A stretch of DNA of 63,764 nucleotides, the filler included, from Guillardia theta CCMP2712 (taxonomy: Eukaryota > Protista > Cryptophyta), in NCBI RefSeq assembly GCF_000315625.1. It is 6 parts of 6 records of this genome, joined end to end, with 100 filler letters (N's around TTAATTAATTAA, not from the genome) between each part and the next. Parts side by side here need not be neighbours in the genome. Positions count along the whole stretch, not along the records: positions 50,372 to 57,005 come from NW_005434367.1; 5 more parts are not named here. One strand, written 5' to 3'. The position numbers and the translations under genes were made by a program. Every line of letters starts with the position of its first letter. The stretch's first letter is position 1. The notes below the pieces were generated by a model. The model was not told the DNA's origin, did no database searches, and was given only the letters and a program-made list of their open reading frames with translations. Positions 1-63,764 of this stretch are shown here, in pieces.

Positions 1-250
1 TCTCCATCATCATCATCTTCATCTTCATCAACATCTCCATCATCATCATCTTCAACTTCTTCTTCGTCTTCTTCTTCTTCTCCATAATCATAATCCTCTC
101 CATCATCATCATCATCGTCGTCGTCATCATCATCATCATCATCGTCATCATCATCGTCGTCGTCATCATCATCATCATCATCAACATCAACATCAACATC
201 AACATGAACATGAACATCATCAACATCATCATCATCATCATCATCATCAT
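1..250. repeat. Compound (CAT/CGT/CAA/CTT)n microsatellite, probably intronic
   Basis: Direct reading: long imperfect CAT runs interspersed with CGT, CAA and CTT triplets. Confidence 0.9.
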
Positions 251-285
251 CTCTGTCTTACTTTGACTGTCCTTCCAATCACCAG

Positions 286-1905
<1,620 letters not shown>

Positions 1906-1961
1906 TGCCGCATGTGCGTCAATGACATGAGGAGAGGAGGAAGAGACCGAGGAAGAAGAGA

Positions 1962-1992
<31 letters not shown>

Positions 1993-2247
1993 CAAAGGAG
2001 GGAGAGAGAAGGGATGGGGACAAGGAAGGGAGAGAACGGGGAGGAGGGAGAGAGGAAATGGAGGATAGGGACATCGGGGGAGGCGGAGTTGAGTTGCAGG
2101 GAGGAGGGGGGAGGAGACGGGAAGGCGGAGGAAAGGAGTCACCTTTAGAGAGAGTGCACTAGCAACTTGAAAACGAGCTGGCAGCGTGCGGTCAGGGTGT
2201 TGCGATCAAAGTTTATAGCGAGGAGAAGATTCGTGAGCAAAATGAAA

Positions 2248-2325
<78 letters not shown>

Positions 2326-3077
2326 AAGGAATAGCGAAAAGACTCCCATCCTCCTACCTTGACGAAATGTTGCCAAACCCTTGGAAGTTTGAATACAGTG
2401 AGAGTGTAGGCCCTGATTGACAAACTCAACAGGGGAAGAGGCATGATCTAGAACGATGTTGAGAGACATATGACAAATGGTTCACAGACATTGCAGCATT
2501 CTGAATCGTTTCTTGCCCTGCTCTGTCTGTCTAGAAGCACAGACACCAAACAGCAAGAAATGTTTGTGTCAGACCACAACTGCACCATCGCACGACATGT
2601 ACAACAGTACAATCAATCCTCGGAAACTCTTGTCAATCAACCGGACATGAACTGTTTGAATGCTTCTCTTCAACTCACTTCTCCCTCCCTCCTCTCTCCT
2701 CACTCACTCCTCTTCCTCCCGTCCAACCATTCCATCCTTCCCTCACTCTTCTCTTCACTGCTCCTCTTCTAGCACACGTTTGTATCGCATCCTCTCCTCT
2801 CTCCTTCTCTCTTGACTTCTCCTCTCTTCTCTTCTCCTTACCTGCATTGGCGCATACGCTGCCGCCACCCCAACCAGCATTGCGATTCCGCCCGCTCTCA
2901 GCATGCTTTGGGGGCCGCACGTACCACCCCACATCTCCCCTCAGGCCCTGGGGCGCGCCGGTGGTACCTGCGGTGGTACTGCCGGTGGTACTACGTTACT
3001 GAAGGGGTCGGCCCGGTCGGCCGCAGGCCCGGGGCCCGCCGGGGTGCTTCTCTACTTCAAGTTACTAGCCGCTTCAG

Positions 3078-3327
3078 TGCAAGGCCGAGAGACCATCCAG
3101 CGCTGCCGTTTCCCGGTCACCCTTGTTCGCCGAGCGATCCGCCACGGTTATGTTGAGGCAACTGATCAGAGCCTCACTGCCATAGCATGCCATGATGTCA
3201 GCGGCACCAAACGCATCATCCGATCCTGAAAGAGTGCAAAACGTATGACATGCTGAAGTCCAGGCGTTAACCCATCCCATCCGCCTCCAGTAGCCTGCTG
3301 TGTAACTTAACTTAACTTTGAGTAAAA
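3078..3327. mobile_element. Decayed retroelement relic: inverted coding fragment followed by the recurrent end motif TAACTTAACTTTGAGTAAA
   Basis: The reverse complement of about 3078-3135 matches 38394-38434 (GGCGAACAAGG..AAACGGCAGCGCTGGATGGTCTCTCGGCCT). The end motif is at 3303-3327. Confidence 0.55.
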
Positions 3328-3506
3328 TCTGTAGCGGGCCTGTTGATCTGCTCAGCGGCTCGGAGGCCCAGCTCGCCGCCTGAGGCTCCTCCGACTGGCG
3401 AGTCACAACGGTTTGACCGTTACACCTGCCGTTGCGAGGGATCAAATTTTGACACATGACGACAGCGGGCGGCTGCGATCGACGCTGAACTCTCCTCGGT
3501 CAGTAG

Positions 3507-3733
<227 letters not shown>

Positions 3734-3935
3734 TGGCCACGTTGAAGGGCAAGGGCCGGGAGGAGATGAGGATGATAAAGACAAGGACGAAGAACGGTGG
3801 ACGAGGACGAGGAGACTCTGAGGGAGCCTAGCGTGAAGGCAAGTTGAAGAACGTCAGACGAGTGTCGGATCCGTCTTGGAGGGCGTGGGCCAGGGAGGCT
3901 GAGAGCCGCAAGGATCAGCGTGCTGCTCCTGGAAG

Positions 3936-5860
3936 ATGAGCCTTGCCAGCGACATGTGGAGGGCAGGACGAGCCAGGAGGACGCAGGAGATGGTGCAGGA
4001 GGAGACGAGGAGGAGCGATCTTAGCTTCCTTCACTTGGACGCGCTCAAGTCAGCATTGTCGAGTCCTCGTGATAGACCCTGGAACAGCACACCCTGGCCC
4101 CCGCCACCGCAGCGCGAGCCCTCCTTCTATCCTAAGCGCCGGATGGAGGAAGTAGGAATGATGAGGAAACGAATGGAAGAGATGTACAGGGAGAGGTACG
4201 AACAAGCAACCAGCTCCGTTGACCGACTTGTTCGCCTTGTGAGGACACTATCGATCCCTCTGACTCTCATCGACTGACGGATCTCCAGGTCAACAACCAG
4301 CCTGACCCTCTAGCGTTCTATCCTCCCATTCACAAAGCGCCTCCCCTACCATCGGTCAACCCGTCTGACTCCTTGTACAAGGCAGCATATGAGAACATTC
4401 TGAGAGCAAACGCGATCTTCTCAGAGGAGGCAGAGCGGATGAAGGCAATCCTGAATGATCCTGCTAGGAGCAGCAGCTGGGCCAGCCAGCCGTCTCCCCG
4501 CCAGCCGGACACAAGGAGGGTAACGGGTGAGCAAGGGACGAGCAGGTACCGAGGTACCCAGGGGTCGGATGTGCCAGCGTCCGATGCTCCGCCATGGAGC
4601 AGCGAGAGGAGAGTTGACTTCTCGCCTCGTCTACAGTCGGGTACGTGTCATGCGCGTTCCTTGAGGAGCGCTGAACCTTGTGAGAAGGTGGTGAAGGGAC
4701 TGGGACGAAGCCTGCGGAAGGGGAAGCAGTGAACCCGAAGTCGGATGTCTCCGATGTGATAGCGGACAGGACAAGACAGAGGGTGCAGCAGGAGGTGAGG
4801 GAACGGATCAGGAAGGCAGCAGCAGCGAGGAAGGAGCCGTCGCCTCCTCGCCCTCGCAACTCTCCTCGCATTAGCCCACCTTTGCACCAGGACAGAAACA
4901 ATTTCGAGCTCAGCCACATCATGCGCTTGCAGTACCCCAGCCAACCTCTGCCAGGACTGCACCTGCACCAGCACCAGCACCAGCACCAGCACCAGCACCA
5001 GCACCAGCACCAGCAGGAACGGTCGGAGGTCTTCAAACTGTCTGAGGAGACGTGGGGAGGGAGGGCGGGGCAAGAGGAAAGATACCTAGGAAGGAGCTCT
5101 AACCTATTCCCCGGTGGCAACTCCCTCCCCTCCCTTGCAGAGGCAGCGGAGGAGCAGGTCCCCTGGAGCAGCATAGAATATCAGAGCCGCACTCTGAACC
5201 CTCCTCCTTCTCCTCCTCCTCCTCTTCCTCCTGCGCCTGCTCCTCCTCCTCCCTTTTCACCCTACACTGCTCAACAGCAACCTGTCATAGCCCTCCATTC
5301 GCAGGATCACATGGACCGAGCAGGGCGAGGAGAGGAGCCTCCCCGTCCTGCGCCAACCCAGGGCAGCGCTGAGAAGATCGTCGCCTTCCAACAGGAAGCC
5401 AACAGAGAAAGTCTGGCGGTACCGCAGTCCTCCTCGGAGGTGAACTCGTTGCTCGCTCCTCCTGCAAAGTGACGGACGAGACAGGCTCCCAAGTTCCGAA
5501 CGCTCATCACTTCCAAGATCCCTGAGATAGGATGGAGCGCGGACCAGAGCGAGCTCACAGACACGCCAGAGGACGAGGACGAGGACGAGGACGAGTTTGA
5601 CTTGGACGAGGACGAGGAACATGAAGCGAGGGACCTTGCGAGCATTCATGAGTTCCTCACTTTCAAGCACTACGTGAAGATTATCAGGCAGAAGGAGCTC
5701 GTCCCGCAGGTAGCTGTTTTGACAGAGAAATGTGTTGACGCGAGCTGTTTTGACAAGCGATGTGTTGACTAGCTGCTACTTGACTCGAGCATGCAGATGT
5801 TCTCGCTGCACGAGGCAGTTACAGCCTTCCATGAATTCTCACAGTTCCATGCGGTGCGTC
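3936..5860 (+). CDS. Multi-exon hypothetical protein (low complexity, Pro/Gln/His-rich)
   Basis: Chain of overlapping + strand ORFs (3936-4277, 4373-4732, 4729-5472) with plausible GT-AG introns; no recognisable domain. Confidence 0.45.
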
Positions 5861-6336
5861 TCGCAGTCTACACGCGGGAGGAAGAGGAGGAGGAGGGGGG
5901 GGGGGATGTAAGGGGATAGCGCGGGACAACACGGGCAGCTGGAGGAAAGGAGGGATGACGAGGGTTCAGAGAGCAGAGGACAAGAAGGACAAGACTGCAG
6001 CAGGAACAAGTCAAAGGAGGAAGAGGAGGGGATACAAGCAGGAGGAGGGAGAAGACGGGGAAGATGACCTTAACGTGCAGGAATCCGGTCGGGACGAGAA
6101 GACACTGAGCGTGACAGACTTCCAGAGTTTGCTGGAGCTGCTGCTGGAGTGATTGCTGGATAGCAGGAAGGCGCTGCTTTGGGGTGGGGTGGGGTGGGGT
6201 GGGGGGAGATGGATAGAGATATTTCAGAGCAGAAAACTTCCAGGTGTTCGATTCAGTATTCATGGTATAAATGTACAGCTGCTAAAGTACATGATGTAAA
6301 CAAATTAACAATGTCGTTGATCTCCCCGTCATGCCT

Positions 6337-7527
6337 TCACATCCTATCAGACGCGTCGACTTTCCCTCCTTGAGCAGGATTGTTCATAGCCTGCTGGATG
6401 TTGTTCCAGAAAGCCTGTTGAGAGGACAACCGTCAGCGCAACAATCGCAGCAAACTCTCTTCTCCTCTCACCTCCTCTGCATCGTCCGCGAAGTCTGAGG
6501 AGTGGGGGATCCAGCTAACGTCAAGGTTCCATCCTGCAGCAACAACGTCAGCTCCTGCTGCTTGCACAACATCCAAACTCTTACCACCCTCCCTGTTGCC
6601 GCAGCTCTTCCTCTCCCCCACCGGTTGGGGCTGGGGGTCGACGGGGTGCGGATCAGGCTTGACCTCAACCGTGCTGGCATCCAACGAGGACCCTTGACGT
6701 GCGGACGGGTGGGAGGAGGGGGGGGGAGCTCTTCCTTCCTCCTCCTGCTTTGCATCCTCCTTACTCTCCGAGATCGACTTCCTCTTGGGGCCAGGGTTCC
6801 TGCTCTTGAACGGCCATTTCTCGATCCCGAGGCGCCGGCAGGCCTTGCGGATCGCGCTGGGACAGATCTTGAGCTTCGAGGCCACTTCGCTCAACGGCAT
6901 GCCGTAGAGGCCTTCAAGAAGCTTCTTGGTTATCACTACAGGCTCGTCCTTGTCCGAAGACTGGGCAGCTGCCGCTGCTTTCTTCTTTCTCGGGCAGACA
7001 AGGAGGGATCGCGAGCCAGTTCCTTGGTCGGTGACTTCATCCATCTCTTCGAAGTCCGACGTGTGCTCAGAGCTGCAGCAGAGTCAGCCTGTAGGAGTTC
7101 AGCAACAAGAGATGAAACCTGGTGCAAGAAATCGCGGAGGAGGCGTCTTCCTTGTTTGCTTCTCTCGCCATGGCATCGGCGGCCGACACGTGAGCGAGCT
7201 CGGGGTGCGAGAAGGGGATGAAAGACATGCTTTCTCTCAGAACGTCAAGGTTGATCTTGTCATAAGTCTCGAAATGTCCCGAGTCGAACTTGCAAGCTTC
7301 TTGGTGAGCGTTGATATGCTCCATCTGAAAGAACATGAAGTCTGGGGTAGGAGAAGGGAGAGATGTCGGGGAGGGAGGGATGAAGAAGAATGAAGGATGC
7401 GAACAAAGTGAAGTGAGGTACGAGCTCTCAGGCACGGGCAGCGCGGGTGGTGTCGGGGGGAGAAGGAGTCGGATGCATTGGCAGCAGCAGGTTTGGGTTT
7501 TATAGTGTCGGAGGGACGCGTCGACAT
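6337..7527 (-). CDS. RWP-RK domain transcription factor (multi-exon)
   Basis: ITKKLLEGLYGMPLSEVASKLKICPSAIRKACRRLGIEKWPFK is an RWP-RK motif. A 46-nt GT-AG intron (7118-7073) joins ORF 7067-7435 in frame to ORF 6433-7044. The likely last exon ends at TGA 6337. Confidence 0.85.
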
Positions 7528-9399
7528 GGGGTTGGAGGAATCAGAGGGTGGGTAGTAGGTGTGTATTTTCACAGATAGCCATCTAAATATGGGTAGGGTC
7601 CATTGTATACCGGGTATTTTTAGAGAATATTTTGGTTATCAAAGGGGGTTATTTGTGATTGAAGGTTTGGTATAAAGGGTAGGGGTGTAAGAAGAAGGGG
7701 TAGGGATCATCACAGGAAGCAATCTACATGGGTGGGGTGTGCATCTGAACTCAACAAGTCGGAACACCCAAAGAAAGTTGGCGATCAAAATCAATGAAGT
7801 ACCCCCACCCCCTTGATGACCATGAGCGCAACTTCACTGAAACTATAGAAGTAAAATCATGGTCAAATACCCGTTCTTTTGAGTTGAAAAAGGGTGGAGA
7901 TGGGTACCAAATTTGAAAAGTGTACCATTCAGGACACCAACTCTGATGACAATATACTACCCCACCCTGAAGGTCAAAAGATCCGCCAACCTTCGGAACA
8001 AGAGATCTCGAGATGGTCACGAAAGCTCCATGGCAGCTACACATACTATCTTTACAACATATGTTTAACTGGAATGAAATCACTCCTTTTCTCTAGCAAT
8101 CCAACGGCTTGGTCATGGCTAGACTTGAGGCCTGGCTTCTTCGAGCTACGATAACCCCTGATTAAAGCGTGATTCAAGGGGTACCCAAAGCCCGTGCCTG
8201 GAGAGAAATTCCGCGAAAGGGCGCTGACTTTACTACATAGATGCTGACATAAGCTAGAGAAGATGCTGAACCAAAAAATTAAAACGAGTAGTTCATGGGT
8301 GGTAGGGAATACTTGAAGGGGGGGTACTATCAGTCTTCTAGAGCTTTATACCACGGTGGGTAGGAGGGGTACGTAATTACTTGCCCTGACATTGGAAGGC
8401 CATGACCATCATGATACGTCGCTGACAAGGAAGATTGCGATATCAACTGTTTTCGATGTTCAAATTGGTCGTAGCAGCACCTCCAGGTTGAATCGATGTT
8501 TAAATACATCGTTNNNNNNNNNNNNNNNNNNNNNNNNNNNNNNNNNNNNNNNNNNNNNNNNNNNNNNNNNNNNNNNNNNNNNNNNNNNNNNNNNNNNNNN
8601 NNNNNNNNNNNNNGAGGGAGAAGAGAGGGAAGAGGAAAGGAGGCCTGCTTGATGAAAATGATAGTGTTGAGGAAGCACAAGAATGGTAGAACAAGTTCCA
8701 CATCAAAACGTCAATGTCGTCAATGTCTTGATTTGACTAGGGCCGATGTTTGTTGTGGTTGATTTTCAGCTATCAAGAATTTTCAGTTCCTCCTCCCGTT
8801 TCCTTCTTTCTCTTCTCCCTCCCCTGTATTCCGTATGACTCCTACCCATCTGCACGCTCTATACCTCCCTACCATTCAGATTCCTTCGCCCTCAATGCTA
8901 GCTATTCGATGTTGTTTGGTGAGCTTACTGCTCTGCCTTGCAGTTTGTAGATCATAAACCCCGCCCCCCCTCCCCCCCCCCCCTGATGACTAGAAGTTCT
9001 TACGAGTTTCGATGTGCCTGCGTGTTGAGCGATTGCTCAGCAAATGCTCTGCCTTTTCTTGTATATGAATATCACGTTACATCTCAGCCACTCCAGAGTT
9101 TGTCACGGTGCTGCCTACAAAAAGAGTCCTGTCCCGTGCACACGGTGACCTCAAATACGATCCCTTGCTAGTGCGTGCAATGCAAGGTTATTACATCTTG
9201 TTCAGGTTTGGTTGTCGGCTCTAGGGAACAGGGAAGGAATGTCAATCGTACCTGCTGGTAGGAAGGGGAGGGGGAGGCGGGGGGAGAAAGGAAGGGGGTG
9301 GGTCTCGCCAGCTCCTCCTTGCCCGCCTGTGGGTGTCCTCTCCCTCCGCCCTCCCTTCCGAAACCCGCAAAGTAGGCGCAAACAGGAGCGAGGCAGCTT

Positions 9400-12300
9400 T
9401 GACACTTAGAACATCATGCTAAATAGAAAATGACAACCGGCCAAGTCCTCCCTCAGCCCTCCTCCCCCCTCATAACAATCCCCTCCTTCCCTGCTCCTTC
9501 CCCTGTCCTTCCAGCTGCCCATCAGCTCCATGATCAGCTCCGGACTTCTCTCCTTCTGCTGAGATCCTGCGATCTGTTGGAGTTCGCGGGGAGGGAGGAG
9601 TGTTAGGTGGGCCTCAGCTGGGGAGCACAGCGTTTCCAACGATCCGCATCCTGCAGTGGCGTCAGAGTTGGGCAGTGCCGGGGAGAACGAGCTGGTGGGA
9701 AGGAAGAACACGAAGAATCTTGATAAGAGGAACACGAGGATGAGTGCGAGGGGAGGGAACGAGAAGTGTTGAGGGTACAGAGCAGGACCCGAGCTAGGGA
9801 GAGGAAGGCACAGGGGAGGACGGCAGCAATGTGCCATATGCTACCTCCTCTCCGACGTCAGCAGCCTTGGAGACTGAGGCCTCGTGATCTTGACGTGCTT
9901 CTTGGGGGTCGAGGAGGAGTCCCTTTGACTAGAAAGTGAGTAGAGAGGTCGAGATAGCGATGGGAGGCACCCGAAGAGCGCTTGTGGGATGATGCCGAGA
10001 TGGTCGCGGGTGACGTCTGGTGGAGGAGTCAGGAAAGGGGAGAGAAGAGCTGGAGTCGTAGAGGATAAGAAGATACTGGAAGGATGGAGCTGGACCTCAG
10101 GAAGGGGGAGGACCGATGAGAACGAGGAGGGGAGTGACCCGGAAGAGCGGGAAGAGCAGGAGAATGGGAAAGGAAGACGATGGCAAAGATAGGAGCGGGT
10201 GCAGGACAGCACAGGAGGAGGAGGAGGAGGCGGAGGAGGAGGAAGCAGACTGCGTACCACGAGAGTCGGAGAGGATGCTGTCTTCGGTCGAACTATCCCT
10301 CCACTTCCAACCGCATGAGACTCCGGCACATCCCACCGCTCCCCTTACCCTCTCTCTTCCTTCCGCCTGCTCCGCGAGCAGCCGAGCAACGACGCCTTCC
10401 AAGCTGCAGGAAGCAACCATATGATTCAGGAGAGGAGAGGAATCGGAGGAGAAGCGAGGGAGAAGAGAGAGGAGAAAGAGCAAGGGAGCCTGAGGACGAG
10501 GACAAGAGCGTAGGGGAGGACAGGAATGAGGACTAGGGTAAGAGAAGGAGGATAATGACAAAGGGGAGGAGAAAATCACCGCAGACAGTCTTGCTTGAGT
10601 CTCTCGCGCTCCTCCTTCACCTTCGGGAGCAGGAGATGAGGAAACAAGTGCAGAAACTTCATCCGCTGACCTTGAGGAGATACTGGATCTTCTGCTTCGC
10701 GTTCCTGTGCCCGCACAGCTGCGCGTTGATCTCTGCCACCTTCCCGTGGGATCAGAGAGAGGTAGGAAACAGAAAAGATGATAGAGAAGTCAAGGTGAGA
10801 TAGGCAAAGGGAGCAGGCAAGGGAGCAGGCAAGGAAGGAGGGAGGAGACAAGGGAGGGGAGAGCAACAATGAGGGAGGGGGAGAGAAGGGAAGAGGGAAG
10901 GAAGGAGACAACGGAGGAGGCAAGGGAGCGTTTAGGGGTATCAGATGCGAGCAGGGGAGAATGAAGCAGTTTGATACTTCATCTCGCGCTTTGTTGGCCT
11001 CCTCGACCTCTGCCCTCCTCTGCGCTTCAGATGCAGACAGCTGGAACGATCATCAGGACACCCTCAGCTCGTGTAGCTCGTGACCTTCTCCGCCAGCTCC
11101 CTTCCTCGCTCCTGAGCCAAGGAGGGTGAGGGAGGAGGAGAGAGAGTTTGATATCAGAAGCAAGTCACCTCGCTCTTTACAAGTGCCGCCTGAAGCTCTT
11201 CGTTCCTCGCCCTGCTCAGGGAAATCAGAGAGGAGGGAATCAGTCACCTCCCCTTCCCCCTCCCCCTCCCCCTTCCCCTCCCCCTCCCCCTTCACCTCCC
11301 CCTCCCCCTCCCCCTCTGTCAAAGTGCTTCTAGTGCCAAGCTTGTAAATGGAGCTAGCTGCACGCTGCGGGGGCGGGGGCGGGGCGGGCAGTAGGACAGA
11401 AGTCAGGGCAGGACCTCAAGGCTTCAACTTCAATCATCGACGTCCCAAGTGAAGACTCTGACGGTGAAGTTTCAGCGCTCAGCCACTTCGATTGGCTCCG
11501 ACCTTTCTCCTTCACTATCGGGCGGAGTCTTACAAGCTCAGCAGTCGTCGTTTCCAACTGCCATGGACGGAGGTCATCTGACTTCGATGTTCGGCTACCT
11601 GGCTACGTTGGCGCGATGTTCCGCCAGCTGCCTCAAGCAATCTTCGTACTTGCCCTTCGCAACCGGTCAAGTCGATTCGAGAGGACTGCACCTGCCTTGA
11701 CGGCCATACCTGCAGTTCGCTCAAGTTTTGAGATTTTCCATTGAGATTTTGCTCCAGCTGTGGAGAAGGTCAGCAATGAATGCTGTCGAGAGGTACTTCA
11801 CGTCTGTGGGTCACCTCGTTCTTCAGCGAGATTTTCATGTCGCACTCCTCCTCCAACTTCAGCTGGAGACAAGAAACTTGTTGCTCCAGGTTCTGTTTCA
11901 AGTCTTACGACTTGTAGAAGCGGCAATATCCATCTCAAGACCTCAACTCGCTCGTTCAACACCTTGTTCTTGCCATTCTCAATCGTCCATGCCTTCTCCC
12001 ACTTCACGCCAACATCAGCACTTCGCCATCGCACCTACACTCCACTTGTACCTGTCTGGCGACGTCCGACTCACGTTGCACACGATCGGCCTGAATTTCA
12101 ACACATGAACGCGAAGAAGCGATGAAGGATGAGAACAAATCTTTAACAATCAACATTCATGTTGCAAGAAGCACCTTGATCATAAGGTCTTTCTTCAGGC
12201 TTTCCAGCTCACTTGTCAGTCTACCGTTCCTTCGCTCAACTCTTTCGGTGTCATCGTTACCATGACGTGACCTCCAACCACCATCGCAACACTCACTCGC

Positions 12301-12660
12301 ACAACTTGTCTCGGAAGGACTTCTTGATCATCACGATCTGCTTTCAGTCACTGTTGAAGCACGTATCTTGACACCCCAACACCTCCTGCTGCAGGAGCTC
12401 CACGTTGCCCTTGTTTCCACACAACTCAGTCACGCCCCGAGCCTCAACCTCCTCCAACCTGTCTGTGCTTCGCCAGCATCTCTGCCTCCATTCGAAGGAT
12501 CCTTGCCTGCGTCGTAGTGAACCATGCTCAAACAGCAACACATCCGTGGTTCACCTGCTCCAAAACCTCCTCTTGTTTGCCTGCTCCGCTTCCTCCTCCT
12601 CCTTTCACAAACTCTCGTTATCGCCTCACAATTTGACTCACGACTAGTCACCTGCTCCCT
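9400..12660 (-). CDS. Multi-exon hypothetical protein(s), partly coiled-coil; structure unresolved
   Basis: Short coding-like minus-strand segments (e.g. ADVGVKWEKAWTIENGKNKVLNERVEVLR) alternate with pyrimidine-rich introns. Confidence 0.35.
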
Positions 12661-12954
12661 GGCCTACCGCGATCCCCTGAACCAGATCTGGAAGAAACAG
12701 TCACAGAGAATGGAGAAGTCGAGGCCTTACCCTTCTTACGCGGGTGGGATGCGGGGAGCCCGACATTTGGCGTGCATCTGAATGCAGGGACGACATGTCT
12801 ACCTTCTGAAGAACACAAATGTTGACGGATGTTGTAATGGAAGTGCAAAAGCTCCCACTCATATCATCACCCTCCTCTCTCCTCCTGTCATTGCCTGCTA
12901 TCTTCTTCTACCATATCGGCCATCTAGTTGCACTTGTCTATATGCACAAGTAGA

Positions 12955-13485
12955 ATCTATCCTCATCAGTCTATCTTCATCAGTCTATCTGCATCAGTCT
13001 ATCCTCATCAGTCTATCTTCATCAGTCTATCTGCATCAGTCTATCTTCATCAGTCTATCTTCATCAGTCTATCTGCATCAGTCTATCTTCATCAGTCTAT
13101 CTGCATCAGTCTATCTGCATCAGTCTATCTTCATCAGTCTATCTTCATCAGTCTATCTTCATCAGTCTATCTGCATCAGTCTATCTGCATCAGTCTATCT
13201 TCATCAGTCTATCTTCATGAGTCTATCTGCATCAGTCTATCTTCATCAGTCTATCTGCATCAGTCTATCTGCATCAGTCTATCTTCATCAGTCTATCTTC
13301 ATGAGTCTATTTGCATCAGTCTATCTGCATCAGTCTATCTTCATCAGTCTATCTGCATCAGTCTATCTTCATCAGTCTATCTTCATCAGTCTATCTGCAT
13401 CAGTCTATCTGCATCAGTCTATCTTCATCAGTCTATCTTCATCAGTCTATCTTCATCAGTCTATCTTCATCAGTCTATTTTCGTG
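12955..13485. repeat. 14-bp minisatellite CATCAGTCTATCT(T/G), about 37 copies
   Basis: Direct reading: the unit alternates between T and G at one position, with rare CATGAG variants. Confidence 0.95.
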
Positions 13486-16350
13486 AGTCTGTCATGTTGT
13501 CTGCAAGGTGGTCATCGTCTCTGTCCGTTCTCGTCCTCTCGTCTCGCTTCTTCCTCCTACCATCACCATCGCTCTCCCACTCGCTTCTACCTCACACTCC
13601 CAGGTTCCCGCCATCTCGCTACTCCTCTTTCCGTTCTGATGCGGGCCTGCTTTTAGCCATTTCCGTTCCGAAGTCGACGGTCAAGTTCCGACTGAGTTCC
13701 GGCGGCCGCCCGGCCCCGGGCCCCCAGCGGGCCGGCGGGGCCGCCCCGCCCGGGGCCCGGCGGGAACTCAGTTAGTTGTCACAACAGTAGTGTCAGAGCA
13801 GACAGGCTGATCGTGCATCGTACCATAGTACGGTCGGCCCGTCGTTTTCGGGGTGACGCAGTTCGACGGCCCGGGCCGGGACGGCGCGGGCCTCGGCGCC
13901 AGTCACTGAGTGACTCAGGGCTCCGGGGCCCCACTGAGCCCGGCCCGGCCGACAACCCCGGGCCCGGCAGTCGGACTCCGGGCCGCCTCAGCAGCCGGAG
14001 AGATTGGAACTTGAAACTCGTCAGGCGTAGTCCAAGTAGAAATCCACCCCCTCAATCCATATCCCTTGAACGGGTCATCTTCCATTGTACCAGCTACCCC
14101 ATAAATTGACTGCTATCGTACCGGTAGTGACCTCTACACCTTTCCCGGACCCCCTTCAACATACTCAATACCCATGTTTTCCAATGACCCCTACCCCCTG
14201 TAAAAATGATATACCCACCCACCATTCGGCCCCCAGTATCTTTCCTCCACCCTTCTTCAAAAAGTAAATCGGACCGCTTCAGTACCAACACCACTGAAGA
14301 CCAGGGGTGGTCATTTACCTACCCCATTCCATCGTCCAATTTACGATGGCAGGGTGGGTACGTACCTTTTTTGAAGCTTCAACGGACCCCCACCCCTCTT
14401 CATAGTTCACTATTTCATTACCAGTCGACCACCCCTTCATTCACTCTCCACCCACCCATACCTTTACCAAGACTTCTCGCTCTTTGTACCCCCCTCATTC
14501 CTCTTCTTCAAGTACCCCTCACCCTACCCTCGGGGTCTGCAGTGAAGCGTAGAGGTCTAAGGGGACCCTATTGGTCATACCTAGGTCATAGAAATTTGCC
14601 TATTTCCTAGAACCTTCTATGCTATGTTGAAGGGGGGTGCTACCAAGTACCCCATATTTTAGGAAGATAATCAAGGTGTTTCTAGGGGTAGGGGTGTTAA
14701 CCCCTTACCCCCATTTTCCGATCTGTTGCAAAGGGTAGAGGGATGCAGGGTGGAGTCTAAGCGGTGGGTACTTTGGCGGGGAAAAAATGGGGTGGAAAGG
14801 AAGTCTTGGGAGGGGGTAGTGTCCCTTATACCCTGTCAGAAGCGCGGTTATGGCAGGGAATGGGAGCGAAGGGGGAGAGATCAGGAAAGAGAAGAGTAGA
14901 GCAGGAGAAGAAACTTGTCAGAACGAACCTGAGATCAGTGATAGAGGAGGTGAGCAGTTAGAGGTGGGGTTGAAGCATGCAGGAGAGAAGAGGTGAGGTG
15001 ATCCAGAGCCTTTGTGGCGAGGAAGAATGAACGATGCTGCTGCGGTCAAGGGAGGAGAGGACGTGAGGGAGCAAAATATTACCATCGGAATGATATTGCA
15101 ACCATCTTTACAAAGAGGAGAACCGTCTGTCAATCGTGTGCATTGCAGGAGAGAAGCCCAGGTGACACAGGTTTCGTAAACATTCGTAACGTGCAAGGGT
15201 GTTGCCTGAATCACCTAGGGATCCTAAGGCCTTGTATTATAATGCGACATCTGAGGATGCAAACAGCAGGATGAAGTGTTTTCTGTTTCATTGTCAGCCA
15301 GATGAAGTCAGCGAGTGGTTAACTTGTGCTCTGTTGCAAGGAGGCAAAGTGGGTCCAAGCACATCAGTGGGTGCCTCGACGAGAGCAGGGGCAGGGGCAG
15401 GGGCAGGGGCAGGGGCAGGGGCAGGGGGAGGCATTTCAGTCTTGCCTGTCTTTTCCTCTTCATCTGGATTGGTTGTCTGACATGAGGATTTCAGTATCTC
15501 TCGACCAGTATGAGCTGTAGGATTCTTTGCGGAATCTACCTCAGGTTTCCTCCTCCTCCTCCTCCTTTTCCCTCCTCCTCCTTTTACCTCCTCCTCCTTT
15601 TACCTCCTCCTCCCTCCTCCTCCTCCTCCCTCCTCCTGCCCTACTTCTCCTCCTCCCTCCCCCCCCCTCCCCCTCCTCCTGCTTTCTTTGTCTCTCATCC
15701 TCTGATCGACTATCCAGCTCTGTGCTGTTCTCCGCCGGCTACGCAGCTCACATCGGACCACTCGGACGGATGGCAGCTGCTCCTCGTCACAACGTAATTC
15801 TCCCGCCATCATCAACTCCTCCTCTTCCTCTTCTCCTTCCCGTCTCCTCTTGCTCTTCCTCTTCCTCTTCCTCTTCCTCTTGCTCTTCCTCCTGCTCTTC
15901 TCCTTCCCGTCTCCTCTTGCTCTTCCTCCTGCTCTTCCTCTTACTCTCCTCCTTCCCGTCTCCTCTTGCTCTTCCTCTTGCTCTTCTCCTTCCCTTTTCC
16001 TATCCCTTCCCCTCGCGCCGTCATCCCTATTCCGACATGTCTTCATCCTTGTGCCATCCTCTCCCTCCACGTCCTCACGTCAGCTGCGCCAGCCCCTCTC
16101 ATCCGTCCTCCAGGCCAACGGTGGCGACCTGTCGCTCCGGCTTCGAGGAGGAGAAGCTGCATCCTCTGCAGGCAACCATCTCCTCCTGCTTTCTCCTCTC
16201 CTTCTCTTGCACTCCTCCTCCTCCTCATCCTCCTCCTCCTCCTCCTCCTTTCCTGCTCGCCTTCTCCTGACTAGCTAGCAGAAGGATCCTTGGCAGCGCA
16301 AAGCCAGACTGCTGGTCCGCTGTCCTCTGACGAAGCGTCCATTTCTTGAC

Positions 16351-17327
16351 ATGGATGCAGGCAAGGGCAGCAAGGTCTTGAAGAAGCCGGAGTACATGCC
16401 ATGGCACCAGGTCGTGCCCTGTCCTCTCCCCTCCCTTTGCTCGCCCTCCCCTTTCTCTTGTCTTAGTTCATGGTCCTTTCCTTGTGTTTCCTACTGCTAC
16501 TTCTCTCGCCTCTCCTTTTCTCTTCTCCCCTCTCCTCCGCTCCCCTCTCTTCTTCTCTCCTTTCCTCTCCTCATCGTGCTGCCCCTGCTCTCCTCTCTCT
16601 TTCCCTCTTCTCATTGCGAATGTTCAGATCCCCGACAACAACTGGAAGACGAAGGATGGTCATTCCCGCCTTCTGCTGCGTTTCCCAGCTCATGTCCGGC
16701 AGGCTGCGAGGTTATCAAGTGGGACCCCTACCTTGAGGGCTGCAAGGGCTCCTTGCAGTACAGGTGCGAGGAGGAGCAGGAGCAGGAGCAGGAACAGGAG
16801 GAGGAGGAGGAGGAGGAGGAGATAGATTTTGAAGGAGGGGACTGAGGAACAGGAGGAGGAGGAGGTTGATGTGAGGAGATTGGTGCGGGACTGAGGCGGA
16901 GGAGGAGGAGGACCTGGATGTTTAACGCTGCCCAGGTACGGGAGGTACAAGCAGAGGAAGGAGCATATCATCAACACTTTCGGTTCTCTGGAGAAATTCT
17001 CTGAAGGGTGAGGGACTGACGGCAGTACGATGATGGTGTTGGTGATGGCGTTGTTGATTTGATGTTTTTGATCATGATGATGATGATGGATATTTTGTCT
17101 CTGTTGTTGATGTATGTCACAGTTCATGATGGATATGGAGATGGTAGAGAAAATGATGATTGTGATGATGATGATGATGATGTCGTTTGTTTTCTTCGTA
17201 TTGCTTCTTCAAAGTGGATTATATTGGGTTTTTCACTCTGCCTCTTAGTTTTCATACGTATGGCGTTCATCGCAGCAAAGACCCGAACCGCCCAGGTGAA
17301 CACCACCACCACTACAACGACAACAAG

Positions 17328-17358
<31 letters not shown>

Positions 17359-17757
17359 CTATCATCATTGTTACTGTTCTCCTCCTTCATCTTCTCCACC
17401 TTCTCATTCGCTGACTTTGCTGCCCTGATTGCACTTGATGTTCTTTCTGATATCGTCTCACACATCTTGTTTGAAACTCTTCATCTTTCGCTCATGCTCA
17501 CTTTACTTCTCTTTCCCACAGGCATCATCGCTACTGAATGGGCACCTGGCGCCAAGTACTTGGTGTGCCACATGCAGTGCGAGTGATGGGAAGCAGGAAG
17601 GAAATGCAGAGGGACGGAAGTGGAAGTGAAAGGACGTGGAGGAAGAGAGGGAGGAAGAGGAGACGGGAGGAGGACGAGGAGGAGGAGGAGGAGGGAGCAG
17701 CAGCAGCAGGACGAGATGAAGACATTGACGGTAATTTTCAGGCACTGATGGGAGATT
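16351..17757 (+). CDS. 1,4-alpha-glucan (starch/glycogen) branching enzyme, N-terminal part, cut by an assembly linker
   Basis: Spliced reading DG|CEVIKWDPYLEGCKGSLQYR|YGRYKQRKEHIINTFGSLEKFSEG|FHTYGVHRSKDPNRP|GIIATEWAPGAKYL|ALMGD matches the GH13 branching enzyme N-terminus/CBM48 (DPyL....l.yRy...gsLe.Fs.Gy..fG...EWAPgA....l.GDF). Confidence 0.85.
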
Positions 17758-17801
17758 NNNNNNNNNNNNNNNNNNNNNNNNNNNNNNNNNNNNNNNNNNN
17801 N

Positions 17802-17813
17802 TTAATTAATTAA
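17802..17813. other. Artificial contig linker TTAATTAATTAA inside N44..N44 (also at 45744-45755, 50316-50327, 57050-57061, 62349-62360)
   Basis: Identical 12-mer with stops in all six frames, centred in 100-nt N blocks five times. Confidence 0.95.
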
Positions 17814-18119
17814 NNNNNNNNNNNNNNNNNNNNNNNNNNNNNNNNNNNNNNNNNNNNACATGCCTCGTATCCTTCTGCCTTGCTGTCGCTTCTTTCAAAC
17901 TCTCAACCTTTTCCAGAGTACCGACGCGCGTCAAATTCGGTTTCCTGGAGGATGGGACCAAAGTAACCTTCATTCTTTCGTATCCTCCTCCTCCTCCTCC
18001 TCCTCCTCCCCCTTCCCTTCCTTTACCCCCTCGTTCTCTTCCTCCTCATCTTCATCTCCCCCTCCTTTCCTCCTGTCCTGCTCTGCTCCTTTCTTGCCTC
18101 TCCTCATCTTCTGCAGGTA

Positions 18120-19900
18120 AGAATCGCCAAGAAGAGTGGTGCCATCATCCCCAAGCCTCCCGAGTCTCAGCGCCGCATGTATCCACGACCAGACGGTGAG
18201 AAGAGAGAAGGAGAGGGGGGATCGAGAGAGGGAGGGGAAGATGGCGCACAGTAGGTGCTGGTGCTGGTGCTGGTGCTGGTGCTGGTGCTGCTGGTGGTGG
18301 CGGATCAGCAGCAGCAGCAGCAAGGATGGATTGATCTCATATGGGACTGCAGGAGGAGATAAGGACACCCCGCCAGATGTTGCTATTAAGAAGACCGTTT
18401 CAGAGAGGGTCACCTTCCCCTCCTGCTCCTCGTCCATTGCTCTTGCGGCCTTCCTCACCCTCTTCCTCACCCCCTTCCTCGCTCCTTCTCGTCGTCGTCG
18501 TCTCCCCTTCCTCAGCTTCTTCCTCCTCTTCCTCCTCCTGCTTGCTACTACTCTTGTGCTTGTTGACATGAGCTGCAGGATGAACTCATGCATGAAGCCA
18601 TGAAGAAGCTCACTATCCTGGTTACCCTTTCTCCTCTGCTCCCGCTCCCCATCTCCCTGCACCTCACCTCTCTTCCCCTGCCGTCCTCCTCTCCCGCTCC
18701 TCTCCTCGCTCCCCTTGCTCAGGGGCCCTCCTTCCGTCTCCTCTCTTCACTTTCCCCTGTCATCCTCCTCCTGAGTTGCTCCCGCAGGGTCCCAAATGCG
18801 ATTTCTTGCGTGAGATCGCGCAGATCGACCAAGAGCAGAAGGCTGCGTGGTTGCAGGAGAAGCAGCGGTGAGGCGAGAGGGTGGAGGATCGAACTGACGC
18901 GCTTGCCGCAGCCGTATGGCCGAGAGGGCCCAGAAGATGAAGCAGTGAGAGCTGCAGGCGGAGCAAGGCAGGGAGCTGAGAAGTGAAAGAAGCAAGGAGA
19001 CTGAGGAGGAAAGAAGGAGGAGAAGGGAGACCTAGGGAGAGGACGATGGGCTGTTATTGATACTGGTTGTATGCCGATAAGTTCGTTCTCCCGGTCCCAT
19101 TGGCACAAGAGAAGAGCCGGAGGAACGGGAGACTGGTTTAGAACCCCAGGACTCCTCCTCATCCTCGTTCTCCACTTCTCCCTCCTTTTTTCATCTTCAC
19201 ATCTCTGTTGTACACATCTGAGCTTACAAGTTTGGATGGGGTCCCTTGGCTCCTGCCCACATGCCTTCCTTGCCGTGCCCCAGCATGAACTTCTCAGGGG
19301 TTGCGTACCCGAGCTCCTGCGGGAGCGTCACCAGGAACCCGCGCGGGCGAGAGGGGTAAAGAGCAATTAGCAAGTGGAGGACGAGGGAAAGGAAAAGAAG
19401 AGAGTGGATGGCAGTTAACGTTCGAAGAGCACGACAAGGAGCAGGAAAGTAGCGGACAAGGTTAGGGGAAGATTTGGGGTGGAGGTGGGGGGAGGGGGGG
19501 AGAGGAAGAGCAGGGGCACGAACGCAGAGGATCTAAGACTGAGAAGGGTTGACGTACCTTGGAGGTCATGGGAATGACCCTGTCCCTTTCAGAGGAGCCG
19601 TACTGTATAGAGGATCAGAGAGGCAGGAGGATGACGCGACAGCCGATGTAGGAGCAGGAGCAGAACGAGGAAAAATGAAGAAAGGGAAGTATCAGTGGGA
19701 GAAGCGAGAGACGAGAAAGGAGGAAGGATAAATGAGAAAAGAGGAGAAAATCGTAGAAAGACAGCGATAAGCAAGGAGGAAGAAGAGTACCTTGATGGCG
19801 CACTGGTTGTCATGGTGGGTGTTGAGCCCTCCCCCAGCGTAGCTGATACCCTTCCAGTGGGATGGCTCAAAGAAGCAGAGGGCCTCGAACATGCTGACTA
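18120..19900 (-). CDS. Multi-exon hypothetical protein
   Basis: Exon-like pieces bounded by AG/GT, e.g. MFEALCFFEPSHWKGISYAGGGLNTHHDNQCAIK and ELGYATPEKFMLGHGKEGMWAG; no family recognised. Confidence 0.35.
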
Positions 19901-20458
19901 GAAGAAAAGAGAGAGAGAAGAGTCAACACGAGATCACTCTTTCGTTTAGAAGGAGCAAAACTCAAGCTTTCTTCACTAGCATACCACTTTCCTCCATTTT
20001 CTCCTCCTAAATTCTTTCCGTCACGTCGTACTCCTCGCCCTCCACCTCTCCTCCACCTCTCTCACTCGATCTCAACTCACAGTCCTGCGGCTTCTTCAGC
20101 TTAAGATTCACTTCACGCTAGCTATTTCGTGGGATGAGCCCTCAACTACGCTGAAGTCTTCCGTTCAACAGCACATATCTGCGTCTTCCTCAATCTCCCA
20201 GCTGTTCCTTCTCTTTTCTCCTCCTGCCCATTCTGTGCCTGTCGGGCTGTAGCGCCTAAGTCTGCTGTCTTCTCACACAGGCTCATGACCGCATCTTCAA
20301 GTCATCATCCGAGTCAATCTGCCAGGCTGCAGGAAGTGCATTCCTCACAATCATGTCATGTCGGACGGTCATGTCATGTCATGTCATCATTGTGTCATGT
20401 CGTCTTTCATCCCCCTCGGCTGCTCCCGAAATAGCGAACAACAGAAGTTGACTCAGTA

Positions 20459-21437
20459 GGGGGCTTATGGGCGCCACAGACCTTAGACCTTAGGATTAGC
20501 TGTCCTTGTCGTTACACGGCGGTTTTAACCTTAGTCTGATTTTGAGACGTTGTGATATAGGAAGAAAGCGATCAAGTTTCCTTCTAAAATCAGTCAATAA
20601 TTTGTACCATGACCTTAACTTTTAGAGTTTTATTCTCTTTTTAATTCATTTTTGGAAGTGTTGGATTAGCAGTGAAACTGAAATGCTTGCGCAGAACGAG
20701 CGCTTGCAAGGTGTGTGAGATGTTAGCTTATGCTGTTGTAGTTGATGTTGCAAGCAAGTACATGCAGGATGAAGAACAGCTCTATGCACACGAGGTGTTG
20801 CATGGTCCAATTACATTACTCATGTTCTAATTACAATGAACACAGGAACAAAGTTAAGATGCACATTAAACCATCACATGTACTGGATATATGTTGCTAA
20901 ACTTCAGAGCAACGATGTCCACACACCTCAGCTCAACTCGCTTTTACTCAGATCCGTTATGAGGGTGTCAGACACGGTTCTTTTACGAATCCAGGATGAA
21001 TAGGAAGCTTGCCTTGCTGAACTCCATGAGAAGGCGGTATCCATTTGTGTTGCTAAATCTTGTCAATCATGCGTCGAGGCGAAGCCAATGATTGATTGAT
21101 TGATTGCCATTATACAAGTTTACCTCATGAAAACCGTTCATCATAGGANNNNNNNNNNNNNNNNNNNNNNNNNNNNNNNNNNNNNNNNNNNNNNNNNNNN
21201 NNNNNNNNNNNNNNNNNNNNNNNNNNNNNNNNNNNNNNNNNNNNNNNNGCGCGGGGGGAAGGGAGAACCTTGAACTCGCAACGGTTGGTAAGCCAAAGGT
21301 TATGGTTGTCCAGGGGATTAGCTACTAATTGCTAATCCCCTGGGCGACCTTAGCAGGGGATTAGCCCTCCCTTTGACTAAAACATTTGTACCAGGAGCTA
21401 ATCCTAAGGTCTAATCCCCTGGCGCCCATAAGCCCCC
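20459..21437. mobile_element. Non-autonomous TIR DNA transposon spanning an N gap, TA target duplication
   Basis: TA|GGGGGCTTATGGGCGCCA (20459-20476) and TGGCGCCCATAAGCCCCC|TA (21420-21437). A second inverted block is TTAGACCTTAGGATTAGCT / AGCTAATCCTAAGGTCTAA, with subterminal GGGGATTAGC repeats. Confidence 0.8.
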
Positions 21438-22700
21438 TAGTGACTGAACTGAGGCAGTTTGACACTGGGCCGGGGGGGGCCGGCGGCCCCGGGCCCGGGC
21501 TGCTCAGTCCCCCGCCGCCGGACTCGGGAGCCTGAGCGCGGCGGCGGCGGGCCGGCTCCCGTCGGACCGCCGCCGGGTCGAATCGTGACCGTGATCACGC
21601 GCGGCCGGACCATCGTCCGGCGAGTCGGACGGTCGGCGGTCCGCTGGCAGGGTCACCGCCGTCGCTCCGGGAGTCCGACAGCGCCGGATGGGCCCGGCCC
21701 CGGCACGGCGTCGGCCGGTCGGACGTCAGTGTAACTTGTCTTCTCGGGTGCGCGTGCGACTTTGGGGTGGTAGAAAAGGGGTGGGGGTGATGTAGAAGGG
21801 GTAGTGAATGGTAAAGTACCCCTGGCACATTAAATGTTTTAGAAAGATGGGGTCTAATCAAGGTAAATTGGAGGGGTTATCTGAACTTCAATAGGGTTAC
21901 AGTACCAAGGGGTAGGGTGCAGGCAAAAAAGGGCAATGTTTAGTTTCTCGTGGGCATGTTCCATGGATGGCGGGAGAAGGAGCAGTGGACGAGGAGGGAG
22001 AGGGGGGAGAGGAGGGAGAGGAGGAGAGCTGTAGTGAAGTGAGCAGAATGAGGATGAGATGAAGAAGACGGTCAGGGAGGCAGAGAGGTAGGAGATGGTC
22101 CAGTGAATAGGATATGATGGCCTGTAGTGGACTGGTTGCGGACTGGTTGAGATGGTGGGTTGGGAATAACACAGGGAAGAATGGTCGATTTTACAGGAGA
22201 AGACGTAGGGAAAAGGGTAAGATGAATCAGGGGAGTGGTTACGGTAGGAAGATCAGCGGCGGCGGCGGCGGCAGCAACAGCAGCAGCACATATAAGAATC
22301 GATGTGACAATGTCCTGTTGTTTGCAGTGTGGTTCGAGGGAATGACCCGTGAAGGGGTTGCCGTGTTTATGATCGAGTGATGTACAGCAAGAGTGCGTGT
22401 GAAGTTATGGTCTAGAAGTCAGGATGACCTTTGAAGGTAACAGCGTGATGGACATGCGAGCTTCTCAACTCGAGGCAGAAGTAGATGAGGGGGGAGTGGA
22501 AGAGAGGGCAACATAGAAGTCACTTGGACGTTTCTGCTAGTGCAACCTGTGTGGATATATTTGCTATGGTTTCCGGTGGAGTTTCTTCATACGAATGCGC
22601 CTCTATTGATCACTGTGATCTGACGAATTGCCTTCAGCCCTCGGCGCGATCGCAAACAGGAAAGGGCGACAGCAGGCTGTGAGACAAGAACTTCTTCACC

Positions 22701-23592
22701 ATGTCGGCTTCAGCGCAAAGAATCGCAGCCATCGAGGAGGAGCTGGCGAGGACTCAGAAGAACAAGGCGACCATGTCGCACATCTGTATGCTCAAGGCGC
22801 AGCTCGCGCAGCTCAGGAGGCAGGAGATCGAGAGCCAGATGAAAGCGGCAGGAGGAGGAGGAGACGGGTGGGACGTGAAGGCAACAGGAGACGCGCGAGT
22901 GGGTCTGATCGGCTTCCCCTCTGTCGGCAAGTCGACGCTGCTGACGAAGATGACGGGGACGCACTCGGAGTCTGCTGCCTACGAGTTCACGACCCTGACC
23001 TGTATCCCTGGCATCATCAGGTACAAGGGAGCTAAGATCCAGCTGCTGGATCTCCCGGGTATCATCGAGGGGGCCAAGGACGGCAAGGGAAGGGGCAAGC
23101 GAGTGATCGGCACGGCGAGAACGTGCTCTCTGATCCTTATGGTCCTGGATGCCAGCAAGCCCGTGACCCACAAGAAGCTGATCGAGAAGGAGCTGCACGG
23201 CTTCGGTATCCGACTGAACCAGTCGAAGCCCAACGTCTACTTCAAGAGGCATGACAAGGGAGGCATCCAGCTCCACGTCCAGCTCCCCCACGCCCCCACC
23301 TACATCACCCCGCAGATCCTCAAGTCTGTCCTGCAGGAGTACAAGATCCACCACGCGGAGGTCGCTGTCTCCTCCTCCTCCTCCTCCTCCTCCTCTCCCT
23401 GATGCTGCTGCTCCCTCAGTTGCTGTCTCTCCCACCCTCCTTGCCAGCTCTCTCCTTCCATCGTGGCCTCTACTGGCTGGACTGACATATCTCTCCTTGC
23501 TCTCAGATCACCTTGCGTGAGGACTGTACTGTAGACGAGCTGATTGACATCATCGAGAGTACCGACAAGATCGGGATGATGCGAGTTTACAT
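22701..23592 (+). CDS. DRG1: Developmentally regulated GTP-binding protein 1 (DRG/OBG family); 3' end lost in gap
   Basis: [64 protein letters not shown] and [10 protein letters not shown] (DRG1-type). Second exon [17 protein letters not shown] at about 23508. Confidence 0.92.
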
Positions 23593-25680
23593 GTACGCTG
23601 CTCCACTCGTTAATTCCCCTCCTCGCCTCCTCCCCTTCCTCTCCTTCTCTCCTTGCTTTCGTTTCCTCCTCCATCTCTTTCCTCGATAGTCACTTCCAGT
23701 ATTCATTGCAATCATACCTCGTACCTCCTCCTAATCCTTCCATCCTCCCTCCCTNNNNNNNNNNNNNNNNNNNNNNNNNNNNNNNNNNNNNNNNNNNNNN
23801 NNNNNNNNNNNNNNNNNNNNNNNNNNNNNNNNNNNNNNNNNNNNNNNNNNNNNNNNNNNNNNNNNNNNNNNNNNNNNNNNNNNNNNNNNNNNNNNNNNNN
23901 NNNNNNNNNNNNNNNNNNNNNNNNNNNNNNNNNNNNNNNNNNNNNNNNNNNNNNNNNNNNNNNNNNNNNNNNNNNNNNNNNNNNNNNNNNNNNNNNNNNN
24001 NNNNNNNNNNNNNNNNNNNNNNNNNNNNNNNNNNNNNNNNNNNNNNNNNNNNNNNNNNNNNNNNNNNNNNNNNNNNNNNNNNNNNNNNNNNNNNNNNNNN
24101 NNNNNNNNNNNNNNNNNNNNNNNNNNNNNNNNNNNNNNNNNNNNNNNNNNNNNNNNNNNNNNNNNNNNNNNNNNNNNNNNNNNNNNNNNNNNNNNNNNNN
24201 NNNNNNNNNNNNNNNNNNNNNNNNNNNNNNNNNNNNNNNNNNNNNNNNNNNNNNNNNNNNNNNNNNNNNNNNNNNNNNNNNNNNNNNNNNNNNNNNNNNN
24301 NNNNNNNNNNNNNNNNNNNNNNNNNNNNNNNNNNNNNNNNNNNNNNNNNNNNNNNNNNNNNNNNNNNNNNNNNNNNNNNNNNNNNNNNNNNNNNNNNNNN
24401 NNNNNNNNNNNNNNNNNNNNNNNNNNNNNNNNNNNNNNNNNNNNNNNNNNNNNNNNNNNNNNNNNNNNNNNNNNNNNNNNNGCGGGGGTGACTGGGGTTA
24501 AGGTTTGCCGTGCCCTTCCTCTGTGCGGTCACTGGGAGTTGAGTGAAGGCTTGAAAAGATGAACCGATTCTCGATTGGAGGGGTGGGGTGATGGTGGAGC
24601 TTCTGAACACCCGGAAGATAACCTATGTTTTGAGTGAAATGGATGGGTGGGTGGTATAAAATGACGGGTACCAAGAAAGTGGAGGGGGTGGGGTATAAAT
24701 TACCTTACGGGGGGTAGCCCAGAAGGAACCTGATTCACTAAGCACCCTACCCTCTGAAATCCGAAACAATGTGCTGCTTTAGACCGGTACTCTAATTCCG
24801 CCATATAATATCTTTTAATAGTTTTATATCCTGGATAAATAGATGCATCAAAATAAATTGAAATAAAGTCTTTTCATACCATGACATGGTGGTATCTCAT
24901 TGAAATGCTCTAGTTTTGCCTTTGATTCATTCCAAGAAGACTTTTAAAAAGGGAGGGGTTCCATGACCAAAAAGTATTTTTGAAACAACTCCGTTGCATA
25001 GATAGCCTCCAAGAAATTACTATAACAATTCTAAACTGCCCCTTAAAACATTGTTGCAGAGTGGAGGGTACACCGTGATGCGACTCACCGTCACACCGGG
25101 GTCACCCACCCTACCGGACAAAATATCCCCTATCACTGATACTTCCATGGGGTATGACGAAACAAAATCCTCTCCAAGGGGGGTGGGGGGTTAGACTCAT
25201 GGCCGCCTCCTTTTTAAAAAATGTGGTTTTATAGTTCCTCCTCTTGCTGACTCACAGAAACAATGCTTTGACCAAATGATGCTTTTTCGATCTACAACCC
25301 CTCTTCTATTCCCCTCCTTTTTCCCTCGTAAATGACCCCACCCTTGAATCTCCCCCTTCCAACTTGCGTCCACCCTTCGTTCCCCTCTCATCAACCCACG
25401 CCCCTCTCCCGTTCTTGGTCCCTGTTCCAACCTGCCTTCTCCTCCCTCTCCTCTTCCTTGGCTACTGCCTGGCATCACCAAACAGTTCTCATATCCCTCG
25501 AGCATGATGCGCTATCAGGAAGCTCTTCGAGCCACCGCCCTTTGGGTGCTTGGGCTGTTAAACGCTACTCCTCCGATCTTTGCCGAGGAATCTCATCCCA
25601 GGTGCGATAGCCTCCTGTTTAATGCATAGCGCATCGTTTGTCTTACCTTTTTGCAGTTTGCTTGCGCGAATGGATCCAGT

Positions 25681-25968
25681 ATGAGCCTCGATGCTGAGAG
25701 CACGGCTGACTGGCAGGCCCCGCAATGGGCAAAGCGCTATGAGAAGTTCTCGAATAAGTATATATTCCTCAACTCCATCGGAGAGAACGTCGTTGAGCAC
25801 GAAAATGACCTGAATTTTATCCGTCCTCTCTCCCCGGGTACATGGGCAGATGTCTTTCAGAGACGGAGGAGGAGGTTCACAAAAGATCCAGGAACACGAA
25901 TGGAACCTTTGACTATTCCCGCCAGTCAGATCTGCCTGTCTGAGGCATTGACATCCACGTGTGTATGA
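25681..25968 (+). CDS. Small hypothetical protein, probably spliced
   Basis: Coding-like ORF MSLDAESTADWQAPQWAKRYEKF...; no domain recognised. Confidence 0.35.
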   Translation: MSLDAESTADWQAPQWAKRYEKFSNKYIFLNSIGENVVEHENDLNFIRPLSPGTWADVFQRRRRRFTKDPGTRMEPLTIPASQICLSEALTSTCV

Positions 25969-27191
25969 GACGGCTACATTTAAATATTGCAGATGTTGTC
26001 TCGTAATGAGGAGTGAAGAGCTCCTCACAATGTTGGTGCGAGGCATTTCCCATATTGGACCATGTAATGCAGTTTGCTTGTATTATCATAGTGTATTTTA
26101 ATCTTGTATCATAGCTGAACATATTGTAAAAGAATGATGATAGCATTGTATACTGTTTTGCGTAGGAGTTAACTTGCAATCGCACAAAACTCCAAACCGT
26201 CAGCGACTAGCACTCAGGACTCAGAGCCGACCTTCTGAGCCTAGCCTGTAGCCTGAGAGCGGCTTGACCCTGACCCTGAACTTCGCGTCGGACACTCAGT
26301 AACTGTCGCACAGGCCATACCATACGGCGAAAAGAGACGGACGGCGGGCGCCGCGCCGCCGGGAGTCACGGGCGTCCCGGCGGCCGGCGGGCGGCCCTCC
26401 GACTCCGAGCCTCGCGGCCCGGGCGGGCCGCCGCCGAGCCACGGTGCCGCAGTGACATCCCAGCTCAGCGGCTGGCGACGGGGCCGTGGGTCGGGCCGGC
26501 GGTTCACTTCACCGTGTGACTGCGAGCCTGAGCTGAGGAGAATTCCCGGCTCGGAACTTGACTCGGTGACTTCGGAACTTTTCCTGGCGGCGCGGCGGCG
26601 CCGGGCGGGCGACCGTCAGCCGGGCCGGCCGGGCCCCCGGGGTCGCCGCGCCCGCCGCGCCCGGCCGCCCGGCCGGGCGCCATGCCATGCCACATGATGC
26701 CCGCCCGCCGCGCGCGGCCGCGCCGCCGAACCGTGCCGCCCGGCGCCGCGTCCGATACGGTCGCCGCCGGACTCCGGATGTGCGGAGTGCGCCGCAGCTC
26801 ACGGTCGTCACCGTCGTCGTGGCACGGCGCCCGGGTGGCCGCCGCGGCCGCGCCCGGCGCGTACCGTACCGGACGGTGAGTCCGTTTACGGGAGTCATGT
26901 CCGTTTACCGTCACCCGTGTCCGTCCGAACGTCAAGTCACTAACTCAGTGTCACCGTCACGGTCAAAGCCGGCGGCCGTCTGCCAAGTTGGACCGTCCGA
27001 CACTCCGGCGGACTCCGAGGCTCGGCCCATAGCGGGGCAGTGACTGATTTGGCAGTGACAGCATGGCATGGCCGCGCAACCGCACGCGGCATTTTTCATT
27101 CATTCCGGCTGGCGCTGAGTGACTCAGTGACCCGGCGTCAGTCACGGCCACGGTGACGGACCGGACGGTCACCCCGGGTTGAACTTCGGAA

Positions 27192-27225
27192 CTCGTACTG
27201 ATTTTTAACTTAACTTTGAGTAAAG
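27192..27225 (+). repeat. Dispersed motif CTCGTACTGATTTTTAACTTAACTTTGAGTAAA (candidate retroelement 3' end); other copies at 3303, 33023, 33223, 37540, 38773 and reverse at 42365-42406
   Basis: Seven full or partial copies seen directly, nearly all ending at GAGTAAA and variably truncated on the 5' side. Confidence 0.85.
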
Positions 27226-28596
27226 GGTTGAACTCGGAATTCCAAGTTTGGCGCGACCGGAGTCTGCGGCGGCGGCCGGCCGCTGGCCGGCGGTACGGTC
27301 CGACGGTACGGTGATCGGACCGCCCGGCCGCCGCCGGGCCCGCCGCCCGGGCCCGGGGCCCGGGGGGCAGGCGGAGTCTTGGAACATTTTTGATAGGTAC
27401 CAGAAGTTTTGATTTCTGTAGGATTTATAAAGTCTCATATAGTTATAGCAACAAAAACTGTTATAATAAATGCATATCCAGTCATATGATGGTAGTAATC
27501 TCATCAGACAAGACTGAAAATAAGATTTATCGCGGTCTTTTTTACATAATATCAATTGTAATCAGCATTCGTACCAGAGCTATTGGTATTGTTTGACTTA
27601 TTTTAAAATAGTTTATGATATATCCTGTTTTTGACACACTTTTAGTCAATATTAGCGACTTTGTGTTCACTTTCGTCTTAATTTGATTGAATGTCAGTTA
27701 ATTTAAGCTATATTGAGGTTATTTCGGAGTCCCTCCTTTCAAAGTTCGTCCCTTTGGGGCTAAAAGTATGGACCGGGAATGAACATGCGCGTGTATGAAG
27801 GGGGCGCGGAGAGAGAGGAGGGAGAGGAGGGAGAGGAGGAGGGGAGCAGGAGGAGGGAGATGCTCAGTAGCGGGGCATCCTTACAAGGGTGCCGGTGTAG
27901 AACGGTGGGAGGAAGAGGCAAGACCGATCCAACCAGTGCATTTCTCGAGGGTAGGGTTAGGCTGCAGTGAGGGATCGATGGAGGACCGAAGGAGAGAATT
28001 GATGCGACAGGTCGGTAGAGAATGCGAGAGGTGGTACACAAGATATGCATCATGAAAAGATGGAGTCTTGGAACTGGTAGCAACTCTCATAAGGAGAAAG
28101 AGAGTGAGCAGGAGCAAAGTGTTGGTGTTTTACAACTGGTAGCTGGAAAAAGGCAGCCACAGTTGCGCTTCCTGATGGATCCGGGTAGTGAGTAATAGCG
28201 GTGCAGAGGAAGACTTGAACTGTTTGTTTTGTCGGAAATGTTGCTTCCCTCCTCTCCTGCTCCACACTAGTTTGCTCAATACTGTAATTTTGAATGGCAC
28301 TGACATTGTGCATGTTTGGCACATGTGTTGTGGAAGGCTCGATCATGTCGAATGACTGAAAGTGCAGGAGCATTGAAAGACTGAACAAAAACCTGAAGAT
28401 AGACTGGCTTACATCTGGCTTGCATCCCCTGAAGCTGAGCACTGCTGACCCCTTTGTCGCCTCCTCCAAACGACCCTCCTCCCTCCCTCCTTGGTTCCTG
28501 GAAAGCATCGTCATCGGTTTCATGTGACTCCGAAGGCTCATTCCATCATATGATCCTACACATGCTGCTGCTCCCATGATCTGAGGAGAAGCGAGC

Positions 28597-30749
28597 ATGG
28601 GAGATTGCAGCCCGCTGGTCCAAGCCGAGGACAAGCCAGACAGCGCGGAGAAGAAGGGGAAGAAGAAGAGGAAGGAGTTTCCTTTCACCCTCGATGTCCC
28701 CGTCATCAGGTCCGAGGCTGCTGAGCAGGAGCAACGAGCATCGCTGCCTGCCTTCACCGGGGAGGAGCAGAAGCCGAAGAAGGACACGCTCTCGAACGAG
28801 ACCACTCCAGAGCCCTCTCCCAAAGTCAGCCTGGCCAAGGCACGATGGAGGAAGGCGATTTGGTACGTCACACAGGAGGCGAAGAAAAGAAGGAGCTCGA
28901 ACTCGTACAGGAGGCTCTCCAAGGCTTACCAGGAGACCGTTCCTCACACCCCGACCTTCGTCTCGGCGCTTAGGAGGAACTCCTCACTCCTCCCGCTCTC
29001 CCCCTACATAGGAACGAAGCCCTCAAGGAAGCTATCTCTGGTCAAGAAAATCATGTGTTCTAAGGATATGAGCATGTCAGTGCCGGATCTGAACGTGCAG
29101 ATGTACCCGAGAAGGAGGAGATCATCCTGGAAACACGTCAGCGCTACCTCTCGACGGTCCTCCTCCAAAACCTCCACAGACCTCCTGATTCCTCCCGTCT
29201 CGCCCAAACGGCTGGACATCACAACCATCCTCAACTCCTCCACCGTCGTCCTCGTCTCCTGGCTGGCTACCTGCTATGTCATGTTCGTCCCCGACCTTCA
29301 TCAGTACCTCAGCTCGTCCCCGCACTACGATACCCTCGTGACCTTTGTGACTCGCTTCTGCTGGACGTTTTTCCTTACCGAGTTCATCATGAGAAGCACA
29401 AACCAGCCGCGCTATATTGGCTCCATCTACTTCTGGCTGGACTTCATGTCCATCGTCGCCATCCTCCCCGACATTCTCTGGATCTCTTCCCTGCAATGGA
29501 CCCTCTCCTACCCTGTCAGGATCGTCGTGCTCGCTCGCTCCTGGCACGCAGCAAGGGCGGGCACGCACATGGCATGCTCTCTTCAGATCCAGCAGAAGCC
29601 CAGGCACGACCGCTCGAGCTTCTGGATCCCCCTCGAGCTGGTTTGGGAGCGCTCGGACGAGGAGTTCACAGACCATGCGCTGCACAGGAGCATCGTGAAG
29701 CGCTGCTGCGCGGCAGTCGCCATTCTCGTCCTCCTCCTCTTCGGACAGGCTAGGATGGCCCCGTCCTTCAACCTCCAGCTGGAAAACGACCTCAAGATCG
29801 TCAGCATCTCCTTCGTGTCCGGAGCTGGGCGGCAGGTGACTGACAGGTCCTTCGGCAAGGTGCTGGACCTCTACGTGGGCGGGTACGAGAGGAGGAGCAT
29901 GCGGCTGCTGTACCTCGAGCTGGACGGGGTGACCGTCTACGGGGACAAGGAGGAGATCAGGAGCATGCGGAGCTACCCCCCGGAGGCGATCGCCATACGC
30001 CTCGACAACTTCGACGGCATGCAGGCCCCCTGCATCGCCCACGTGGAGTTCAGAGAGTCAGCTCGGCTGGCAGCTGGGCTGAGAGCACTGACTGCAGTCT
30101 TCGTGTCCTCCGTCCTCTTCTTCCTCTCATGGAGCCTTGCTGGGATCGTCCGGCACCAGATCGTGCGCCCGCTTGACAGCATCGCCAACAAGATCACCAA
30201 GATGGTCGATACGCCCCTCGAGCCCCTGTCCTGCGACATGCACCTCCAGCCCCAGATGAAGAAGATCGAGAGAGGTCTCTTCAGCCTCGCCCGCCTCCTT
30301 CAGCTGGGCTTCGGCGAGGCTGGGGCCAGCGTCATCTCCCGCAGCCTCGCCACCGGCGCCATGACGGCGCTGGCGACCAACCGCCCTGGCTCGATCGTCA
30401 ACGCCTTCTTCGGCTTCTGCGACATCCGGAACTTTACCTTCCTCACGGAGCAACTGCAGGCAGATGTCGTCAAGCTGGTCAACAGCGTCGCCAGGTTGCT
30501 GCATGACTGTGTGATACGATCCCACGGCGACCCCAACAAGAACATCGGGGATGCGTTCCTGGTGCGATGACGCCAATTTCTTCTTCTCCCTCTTCTCTAC
30601 CTCCTCTTCCTCCTCATTCTCTTCCTTCTCATCCACTCCCTCGCCCTCTCCCTCGCCCTCGCCCTCGCCCTCGCCCTCGCCCTCGCCCTCCTCCTCTTGC
30701 CCCATCCTGTTCACCTCCCTCCCTCCCTCCCTCCCTCCCTCCCTCCCTC

Positions 30750-30799
<50 letters not shown>

Positions 30800-32051
30800 G
30801 CACACGAACACAAACATCACCATCCATGGAGATCGCTGTCGGCGATGGCGTCCTTACGTCGAGTGCATCCTAGAGATGTCGAGAGACGAGCGGCTGAGTC
30901 AGCACATCAACTTGGAGGCTGCGCAGGAGGTTCTTAAGGACGGGCATATGAGGATGGGATTCGGTCTGCACTTCGGGTATCCTTCTCGTCCTCGTCCTGA
31001 TTCTCCTCCACCCCCCCCCCCCTCCATTCTCTTCCTCCTCCTCCTCCTCCTCCTTCTCCTCCTCCTTCTCCTCCTCCTCCTCCTCCTCCTCCTCCTCCTT
31101 CTACTCACCCTCAACTTCACCCCCATCCTCCTTATTGTCCTTCTCATCCTCCTTCTGCTCCTCCTTCGATGTCTTCTTCTCCTCTCTCCTCCCCTTTGTC
31201 ATCCCCTCGACTTCCTCCCCCTCCTCTCCCACTTCCTCCCCTCTCCCCTCCTTGTTCTCCCTGGGGTCTTACTGTGATTGGCTCAGCTGGGCTGTTGAAT
31301 GTGTAATTGGCTCCAAACACAAGGTCGACGTCTCCTATCTCAGGTAACTTGCCTCATGCTCATCATTTTTTTTGTCTCTTCTCCTCCACCAGAACTCCAA
31401 ACGCTCCTTCCTCCTTCACCACCACCACCTCCTCCTCCTCCACCACATCCTCCTCCTTCTCCTCCTCCACCACCTCCTCCTCCCTCTCTCCTCCTTCTCC
31501 TCCCTCTCTCCCCTCTTGTCCTCTCTGACGCCTCCCTCAGCCCGCACGTCAACATGTCCTCTCGCCTCGAGGCAGCCACCAAGCAGTACGGCGTCTCCAT
31601 CCTCATGTCCGGCGACGTCGTCGGCCTCCTCTCCTGGGACATCAAGAGGCTCTGCCGCCTCATCGACCGGGTCACTGTCAAGGGCAGCTCCTCTCCCATC
31701 GACCTCTACACCTTCGACGAGCCCTCGATGCAGAGCAGGGGAGGCACAGTTCCCGACGACATCGACTTTTCCTCCCTCCAGTCCAGCAGAGCCTTCTTTG
31801 AAGTAGCTGCTCCCAGCACAGACGCTGAGTTCCGTCGCGACTTCTCCCGCGCCATCTCCGTCTACCTCGGAGGGCCTGACGGGTCCAAGGCCAACTGGGA
31901 ATGCGCCATGCAGAGGCTCCGGGACTGCCTGAGGAAGCGGCCGGGCGACGGGCCAACCCTGGCGATCCTGCAGTACATGGAGGAGGAGATGGCGAAGCCG
32001 GAGGAGAGCCGCGTGAGGTGGATGGGGTACCGCATGCTTGAGCACAAGTAG
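28597..32051 (+). CDS. Class III adenylate cyclase with N-terminal ion-channel-like transmembrane region (multi-exon)
   Basis: FGFCDIRNFT, NKNIGDAFL, MGFGLHFG|WAVECVIGSKHKVDVSYL|SPHVNMSSRLEAATKQYG and DRVTVKGS. The K (KNIGD) and D (KVD) specificity residues indicate ATP. TM segments such as SIYFWLDFMSIV and GFGEAG are typical of protist channel-cyclases. Confidence 0.88.
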
Positions 32052-34672
32052 CCGCTGGGCCGCTGCGGAGTGACGGTAGGCCGGCCCGCCACTGTGATCA
32101 CTGGTGCACACTGGGCTCCCGGGAGTCCGGGCGGCCGCCGAGCACTGTGACTCTATGACGCAGCACTGTCATCAGTTGCCGCCGCGCCGTTGTGCAGGCT
32201 TCCGGCGGCGGACAGTCACTGCCGACGGTCCGATCCGACTGTACACGGCACTGCCGGGCCGGCACTGCTGCAGTGTGTCGGCCCCGGACGGTGCCAGGGC
32301 ACCTTACCGTCTAGCGGTCTGAGGGCAGGGCCTCCGACGGTTTCACTGAGTTTTGCCTCCGATGATTGAATGAATTCACGGTAAATTAGTACGGCCCCTG
32401 TGTACTAGTGCGGCCCGGCGGGCCGGGTACCGCCGGTATCCGGCGGCGTACCGGGGACGGTACCGTACGGTACGGTTCGGGGCCAGTGTCACGCGGCCAT
32501 GGTGACGGTCCGACCCCGGTGGGCTCAGCCTGGCAGGCTGATTGGACGAGGGGCCGCGGCTCAGCACCACGGCACTGTCCCGGCCCGGTCCGGGCGAGGC
32601 CGGGGCGGCCCGGCTCAGTGACTAGCAGCTGACTGAGTCAGCCGCGGGTCCGCACTGCCGCTGAGTGCGGCACCGTTCAGGCTGCGGCCGCGCGCCTGAA
32701 GCTCGGTCACCCGGCAGCCTGCCAGTGTGCCCGGTCTGGAAACTTGAAAACTTGATCTCCACCTTGCGGCGCCTCCAGTCTGACTTGGGCGGGTCACCCC
32801 GCGTTCAACTTCAGTGACAGTGCCTATGAGCGCGAGTCTCACGGATCAGTTCAGAGGCCCTTCCCGGAGTCCGGGCGTGGCGGCCGGGCGGCAGGACTCC
32901 CCGGACTCCGGGACGCCGGTGCAGCGGCGGCGCCCGGGCCCGCTCATGGGCCACAGCACGCCGCGCCGCGCGGCGGGCTCAGTTACCCAGTACCGTAAGT
33001 TAAATGGCTCGGATGAAAGTTTCCTCGTACTGATTTTTAACTTAACTTTGAGTTAACACCGGGTGACTCAGTGATCGTCGAAGCAAGTTCCGAACTTGAA
33101 GGTCACCGGTCGACCGACTCCCTTGTGCTGAGTAACCGTTGAACAGTACCGACTCCCTTGTCCGGTACTGTTACTGTTACCGTACCGTAGTACTACTACT
33201 GTTCCTACCGTGCTGTTACTAGTTAACTTAACTTTGAGTAAAGTTACTACTGTTTCCGGCTGCTGTTCCTTGCGAACTCTCCGGGTCTCATAGCGTCCGA
33301 TCGGACTCTTGCGCCGGTCGGAGTGACATAGACCGCCCAAATCAATACCCCCACCCTATTTCATCATGTACTACTACCCCTACTTCCTATATGAAATTAC
33401 CCCTACTGAGTAGGGGTAATTTCTGGACAGAGGTACCCCTCCTTCCCAAAGGACAAGTTAGGACTGCTTCAACTTATGGAGCAACAATGCGAACCGCTGC
33501 GAGTCAAAAGGGACAAAGGTTCTAGTACCCCACCCTTCAAATCTACAATTATATGCACGCCCTTACTGGTGGGTCCCAATACTGACTGCTATCAGCCCTT
33601 GTATTCCCAGAGGAATCAGGTGGTGGGGTAGTCCAAGGAGGCCCGAAATCCCTAAATTTGATCAAAGTTGAATGTACCCCCCCGAATATAGCGAAAAGCA
33701 GGGGTAAAGAGTAGGCAAAAATGGTTCCTCTGAGGCAGGCCCTGAAATACTTTAGTTAACTCAAACAGCCGCAACCGAAAGAGCAACCCTTCGGCTGCGA
33801 TGTCTACCCCTACCTTGGAGTGGAGAAGTACAGATTTTTGGTGGGTGGGGGTTATCGGCCGTCTCAGAGCCGTGATAGACAGAGGTGACAGTTTACTACT
33901 AGCTCTGGCTGACGGATGACTCGATCGAAGCGCCCTCTTGTCCACTACCCCCTACCCCTCCTTGGAATATCCACCAGGTGTAGTTCATCGTATCGTAGAT
34001 GATCCGAAAGGGTGGGGTATATAAAATCTCCGGAACTTTTTCTTATATTGTCAAAGGGAAGGGTAGGGTAGCATGGAGGGGTCCATGTGGATGCCATGGT
34101 GGGCCTGAAAAAGAGACGTTTCGGAGCGATATAATTATGAAAACACTCTTATTCATACTCAATATCCATCAGCGGCCTATTCTTAAAACCTATTTTACCC
34201 AAGATGGCGAATCGAGTTTATCGGTTTAGGTTCATTTTAGATGGGGTGGGGGTACGAAGACGTCGCAAGCAAATGGACCGGTACAGAACGAAAAATATGC
34301 TGTAGTACCGGTATTTTATCTGGGAAATATACCCGTAATATGAACAAATATTTCGAAATCTGGTGGGTACTTGGGATACAGTCATTGGTTTTCGGTGGTA
34401 GGGTAGACCCAGTCAAAGGAGCGGAAGGAGGAAAGGATATAAGAGAGGGAGAAATCATCGATTCGAACAAGAAAATACGAGCCAAGAGCGACAGAGCGAC
34501 AGAGTTACAGAGACAGAGACAGAGAGAGGAAAAGGAAGAGGACGGCTGCTGAAGATAAACCAGCTCGGCAGTCCACAAGTCGAGCAGGACGTATCCGAGA
34601 ATTTTCAGTTGCGAAACAATCTTTCGGTTAAGAGGTTTGCTCTAAAATCTTTGCTCTGAGAACTTGGCGAAA

Positions 34673-35389
34673 ATGCACGATCCTATCGAAGCTGATTCAG
34701 CAAATGATGCCGAAGACTGGAACTGCTTTGCTGCCACATTACTCAACTCCATGGGCAGGGAGATTCCGGCATGCATGCTGGTTGACATCTCCCGAGACGA
34801 CTTCCCTGTCGTGTTCGTGTCGGATGCAATGTGCCGGCTAGTTGGGAGGGATCGATCAGAGCTCCTGTCAAGTCGCTGGGATTTCTTCGCGGGAGAATCG
34901 TCGGACTTGGAGGATGTTGAAGCTGTACAAAAAGCGCTTCGAGGATCGGAGCGCTGCTCGCGGTGCGTTCTATCGTACAGGAGTGACGGGAGCTCGTTCT
35001 GGAACCACATCATGGCAGAGCCCGGGATGAAGTACTGCCTGCCCTTCACCTGCTTCTCCTTCCATGACGTCAGCCTGCTGTTCGAGCACGCTTCCTCGTC
35101 ACAGAGTCCATGGAGCGAGGAAGCAGCGCTTGTCCAGTCAGAGCAGGAGGAAGTGGTAATGAAAGCGATGATGACGATGCAGTCCCTGGTCGCTGCTGCC
35201 TCCGACGACGAGTCAATACACGTCGGGTCGAACAGCTCTGTACAGATGTGCTTCGAGGAGCTTTCGGCCGAGAGCGTCACGGTAGATCATCGAGACCCCT
35301 TGGATGACATGGAATTCGACACAACGAGGAGCAAGGGCTTCCATGATGAGACTAGTGATGAGGACTCGTACCTAAGAGAAGTAGACTGA
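34673..35389 (+). CDS. PAS/LOV-like domain protein lacking the photoactive Cys
   Basis: LVDISRDDFPVVFVSDAMCRLVG...ELL...YRSDGSSFWN follows the LOV scaffold, but GxNCRFLQ reads SSRWDFFA. Confidence 0.75.
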   Translation: MHDPIEADSANDAEDWNCFAATLLNSMGREIPACMLVDISRDDFPVVFVSDAMCRLVGRDRSELLSSRWDFFAGESSDLEDVEAVQKALRGSERCSRCVLSYRSDGSSFWNHIMAEPGMKYCLPFTCFSFHDVSLLFEHASSSQSPWSEEAALVQSEQEEVVMKAMMTMQSLVAAASDDESIHVGSNSSVQMCFEELSAESVTVDHRDPLDDMEFDTTRSKGFHDETSDEDSYLREVD

Positions 35390-35869
35390 GCTGACGCATG
35401 TTTCTTGCCTGTGCGATATAACTTGTAAAAATTGTTCGAATGAAAGATCCTAATGAAGCGCTGTCTCAGTCTAAACGGAGTCAAGGAGACCAGAGACATT
35501 TGCACGATCATGAAAACACGTTGAAATGCATTACCTTTGAGCTCATAACCTGTGAAGCTTCGTAATTCTTCATTGTTTATGGGAGCATTGTGGGCTAAAA
35601 TATCAAGAACGGGTTTGCAACCTCGAGTGGCTTTGAACACTGGAAATCTCGACATCACGCAAGATGCTGGGGTGCCCTTCCATCGCTGAATCCCGAGAGC
35701 ACAATGAGCTTTTACATGACATACAAGCAACACAACAATCAACAATGATCTTTTACATGGCATACAACCAATCATTCATTGAAGACGTTTTCAGTCTCAC
35801 GGCAAAGAAACAATGTTCCTCCCCCTCTCGGTGCGTCTCCCTTCCTTCGCGTCTGCCTCACAGCTTGCG

Positions 35870-36890
35870 CTGTGCGATGAAGTTCTTCAACTTCTGCTCG
35901 CTCTTTCGCGACAGCATCAGCGGTCGCACGGCCGATACAAGATCTCAGAATTTTACCGGTTTGCGCGAAACTCCAAGCTTGGCAGCAGTCTTCACCGTTT
36001 GCTCGCATGCAGCTGCAGCGTCGAGACCACAGTCGAGCGTCAACCACTGGAGGAAGCAGCACTTCAGTAGACCGCGCAGATCAGCGGGGGGAGAATAGAC
36101 AGGATGAGCTACATGCAGAAAGAGCAAGGATGTTAAAGTATAACGAACAAATACATCAAGGGCAAGACGGGGATCGCAGCTCCCCAGACAGTCTCTCCGG
36201 AATGGGAGGATGGAAGGGGAGAGGTAAAAAGCATTCTGCGGTGCTTGACAGGATGCAAAGCAATCACAGAACTGAGCTAGGGGGTATCACGACAGAGATT
36301 TCCTCACGTAGGCAAGGACAAGGCCAGTCCTCCCCTCCCCTCCGCTGCCTGACAAGGCCAAAGATCAATACAAAAATCATCATGCACACGCTTGTGATAG
36401 CACGTACAATGAACGACAAGCTTCTCTCCTGCGTTCTTCGCTTCTTTCAGAACTTTCTCGATCTCGTCAGCAGATCCCTCCTGTCGTCACGATCATGGCA
36501 TAACCACGAGAGCATGAAGCGGCATGGACGAGTCAGAAGAGGATGCAAGAATACCTTGTAGACATCAACCAGATGTATTTTGTTCGCTTCGAATCCAGCT
36601 TGAACAACACTCTGCTTGTAGCCCGGGCTCTAGAGTTATGATTATGTAAGCTCAGATGGAAACGAGATGTCTCTCGGGTTCGACCTGAAAGAAGGTATGC
36701 TCCTCCTCATTCAACAAGCACAGGATGTTCTTGATCCCTTGCTCTGACATGAACTTCGCCCACTGCTCCACCATTTCCATCCCAATCGCCCCTGGTTTGT
36801 TGAGATCCTCCGAGGATCCTGTAGGAAGAGGGGCGTCAAAACATGCCATGGCATCAAAATCATCTACAACATCCTCCATATATCTGTATC
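35870..36890 (-). CDS. Protein tyrosine/dual-specificity phosphatase (multi-exon; boundaries approximate)
   Basis: Splicing across about 36408-36349 yields EKLVVHCSGGEGRTGLVLA (HCxxGxGRT). Upstream is EQWAKFMSEQGIKNILCLLNEEE. Confidence 0.8.
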
Positions 36891-37445
36891 CTTGCCGTGC
36901 AACATATATCCAGTTACAATTTTCGCCAATCAAACACCAAAACCACCACATGTGCATTCCCTTTCAAACCCTCCCTCTTGATTTCCTCCTCCTCGTCCTC
37001 CTCGTCCTCCTCGCCCTTCTCCTCCTCGTCATCTTCTTCCTTCTGCCTCTCCTCGTCCTCGTCCTCTCTCTCCTCCTCCTCGTCGTCGTCCTCTCCCCCT
37101 CGTCTTCGTCCTCCTCCTCCTCATCCTCCTCCTCCTCATCCTCATCCTCCTCCTCCTCCTCCTCCTCCTCCTCGTCCCCCTCCTCCTCCCCCTCCCCATC
37201 CTCCTCCTCCTCCTCCTCCTCCTCCTCCTCGCCCTTCTCCTCCTCATCATCTTCTTCCTCCTGCCTCTCCTCGTCCTCGTCCTCTCTCTCCTCCTCGTCG
37301 TCGTCGTCCTCTCCTCGTCCTCGTCCTCCTACTAAGCATAACCTCNNNNNNNNNNNNNNNNNNNNNNNNNNNNNNNNNNNNNNNNNNNNNNNNNNNNNNN
37401 NNNNNNNNNNNNNNNNNNNNNNNNNNNNNNNNNNNNNNNNNNNNN

Positions 37446-37897
37446 GTTGGCAGGAATAGGTTTGGTTCTCGCTGTCTTTGAAGAGTCTCTTCTCGCCGTT
37501 TGGCCAGCCTGTGCGACAACGGTTGTCAGGTTCAAGCCTCCTCGACTTTTTTTAACTTAACTTTGAGTAAAGTTGAGCTGCGAATCAGCGGCCGGGGGCG
37601 GCCAGCCGGGCCCTCACTGAGCCTCAGGGGCAGTCACAGGCTGGCAGTGACCTTACGGCCCTAGTCACCGCGGGGCCCGGCGGGTGCCTACTCAGGCTCC
37701 GGGCGGCCGCCGAGCCATGTGGCGGCGGGGGCGGGCGCCCGCGACTCAATGCGCCGCATGAATAGTTTTCCAACCATCATTGTTACTGACAATGATAACA
37801 AGGGTTGATGAATTAGTAGATGAAAGATCATGTGAAGGTCTTATAAAAAAGGTGGGGAAATACAATGTTATTCCACGCTCCTCCTTGTACCATCATG

Positions 37898-37954
<57 letters not shown>

Positions 37955-39126
37955 CCTCCTGCTCCTCCTCCTCCTGCTTCCACTCCTACTCAGATCTCTC
38001 TCATCACCTGGCCTCTCGCTGCCATGGATCGTTTCTCCTTCTCTCTCGCTGCTCGCTCCGAAGTTGAACTGAGCCATCGCACAGCGCTGGCAACATGTCA
38101 CGGTAGGGGTACTTTTAACCGTTTCGAGGGGGGTGAGGGTGACACTCATCAAGACTTGAGTCAGTCTGGGGCCCCGGCCGGGCCGGGTCACCGGGTGGCA
38201 ATGCCGGGCCCGGGGGCCACGTCAGCCCCGGGCCCGGCCCCAGCATCCCGGCGGCCGCGCCGCCCGCCGGGCGGCGTCCGCGCAGATAGGAACTCCGGAG
38301 TAGACCGGCCGCGGCCAGGGGCGGCGCGTCTAGGTGAGGTGGACGATGCGTTGCGCTTTCTGACGGTGCCACGGTGGCTGGCGGCCCCGGATCGGCGAAC
38401 AAGGAAACGGCAGCGCTGGATGGTCTCTCGGCCTCGCAAGATGTCTCAGGTGATCCGACTTGCAAATGCATCCGGTCCAGGATCTTTCGTCAGCTCAAGG
38501 CCTCCCTGTCCTTCGCTGCCATCCGACAGGCTCTGAGTCTGATCGCGGGTCACCCGGGTGCATCCCGGCCCGTACTGATGCGGCGTCGGTCTCATTCCTT
38601 CCGGGCGGCCGCGGCCACAGCGATATCGCTGGCATGGCGCGGGGGAATTGTCCTGCGCGCAGTTAAGTGAAGGTATCAGTTGGCAGGAATAGGTTTGGTT
38701 CTCGCTGTCTTTGAAGAGTCTCTTCTCGCCGTTTGGCCAGCCTGTGCGACAACGGTTGTCAGGTTCAAGCCTCCTCGACTTTTTTTAACTTAACTTTGAG
38801 TAAAGTTGAGCTGCGAATCAGCGGCCGGGGGCGGCCAGCCGGGCCCTCACTGAGCCTCAGGGGCAGTCACAGGCTGGCAGTGACCTTACGGCCCTAGTCA
38901 CCGCGGGGCCCGGCGGGTGCCTACTCAGGCTCCGGGCGGCCGCCGAGCCATGTGGCGGCGGGGGCGGGCGCCCGCGACTCAATGCGCCGCATGAATAGTT
39001 TTCCAACCATCATTGTTACTGACAATGATAACAAGGTTGATGAATTAGTAGATGAAAGATCATGTGAAGGTCTTATAAAAAGTGTGAAATACAATGTTAT
39101 TCCACGCTCCTCCTTGTACCATCATG

Positions 39127-39183
<57 letters not shown>

Positions 39184-39219
39184 CCTCCTGCTCCTCCTCC
39201 TCCTGCTTCCACTCCTACT
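37446..39219 (+). repeat. About 545-bp direct repeat pair (37446-37990 and 38679-39219)
   Basis: Near-identical; differences are confined to homopolymer-type indels near 37800-37860. Confidence 0.9.
38320..38805 (+). mobile_element. 3' relic of a non-LTR retrotransposon, possibly with a C-terminal restriction-like endonuclease (CRE-like)
   Basis: Broken coding trace RL..DDALRFL..ANKETAALDG..IRSRIFRQLKASLSFAAIRQALSLIAG, followed by non-coding sequence and the recurrent end motif. The family call is from remembered similarity only. Confidence 0.45.
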
Positions 39220-39360
39220 TCATCAGATACCTCGAATCAGATACTGGCATCCAGCAAGCACACATTCATCCTTCAACCCCAGGAAAGGCTGACAAGAGAC
39301 TTGATGCTAAGAAGCAAATCCTAGAGATGACGTTGTACCGTACTAATCAGCATTTCTGAA

Positions 39361-41032
39361 TTGAGTAACGAGATAATCGAACAATCCTCGGAAACAGATG
39401 ACCTTCAGGGCAGTTGCTCACCAGGGTCAAACTCCTCGTCAGTCCTGTGCGACTCAGCAATACCTTTCACTCCCTCTAAACCTTCCCGTCGCGTCACACG
39501 CTCGTTGGCTGCTCGCGACGATGAAGATGATGACGATGCTCTTCCACTGCGAAAGCGCAGACGCCATGACCATGCAGCTCTGTCCAGCTCTGCGACTGCT
39601 TCGCCAGATCCCGAAGCCTCAAGCAGTGACGAAGAAGAGGACGTGGTTCAGCAACAGGAGAGCGATGAAGAAGGTGATGACGCACGGGTGCCGCTGAGCA
39701 TGGCAGCTGCCGAAGAACAGGTGCAGCCGCGGATGCATCATGCATCCAGGATCGCAATCGATGCACCCGAGAGTCAACTGGTGGAGACCATCAGCAGCTC
39801 TGGTTCCCCAAGGACGACGTCACATCGGCGGAAAAGCGCAAGCGGTATCATTTCGATTTCCGGCAGGCGCTGCTGTGTGTGATTCGCAAGTTCAAGTCCC
39901 GCGGCGCGGGTCAACGGCCGCTGGAGGAGCGACTTCGATCCTTCCCCGGACGGCGACATGCCCGAGATCATCGCAGGTGTCACGCAGAACGGCAAGACGC
40001 TGATCAAGGTCCTCGCCATCGTCGTGGGGCACCTGCTGGGCGTCTGTTCCATCATCATCTCCACCACCAAGAAGTGCCGCGGACTCCCTCAGAAACAAGA
40101 TCGACTGAGAAGTACCTCTATCGTGACCTGCATCCAAAGCTCCAACCCAACATCAAACTGGCACATCAGCGAGCTCGACGAACACGGGTATGGGCCCCAG
40201 CCCATGTGCAACTTCCTCCGGAAGCATGGCTGTCTTTTCATCAACGACACCTCCAGGCAGATCTCCAACGCCTCTCGCACGATTGATAAGGCTCGTGCCC
40301 TCTTCCAGCTCATCCTGGATGAAGCTGACTCGTACTATCGCCGCAGCTCCAACCCCATCCAGCTCGAGCTGGCACTCGAAAACATCCAGGCCAAGATCAG
40401 ACCTATCTTGCGCTGGAGAGTGTGCGCGACGTTGATGCCTGTCTTCCTTCATCTCAAGGACAAGCAGATGGGCAAGCTCGAGGACAACGGCTTCCAGCAC
40501 GTCACGGTCCTCACGTACCGTCCCCAGGACTTTGACTCGGCGCAGGCCCACCCTCAATGGCTGTCGGAGTTGCTGGAGAAGATCCGAACGCCGCGGCAGC
40601 AGATCGGAGAGGTCACATCGAGCTCCGCGATCTAGACAGACGGAGCGAACGTGACGGCCCGTCAGAACAAGTCTATCGGACAGAGGACGGACAACCTCAT
40701 GCTCGAGACTACGTTCGACAGCGGCTGGGCCCGGCGGCTGTGAGCGCCGGCGGGGCCCGGGGGGTCAACGGTTCCTCGACCGGCTCATCGAGAAGGATGT
40801 TGAGCTGTGCAAGCTGCTTGCCATCGGCATGCAGTACACGGAGACGCGTGAGAACTTCGAGCTGGAGATGAAGCAAGAAACGTACGAGTGGAGGCATGAC
40901 GGCAAGAGATCATGCCGACGCTTTCAACGAGAGCACCGAGAGCTCCGTTCACTGAACCGTGTTGTTCTTTCGGTCCAGGCTATCACCAAACGTCTGAGGA
41001 GACTGGTTGACGCTGGCATGCTCGTTTTCTGA
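39361..41032 (+). pseudogene. Disrupted superfamily-2 helicase-like P-loop gene
   Basis: IIAGVTQNGKT (Walker A), LILDEADS (Walker B) and VCAT (motif III) in ORF 39958-40635; flanking ORFs lie in shifted frames. Confidence 0.6.
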
Positions 41033-41745
41033 CGGATCAAATAACACACCGAAGAACAACTGTTGATCTGGACGACTGTGTGCCACGATTGTTGAGACGT
41101 CTTTGTGTGTATCGTCTTGTCTTGTTTTGTGTGTGTGTGTGAAAGAAATAAAAGAGAGTTAGATCTCCTTCTGTTTCACCGCTTTCCCTCTTAGTAGAGA
41201 AATCCAACGTGAGTTCTTATTGAACTGCGCTTGAAGGTCCACTCGAGAATCTTCGAGGTGTGACATAAAATTGGTAGCGAAGGTTGGTTGGACTGAGAGG
41301 AGTGGTGCAAGTTTGGTTGTGTTTTGAATTGTCGAAGTTCGAACACGGAACCACGTCGACGAGGAGGTGCGGTCCCTTGGCCATAGTTCCCATCATTGTT
41401 CCCCTTTGCAACTGGCGTGTCCTCCAACACCCTTTTGACTGCCGGCTCTTGTCGAGATAACAAAAAATCTGAAGGATTAAACGTATCGCTAATTGATCGG
41501 TGCATACGCGGAATCGTCATGGCAGAGGGAGTTGATGTGCTGGGTTTCTTCAACGGTTGTCCCTCCTCCCCAAATATGCGCTTTTATGGTTTTATTGATT
41601 CTGAACCGTGATGAGGGGGTTGCCTACCAAGACAGGGTCGTGGACTCTCTACTTCCAGATATCCACATCTTCGGCGTCTCTTCGGCAGGGGTAGCCAGAC
41701 GTCGCAGTCGTCCAGCCAAACTTCTTCTTCTTTCCTTCTTCTTCC

Positions 41746-42356
41746 ACATGCCGCGGTCTGCATCTGCGCATGCAGCCTCGGCATGGTGAGCTACAGCGCT
41801 CGGGTCTTCCTTGCGGAAGGGTAGGGGGGTAACCTGCCATGAGGTTTCTTCCGGTAAACCGTCCTTGTTTCCCCTGGTGTACCAAAGACGGTCGGGATAG
41901 GGTATCTTCCATTTCCACTTACTGCTGCCGCTTATGCATCCCGAGCAATACGACAGCAGGAGTCGAGGCGCGGGTCACATGGTGCGACCCTTCTGGAGGA
42001 GCTCCAGATGAGAGCGGCAAGTCTCCGGCGGGGGAGGAGCTCTCGCTCGNNNNNNNNNNNNNNNNNNNNNNNNNNNNNNNNNNNNNNNNNNNNNNNNNNN
42101 NNNNNNNNNNNNNNNNNNNNNNNNNNNNNNNNNNNNNNNNNNNNNNNNNCGTATTGCTCGGGATGCATAAGCGGCAGCAGTAAGTGGAAATGGAAGATAC
42201 CCTATCCCGACCGTCTTTGGTACACCAGGGGAAACAAGGACGGTTTACCGGAAGAAACCTCATGGCAGGTTACCCCCCTACCCTTCCGCAAGGAAGACCC
42301 GAGCGCTGTAGCTCACCATGCCGAGGCTGCATGCGCAGATGCAGACCGCGGCATGT
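41746..42356. repeat. 207-bp inverted repeat around an N gap (41746-41952 vs 42150-42356)
   Basis: Identical ORF translations on opposite strands; the right arm starts at the gap edge. Confidence 0.9.
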
Positions 42357-43700
42357 TTTTGATTCTTTACTCAAAGTTGAGTTAAAAATCATGATCAGTA
42401 CGAGGACAATCCGATCGGATGATCAGGAGAGTCGACTCAGGAGGCAGTAGCCTGTGACGGACACTGCCGGGCAGAACTTCGGAACGTACGGTCGCCTATC
42501 ATGGCAGTGACCCGCCGGTAGTACCGGGCCCGGCCCGGCGAGCCTCGGAGGCTAGTGACCGACGGTACTCGGCGTAGTACCGCCCGGCCCCCGCCCGCGA
42601 GGCTAGTACCCTACCGTACCGTCGGATCAAAGAGGACCCTACCGTCACTGCCATGATAGGCCGCATAGGCTTTTTTAAAGTTATTATCATGGCAGTGACG
42701 GTACTACTAGGCTAGGGTCCTCTTTACTGACGGTAGTCACCCCAGGGCCGATCACTACCCCCTTTTTATCAGATAAAAGTACCGGTGCTTCTCTCCGGCC
42801 CGGACTCCGCCGGGGAGGGAAGGAAGGAACGTTGTAGCAAAAGGATTCAGTGACGGACCGTACCGTTACCGTACGGGAGGGAAGGAAGGAACGTTACAGC
42901 TAAAGGATTGACCGTTACATGGATGCCCAATGGAATTAAAAGGGATTTGATGAATAAACCCTTCGTTTTCGGATTCCCCCGTGCCAATGGAAGAATCGGA
43001 AGGATAGGCGCTCATTGCGTTCCCTTCACTCGCATGCTCTCCACCTCCTCTCTGACAAACATGCCATCAGCAGACGAACACGTTGTCAATAGATCAGCTC
43101 TTCTCTCCCTGTCCTCACTTGACAAAACTCTTCACCTTCAAGCTTCCGTCAGACTGGGACATGGAATGATTCTGACCTTGAGAGACTTGGCGTCCAGCTA
43201 ACCCTGTCATATGCATACATATGTTCTATACACACTTGTTTGACGTCATAGCTCCTCCTCACCTTCAAAAGAGAAAAGCAAAAAAATGTTGCATCAGCGA
43301 GTAACGCAGTGTTTGACTCCCAGGTTGATGAAAAGAATCCGGTTGGCCTGCAAGCCATGCAAGGACGCGAGGCTCAAGTGCGACAACTTACAGCCTTGCT
43401 CACGGTGAGGATGAAGGACGGGGTGGAGCTGATTCAGAGGAAGAGGGGGAGGAGGAGTGGGTGGTGGAGGTGGTGGAGCAGGAGGTGTGGGGGGCTGTGA
43501 GGAGTAGGAGTGGGGGCGAGGGAAGAACGGGAGGTGGGGATGGCGTGTAGTCTTGGCGTATGTGTGTGCAGTTGGTCTGCTAGTCTAGACCGCCTGGTCT
43601 CATGTCACCTCCTCGTCTTGAGACGGGCGTGTTTCTGATGTCTCTCTTTGATCGACTCAGATGCACTCGGCTGAACATCGGAGAGAGCTGCATCAGGACG

Positions 43701-45281
43701 ATGGAGGAGAAGGAGGAGAGGAGGAGAGGTTGCAACTCGTGTATCACTTGCAAGATCGCCAAAGCAAAATGCGACGAGGGTCGCCCATGCGGGCGTTGCA
43801 AGCGTCTTAGGCGGGACTCGAGATGCATATATGAGGAGCTACAGCCCATTCAACCGCGCAGGCTGGATGAAAAGGAGCAAGAGGAGGAAGCAATCGAAGA
43901 GCAAGAAACGAGGCACTTGAGGAAGAACAAAAAGCAGAACTCTATGCCGTCTGAGCATGAGGCTATCGCAGAAGGGCAGGCGCAGGAGATCCAAGACGTC
44001 CAGCAGCTCTCTCTCCCTCCTGACCATCCCGCCAGGTGGCAGCAGCTGCAGGTAGAGAGGCCGATCGACTTCTGGATACGCAGCCTCTCCTTCGACAGGC
44101 CGTCCCTGCTGCGCGAGCATATGAACTCCATGGGCTGGCCGGACCGAGTGCTGGCCCGACATTGGGAGTTCGGCTTCAGCTCCAAGGAGCTGATGAACAT
44201 CTTCGTCTCGCTTCCTCCTTACCTGCAGCAGGTGACGCGACGAGCTCTGCATGCGATCGAGATCATCATGGCGGACAAGATGGAGAAGAAAGCTCGGACT
44301 CCGCAAGCGAAGCTGCTGATGGAGAGCGAGACGGTATCGGAGCAAGACCTGGAGCTAGAGAAGGCGTTCTACGAGCAGCAGAGCTTCGGGGTGATCAAGC
44401 AGCATCTGCATCCATCTACGGGGAAGCGGGCGCATGTGTACATATCGGATATCCTGTGCAAAATCATCGGGCTACATGCGGAGGAGGCGCTGGCGAGGAT
44501 CGCGAACAGGGAGCTGTCGCTGATCACGACGGAGTTCGGCTACTTGTGCTACGTGATGTTCGGGACCTGGTTGTATGCGACGAGCCCGGGGCGTCCATTC
44601 AGTCTCGTGGGCTGTATCCGAGATCTAGGGAGCAGCGGAGATACAGGCTGCGTGGTGACGAGGTTTGTGCAGCAGCAGGAGTTCGACTGCCATGGGCGGG
44701 TGAGGTCGATGAAGACGTACATGCTGCCGGTGAGACTTGCATGGGTGGGTGGGGGGGGAGGGGAAGGGGAGGGGAGGGGGGGCGGGGCGGGGAGCTCAGA
44801 AGAGAAGAGGAGAGAGAGGAGGGAGGCAGGGAGGCTGACTGGAAAGCTGCAGCTGGACAAGGAAGGCTTCAAAGCCTCGGCGGAGCCTCCGGACAGTCCT
44901 TTCGCTCTGTTCAACAAGCACATGACTGGCCAAAGAGACTACGAGACGTTGATGAACGACTTCGAGTCCGACATGTTCGCGGTGAGCAGGAGAGGCTGGC
45001 TGCTTGCTGTAGCGACTGACGGTGGGAGGGGGCAGGGGGAGACGATCTTGGGGATGCAGAAGTCGAAGCAGGGGATGGAGCGGCTAGAGGCGCTTGGGAG
45101 GGACCTGGAGCGGATGTACCATCCGTTTGTGGAGCATGCAGAGAGGATCCTGCAGGAGAAGTCGCCTGGGGGGCGAGTAGGAACGCTGGCTGGGTCTCTA
45201 GGCCCGTTAGTGTCTGGGAGCTCCGGAGGGCCTTTCGGACTGGGGACGGTGTCAGGTCAGCAGACGGTCACTGGGTTGTAG
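43701..45281 (+). CDS. Zn(2)-Cys(6) GAL4-type transcription factor; further 5' exons from about 43060 possible, introns near 44730-44830 and 44982-45036
   Basis: SCITCKIAKAKCDEGRPCGRCKRLRRDSRC fits Cx2Cx6Cx5Cx2Cx8C. Confidence 0.88.
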   Translation: MEEKEERRRGCNSCITCKIAKAKCDEGRPCGRCKRLRRDSRCIYEELQPIQPRRLDEKEQEEEAIEEQETRHLRKNKKQNSMPSEHEAIAEGQAQEIQDVQQLSLPPDHPARWQQLQVERPIDFWIRSLSFDRPSLLREHMNSMGWPDRVLARHWEFGFSSKELMNIFVSLPPYLQQVTRRALHAIEIIMADKMEKKARTPQAKLLMESETVSEQDLELEKAFYEQQSFGVIKQHLHPSTGKRAHVYISDILCKIIGLHAEEALARIANRELSLITTEFGYLCYVMFGTWLYATSPGRPFSLVGCIRDLGSSGDTGCVVTRFVQQQEFDCHGRVRSMKTYMLPVRLAWVGGGGGEGEGRGGGAGSSEEKRRERREAGRLTGKLQLDKEGFKASAEPPDSPFALFNKHMTGQRDYETLMNDFESDMFAVSRRGWLLAVATDGGRGQGETILGMQKSKQGMERLEALGRDLERMYHPFVEHAERILQEKSPGGRVGTLAGSLGPLVSGSSGGPFGLGTVSGQQTVTGL

Positions 45282-45799
45282 ACTAGTAGCGGCTCTTCCG
45301 GTCGGAAGCTTTTTTGTTTCCTGACCGCTAGTAAACTCAGTTATCAGTATCATACTGCCACCGATTGAGACCCGGGGTGACACTGAGTTCAGGGGCCCGC
45401 CGGGCCCGGTCTCAGTTTACTTGAACTCCGGCCCTGGAGGCCACGGCACTGCGGCAGTAACTGATCCGTGGCATTTCAAAGTTATTAGCCTGGTGACTTT
45501 AACTTCAAGCTGCACCGGGACTTCAACAACCTGCGGCACTGGCAGGGACTGCGCGGCCAGTCACCCATTTGAACGCCCTGCCGGGGCCCGCCGGGGACCC
45601 GGCAAGTGGGCCGCGTCGCCGCCGTGTGCTGGGGCGGGCCCAGGCCCAGCCTGTGACTATTCAGCGAGGCCGCCGATGATCACGGTAACCCCCCCCCCGN
45701 NNNNNNNNNNNNNNNNNNNNNNNNNNNNNNNNNNNNNNNNNNNTTAATTAATTAANNNNNNNNNNNNNNNNNNNNNNNNNNNNNNNNNNNNNNNNNNNN

Positions 45800-46600
45800 G
45801 AGCCGGGCCGAACGTCCGAACGCTGCATTGGTTACAAAATTCACGTCTTCAACGCCAGTCACTCCCACTACCAATTCAACATCATTGCTGGTGGCGCCTG
45901 CTTGTTCACCTTCAACGTCATCATCCATCTCATCATCATGTTCATCTTCATACGAAGCATGCGCCTGTGATGGACCTGCTTCCTCTTCGGCTTCATCATC
46001 GACTTCCATGTCATCGCCATTGATCTGCATATTTGGGTGAGTGCCCTTCTTCATGCGCTTCGCTTTTGATTGCTTGATCTTGTCCCTGACCCGCTCCTTT
46101 TGCGACAAATAACCGAAGAATGCTACTAATGCATCGTATGGCAATGGCAAAATAAGGTCGTCCAAGGTTTCATTCAGAGCTGCATGATATCGTGGGTGAG
46201 ACCTGAAAAAAGCTATGATAGCATGAATGCGGTATGCGTAGTTCCTCTGCGTACTAAGACTGACCACTTTTGACTGCAATTCTCGAAATGCCTGGATGTT
46301 CAAATCAAGTCCCCCTGAACCAATGACTCTGCGATCCTGGAAGACACGCAATAATTCTTCGTCAGTGCGAGCACTGACCCGCCGTTTATTCGAAGGTGTT
46401 CTTTGAGTCACGGTGTTGTTATGGGCTCCTTGGTTGCATTGCCCACAATAGTTCATATCATCTGTGCCTTTCAGAGTACTAGCACAAAGATGATGAAAGG
46501 GTTTGTTGCAATACTGGCAGACTTTCAACTGAGCCTCAGGTTGCCCTCGCATAACACATGAGGCTTCATACAAGCATGTCTGCCCAGCCGGTGCCGACAT
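45800..46600 (-). CDS. Crypton-type tyrosine recombinase, N-terminal part (PHD-like finger plus core-binding domain), cut by linker
   Basis: C..C..CQYCNKPFHHLC..YCGQC, then SLSTQRNYAYRIHAIIAFF..LPLPYDALVAFFGYL, resembling the ST..nY integrase N-domain. Confidence 0.6.
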
Positions 46601-48489
46601 TGTTTGCCACGATGCAAACGTTCTCCGTGACTCGATATGTATACTTGCAATTGTGGTGGAATCTGTGAGATTCTGTGTCCCTGGCAGGGTTCACTCTGAT
46701 GATTGTGATAGCAACGAGGAAAGATGCCCAGTCTTCCCCTTGTTTGATCGCTTCGGCTTCTACAATGGCAAGTGGGGTGCATCCACACCCGGTAGTGTGC
46801 GACCCCATGGCTTGCCGACCAGCAATATCTCCCGGCTGTACCCCTTAGTACCCTATGGGATTGAGTGTCAGTAAACGGGTGCCGTGGTACCCTACCCATC
46901 TTGCGATGTAACGTATACCACCCCCCACCCATCTCCAGGCTTTCGTGCTCTACATTACTTCTTAAATTAAAATTGTTATGTGTCACTACTCGTAGTACTT
47001 AACGTTGTACCAAAGTCTTGCAATTTAAAATTTGAATGTAGAAGTTGTAAAAATTTCGCTCCATTGATTGGCTAAATCGTGCAGATAGCTGTGCGAAAGA
47101 ATTGGGTGTTGAAGGACCGGGTCATTTGTCACATTTTAAATCTCCCCTCACCAGCGCCCTTTTTTTTGCTTGATTTTTGAGTTCAAATTTAAGGCCACCA
47201 AATAAATAACCGTTGTCTATAACATTTTTGAATAAATCAATACATGTTTTTTTTTGGGTTTTTCCTCGCGCCCTAGCGCCCAACATAAAAGCATTGAGCT
47301 CATAAGGGCGCTAACTTAAAAAGGGTTATACTTCACGAAAAAAAAAGAGGCGCATTTTATTACTGTTGTAGGACGTATTTACTGGTACAAAAGGACTGTA
47401 CCGGATATCCAGAGATTCCACTCAAGTTCCACGACAATCATGGTACACATGCCTGGTACAAATTTGTACCAGGTCTTTCACACTTAGCCATTTCGGCGTT
47501 GCTTTCATGGCGGATCGTTGCGGTTGCGCATTCGCCTTGGTCAGGTACTTGTGGGCGTCGGAACACCTCCTCACCCATCACATGACCCCTGAATCCAGGC
47601 TCCCGATCTTCCCTCCAAGTATCAAGACGACAGCTCAAATTCAAGGTTGACTTGCCTTTGAAGTCCGATAGTGCTCAAGTCGCACATGCTGGCTTTGCTC
47701 ATGGTTTGACTGTCCCGTCTCGGACTTGCACTGAACCGTCACAGCCTTGCACTCCAGTGTGCAGACAATTCACTGATGGTGGTGGGAACGTTGTCATCAC
47801 GTTGTCATCACTCATCAATATGCAGCATCTAGATGTGGTCAATGCCAAAGAAGTAACATCTCTCCAATCATGATAAACCCCTGAGCTTCAAACTCCATTT
47901 CACCCCTCATTCGCCCCCATGATCATGAATCTGTACCTCATTTGCCCCCATGATCATGAACCTGTAACACCTGACGATATGCATTACTGTGGAATATGGT
48001 TGACACGCAACGTTCCTTTTGGAACATAACTGACCCTGAATCCAGCTTGGCATCAGTGCATGAAAATCCATAATGCCGTACATGACAATATGCACTCCAC
48101 AGATCATGTTTAGCTTGTCATCAAGACAGTGATTCATGCGAATGTCTCCTCCATCACCATCCATCACCAACATGCCAGATGGCAGCTGATGCCACGGCAT
48201 CTCACAACCTCAACTCCAACAAAGCATACTCCGGCATCCCTTCCCTGTCACATTATCCACCATCCCCTTGATTTGCAGTGCAGTATGATACCTGATCAAC
48301 TGCATTGTCTGTTGCTCTCATTGTCATCATCATCCCAAAAAGTACCCTTGAGTATATCACAACCTACCATCGCTTTGGCATCGTAGCGAGACTCATTCTT
48401 TCCAACATTCCATTTCCACATGAGGGCTTAACACAGATGTATCAACTCAACAATGATTTCATTCAGGAACGAACTGTAAATTCTCTACA

Positions 48490-50217
48490 CTACGTGCTCT
48501 GGAGAATGTCTGCATACGTCCTTTGTCCACTCTCACTATTTCTATTCGCCTCTACCTGATGGTCTTCAACTGCCAGTGACATCTCAATACGAACCTGCTG
48601 GCGATATTCCACCAAGTGCTTGTAGTATGTGATGTATGAGTATTGCGAGTACCTCTTTCTCTGTGCCATCGCCGTCCATGCATCATCTCCGTACGCCCTT
48701 TCCACTAGCGTACGGAAACCTGTTCTGTAACACTGACAGAAGTTGTGAGGCATAATCCCCTCATTTCCTTGCAGTACTCCTTGCTCTCGGCATATATTTT
48801 CCACCATGGTCATCACAAGATATGCTTTGTATACATTCTTCCTCGTGTTCTCATCCTTCACGTCTGCGGAGAAAGGAACCTGACTGAGGTGCTTTAAGGG
48901 CCGAATCCTCCTCACTTGTCCTTCCACGATGACATCTTGCCCCAAATTCCACCACATGAACATATTTCGAACTCTGCACCGCAAAGGAAATCGCCAAGCC
49001 AACGGGACCATGTGTCTGCCAGGCCCCCATCCTTCCCATTCGAAGTCATCCCCTCCAACTTGTATCTCACCGTTGCCATCATCCCCCAGTCCTGGTGATG
49101 AAACCAGCACCGCATTCCTCTCCGGTGTCCCCTCCCTGCTCACTTCTGCACCTTCCTCCGATTCACTCTCATTCAATCTTCCATTCGAGTCAGCATCTGC
49201 CATCACGTTGCTCACCCCATGTGCCATCATGACATGGCCTGCTCCACCCAGTACCATCTGTCGCATAGCTTCACCCACGGCGGCCTGCACCTGCTCCCCT
49301 ATATTGCCCATCTGCTGCACCTGTTGTCCTATATTGGCAACCTGTTGCATGACGATGCGGAAAGCATCTGTGAAGTCCATGCTTCCAGATGTAACCTGCC
49401 CTCCACTGGGACCTCGTACATCCCTCATCCATCCAGCAACAAAACCTAAATTCGTTCGCAGTTCGTCCCTGATCACAGTTTTGAAATCGTCAAACTTGTG
49501 GTCCAGTTCTTTCATCTTCTCCTCGATTACCTTCATCTTCTCATCCATCTTCCCCTCCATTACCTTCATCTTCTCATCCATCTTCCCCTCCATTACCTTC
49601 ATCTTCTCATCCATCTTCTCCTCGATTACCTTCATCTCCTCCTTGATGGCATCTCGCACTTCAACCCTCATCTCTTTCATGCCTTTCAATATTTCTGTCT
49701 TGGTTGGAGTACCACTAGCTGACATGCCGCAATCGGTACACCTGTGCGAAGACACGATGATATGCTCTCGCAAGGACATCAGCCTTGCCATACTGCCTTG
49801 TCCAAACATTCCGAACATCGGCATGCCCCATATGTCATCGTTGCTGTGCGGAAACCATTCCTGTAGAGTTGGAAGGTGCCATAAGATACTTGCAAGGAAG
49901 AAGCGGATACACTTTTGAAATCCTGCCGGGAAACTGCCGTAACCTGATATGAACCTCTCCCATCCGATCTCTTCTATTTGCTTCAATCCTTCCGTTGTGA
50001 AGTGGGGTGGAAGTACAGCAAAGTCTGCCGTTCCGCTGTCGTTGCCAGCAAGAATCCTGCCTGCGAACTGGTCTCCACCCGTTCCACCAAGGATATAGCG
50101 ATCCTGCGTCTCTCCTGCCACATTTTTACTTGTTATCCCTGTTCCGCGATTTCATAGCACACATACCTATCTTCCAGTTGGCTCGGATATACACTGTTGG
50201 AGCTCCTGGCAACAGTC
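48490..50217 (-). CDS. Crypton-type tyrosine recombinase, C-terminal part with catalytic Tyr and a GCR1_C-like tail; 52-nt intron 50166-50115
   Basis: Splicing gives PTVYIRANWKIG|ETQDRYILGGTGGDQFAGRILAG (Crypton R.gW..g...drY....GDq..GR..aG). It also has a 33-bp repeat coiled coil (MKVMEGKMDEK) and C-terminal FP..VRNMFMWWNLG..IRPLKHL. Confidence 0.82.
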
Positions 50218-50371
50218 CTGTCACTAACAATAAGTTTTACACTGGCTCCCTAACGTATCTTACAGTGCTTGNNNNNNNNNNNNNNNNNNNNNNNNNNNNN
50301 NNNNNNNNNNNNNNNTTAATTAATTAANNNNNNNNNNNNNNNNNNNNNNNNNNNNNNNNNNNNNNNNNNNN

Positions 50372-51004
50372 TTTCTCCCAGGGGGGAGGAAACCCTCCCC
50401 TTAACCCCCCTGTTTCTCGACGGGATCCTGCCGGTCGGGCCGGTCAGTAGACCGACTGCAACCTTTCAGCCCCCGCCTCAGACCCCCATGGAGGCCCGCC
50501 AGGAGGCTAAGTGTCCGGAGATTGGCCGGGGGCCTGATCTCTCCGGGCGGCCGTGACCGGTCAGCGGACCGTGTCAGCAGGCCCGTGACATGTCAGCCGG
50601 CTGACAGGGGCCGTGACCCGGCTGACAGGCTCACCTGACCGGTCACGTGACACATCACGTGACCGAGACAAGACTTTTTTATATCGCAGATCCAAAAACC
50701 CATAGGACATTTCTCCCAGGGGGAAGAAAACCTCCCTTGACCCCCCTGTTTCTCGACGGATCCTGCCGGCCGGGCCCGTCAGTAGACCGACTGCAGCCTT
50801 CAGCCCCGCCTCAGACCCCCTGGAGGCCCGCCAGGAGGCTAAGTGTCCGGAGATTGGCCGGGGGCCTGATCTCTCCGGGCGGCCGTGACCGGTCAGCGGA
50901 CCGTGTCAGCAGGCCCGTGACATGTCAGCCGGCTGACAGGGGCCGTGACCCGGCTGACAGGCTCACCTGACCGGTCACGTGACACATCACGTGATCGAGA
51001 CAAG
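50372..51004 (+). repeat. 332-bp tandem repeat, left part (partial unit plus unit 50674-51004)
   Basis: Near-identical to the units at 56033-56905. Confidence 0.95.
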
Positions 51005-51405
51005 CATTCCATGGCATTTACTAATGCCCGTCCGTTGTTGTTTTCGAATGGGGTCTTTGGGCCCTTGATTTTTCATCCGCGTTGCCGTTGAAATTTTGTA
51101 CCGTAAGTTTTGAACTGCCTTGAAATCCTGATATGTTTTCATCATTCCTGCAAGCTGTTTTATTCTTATATGAGTTGTTTATCAATGAACTTTATCATTT
51201 TCATTTTTGAAAAGGTTGTTGTTCGGCTACACGCCTTTACACGCGGGCCGCTAGAGGTCGGATCTTCAATTCAAACATCATGCCCCCCCGGCCACTGAGC
51301 TGATCATATCCAGATTTCTCTTCCTCTGCCCGTCGCTATGCCATGCATCATGTGTAGGATTTTCCGCTCTTCCGTTCACTCGAGTTTCAAGTGACAACTA
51401 TAAAC

Positions 51406-54203
51406 ATGTCGGAAGTCTCCCTGGCTTATCAGCCGACCATAACATTTGGAGCTGCTTTTGGATCAGGGTTCAGTCAACGTCCCTTTGTCAGATGCTTGTT
51501 TGCAGATGCATCTATACATTTTTCATTACTACGTCAAACATGGTTTCAAGCTCCTCCTCTTGATTGCAATGATATGGAAGAGTTGATGAGATTCTTCTGG
51601 TTTCAAATCGAATCGCGTCCAATGACAATTCTTCAGAGAATTCTGCCAGCTAGAACCGCGAATTATGGACGATATTATATCAGACACCAGTCAAATAGAG
51701 GTTTGGAATTCCTTGCTGCATTCGAGGGATTCGTAAAAGAAGATGGCACCCCAGACGTTCTTATGTTCCTGACAAGGATCGGACAGGGATACATGTTCTC
51801 TTCTACCTCAATTTTTGGCAGCACATTTCGTCGGTACTTCAAGCTTCTAGAGGACTACAACACATTGCAGAATGAGAACGCACGTCTAAATCAAGAGATT
51901 GTTGCTTTGCGGGAGAAGTCAGAACAATTGAAACCTTTATTTGATGTTCAGAAACTCACATTTGCCAACTTATGGCGCACGATTTTTCCGAAGAAGGAAT
52001 ATCCACAAGGTGTTGACAGCATGTCAGAAAGTGATCATCTCGGATACCTGAGAACAGTTTTGAGTTGTCTACAGCCCGTCATTTGTATTTTGGAATCTTG
52101 CTTGCAAAACTTGAGTCCTGGTTATTCAATCAGCAAGATGTTTGGTTATCTGATTGCAATACCTCAGAGAAAAACCTCTGTGTTGAATTTGGAAAATTTT
52201 CTTTCCGGTTTTTCATCCTCGATCACAAAAACTCTCAGATGCCGTATCCTCTCAAACAATTCGATACGTATGGCTCTGCGTAGAATTTCTTCATGTTTGA
52301 TGCCGACTGCTGAACAAATTGCAAGGGAGTCCCTGGAGAGGGGAATTTCGCATAGCTCTATTTGTCATGTATACTCGATGTATCACTACACGGGTATGAT
52401 GCCTTGTCCCAAATTGGTCACAACTTCAAGAGCTCAGATCAAAAAGCATGTCCAAGAATTATTGGGGCTTGTGGAAACTGCAGATGGATACAGAATTCCT
52501 CTTGAAAGGAGACTCGAACTGCATTTGATGGAATACATGGAACAACAACATGTTCATCTGTTGGACATCAAAAAGTTGCTTACATTGCTTGCGTTCGACG
52601 GAACAAGACTGGGTTCATCTGCTCAATCTAACTCATCGCATTGTGAATTTACCCTAACCTGCGCAGCTGTCTTTTCAAGATTTGTGGAAACACTTGTTAG
52701 GCAGCAGGAAGATTTTCTTAATTCCCCACTGTCTTTAGCTACATTTCTTTTAATATGTATGGATGATACTATCGAAAATGTGAAGCGAAATTTTTGGGAA
52801 ATGTATTTGCAAGAGCTGATTGCGCTCATCAAAGACACTACCTTAGATAATGGGAAAATTTTAAAGGCTGGGCTGCATTTCTATCGCGATCCTGAAACCA
52901 ACCAACTTACCTGTCTTGGAGGTCGGGCACGGACAGCATCTTCTCTGGAAGATGTTCCAGAGGTGGTATTGCCCCTTGAAATTTACTTCAAGGGTGACAT
53001 GAAAGGGTTTTGGAATCTGGTTGCGATGAAAGGTATCCGTGGAACGCACTGCTGCTTGTTTTGCAACATCAGTACAAGTGCAAAGCATGAGATGTTTCAC
53101 ATAATCAATGTCGAGACAGAGCAATCTGTTTCTAATTTTTGTGCGGAAGTGTCGATACCTGTAGATTGCTTTTGGATTCTCAACGACGGTGCAGCTGAAG
53201 GCGGTTCAAACATTGTTCAATTATGTATGTTCAACCGCCAAACTCTCAGTCAGGCTGACAAGGCTGCTCTGCGAAGTTCAAGATCATCAAATATGTTGCA
53301 CGCAGGGCAAAGGGTAGTGGTTTTGAAGCAAGATGAATCTTTCACGCGACAACATGACATGCTCAACCAATGTGGCTTAACATGCAAAAGTATGATTCTT
53401 TGCATGCTTCATCTCAAGCTGAGGATTACTTCATGCTTTGTCAAGTGGTTTTACAAAACAGCCACCAAGATGAGATTGCTCCAAGCTGTCAATCGTGTAT
53501 TGGTGACATCTGGAATCAATTACAATCTGGAAGGATCATCTGATAGACTACCAAGCTTGAATGGTGAGCAGTGCGATGATATGGTGGAAGTTGCTCTACC
53601 AAGAATTGTTGATGTGTTAATCAACGATTCTGTACTGAACAATCAGTTCCAAGAGGTTTTCAAGATCTGGTCTCGAATCCTTTCTACAATCACAAAAACC
53701 CACAGAAATTATTTTCAACCCGGAGAGATAGAATCCCTACAAGGAAGGATCAATTCGTTTGTAATCAAGTACGTGTCTTTGACTGGCGACAAACAAATGT
53801 TTTCAGCAATTTACTTCCATATGTTGAGTTCGGGACATGTCTCAGACCTTTTCCGTCATCACATGGATGTGAATGAACTGCCCTTAGGACTTCTCAGTAT
53901 GAGTACCAACGAGTTAAGACATAAGGTAGAGTTTGCATTGAACTTCGAACCTCATTCTTGCGTACTTAATGTACTTATCAGTTGCGGGGAAGAGGAGCAT
54001 GGAGGCAAGCGGGTGCCCAAGCGAATAAGAACATGAAAAGGGATCTAGCGGCGGCAGGTTTGGATAAAGACAACGATGATCCTGAGGTTATCAGGCAGGC
54101 AGCGAAAAGACACAGAGGTTTGTACACGTTCATAAACATGGCGTGTAACCAGTTTGTCACGGGTAAAGCAGTTGAAAACATGAAGCAAAAATTGAAAGAA
54201 TAA
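51406..54203 (+). CDS. RAG1/Transib-like DDE transposase, about 913 aa; exons 51406-53925 and 53982-54203
   Basis: Ordered RAG1-core motifs: AFDG (D at 52597), NSPLSLATFLLICMDD (cf. NSELCCKPLCLMLADE), KGDMK (D at 52996), HCCLFC (ZnC2), CMLHLKL, SLNGEQC, YFHMLSSGH (ZnH2) and LGLLSMSTNELRHK (E at 53911). A 56-nt GT-AG intron continues in frame to LRGRGAWRQ. Confidence 0.88.
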
Positions 54204-54213
54204 AGCAAAAAGA

Positions 54214-55350
54214 CTAAGGTTGTGGTGGACAAGGTTGTTGACATTTGTATCTCTCCCATAGGACTCTTGATGGCGTCCCTCCCACGCTTCCAATGCCTCC
54301 AAGTGACCATACAAAGTTACCATTGCGAGTGGATACAACCAATGGCGAGGCTACAAACATTTGTGTCAGATTGTCTTGTAATTGAGGAGAGTTTTTGCAT
54401 GGGAATTCCAAGAAAGTTTGAAATGACTTATCTTGCAAAATCACTTCTGGAATGGTCCACGAATATTTCCATTCTCTCCTTTCAACCTTCAAATGGTTCC
54501 ATAATTGTGCTGGAATGAGTCTCAACAGTGCACAAAATGAAATCTCATGGCTTTTGAATTCATACTCACGAGTTCCCTTCTTCTCAAAGGTCTCACTTCT
54601 TGACTTCAACCACTGATTCAGCTTCTTTTTGACTTCAGTCATATCTCGACAAATCCGATTGTACTCCGACGCAGAACAGAAAGTTGTTTGCACCATCTTT
54701 TCAACGAGGGATGCCGGGTTTGCCATGGAGAAGTGAGAGATTTCACAGTATTTGTTCTTTTTGACATTGTCTTCATGAAAAAATATGTACCCATGCACTC
54801 TGAAATTATCCTCGAGATCATCGTTGGCATGATCCAACATGCAAGGAAAGCTGAAGAAACAAATGTTTTGTATAGCTTTTACATCGACCGTATCCTTGTA
54901 ACTTGATTGAAAGCAATCACGGTTTCCAATTTTGGTCAAAATTCTTTTCAGGGCCACACAGGGTACTCGATTAGTTGTAATGTTCTCGTCTACATGTTCC
55001 AAGAGGACTCGATCATACATGATGTACACTTCGACAACCTGTGCATCTGAATCCAGCGATTTGATCATCCCCAGTCGATTCACTTCAACGCCCCTGTGAT
55101 CTTCACACTGATATTGAACCCCTATGCCAGGCTCAAGTCTGATATTCAAATCACTCCTTGGCTTGTTCCAGTACATCCTGGGCAAGTCTCGATCATCAAC
55201 TGACATCTGCAGGATCATTGGAAGCCTCAAATCTTCAGGTATCTTTGACTCATCACAAGTCTCTTCCTGCTCCAAGGATGTGTCGAAATCTTCCTGCCTT
55301 CGCCTTTTCTGAATTCCATTTGATGCTGATACACGACGAGGAAGATTCAT
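54214..55350 (-). CDS. Transposon accessory protein, 378 aa, with putative BAH-like domain
   Basis: Uninterrupted ORF inside the TIRs, stop 10 bp from the transposase stop. It has an NLS-like KRRR, and EPGIGVQY..RLGMIKSL..VEVYIMYDR..RDCFQSSYKDTVDVKAIQNICFF resembles the BAH consensus. Confidence 0.7.
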   Translation of the reverse strand: MNLPRRVSASNGIQKRRRQEDFDTSLEQEETCDESKIPEDLRLPMILQMSVDDRDLPRMYWNKPRSDLNIRLEPGIGVQYQCEDHRGVEVNRLGMIKSLDSDAQVVEVYIMYDRVLLEHVDENITTNRVPCVALKRILTKIGNRDCFQSSYKDTVDVKAIQNICFFSFPCMLDHANDDLEDNFRVHGYIFFHEDNVKKNKYCEISHFSMANPASLVEKMVQTTFCSASEYNRICRDMTEVKKKLNQWLKSRSETFEKKGTREYEFKSHEISFCALLRLIPAQLWNHLKVERREWKYSWTIPEVILQDKSFQTFLEFPCKNSPQLQDNLTQMFVASPLVVSTRNGNFVWSLGGIGSVGGTPSRVLWERYKCQQPCPPQP

Positions 55351-56032
55351 TTGTTCACAGTGTCTTAACTGGGGCCGCTGTGATGAATAGGGGAGCAGGC
55401 GGTGAGGAAAGGGAGCAGGGAGGGGCAGGGAAGCATGGAGAGAGGGAGGGGAACCCCCCACACCTGGCTAGTCCGATGTACGACCGGTAATTTATCATAT
55501 AATTTAGGCATAAAGGTGGGGTAGGAGTATATACCCGTAGGCGAGTGACCCCTACGATTTCAAGAAAAATATTTGCTGTTTGATTGGAAACATGGGAACC
55601 TGTGTTCCAGAAGTACCCTACAACACATAGGGTAGGTAATGACAAAATAACCGGTACAGGAAAAAAACGATTGCCGTTGCTAGCTGACGTACGACTCCTT
55701 GATTTGAAAACAAAAATACTTATTGGCTGGATTTACTACACTCGTCAATTGCTGACACTAATAAGATTTCATGGGCGTGTATCGAAATATACGAATAACC
55801 CTACCCCCTCAATATCAGACAAACATACCGGTACACAGGGTAGAGAACAGCCAAGAGGCGTGTAAGCCGGAACTCAAATGCTTAAAACAAATATAAAAGA
55901 GTACTGAGTGGTACAAATGGATCTGGTACAAAATTGACTAAAGACTGTATGCTTATGATCAAATTAACAGGTACAAGTGTTTGTTAAAAGGATATAAATT
56001 TATAATTGGGCATTAGTAAATGCCATGGAATG

Positions 56033-56905
56033 CTTTTTTATATCGCAGATCCAAAAACCCATAGGACATTTCTCCCAGGGGGAAGAAAACCTCCCTTGAC
56101 CCCCCTGTTTCTCGACGGATCCTGCCGGCCGGGCCCGTCAGTAGACCGACTGCAGCCTTCAGCCCCGCCTCAGACCCCCTGGAGGCCCGCCAGGAGGCTA
56201 AGTGTCCGGAGATTGGCCGGGGGCCTGATCTCTCCGGGCGGCCGTGACCGGTCAGCGGACCGTGTCAGCAGGCCCGTGACATGTCAGCCGGCTGACAGGG
56301 GCCGTGACCCGGCTGACAGGCTCACCTGACCGGTCACGTGACACATCACGTGACCGAGACAAGACTTTTTTATATCGCAGATCCAAAAACCCATAGGACA
56401 TTTCTCCCAGGGGGAAGAAAACCTCCCTTGACCCCCCTGTTTCTCGACGGATCCTGCCGGCCGGGCCGGTCAGTAGACCGACTGCAGCCTTCAGCCCCGC
56501 CTCAGACCCCCTGGAGGCCCGCCAGGAGGCTAAGTGTCCGGAGATTGGCCGGGGGCCTGATCTCTCCGGGCGGCCGTGACCGGTCAGCGGACCGTGTCAG
56601 CAGGCCCGTGACATGTCAGCCGGCTGACAGGGGCCGTGACCCGGCTGACAGGCTCACCTGACCGGTCACGTGACACATCACGTGACCGAGACAAGACTTT
56701 TTTATATCGCAGATCCAAAAACCCATAGGACATTTCTCCCAGGGGGAAGAAAACCTCCCTTGACCCCCCTGTTTCTCGACGGATCCTGCCGGCCGGGCCG
56801 GTCAGTAGACCGACTGCAGCCTTCAGCCCCGCCTCAGACCCCCTGGAGGCCCGCCAGGAGGTTAAGTGTCCGGAGATTGGCCGGGGGCCTGATCTCTCCG
56901 GGCGG
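56033..56905 (+). repeat. 332-bp tandem repeat, right part (units start 56033, 56365, 56697; last truncated)
   Basis: Exact 332-bp period with only a few substitutions. Confidence 0.95.
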
Positions 56906-57105
56906 AAGCACCCGATGATTTGCATATTTTGCACCACCTTTGAAGCTTTGCACCAATTTTTGGGCTTCCATGAGGTTTTGGCTTCTTGCAAGTACTGTGA
57001 AAGTANNNNNNNNNNNNNNNNNNNNNNNNNNNNNNNNNNNNNNNNNNNNTTAATTAATTAANNNNNNNNNNNNNNNNNNNNNNNNNNNNNNNNNNNNNNN
57101 NNNNN

Positions 57106-60100
57106 CCTCTTGTTTGGGGGCTTCCCTCCTCCCTGGCTGGCCTTCTTCTCTTCCCTGTTCCTGCCTGCTCAAGTCCGAGTTTTGCCCAGATGACATTCGC
57201 TTGTAGATATTGTGCGAGGATTTCTTCTGCTTGTTCCCTTTGCTTTGGGAATGGCCAGAGTCGCACGGGCAGGTGCAGGGAGATGCCCTCGGTATCTGGG
57301 ACGGGTAAAATACTTGTCATGGAGTGGAAGCCTACTTGGGGCAGTAGTCTCCATGCCTTTGCAAAACTCTCCCAACCTTGCCGAGCAGGAGATGTAGGTA
57401 GGGAGTTTTCTCCGGACGGCAGGGAGTTTTCTTCTGAGAGCATCTTGTCCTCCAGGTCGTGTAAGATGGCTATTGTCCCCGGTTTCATCTTGCTTTCAAT
57501 CATTTCCCAACTGATGGTGGTCTGCATTTTTTCCGCTATCCAGATTGCGAGTCTTTCCGGTCCTCTTATCTCTTCGTTCTCTTTGAGTCTGCCCGATCTG
57601 ATTTCTCGTTGTAGCTGGTTTATTGTTTGACACCCCCATTGGTTGCACCATGATGTTAGTTTGCGGATCAGACTGCTTTTGATATCATCATCCACCCTGC
57701 ATTTCTTATTTGTTTCTTTCTCTAGATACCGAATCGCCGCCCTTCCCAAGATGGGTGCTGGATGGGGGAGTTGGAGGCCTCCTCTGTCCCAAGGTAGGTG
57801 AAAGATAGCGTTGCTTGTACTCTTGCTCAATCCCATAGCTCTTTTGAATGCTCTGGTCCAGAGGGTATCTAAGGTTTGTAAGTCTGACCAAGACCAGCTC
57901 ACCAGTACCGCCGAGTATCTAAAGATATTGACGATGCCTACCTTCACCAGGTAATATTTTTGGGCTGCAGAGTAAGCAGATGATTCAATCAGCTTTGTCA
58001 GTTCTTTTGTCTTCTCCAAGATGTGTTCTTTCTCTCCCCACGTGAAGGGGCAGGTGTGCGCCTTGTTGCCTCTTCCTCCTGGTCTCCACAAGCTGATCCG
58101 GATCCCTAGATATTTGAACCATTTTGTCGGTGGTAGGTTCACAAACTCCTTGTCAAAGAACTTGATGTTTTGTGTTCCTTGGATCTCCCTCTTTAGCCGA
58201 TAATCAAAGCTGGTGATTTCAGATTTCTTCGTGTTCAGTTCTAATCCACTCCATCGACAGAATCGTTCTACCACTTGAACAAGCGTTTTCATCTCTCTCA
58301 CTGAATGTCAAGGTCGTCTGCAAATGACAGATTATTAGGGTGTTGAGTTGCTTTCTCGTTTTGTTGATCAAGTTGTCTGGACAAGATGCTGAGCAGAAGA
58401 TTTGTTTTTGGTGGACTCGCGGGGCTGCCTTGAGGTAATCCCCGGAGGAGCGGGATTGCTGCTGTATCAAACCTCTCAGTCTGGATTTGCAGAGCTATGC
58501 CTTGACTGCAGCTGACTGCGACGTCGACATCGCGCTGGTGGAATCCATATACCTCCATGATTTTTGCGATGGATTCAACCGCGACGTTATTGAAGAAGTT
58601 GGCAAAGTCGAGGTATAACAGTATAATGTTGTTTTGACTGCTCTGGGCCTCCTCGATGATGTTAAGTAGTCTATGACCTTGACGGATCGTCCCGCCCTCG
58701 GGTCGGAAACCCTCTTGGTTATCTGTTAACAGCTTGTGCCTCTCAGCTGCTTTTGCCAGTCTGTGTGCTATCACCGCTTGGAAGATTCGCGTCACCGACG
58801 AGAGGATACATATAGGACGCATATTTTCCAGAACATGACAGAGCTCGTTTTTTGGAAGGAGTCTGACTCGTGCTAGCATGTTCAACAACGTTTTGTCTCC
58901 TGTCAACGCTCTACTGATCACTTTTCCTATCTCCTCCTTTGCGCTGTCAGGTAAAGCTTTCAGGATCTCGTTTGAGATCAAATCCATGCCTGCGGCCTTG
59001 CGATTTGATACTTTTTGAATCCAAATCTGAATTTCTCCTGGCTCCAGGGGAAAAGCAATTTCTATTTCCCTGGTCGGGTGTTGATCAATGTTCGCGGGAG
59101 AGTTGAATTCCGGTGGTTGGACGGAGGTGAATGATTGACACTGTTTGCAGAAGAAGAGGATCGTCGTTTCTTCGTTCTTCTGACCTTTGTCATATAGCGG
59201 GATCAATCGTCCTCGTGTTTGACACTCCGCCTTTGCGCAGGTTCCATTCGTCGTGCAGCCGTTGACTGCGAAGAAGGTTGCCGTGTGGGTTTCATCTTCG
59301 AGTTCGCTAGCCAATCTCATAGGGAGAAATTGCTCGATGTTCTTGTATCCTTCTAGGCGCCACCCTCCTGGTTGTGGGAGCAGTTCCCGAATGATTTGTA
59401 CAATCAAATGTGCTGGCGCCACGGTGAGGGAGAGCTTCTTTGATGTTTGATTTCCCGCCCCGAGGACCTCAACGTGCAGTAAGGTTTGATGTTTTGCATT
59501 CCAAAAAGTTTTGCTTGATTCTTTGGAGCTGTTTTGCAGGAATGCTTCCATCAGCGGATCCAGGTCCTGTAAATACTCTAGCTCTGACCGCTGCAGCGCT
59601 GGTTGGAGATCGCTCCATGAGGTGAGTTCAATTGTATTTGGGTGGCATTTCTCTGGCAGTTGGCTACTCATTGGGGCTTTGGGCTTATAGTCTGATTTCT
59701 TCCCCATTGCATTCTGGGACTCTTTACTCCCTATCGTGCCCAGTCGTCGTCGGCGTTCCTCGCAAGCTTTCAGGAAGGTTTGTTGGTCCTGTTCGGTGCA
59801 GATCTCCTTGAATTTGATCATAGTCTCTCTTAGTTCGGCGTTGATACTCGACTCCCTGTGTGCACGATCAATATAGTCTGTGATTTCTGATGCGCTTCTC
59901 AGATCCTTGCGAAGTTGCTTAATCTTCCTTTTCAGGTCCATTTGAATCTTCGATGAGTATCGCTTCCCACCTGAGGTTCGTAGGGGGATTTCCTTAATGG
60001 GAAGGGCAGTTGTTATCAAATTGATAATGTCGCAATCTTGCTGTAGAGCTTGTGCCGCTTGTATCTTCTCGTCGAGAGCCATTGCCCATTCCACGCCTAG

Positions 60101-60900
60101 TCGTCCCGATATCTTTTCTATCTCTACCACCCGCTTCTTTCGTCGAAGAATGGCATCTCGGTCCTTCCTTTGTGTAAGCATTTCAACCGTTGGAATAAAT
60201 TGTTCGCCCTTATCATCTAGCGCAGTCACATTCACCACCAGTGCCCTGTGATCGACTGCGGCTCCTATGATGCAGTCTTCTGCGGTCTCGGATATCAGGC
60301 TTACTGTGCGAGATGAATGATGTAGAGCGAAGACATGGTCTAATTTGGCTTGGTGGTGGCCCTGTTTGTACCATGTGGAGAAGGTGAAATGCGAACTGCT
60401 TCTGCTCATCTTTTCGCAGGTGACCATCTGATATCGCCCCAGCTCATTTAAGTTTCGTTCCATTTCCTCATCTGCGCGGTGCACGTTCGAGTTGCTCCCG
60501 TACCCTACTCTCGTGCAGATCTCTGCAAGCTTTCGAGATGCGTTGAAGTCGCCTCCGACGATGCTGAGCTTAATGTTTGGGTCCATCTTGAGCATCTGGC
60601 TCAGCGCCTTCCACATGTTGTCTCGGTCCCTCCCCTCCGATGCGATAGGGAAATGTACGTTCGCCAACAATATTGTTTCTTTTTTGCGGCCAACGTGTAA
60701 AACCTGTATTCTTTTTTGGGAGACCTCGCGCTCCTCTTCCATGGCGAAGTGCCATGTAGAAAGTTCGGATCCATTTTATTCGACCCAAAACCTACCAAAC
60801 CGACCGGATAAGACAGCTAGTTGACTGAAGCCCGTGCCTTTCGTGATAAATACTCGATAGCATCCCCATTCCTTCTTGATCATCGTTCGGAGAGCTATCT
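57106..60900 (-). mobile_element. Non-LTR retrotransposon ORF2 (APE endonuclease plus reverse transcriptase), frameshifted at about 58300, 3' part lost at linker
   Basis: APE: VGGDFNA, KLDHVF, DHRAL. RT: KAAGMD, RPICIL, QEGFR, LDFANFFN, GLPQGSPASP, FADDL. The next frame continues SGLELNTKKS, FKYLG, RGGLQL. Confidence 0.92.
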
Positions 60901-60986
60901 CTTTCCTTAAGATACTGCATAACAAGAAAACCGGCAGCCACCTCAAGTCATTTCAATTGAGGAGCGCAAAGTGCATTAGGCCAATG

Positions 60987-62249
60987 TTATTCACGTAAGT
61001 CCTGCTCATCCTGAGTCGAAGATGAATGCTGAGAATCTTCGTCGGTATCCTCCACTGACTCATCATCGTACGAAACCTCATGATGCGTTGACCTGTCATT
61101 CCTATACGCATCGGTTGTCAAATCCATGGACTTAGCTTCTCGATACAATGCTGGCAACAAACTCCCAATACTCAAAGCCTTGTTCACATTTTGCTTTTCC
61201 AAGTCAATCAACAACCTCATGACGAAACTCGCGGTCACCTCATTGAACAAATTCTGTGCGAAATACCGTTCAAGACCAAACCTCGTGCAAGCTGTCTCGA
61301 CTTGTCCTTGTCCATGAAATAACACCATGCAACAAGCAATAAAATGATTTGCTAAAGCTGAAAACCTGTTGACAAAATCCGAAGTCTTTTCCTCTGACCC
61401 TTGTATCGTACATTGAATCTCACCCAAAATATACTGCAAGTGCGACAACGACAAATACTCCTTCACCAGCAACGATTTGAATGATTCCCAAGTACCTTGT
61501 GTGGAAATTAATCTATCCTCGCCACGCAATGTTTGCAACCAATTCCTCACACGATTACCAACTAATGTTGCAGCAATGTCAACCTTTTGATCTGGAGGGA
61601 TTCTTTGACGCTGGAATTGAAAATCAAGCTCCCCAAACCAACTTGCCACGGAATATTCTAGAGTCATTTCTCCATTAAATCGAGAAATATCCTTGGAATG
61701 AAACTTCACAAGGGAAGACTGCTGCTTGACATGCTGACTTGACATGTCGTTCGACATGCTCGTATTGTTTTGCTTGCATGTTGCATCAGCCCCTCTTGGT
61801 TCCTTGATCGGAAGGTATTGAACTGCTCCTGATTCATTTAATCTGAACCGTTGCATCATTTCCTCGAACATTTTTTTATTTTCTTCCCTAAGGACAGAGA
61901 TTTCCTGTTTTGTCTCGACGAGCTCTCTTTCCTTACGAAACATCACTTCCTTGACGAAAGCTTCATACTTTACTTGCATGTCCATTGCGAGTTGCAATTC
62001 TTCTCGCAACTTCTTGTTTGCAGCGACCAATTCTTCAAACTGCACTGATTCGAACCTCGGCCGGGTCGAACCTGCCGGAGACGCAATCCTGGAAATTTCC
62101 AAGTCCACTGCGCCCTCCCTGTCGCGCACTTGTTGCGTGACCGATCCATCATAAGAAGGTATATTAATCCTCGAAAATCCCGCGACGTCTCGCTGATTTC
62201 CGTTCGGATCCTCTTCTGAGGTAGAAGGTACCGTCGTAACTTCCCTCAT
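60987..62249 (-). CDS. LTR-retrotransposon-type Gag (capsid) protein with N-terminal coiled coil
   Basis: RFNGE..VASWFGEL..QKVDIAATLVGNRVRNW..TWESFKSLLVKEY..IQGSEEKTSDFVNRF (major-homology-region-like). Confidence 0.75.
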   Translation of the reverse strand: MREVTTVPSTSEEDPNGNQRDVAGFSRINIPSYDGSVTQQVRDREGAVDLEISRIASPAGSTRPRFESVQFEELVAANKKLREELQLAMDMQVKYEAFVKEVMFRKERELVETKQEISVLREENKKMFEEMMQRFRLNESGAVQYLPIKEPRGADATCKQNNTSMSNDMSSQHVKQQSSLVKFHSKDISRFNGEMTLEYSVASWFGELDFQFQRQRIPPDQKVDIAATLVGNRVRNWLQTLRGEDRLISTQGTWESFKSLLVKEYLSLSHLQYILGEIQCTIQGSEEKTSDFVNRFSALANHFIACCMVLFHGQGQVETACTRFGLERYFAQNLFNEVTASFVMRLLIDLEKQNVNKALSIGSLLPALYREAKSMDLTTDAYRNDRSTHHEVSYDDESVEDTDEDSQHSSSTQDEQDLRE

Positions 62250-62404
62250 CGTCTTGTCTTCAGACGTTTCCTCACCGAAACTCCTTCTGAAGTGTCAAGC
62301 ATGGNNNNNNNNNNNNNNNNNNNNNNNNNNNNNNNNNNNNNNNNNNNNTTAATTAATTAANNNNNNNNNNNNNNNNNNNNNNNNNNNNNNNNNNNNNNNN
62401 NNNN

Positions 62405-62546
62405 TTCAGCCTCCTGCCTCCCTCGCGTACTTGTCTGCTAGTCTTGTCCTTGCTGGTGTATGACCTCCAAGTGGAGCAGCTGGGGTTCAAGTACAGCAGG
62501 CAGGTCCCGTCCGACTTGATCAGCATCGTCAATTCGAAGCTTCCTC

Positions 62547-62593
<47 letters not shown>

Positions 62594-63764
62594 TCCTTCC
62601 ATCATTCCCTCTCTCTCCCTCTCAACCCCTTCCCCCTCTCTTTGTCCTTGATAACCTGCATCGCTCCGATGGCGCTCGAGCACTCCTGCGCGACGGTCCT
62701 CTTGTGCTCGATACACTGCAACCTGCTCTCATCTCCTGCCCCCTCTTCCAACTCCCCGTCCTCCCCTCTCCTCCTGATTTCTCATATCCCCCATCCTCCT
62801 CCTTTTCCTTCCTCAACCTTCTACGCCTCAAAATCCCTACTTCATCCCCACCCCGCATCCTCATCTGCTCTCATCGCCCCCTCCCACTCCCTCCTTCCTG
62901 ATCTTCTCGCCTCCTTCCCTCCCCCCTCCTCCTCATCATCTTGTCTTCCCCTCCCTTCTCCTCCCCTCTCCAGCCCCCTCGTCCTCTCGTACCGCAGGAG
63001 GTACCGCGTCCCACGTCGCGTTGTGTCCTACCCCCTTGTTGATGCTTCTCCCGCACGCGCCATCGTCACTTCCCTCCCTCCGCCTCTCCTCCTCCCTCAC
63101 CACGCCATGTGCACGTACGGCGACGACAGGTTCCCTTGGAAGACGAAGTTCCACAGACAGCTCGCCTGCTCTCCCCCGTCAGCCTCTCCGTCTCTGCCTC
63201 CCCCTCCTCCCTTGCCATCACGGTCGTTCCCGCCAGTACCGAGTCTCCGCTCACCGAGTACGTGCCGTTCCCAAGCCTGACACACCCGCACATCAGACCT
63301 CCTTCTCCTCCTCTCTTCTCCCCCAGCTCCCCCCTCCTCACTCCCCCCTCCCGCTCACTTCGGAAGAAGGCAGTACTCGCTCGTCGTGCACGTCGCATAC
63401 TGCTTGTCCCCTACAAGCGCCATGCTCGGAGCATGGCTAGCCACTGCCTGCTCTATCCCCAGCTCCCCGTACGTGTTGCTCCCCCAGCACACGACGCTCT
63501 CGTTCATCAGCAGAGCGCACGCATGCTCGTACCCGGCTACGACCTTCATCACTCTCATCCCTCCCAGCACGGCCGTCTGGTTGCTCAGGAAGCTCGTCCC
63601 CGAGCTCTGTGCCTTCCCCCTACCCAGCTGACCTGCTCACCAACACCACCGTGACCTCTTCTCACCGCCTCCTTGACTCCCTCGTCACTCTGGTGACTTA
63701 CTATGGAGTTTCTCCGTTATGTGCTCCATCTCTGGGCACTCAAATTCTCAGCCCTCCGATTGCA
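62405..63764 (-). CDS. Multi-exon RCC1/BLIP-II repeat protein, partial
   Basis: GQLGRG..VMKVVAGYEHACALLMNESVVCWGSNTYGELG, followed by further Cys-containing exons. Confidence 0.8.

Follow-up and report, generated by a model that had tools for sequence, protein, structure and literature searches.

A predicted RAG1/Transib-fold transposon of Guillardia theta inserted into a satellite without target site duplication

Introduction

RAG and Transib enzymes join DNA to their targets with a 5-bp 5' stagger, which is also seen in solved strand-transfer complexes, and the stagger of any one transposase is normally fixed. The locus described here, in the cryptophyte Guillardia theta, raises the question of how an element encoding a transposase with a predicted RAG1 fold came to lie in its target with no duplication and with one base pair of that target missing. 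The locus forms part of the window, a term used for the whole stretch of DNA that was analysed (63,764 nucleotides, filler included). A first-pass annotation had placed an insertion at 50996-56045; an element is indeed present there, but these limits take in 9 and 13 bases of flank, and the element proper (element A) occupies the shorter interval given in Table 1.

The element and its target site

Element A lies within a 332-bp GC-rich satellite that is also found on the G. theta scaffolds JH993271.1, JH993240.1 and JH993353.1. An Rfam scan of the piece that holds the element and its satellite flanks, at E up to 1, returned only noise, which excludes the satellite as a known RNA gene (SL RNA, 5S or snRNA). 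Empty junctions in the window read GAGACAAG at 50665, 56356 and 56688, each followed by ACTTTTTTATATC, and the three empty AAGACTT sites listed by the first-pass annotation were exact to the base when checked by script against the sequence. The same AAG-A-CTT occurs in all 20 readable empty units of four arrays (three in the window, eight in L002, six in L008 and three in L009).

The occupied site reads GAGACAAG, CATTCC...GGAATG and CTTTTTTATATC, such that the element is flanked by GAGACAAG| on the left and |CTTTTTT on the right, the central A of AAG-A-CTT is missing and a direct repeat is absent. Comparison of the filled site with the terminal inverted repeats (TIRs) agrees with the earlier proposal that the element replaces the central A and that the AAG and CTT flanks lengthen its perfect 25-bp TIRs to 28 bp. 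The arms are 89% complementary over 37 nt, and the flanks of the element are complementary at 8 of 12 positions (binomial p ~0.003 at a 25% expectation, by our own estimate and in a post hoc test). A further difference peculiar to the unit adjoining the insertion lies 10 bp upstream, where GACC has become GATC. The junction of A offers no homopolymer for slippage.

Table 1 Features of element A and the surrounding satellite, in window positions.
Feature	Position	Strand	Description or basis
Left flank, 332-bp GC-rich satellite	50372..51004		~1.9 units, 65% GC
Empty target AAG-A-CTT, unit 1	50670..50676		Script on sequence
Occupied target, left half, GAGACAAG	50997..51004		Sequence and script
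Element A	51005..56032	+	5028 bp, 42% GC, inverted ends
Left TIR of A, CATTCCATGGCATTTACTAATGCCC	51005..51029	+	25/25 complementary to right TIR
ORF1, 876 aa, RAG1/Transib-fold transposase (predicted)	51406..54036	+	Predicted structure, conserved residues, homologues
ORF2, 378 aa from ATG at 55350	54214..55350	-	Convergent with ORF1, conserved partner
Right TIR of A	56008..56032	-	25/25 complementary to left TIR
Right flank, satellite	56033..56905		2.6 units, begins CTTTTTTATATC
Empty target AAG-A-CTT, unit 3	56361..56367		Script on sequence
Empty target AAG-A-CTT, unit 4	56693..56699		Script on sequence

A transposase with a predicted RAG1 fold

The AlphaFold2 model of ORF1 (pLDDT 86.5) was searched with Foldseek, and its best 48 matches were all to RAG1, HzTransib or BbRAG1L, with E-values down to 1.4e-9. 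Structural alignment with VIA-align gave Z-scores of 18.4 for RAG1 (over 383-395 residues, corresponding to RAG1 residues ~483-1000), 18.1 for HzTransib (PDB 6pqx; 371 residues) and 17.4 for BbRAG1L; the P element and Hermes scored lower, at 11.9 and 7.2. The modelled protein thus matched the RAG1-core fold, which is made up of pre-RNase H, RNase H, ZnC2, ZnH2 and C-terminal domains. Candidate catalytic residues D398, D531 and E836 are conserved in the ORF1 family wherever the region is present, as are the candidate zinc ligands C550, C553, H805 and H811, arranged as C-x2-C...H-x5-H. The C-x2-C pair falls at +19/+22 from the second aspartate, a spacing that we take to be like that of D708, C727 and C730 in RAG1.

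Sequence comparison gave a different outcome. Pfam returned no match for ORF1 or for any of 15 family members, and a sequence search of the PDB at E up to 10, with ORF1 singly and with a 15-sequence profile, likewise returned none, while a language-model lead to RAG1/Transib was weak (score 0.90). In exact-protein look-ups, neither ORF1 nor its Hanusia homologue was on record. The RAG/Transib attribution made in the first-pass annotation is therefore upheld by fold but not by sequence: predicted structure and motifs support a tie of ORF1 to RAG1 and Transib that sequence profiles do not connect.

A conserved convergent partner gene

A convergent ORF2 is present in A, in its relatives B, C and D and in L007 (a segment internal to an element, without ends), with the same two-gene layout throughout, and its conservation is still recognised by hhalign (probability 99.5% and 98.3%) where the accompanying transposases share just 24% identity. 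ORF2 had no match in Pfam or the PDB, either as a single sequence or as a profile, and no kelch, RAG2 or PHD signal was found in it by Pfam or PDB profile. Its single-sequence AlphaFold2 model has a pLDDT of 30, and the language-model lead is BAH, at a score of only 0.85.

Expression evidence for A comes from a 99%-identical transcript-type contig (L001), and a transcriptome protein in UniRef provides the same for the C type. L001 differs from the window by a 298-bp gap (54166-54463), and an intron in ORF2 was considered and rejected, as the boundaries are non-canonical and show a TA microhomology, and B and C both retain the longer tail of ORF2.

Junctions of related copies

The family so far comprises Guillardia, Hanusia and related environmental sequences. 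Both junctions are known for five insertions (A, B in L002, B in L008, C and D), and none of these has a duplication of at least 3 bp, while a 5-bp duplication was found in no copy; the absence of a duplication noted for A in the first pass thus extends to its relatives. For insertions with a known empty site, the net change amounts to -1 for A, -1 or 0 for B and exactly 0 for D. Termini are complete in every copy, and read CATTCCATGG in A, CATTCCATTGGG in B, CATTCCGTTCC in C and CATAT(T/C)GGTC in D. A metagenome scan for further TIR ends yielded a single contig; as it breaks off right at the terminus, it includes no flank.

Five of the nine readable element copies lie in the satellite or are flanked by a satellite stretch, namely A, an 89%-identical A-type copy from the same genome (A2) and three copies of B, a 10-kb relative. 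All three B copies share one satellite position, which is occupied in both orientations, an arrangement that whole-segment inversion could not produce. In L008 the two flanks of B sum exactly to the satellite consensus, while one G is missing in L002 and L009; the G-run of the satellite is five long in 19 of 19 units. The -1 of B falls in a G-run that includes the element's own last G, where later slippage is possible. The satellite in L002 is also rearranged, at a junction with CTGA microhomology that lies 8 bp from the right end of B.

Outside the satellite, D (a 24%-identical relative, L010 9483-14094) has an empty paralogue nearby at 5742|5743, and comparison of the two shows that the insertion was exact, with a net change of 0 bp. 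C is flanked by GT at each end, which is a 2-bp duplication or else a coincidence, and one C copy, in L011, is scrambled; the 11-nt repeat GTTGGCCGGGC on both sides of C was not significant (E 0.22). E, which is non-autonomous and whose ends are similar (CATTCT...), is bounded by a clean duplication of 3 bp, GCT.

The first-pass annotation had suggested that constant AAG|CTT flanks would mark a site-specific insertion; such specificity is not supported within the A subfamily itself. The copy of A in the window is the only one with these flanks. A2 (L002 13526), whose right end lies ~240 bp past the locus, reads ...CAGACCCCCT| (CCCCCT|) on the left, and a 90%-identical metagenomic A-type copy (L005) reads |TAGGCACC on the right. 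A palindromic target as a rule for the family was likewise excluded, since the flanks are complementary at only 3 of 12 positions in both C and D (5 of 12 in B). Conservative site-specific recombination was set aside on inspection, as no shared core fits both junctions.

Joining of the element to its target

The reading we favour, to which we give about an even chance of being correct, is that A is a cut-and-paste transposon of the RAG1/Transib fold that branches deeply and joins its target blunt or with a one-base reverse stagger. As part of this reading, A would be a recently active autonomous DNA transposon of G. theta, from a previously undescribed lineage with a convergent ORF2. Excision would proceed as in RAG, Transib and hAT, with a nick followed by formation of a hairpin on the flanking DNA, so that the element is released with blunt ends. 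Its two 3'-OH ends would then join target phosphates that either face each other exactly or are displaced by one nucleotide towards the 3' side, and such a blunt or -1 stagger leaves no gap to fill, hence no duplication. If the stagger is -1, the central base pair would remain as two 1-nt flaps and then be lost; at AAG-A-CTT, the points of attack would lie immediately 3' of the central A/T on both strands, a symmetric arrangement expected of a two-fold complex. The satellite would serve as a preferred landing place, in which the B subfamily, at least, reuses one position. More tentatively, and with somewhat less than even confidence, the family may represent a partner-guided lineage in which blunt or one-base-reverse strand transfer is combined with an ORF2 protein that is no relative of RAG2 and that guides the element to palindrome-rich satellite.

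The variation in net change at known empty sites (-1, -1 or 0, and 0) counts against joining by a transposase of fixed stagger, and the GCT duplication of E would imply a variable stagger if the same enzymes move it. Such variable outcomes, from -1 in A through -1 or 0 in B and 0 in D to a possible +2 in C and +3 in the look-alike E, are better suited to the main rival explanation, in which integration is not carried out by the transposase and host end-joining instead captures the excised blunt element where the DNA has suffered a double-strand break. The break may be a spontaneous one, in a satellite rich in palindromes, or one that the transposase makes at a cryptic site. The completeness of the termini is what protected blunt signal ends would give, and the microhomology rearrangement beside B and the scrambled C copy also fit end-joining. 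There is precedent in lymphocytes, where excised RAG products are reported to reinsert without duplications (PMC1820826). However, the reuse by B of one satellite position in both orientations has a chance of ~3/332 under uniform insertion (our own estimate) and would require a recurrent break at that exact spot, and the exact symmetry at the AAG-A-CTT dyad is not expected of random breaks. Overall, we regard capture by end-joining as rather unlikely, though it deserves to be taken seriously.

It is improbable, in our judgement, that no target base was lost as such, with A having inserted exactly into a rare AAGCTT unit or the central A having disappeared afterwards. The two cleanest cases in the family (D, and B in L008) are exact 0-bp insertions, AAGCTT would form a perfect even palindrome, and the private GACC to GATC change shows that the adjoining unit differs from the others elsewhere; but AAGCTT units, a possible source of the missing A already raised in the first pass, were searched for in the four readable arrays and found in 0 of 20 empty units, and a later deletion exactly at a junction with no homopolymer to slip is unlikely. 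Very little probability attaches to an ordinary Transib-type 5-bp duplication erased by recombination between copies in neighbouring units, a version of the crossover between two insertions suggested earlier. A tandem satellite with several related elements, B among them in several arrays, does allow ectopic exchange, but the flanks of A are contiguous bar one base and would require two insertions offset by exactly 6 bp, a 5-bp duplication is absent from all five insertions with both junctions known, and the exact insertion of D in non-satellite DNA beside an empty paralogue makes a crossover unnecessary. The other earlier proposal, that the empty units are excision footprints (AAG+A+CTT) amplified through the array, has formal possibility and nothing more in its favour and is scarcely credible, given that the A is found in 20 of 20 units across four scaffolds and that a hairpin ending in ...AAG would, to judge from RAG and hAT chemistry, leave C rather than A as the palindromic nucleotide.

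Comparison with known systems

Element A may be compared with characterised transposons of several kinds. It resembles Transib (HzTransib) in its predicted catalytic-core fold, in TIRs starting with CA and, by inference, in cut-and-paste movement, and its candidate D-D-E and C-x2-C/H..H positions may correspond as well. In contrast, Transib is a one-gene element with CAC(A/T)GTG at its termini that makes a 5-bp duplication, whereas A, with CATTCC at its termini, makes none and has a second gene that is obligatory. The CAC(A/T)GTG heptamer is absent from the TIR starts of A, B, C and D, and the Transib-type 5-bp duplication is replaced by the net changes given above (at most 2 bp duplicated in C).

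Two convergent genes between TIRs, one for a RAG1-fold transposase, are also found in ProtoRAG of amphioxus (BbRAG1L, PDB 6b40) and in AanRAGL of the alga Aureococcus, the latter showing that such RAG-like elements exist in unicellular algae (PMC9435367). In these transposons the partner is a RAG2-like kelch protein, the TIRs are asymmetric and of heptamer/nonamer type, and insertion makes a 5-bp duplication (PMC9435367), while A lacks the duplication and its ORF2 is without RAG2, kelch or PHD signal. Vertebrate RAG1/RAG2 acting as a transposase is the best structural match to ORF1, and its preferred targets in vitro are the tips of hairpins and the dyad of inverted repeats (PMC1618415), a preference that resembles the dyad-centred insertion of A. 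However, RAG is a domesticated enzyme that makes 5-bp duplications when it transposes, and palindromic targets are not the general rule in the family of A.

Spy elements, of the PIF/Harbinger type, insert precisely and without duplication at a symmetric AAA|TTT. They share with A the absence of a duplication in a eukaryotic DDE transposon but differ in their transposase, ORF1 having a predicted RAG1 fold and no Pfam match rather than a PIF/Harbinger type. Dada targets small-RNA genes and Pokey rDNA; both belong to other superfamilies and make duplications of 6-7 bp or TTAA. As with these elements, B reinserts at one position of a tandem unit, although its target is a satellite and theirs are genes. 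A single shared target sequence is found in all three B copies and not in the A subfamily, where the flanks of A, A2 and the L005 copy differ.

Implications

Element A is probably of a known kind, a RAG1/Transib-fold transposon, and what appears new is the absence of a duplication, the non-CAC ends and an ORF2 with no recognisable relative. The 5-bp duplication and the CAC heptamer are regarded as hallmarks that link Transib, RAG-like transposons and V(D)J recombination. A cryptophyte RAG1-fold transposase with neither hallmark and with a different obligatory partner gene would widen the range of the RAG family, making the family of A a natural comparison for the evolution of the partner protein and of target-DNA geometry. 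Its intact ORFs, perfect TIRs and transcript evidence suggest that A could be directly testable, as a tractable eukaryotic DDE transposon that inserts without a footprint. If the favoured reading is true, the joining geometry of A would be unlike that of every characterised RAG or Transib enzyme.

Insertion of element A into a satellite array

Window positions 50372-57005 contain tandem 332-bp units with a GC content of 63-65%, hereafter the satellite, broken by a 42%-GC insert, element A, whose termini form a perfect 25-bp inverted repeat (CATTCCATGGCATTTACTAATGCCC). The three uninterrupted satellite junctions in the window read GAGACAAGACTTTTTTATATC, with AAGACTT at 50670-50676, 56361-56367 and 56693-56699, as the first-pass annotation had reported. 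The occupied unit reads GAGACAAG, element A and then CTTTTTTATATC; a direct repeat is absent, the central A is gone, and the AAG and CTT flanks lengthen the inverted repeat to 28 bp, all of which agrees with that annotation. On inspection of the sequence, none of the alternative boundaries for element A brings back a duplication, and no common core sequence suits the junctions as products of a conservative recombinase. The insertion-bearing unit also carries a private C-to-T change at window position 50995 (GTGACCGAG to GTGATCGAG), 10 bp from the junction, which extends the imperfect palindrome around the site.

Homologues traced the element to Guillardia theta CCMP2712 (GCA_000315625.1), and the identical satellite occurs in three scaffolds of that assembly, which assigns the window to G. 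theta or a very close strain. Across the window and these other arrays, the central A is retained in all 20 empty units and none reads AAGCTT, so the missing base is not explained by a common AAGCTT variant, as had been considered. Every satellite unit (e.g., at window 50552-50662) contains dense short perfect palindromes (TGACCGGTCA, TCAGCCGGCTGA and two CACGTG) that resemble sites bound by dimeric factors; the strongest hold neither the A site nor the site of the related element B. The arrays end abruptly mid-unit, at unit position ~209 in the window (56906-57005) and 217 in locus L002 (13188), and the 42%-GC sequence beyond may mark the edge of another insertion.

Related elements and their junctions

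The junctions compared come from the 6.6-kb piece of the window, from seven loci in the 2012 assembly of G. theta and from a handful of short contigs of metagenomic origin, covering the related elements B, C and D and a further A-type copy, A2. No 5-bp duplication was found at any copy with readable junctions.

Positions, termini and junctions of the elements and their genes (window or locus coordinates)
Feature	Position	Size	Terminus	Flanks (left / right)	Net change or remark
A	window 51005-56032	5028 bp	CATTCCATGG	AAG / CTT	-1 (A lost)
ORF1	window 51406-54036	876 aa			transposase candidate
ORF2	window 55350-54217	378 aa			minus strand, convergent with ORF1
B	L002 75-10186	10.1 kb	CATTCCATTGGG	GGCCG / GGGCC	-1 (one G fewer)
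B, third gene	L002 7199-8620				(+)
B	L008 631-10796	10.1 kb	CATTCCATTGGG	sum to consensus	0; opposite orientation
B, third gene	L008 8282-9220
B	L009 to 10152		CATTCCATTGGG	right, GGGCC	as L002; left end missing
B, third gene	L009 7642-8580
C	L003 8655-13757	5103 bp	CATTCCGTTCC	GGGCGT / GTCAAT	repeat <=2 bp
D	L010 9483-14094	4612 bp	CATAT(T/C)GGTC	CCTCCAT / TGTGATCC	exactly 0
A2	L002, left end 13526		CATTCCATGG	left, CAGACCCCCT
A-like	L005 (metagenome)		CATTCCATGG	right, TAGGCACC
Non-autonomous	L010 16504-18607	2104 bp	CATTCTGGGGTCAAACCGCGGTAGT (CATTCTGGGG...)		3-bp duplication, GCT

All three B copies occupy one satellite position, TTGGCCG^GGGGCCTGA. The copy in L008 is reversed relative to the satellite, and its flanks add to the exact consensus with no gain or loss; as whole-segment inversion cannot alter the orientation of an element against its flanks, this copy is most simply an independent insertion at the same spot, which we estimate to have a chance of ~3/332 under uniform insertion. 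The copies in L002 and L009 have one G fewer than the five present in 19 of 19 empty units, possibly through later slippage, since the missing G belongs to a run of G's to which the final base of the element also contributes.

C is located in non-satellite DNA. D, whose transposase is ~24% identical to that of A, has an empty paralogous site at the same locus, CCTCCAT joined to TGTGATCC (5742/5743), and the filled site shows the identical two flanks. Where they can be aligned, A2 and A share 85-89% identity; the metagenomic L005 copy is 90% identical to A. The flanks of both copies differ from AAG/CTT, and strict specificity of A-type elements for that site is not supported. Flank complementarity is 8/12 positions in A and only 5/12 in B, 3/12 in C and 3/12 in D; the palindrome is thus a feature of the element A site, not of the family. 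The left flank of A2 (L002 13487-13525) matches the satellite in its last 14 bases only (GCCTCAGACCCCCT), and upstream of these lie unrelated sequence and an assembly gap.

The non-autonomous element in L010 has a perfect 25-bp TIR that begins with the same five bases as the A, B and C termini, and its duplication is clean by comparison with two empty paralogues (14095-14278, 5743-5926). If enzymes of the present family mobilise it, the stagger would not be fixed. An 88-bp fragment of this element, 92% identical, lies directly past the L002 satellite array (13299-13386).

B carries three genes. The third, between ORF2 and the right end, matches Pfam Pkinase (E 7.6e-35) and encodes a protein kinase that begins with an N-terminal run of RRARETEEERSARLASQRRRQSE repeats. 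Kinase genes are also held in the long inverted repeats flanking C; both C and D are located in regions with inverted host-DNA duplications of 0.75-1.3 kb that are 97-100% identical (L003 6906-8239 and 16946-18279 for C; L010 8562-9309 and 18714-19466 for D). A TTTAGGG-type telomere-like repeat occurs near D (L010 7223-7243), on a 593-kb scaffold whose end is ~25-45 kb away. In L002 (10187-10490), satellite orientation flips for 226 bp, starting 8 bases past the right end of B, at a CTGA microhomology beside the TGACCGGTCA palindrome. An incomplete unit with sequence missing from its interior comes next, and the arrangement resembles the outcome of break repair or of aberrant transposition next to B. 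A scrambled C-type copy in L011 (9643-11367) has element positions ~971-2464 fused to the reversed first 240 bp, and terminates in an inverted left TIR (...GGAACGGAATG, then CAACC).

Joining of the element to its target

We favour transposase-catalysed joining with a stagger of 0 or -1, a chemistry to which we give about an even chance. Both strands would be cut just 3' of the central base of AAG-A-CTT, with loss of exactly the central pair, and such 3' cuts are favoured because they offer the sole symmetric route to that loss. Capture of an excised, blunt element A by host end-joining would account for the variation between 0 and -1, and perhaps for the +2 and +3 cases, and it would be consistent with the satellite rearrangement beside the L002 copy of B and with the scrambling of C in L011. 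However, the use of one position by B in both orientations points to target recognition by the transposition machinery, and we regard end-joining capture as the main rival, less likely than transposase-catalysed joining. Plain 0-bp insertion into a rare AAGCTT unit that was already present is more improbable still, given the count of such units (0/20). Crossover between two insertions and amplification of an excision footprint, both raised in the first-pass annotation, find little or no support.

The transposase and its partner gene

ORF1 had no Pfam or PDB sequence match, not even when a profile of 15 family members was used. Residues 330-876, modelled from a 19-sequence alignment, gave a confident structure (pLDDT 86.5, pTM 0.85), for which the best 48 Foldseek matches came exclusively from RAG1, HzTransib and amphioxus RAG1L (E as low as 1.4e-9, ~530 aligned columns). 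VIA-align gave Z scores of 18.4 for RAG1 (383-395 residues, rmsd ~4 Å, RAG1 residues ~483-1000), 18.1 for HzTransib and 17.4 for BbRAG1L, against 11.9 for P element transposase and 7.2 for Hermes. D398, D531, E836, C550, C553, H805 and H811 are conserved wherever the family alignment covers the region. The C-x2-C motif lies 19 and 22 residues past the second aspartate, which we take to equal the spacing of D708, C727 and C730 in RAG1.

ORF2 homologues occur together with the transposase in every readable subfamily (B, C, D and a metagenomic contig), even where the transposases are only 24% identical (hhalign probability 99.5% and 98.3%), and ORF2 is for this reason a probable functional partner of the transposase. 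It had no Pfam or PDB match, to RAG2, kelch or PHD domains or to any other; the only lead comes from a language model, which likens it weakly to BAH domains (score 0.85). L001, a transcript-type contig 99% identical to element A, and transcriptome-derived family proteins indicate expression. Relative to window 54166-54463, L001 (~1110-1117) lacks 298 bp spanning the ORF2 tail and intergenic spacer; the edges do not resemble intron boundaries and have a TA microhomology in common, and L001 is probably a deletion variant copy.

Relationship to RAG and Transib transposons

The first-pass attribution to the RAG/Transib type is upheld by the predicted fold of ORF1 but not by a sequence profile, a CAC heptamer or a 5-bp duplication. 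In vitro, RAG transposase preferentially targets the tips of hairpins and the dyads of inverted repeats (PMC1618415). A literature search of limited coverage found no paper naming both Guillardia and Transib. AanRAGL of Aureococcus, a published RAG-like transposon of a unicellular alga, is bounded by CAC-type TIRs and flanked by a 5-bp duplication (PMC9435367), whereas element A has neither. RAG-like transposons in unicellular algae are already known from AanRAGL, and by its predicted fold element A belongs with the Transib/RAG group.

What the first reader, a model, noticed from the sequence alone, without database searches (positions are those of the whole stretch)
51005..56032. Intact RAG-like two-gene transposon with ProtoRAG-style tail-to-tail layout in a probable algal genome
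Seen: perfect 25-bp TIRs enclose a roughly 913-aa ORF with all RAG1-core motifs in order (D-D-E triad, ZnC2, ZnH2, LNG, NS..DD) and a second convergent ORF whose stop is 10 bp away. Known: Transib elements are typically single-gene, while ProtoRAG/RAGL elements carry convergent RAG1L and RAG2L, have CAC-starting termini and make 5-bp TSDs. Inference: this is a distinct RAG1-family branch with a different partner, CAT-starting termini and possible target specificity. Open frames and mismatch-free TIRs suggest recent activity.
Basis: partly seen in the sequence, partly recalled or inferred. Interest (0 to 1): 0.95.

Follow-up and report, generated by a model that had tools for sequence, protein, structure and literature searches.

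The report
Two-gene RAG1-fold transposon in Guillardia
This is an intact, expressed cut-and-paste DNA transposon of the cryptophyte alga Guillardia theta; its transposase has the fold of RAG1, the enzyme that assembles vertebrate antibody genes, and it always travels with a second, unrelated partner gene, so it offers a separate natural case of a two-gene RAG-type machine.

Summary
Perfect 25-bp inverted ends (51005-51029 and 56008-56032) enclose two convergent genes whose stop codons lie 10 bp apart. The element interrupts a 332-bp satellite on Guillardia theta scaffold JH993271.1.

ORF1 has no Pfam or PDB sequence hit. Its AlphaFold core (residues 297-852, pLDDT about 90) matches only RAG1, BbRAGL and HzTransib at the top (Z 17-18). 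The next family, the P element transposase, scores 11.8. D398, D531, E836, CxxC and Hx5H are invariant across the family. The 56-nt intron is spliced in RNA-derived data.

ORF2 is not detectably RAG2-like; a weak lead points to a BAH chromatin reader. Its homologues sit tail-to-tail with ORF1 homologues in five lineages (21-38% identity). Both genes are under purifying selection (omega 0.2-0.3).

Termini start with CAT in three lineages, not CAC. Six insertions show no consistent target-site duplication, unlike the 5 bp of Transib and RAG.

Near-identical copies and a deletion derivative that keeps both ends show mobility. The family was found only in cryptophytes and in metagenome contigs.

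Verdict: a new, deep-branching variant of the RAG1/Transib/Chapaev kind. It has its own conserved partner gene and does not duplicate its target.

The parts
51005..51029 (+). Left terminal inverted repeat, 25 bp, begins CATTCC
   Evidence: Perfect complement of 56008-56032. The same terminus occurs in other copies with different flanks. The satellite ends at 51004.
51096..51102 (+). Subterminal TTGTACC motif, 92 nt from the left end
   Evidence: Four matches in the window against 0.68 expected, all subterminal and all facing inward. It is conserved between subfamilies although the spacer between it and the TIR has diverged.
51406..53925 (+). ORF1 exon 1 (840 codons): transposase with a RAG1/Transib-fold core
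   Evidence: Open frame. AlphaFold core residues 297-852 match RAG1, BbRAGL and HzTransib at Z 17-18. One continuous contig of run X3 covers 51332-53925.
52597..52599 (+). Codon of D398, proposed first catalytic Asp (FDGTR)
   Evidence: Invariant in the family. It lies at the end of predicted strand 388-398.
52996..52998 (+). Codon of D531, proposed second catalytic Asp (KGDMKG)
   Evidence: Invariant in the family. It lies directly after predicted strand 524-530.
53053..53064 (+). Codons of C550-x-x-C553, counterpart of the RAG1 ZnC2 pair
   Evidence: Invariant in the family.
53818..53838 (+). Codons of H805...H811, counterpart of the RAG1 ZnH2 pair
   Evidence: H in 10 of 11 (H805) and 10 of 12 (H811) family members that cover the column.
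53911..53913 (+). Codon of E836, proposed catalytic Glu (NELRHK)
   Evidence: Invariant in the family. It lies in predicted helix 834-847. The aligned ranges 299-847 and mouse RAG1 461-973 place it at E962 if the last 11 residues align without gaps.
53926..53981 (+). Intron of ORF1, 56 nt, GT..AG
   Evidence: Spliced joint in contigs of X3 and X5 and in one raw RNA read of X24. Splicing puts the family motif GRxAWR in register after ELRH.
53982..54203 (+). ORF1 exon 2 (73 codons plus stop)
   Evidence: Translation. A contig of run X5 joins it to exon 1.
54214..55350 (-). ORF2, 378 aa from the first ATG: conserved partner gene of unknown fold, with a BAH-like lead
   Evidence: Open frame. Homologues lie convergent to ORF1 homologues in L003, L004, L009/L012 and L010. 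Omega is 0.17-0.32. Contigs of the likely RNA runs X3 and X5 cover it. The nearest ESM feature hits are BAH at 0.85.
55910..55976 (-). Three subterminal TTGTACC motifs, 57, 102 and 117 nt from the right end
   Evidence: They are kept in the 2.1-kb deletion derivative in L008.
56008..56032 (-). Right terminal inverted repeat, 25 bp
   Evidence: Reads and contigs of other copies continue with unrelated flanks exactly after 56032 (table 7).
50372..51004 (.). Left flank: units of the 332-bp GC-rich satellite (host target)
   Evidence: The same satellite is at L003:10191-13187 on the same scaffold.
56033..56905 (.). Right flank: 2.6 units of the same satellite
   Evidence: The uninterrupted unit reads GAGACAAG-A-CTTTTTT where the element sits.

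Best explanation
The element (51005-56032) is an autonomous cut-and-paste DNA transposon of the nuclear genome of Guillardia theta. ORF1 encodes a DDE transposase whose catalytic core has the RAG1/Transib architecture: an RNase H fold with D398, D531 and E836, interrupted by a zinc-binding insertion (C550/C553 and H805/H811). By analogy with RAG1 and Transib, I infer that it binds the CAT-starting 25-bp ends and the subterminal TTGTACC motifs, excises the element and reinserts it. Unlike those relatives, it leaves no consistent target-site duplication. ORF2 is a family-specific second subunit or cofactor. It has co-evolved with ORF1 in a fixed tail-to-tail arrangement and is not recognisably RAG2. 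The family is a deep, so far cryptophyte-restricted clade of the RAG1/Transib/Chapaev group. Shown here: the ends, the genes, the splicing, the fold, the invariant residues, the conserved pairing, purifying selection and several copies at different sites. Inferred: the catalytic chemistry, the role of ORF2 and the binding sites.
For: Perfect TIRs and exact satellite boundaries. The model's core has pLDDT about 90. The top 45 Foldseek hits are all RAG1, HzTransib or BbRAGL, with E down to 8.5e-9. VIA-align gives Z 17.9 for HzTransib, 17.7 for RAG1 and 17.1 for BbRAGL, against 11.8 for the P element and about 6 for Hermes. The same order comes from an exhaustive search that does not use Foldseek. 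ESM Atlas RAG1 clusters match by shape with TM about 0.70 and by features with 0.90. D/D/E, CxxC and HxnH are conserved in nearly all members that cover them. The intron is spliced in RNA-derived data. ORF2 homologues are convergent to ORF1 homologues in five lineages, with E from 3e-66 to 1e-9. Omega is 0.26 for ORF1 and 0.21 for ORF2 between L012 and L009, and 0.17-0.32 for ORF2 between subfamilies. Mobility is shown by a 99% identical second copy in JH993283.1 and a 2.1-kb derivative with both TIRs in JH992986.1. L012 and L013 are 99.9% identical with different flanks, and other flanks follow 56032 in the reads.
Against: No sequence or profile search links ORF1 to the RAG1 Pfam domains or to RAG1 or Transib chains in the PDB, so the kinship rests on a predicted structure built from an 18-sequence alignment. 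The D/D/E superposition was not checked residue by residue. Two hallmarks of Transib and RAG are missing: the 5-bp TSD and the CAC terminus. The expressed ORF1 contigs carry variants of another, 99% identical copy, so expression of this particular copy is not shown. The ORF2 model failed (pLDDT 35), and its function is inferred from conservation alone.
Confidence: 0.85

Rival explanations
1. ORF1 belongs to the Chapaev clade (Pfam DUF1280), or is its sister, rather than to Transib/RAG proper. The element would then be a Chapaev-like transposon that gained a partner gene.
For: The best ESM feature hit is a cluster in which 51% of members carry DUF1280 (score 0.93, 181 of 256 features), above the RAG1 clusters at 0.90. 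The first row of the Atlas shape search is also a cluster with DUF1280 members. DUF1280 corresponds to Chapaev transposases and groups with RAG1 (PMC3985635). Kapitonov and Koonin place Chapaev inside the Transib superfamily (PMC4411706).
Against: None of 18 family members hit PF06918 at E up to 1. ORF1 has no N-terminal zinc-finger (Chapa) or RING region; this is my reading of the sequence, and Pfam finds none. No solved Chapaev structure exists for comparison. From my memory of Repbase, Chapaev makes 3-4-bp TSDs, which are not seen here.
Confidence: 0.3
2. ORF2 is a passenger: a captured host gene or an unrelated neighbour with no role in transposition.
For: There is no recognisable domain and no solved relative, and the co-folding test gave no verdict. 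The 2.1-kb derivative in L008 and the copy in JH993283.1 carry truncated ORF2s.
Against: The same gene in the same convergent position, 10-61 bp from ORF1's stop, occurs in five lineages whose ORF1s are only 25-38% identical. ORF2 has diverged in parallel, to 21-37% identity. It is under purifying selection as strong as that on ORF1. All ORF2 homologues found are from Guillardia, Hanusia or metagenome contigs; four were located, all in elements of this family, and the others are transcripts or were not placed.
Confidence: 0.08
3. The pair is a domesticated host gene pair, or a dead relic, not an active transposon.
For: The divergent pair at L003:3109-7197 has no detectable TIRs, so some lineages may be immobile or domesticated. 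Only about two full-length-like copies of this subfamily are evident, a rough reading of depth in run X1.
Against: The TIRs are perfect and both frames are intact. There are 99-99.9% identical copies at different sites and a non-autonomous derivative that keeps both ends and the subterminal motifs. Extra flanks follow 56032 in other runs.
Confidence: 0.07

Closest known systems
Transib transposase (HzTransib of Helicoverpa zea, PDB 6pqx, 6pqn)
   Same: Best structural match: Z 17.9, 392 residues aligned, model 297-847 to chain 21-446. Both are TIR-bounded cut-and-paste elements with a DDE triad and CxxC/HxnH zinc motifs in the same order.
   Different: No detectable sequence similarity. Transib is a single-gene element with 5-bp TSDs and CAC-type termini (PMC1131882, PMC9435367). 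This element has two genes, CAT termini and no consistent TSD. It also has a roughly 300-aa family-specific N-terminal region with a coiled coil.
ProtoRAG / RAGL transposons (amphioxus BbRAGL, PDB 6b40; AanRAGL of the pelagophyte alga Aureococcus, PMC9435367)
   Same: Two genes between TIRs, arranged tail-to-tail as in ProtoRAG. The RAG1L core matches at Z 17.1-17.2. AanRAGL shows that RAG-type two-gene elements already exist in unicellular algae.
   Different: The partner here gives no Kelch or PHD (RAG2L) signal. ORF1 has no RING or N-terminal zinc domain. There is no 5-bp TSD and no heptamer-like CAC. AanRAGL's two genes point the same way, and its proteins are recognisable as RAG1L and RAG2L by sequence, whereas these are not.
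Vertebrate RAG1-RAG2 recombinase
   Same: ORF1 residues 299-847 align to mouse RAG1 461-973 (DDBD through ZnH2) at Z about 17.5. Both consist of a catalytic protein and a separately encoded partner.
   Different: RAG is domesticated and acts on RSSs. About 14% identity in the structural alignment. No NBD match. The partner is not RAG2-like.
Chapaev transposons (Pfam DUF1280)
   Same: Nearest ESM Atlas cluster by features (0.93) and first row by shape. The literature groups Chapaev with RAG1 and Transib.
   Different: No PF06918 hit in 18 members. No Chapa zinc-finger domain. Chapaev is described from animals and, as far as I know, as a single-gene element.
Spy elements (PIF/Harbinger/ISL2EU group), cited from memory: Han et al. 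2014, Genome Biol Evol
   Same: Eukaryotic DDE transposons that insert without duplicating the target.
   Different: An unrelated transposase superfamily. Spy inserts precisely between AAA and TTT, whereas no target motif is seen here.

Membership tests
RAG1/Transib superfamily (including RAG1L) | RNase H-fold DDE core with the RAG1-type domain order (DDBD, preR, RNH, ZnC2, ZnH2) | tested here: met
   Foldseek: the top 45 hits are all RAG1, Transib or RAGL. VIA-align: Z 17-18 over about 410 residues, 6 Z units above the next family.
RAG1/Transib superfamily (including RAG1L) | Catalytic D, D, E at equivalent structural positions | tested here: inconclusive
   D398, D531 and E836 are invariant. 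They lie on or next to the expected secondary-structure elements. Range arithmetic puts E836 on E962. No residue-level superposition was available.
RAG1/Transib superfamily (including RAG1L) | Zinc ligands: a CxxC pair (ZnC2) and an HxnH pair (ZnH2) | tested here: met
   C550/C553 are invariant and H805/H811 are His in all but one or two members; they stand in the right order between D2 and E. The spacing is Hx5H here against Hx4H in RAG1, the latter from memory.
RAG1/Transib superfamily (including RAG1L) | Significant sequence similarity to RAG1 or Transib (Pfam PF12940, PF26100, PF26101, PF26104; PDB chains) | tested here: not met
   No hit at E up to 1-10 with the single sequence, the 18 members or the family profile.
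RAG1/Transib superfamily (including RAG1L) | 5-bp target-site duplication | tested here: not met
   The window copy has no duplication, and one A of the satellite consensus is missing. L008, L013 and L009 have none; L012 has CG and L010 has GTG, which may be chance.
RAG1/Transib superfamily (including RAG1L) | Termini beginning 5'-CAC (heptamer-like) | tested here: not met
   Termini are CATTCC (this subfamily), CATTCT (L010) and CATATT/CATACC (L012 lineage).
RAG1/Transib superfamily (including RAG1L) | Excision by a nick followed by a hairpin on the flanking DNA | not testable with these tools
   This needs biochemistry or excision footprints.
ProtoRAG / RAGL two-gene transposons | Convergent transposase and partner genes between the TIRs | tested here: met
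   The stops are 10 bp apart here, and 15-61 bp apart in four other lineages.
ProtoRAG / RAGL two-gene transposons | The partner is RAG2-like (six-bladed Kelch propeller, often with a PHD) | tested here: not met
   No Kelch or PHD hit in six ORF2 family members at E up to 10. No PDB hit with the profiles. The nearest ESM features are BAH, not Kelch. The model was too poor for a fold test, so a cryptic propeller is unlikely but not excluded.
ProtoRAG / RAGL two-gene transposons | RAG1L N-terminal zinc-finger or RING region | tested here: not met
   Pfam finds only coiled-coil noise in residues 1-300. That stretch is poor in cysteine by my reading of the sequence.
Chapaev (DUF1280) | Match to Pfam PF06918 | tested here: not met
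   None of 18 members hit it at E up to 1. Only ESM feature and shape leads exist.
BAH-domain chromatin readers (for ORF2) | Match to Pfam PF01426 or to a solved BAH structure | tested here: not met
   No Pfam or PDB hit. ESM features score 0.85, below the 0.9 level at which the tool treats a hit as more than a lead. The motif resemblance (VVWFYRK..., CxQSxYxDxV) is my own reading of the alignment.

The most novel reading that the evidence does not exclude
The cryptophyte family is a superfamily-level sister of Transib, RAG and Chapaev that recruited its own second subunit independently. On this reading ORF2 is a BAH-like chromatin reader that tethers the RAG1-fold transposase to heterochromatic satellite DNA, a functional analogue of the RAG2 PHD finger reached by a different route. 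Integration would use a 0-bp, or slightly inverted, stagger, so no target duplication is made.
Probability: 0.2. Interest if true: 0.85.

Novelty: new variant of a known kind. Interest (0 to 1): 0.72.

Why it matters
How RAG1 came to depend on a second protein, RAG2, is a central open question in the origin of V(D)J recombination. Every two-gene RAG-type element described so far, from amphioxus ProtoRAG to Aureococcus AanRAGL, carries a RAG2-like partner.

This element is a RAG1-fold transposase locked for a long evolutionary time to a different partner in the same tail-to-tail layout. It occurs in a culturable alga, with intact and expressed copies. That makes two questions testable. Does the RAG1 fold tend to need, or repeatedly recruit, an accessory subunit? 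What does such a subunit contribute: chromatin targeting, or regulation of cleavage?

The missing target-site duplication would also widen the known range of integration geometry for this fold. Finally, the case shows that sequence-based surveys miss whole clades of this superfamily. Tao et al. 2022 (PMC9435367) searched more than 680,000 genomes, and Guillardia, cryptophytes and Hanusia do not occur in the two supplementary files of that paper held as text.

Tried and rejected
**ORF1 sequence searches.** Pfam, and PDB by phmmer and by family profile, gave only coiled-coil noise and no RAG1 hit.

**ORF2 searches.** Pfam on six members and PDB with two profiles gave nothing. The AlphaFold model of ORF2 from a 5-sequence alignment had pLDDT 35 and was not used for a fold search.

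**Co-folding.** The test of the ORF1 core with ORF2 returned no verdict. It is evidence neither for nor against binding.

**The 300-bp gap in contig L002.** I first considered it a second intron. I rejected that because the ends are not GT..AG and the same deletion is present in the genomic copy on JH993283.1.

**A hidden duplication of a palindromic target (CATG with AT duplicated).** This would explain the CAT...ATG termini. I rejected it because the uninterrupted satellite reads AAG-A-CTT at the site.

**A target sequence motif.** None is shared by the six insertion sites.

**Scan of JGI metagenome contigs for the TIR.** One hit, cut off at a contig end, so uninformative.

**BLASTP of exon 2 against the tail of the L003 homologue.** Not significant. 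Support for exon 2 is the RNA joint and the short in-register GRxAWR motif.

**TIRs of other elements.** None were found for the L003 (3109-7197) and L004 elements.

**P0026 (Schistosoma, 1905 aa).** A spurious weak hit; its Pfam domains are unrelated.

**Joined spliced protein.** I did not build or submit the 913-aa joined protein. The fold used the unspliced 876-aa frame, whose last 36 residues are intron read-through and have pLDDT below 50.

Full report
**Where it is.** The piece is part of scaffold JH993271.1 (48,088 bp) of Guillardia theta CCMP2712, assembly GCA_000315625.1. Locus L006, fetched through a protein the window encodes, matches the element at 100% over 5,028 bp. By my arithmetic that is record positions 42088-47115. 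A second stretch of the same scaffold (L003) carries the same 332-bp satellite.

**Ends and target.** The ends are a perfect 25-bp inverted repeat at 51005-51029 and 56008-56032. Both flanks are units of a GC-rich 332-bp tandem repeat. The element has 40-45% GC, against 60-65% in the satellite.
- Neighbouring units read GAGACAAG-A-CTTTTTT where the element sits between ...CAAG and CTTTTT.... A contig of run X3 shows the same uninterrupted form.
- So the boundaries are exact, nothing is duplicated, and one A of the consensus is missing.
- A contig of run X1, which I take to be DNA, bridges the left junction (50965-51448, no differences). No listed contig bridges the right junction.
- Reads and contigs of other copies continue with unrelated sequence exactly after 56032 (table 7). 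That fixes the right end independently.

**Genes and transcripts.** ORF1 starts at ATG 51406.
- The GT..AG intron 53926-53981 is removed in contigs of runs X3 and X5 and in one raw read of the RNA-seq run X24. The X1 contigs do not show the spliced form.
- Splicing joins ...NELRHK to LRGRGAWRQAG.... This restores, in register, the motif that homologues carry after ELRH, for example ELRHRICGRPAWRKG in P0003.
- The model is 840 + 73 = 913 aa. I searched the exons by reference and did not build the joined protein.
- ORF2 is on the minus strand at 54214-55350. The two stop codons are 10 bp apart, so the 3' UTRs must overlap the other gene.
- Contigs of the likely RNA runs cover both genes. The ORF1 contigs carry the variants of another, 99% identical copy, so expression is shown for the subfamily and not for this copy specifically.

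**What ORF1 is.** Sequence methods fail.
- There is no Pfam hit, and no PDB hit with the protein, with 18 family members or with their profile.
- An exhaustive HMMER search of 1.84 billion representatives finds 27 proteins. Those I looked up are from G. theta, Hanusia phi or metagenome contigs; one from Schistosoma is spurious.
- AlphaFold2, run on the 18-sequence alignment without templates, gives a confident core: pLDDT about 90 for residues 300-840.
- The top 45 Foldseek hits are all RAG1, HzTransib or BbRAGL.
- VIA-align gives Z 17.9 (HzTransib), 17.7 (RAG1) and 17.1 (BbRAGL) over about 410 residues. The P element transposase scores 11.8 and Hermes about 6.
- A search of 48,161 representative chains that does not depend on Foldseek gives the same order.
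- ESM Atlas RAG1 clusters match by features (0.90) and by shape (TM about 0.70). The single best feature hit (0.93) is a cluster with DUF1280, the Chapaev family that the literature groups with RAG1 and Transib.
- D398, D531, E836 and C550/C553 are invariant in every member that covers them, and H805/H811 are His in all but one or two.
- D398 ends a predicted strand, D531 follows another, and E836 lies in a helix. The aligned ranges put E836 on RAG1 E962.
- The N-terminal 300 residues are family-specific, include a coiled coil, and do not match the RAG1 NBD, RING or zinc-finger regions.

**The partner gene.** ORF2 has no Pfam or PDB relative, and its model failed.
- ORF2 homologues lie immediately downstream of ORF1 homologues, and convergent to them, in four more lineages: L003:3109-7197 on the same scaffold, L004 (a metagenome contig), L009/L012/L013, and L010.
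- ORF1 identity to the window copy falls from 38% to about 25% across these lineages. ORF2 identity falls in parallel, from 37% to about 21%.
- Between L012 and L009, omega is 0.26 for ORF1 and 0.21 for ORF2. Between subfamilies of the window element, ORF2 has omega 0.17-0.32.
- The pairing is therefore old and under selection. I take ORF2 to be a cofactor.
- Its nearest ESM features are BAH domains at 0.85, which is only a lead. The conserved stretches look BAH-like to my eye. Nothing suggests a Kelch propeller.

**Mobility and ends across the family.**
- A 99% identical copy, truncated and carrying a 300-bp deletion, lies on JH993283.1. A JGI contig (L002) carries the same deletion.
- A 2.1-kb deletion derivative with both TIRs lies on JH992986.1 (L008:9355-11449).
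- A third copy starts at L003:13526, inside the satellite but at a different point of the unit.
- L012 and L013 are 99.9% identical over about 4.6 kb and have different flanks.
- Termini are CATTCC... here, CATTCT... in L010 and CATATT.../CATACC... in the L012 lineage.
- Of six insertions with both flanks, four show no direct repeat of 2 bp or more. L012 has CG and L010 has GTG.
- TTGTACC motifs sit inward-facing 92 nt from the left end and 57, 102 and 117 nt from the right end. That is 4 matches against 0.68 expected. They are conserved between subfamilies and kept in the derivative.

**Comparison with what is known.** RAG-type two-gene elements are known from animals and from the alga Aureococcus, and Transib from bacteria, fungi, plants and animals (PMC9435367). 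Those elements are recognisable by sequence, have CAC-type ends and 5-bp duplications, and their partner is RAG2-like. This family shares the fold, the motif order and the two-gene idea. It fails the tests for sequence similarity, terminus, duplication and partner. No paper in the library holds both Guillardia and RAG1, and the supplement of the large survey does not mention cryptophytes.

**Verdict.** This is a real, recently mobile element. It is a new deep variant of a known kind and is of clear interest for RAG evolution.

Noticed in passing
window 50372-51004 and 56033-56905; L003:10191-13187: A 332-bp GC-rich satellite. In run X1 its word depth is about 16,000-17,800, against about 5-10 for the element. 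Taken loosely, that means thousands of units, roughly 1% of the genome. At least three insertions or fragments of this transposon family adjoin it: the window copy, L003:13526 and the L007 copy at about 13314.
   Followed up: partly
L007 (JH993283.1) 9777-13314; L002 (JGI 3300017164): A second copy, 99% identical, truncated at both ends. It has a 300-bp deletion (window 54166-54465) that removes the 3' ends of both genes, and a 6-nt insertion (CAGTTC after 53643). The deleted form is the more abundant one in the likely RNA runs X3 and X5. The X3 contig reaches 51332, beyond the truncation point assembled in L007, so the assembly there may be incomplete or there is a third copy.
   Followed up: partly
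window 54113-54493: The two genes end 10 bp apart, so their transcripts must overlap tail-to-tail. Contigs of X3 and X5 cross both gene ends. Overlapping convergent transcripts could give double-stranded RNA and self-silencing.
   Followed up: no
window 51096-51102 and 55925-55931: The conserved inner motif AATTTTGTACC lies 92 nt from the left end and 102 nt from the right end. The 10-bp difference is about one helical turn and recalls the asymmetric spacers of RSSs and RAGL TIRs. It may also be coincidence.
   Followed up: no
L003:2016-2409 and 6805-7208: A 99%/90% direct repeat places the 5' part of the divergent ORF2 homologue, with its upstream region, also upstream of the divergent ORF1 homologue. 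This may be a partial tandem copy. No TIRs were found for that element.
   Followed up: partly
ORF1 residues 547-654 (window about 53044-53367): The stretch between the CxxC pair and the invariant C666/H669 gives weak matches (Z about 5) to LysM-like small domains in the exhaustive structure search. It may be a family-specific insertion in the ZnC2 region.
   Followed up: no
window 55943-56032 (run X24): Raw RNA reads from another copy (differences at 55943, 55960 and 55996) run from an unrelated flank (GAAGGAGCAATCC...) into the right end. They stop with a T run before 55964, as if a host transcript were polyadenylated inside an element fragment.
   Followed up: no
L010:18111-18601: A piggyBac-type transposase fragment (PF13843, DDE_Tnp_1_7) lies 6 kb from the L010 element on G. 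theta scaffold JH992983.1.
   Followed up: no
L001, L004, L012, L013 (ENA PRJEB17505); runs X16 and X20: Several lineages of the family, at 88-100% identity to G. theta copies, occur in metagenome assemblies of project PRJEB17505. Runs labelled freshwater metagenome hold part of the element, although G. theta is marine as far as I know. The source organism of these contigs is unknown.
   Followed up: no
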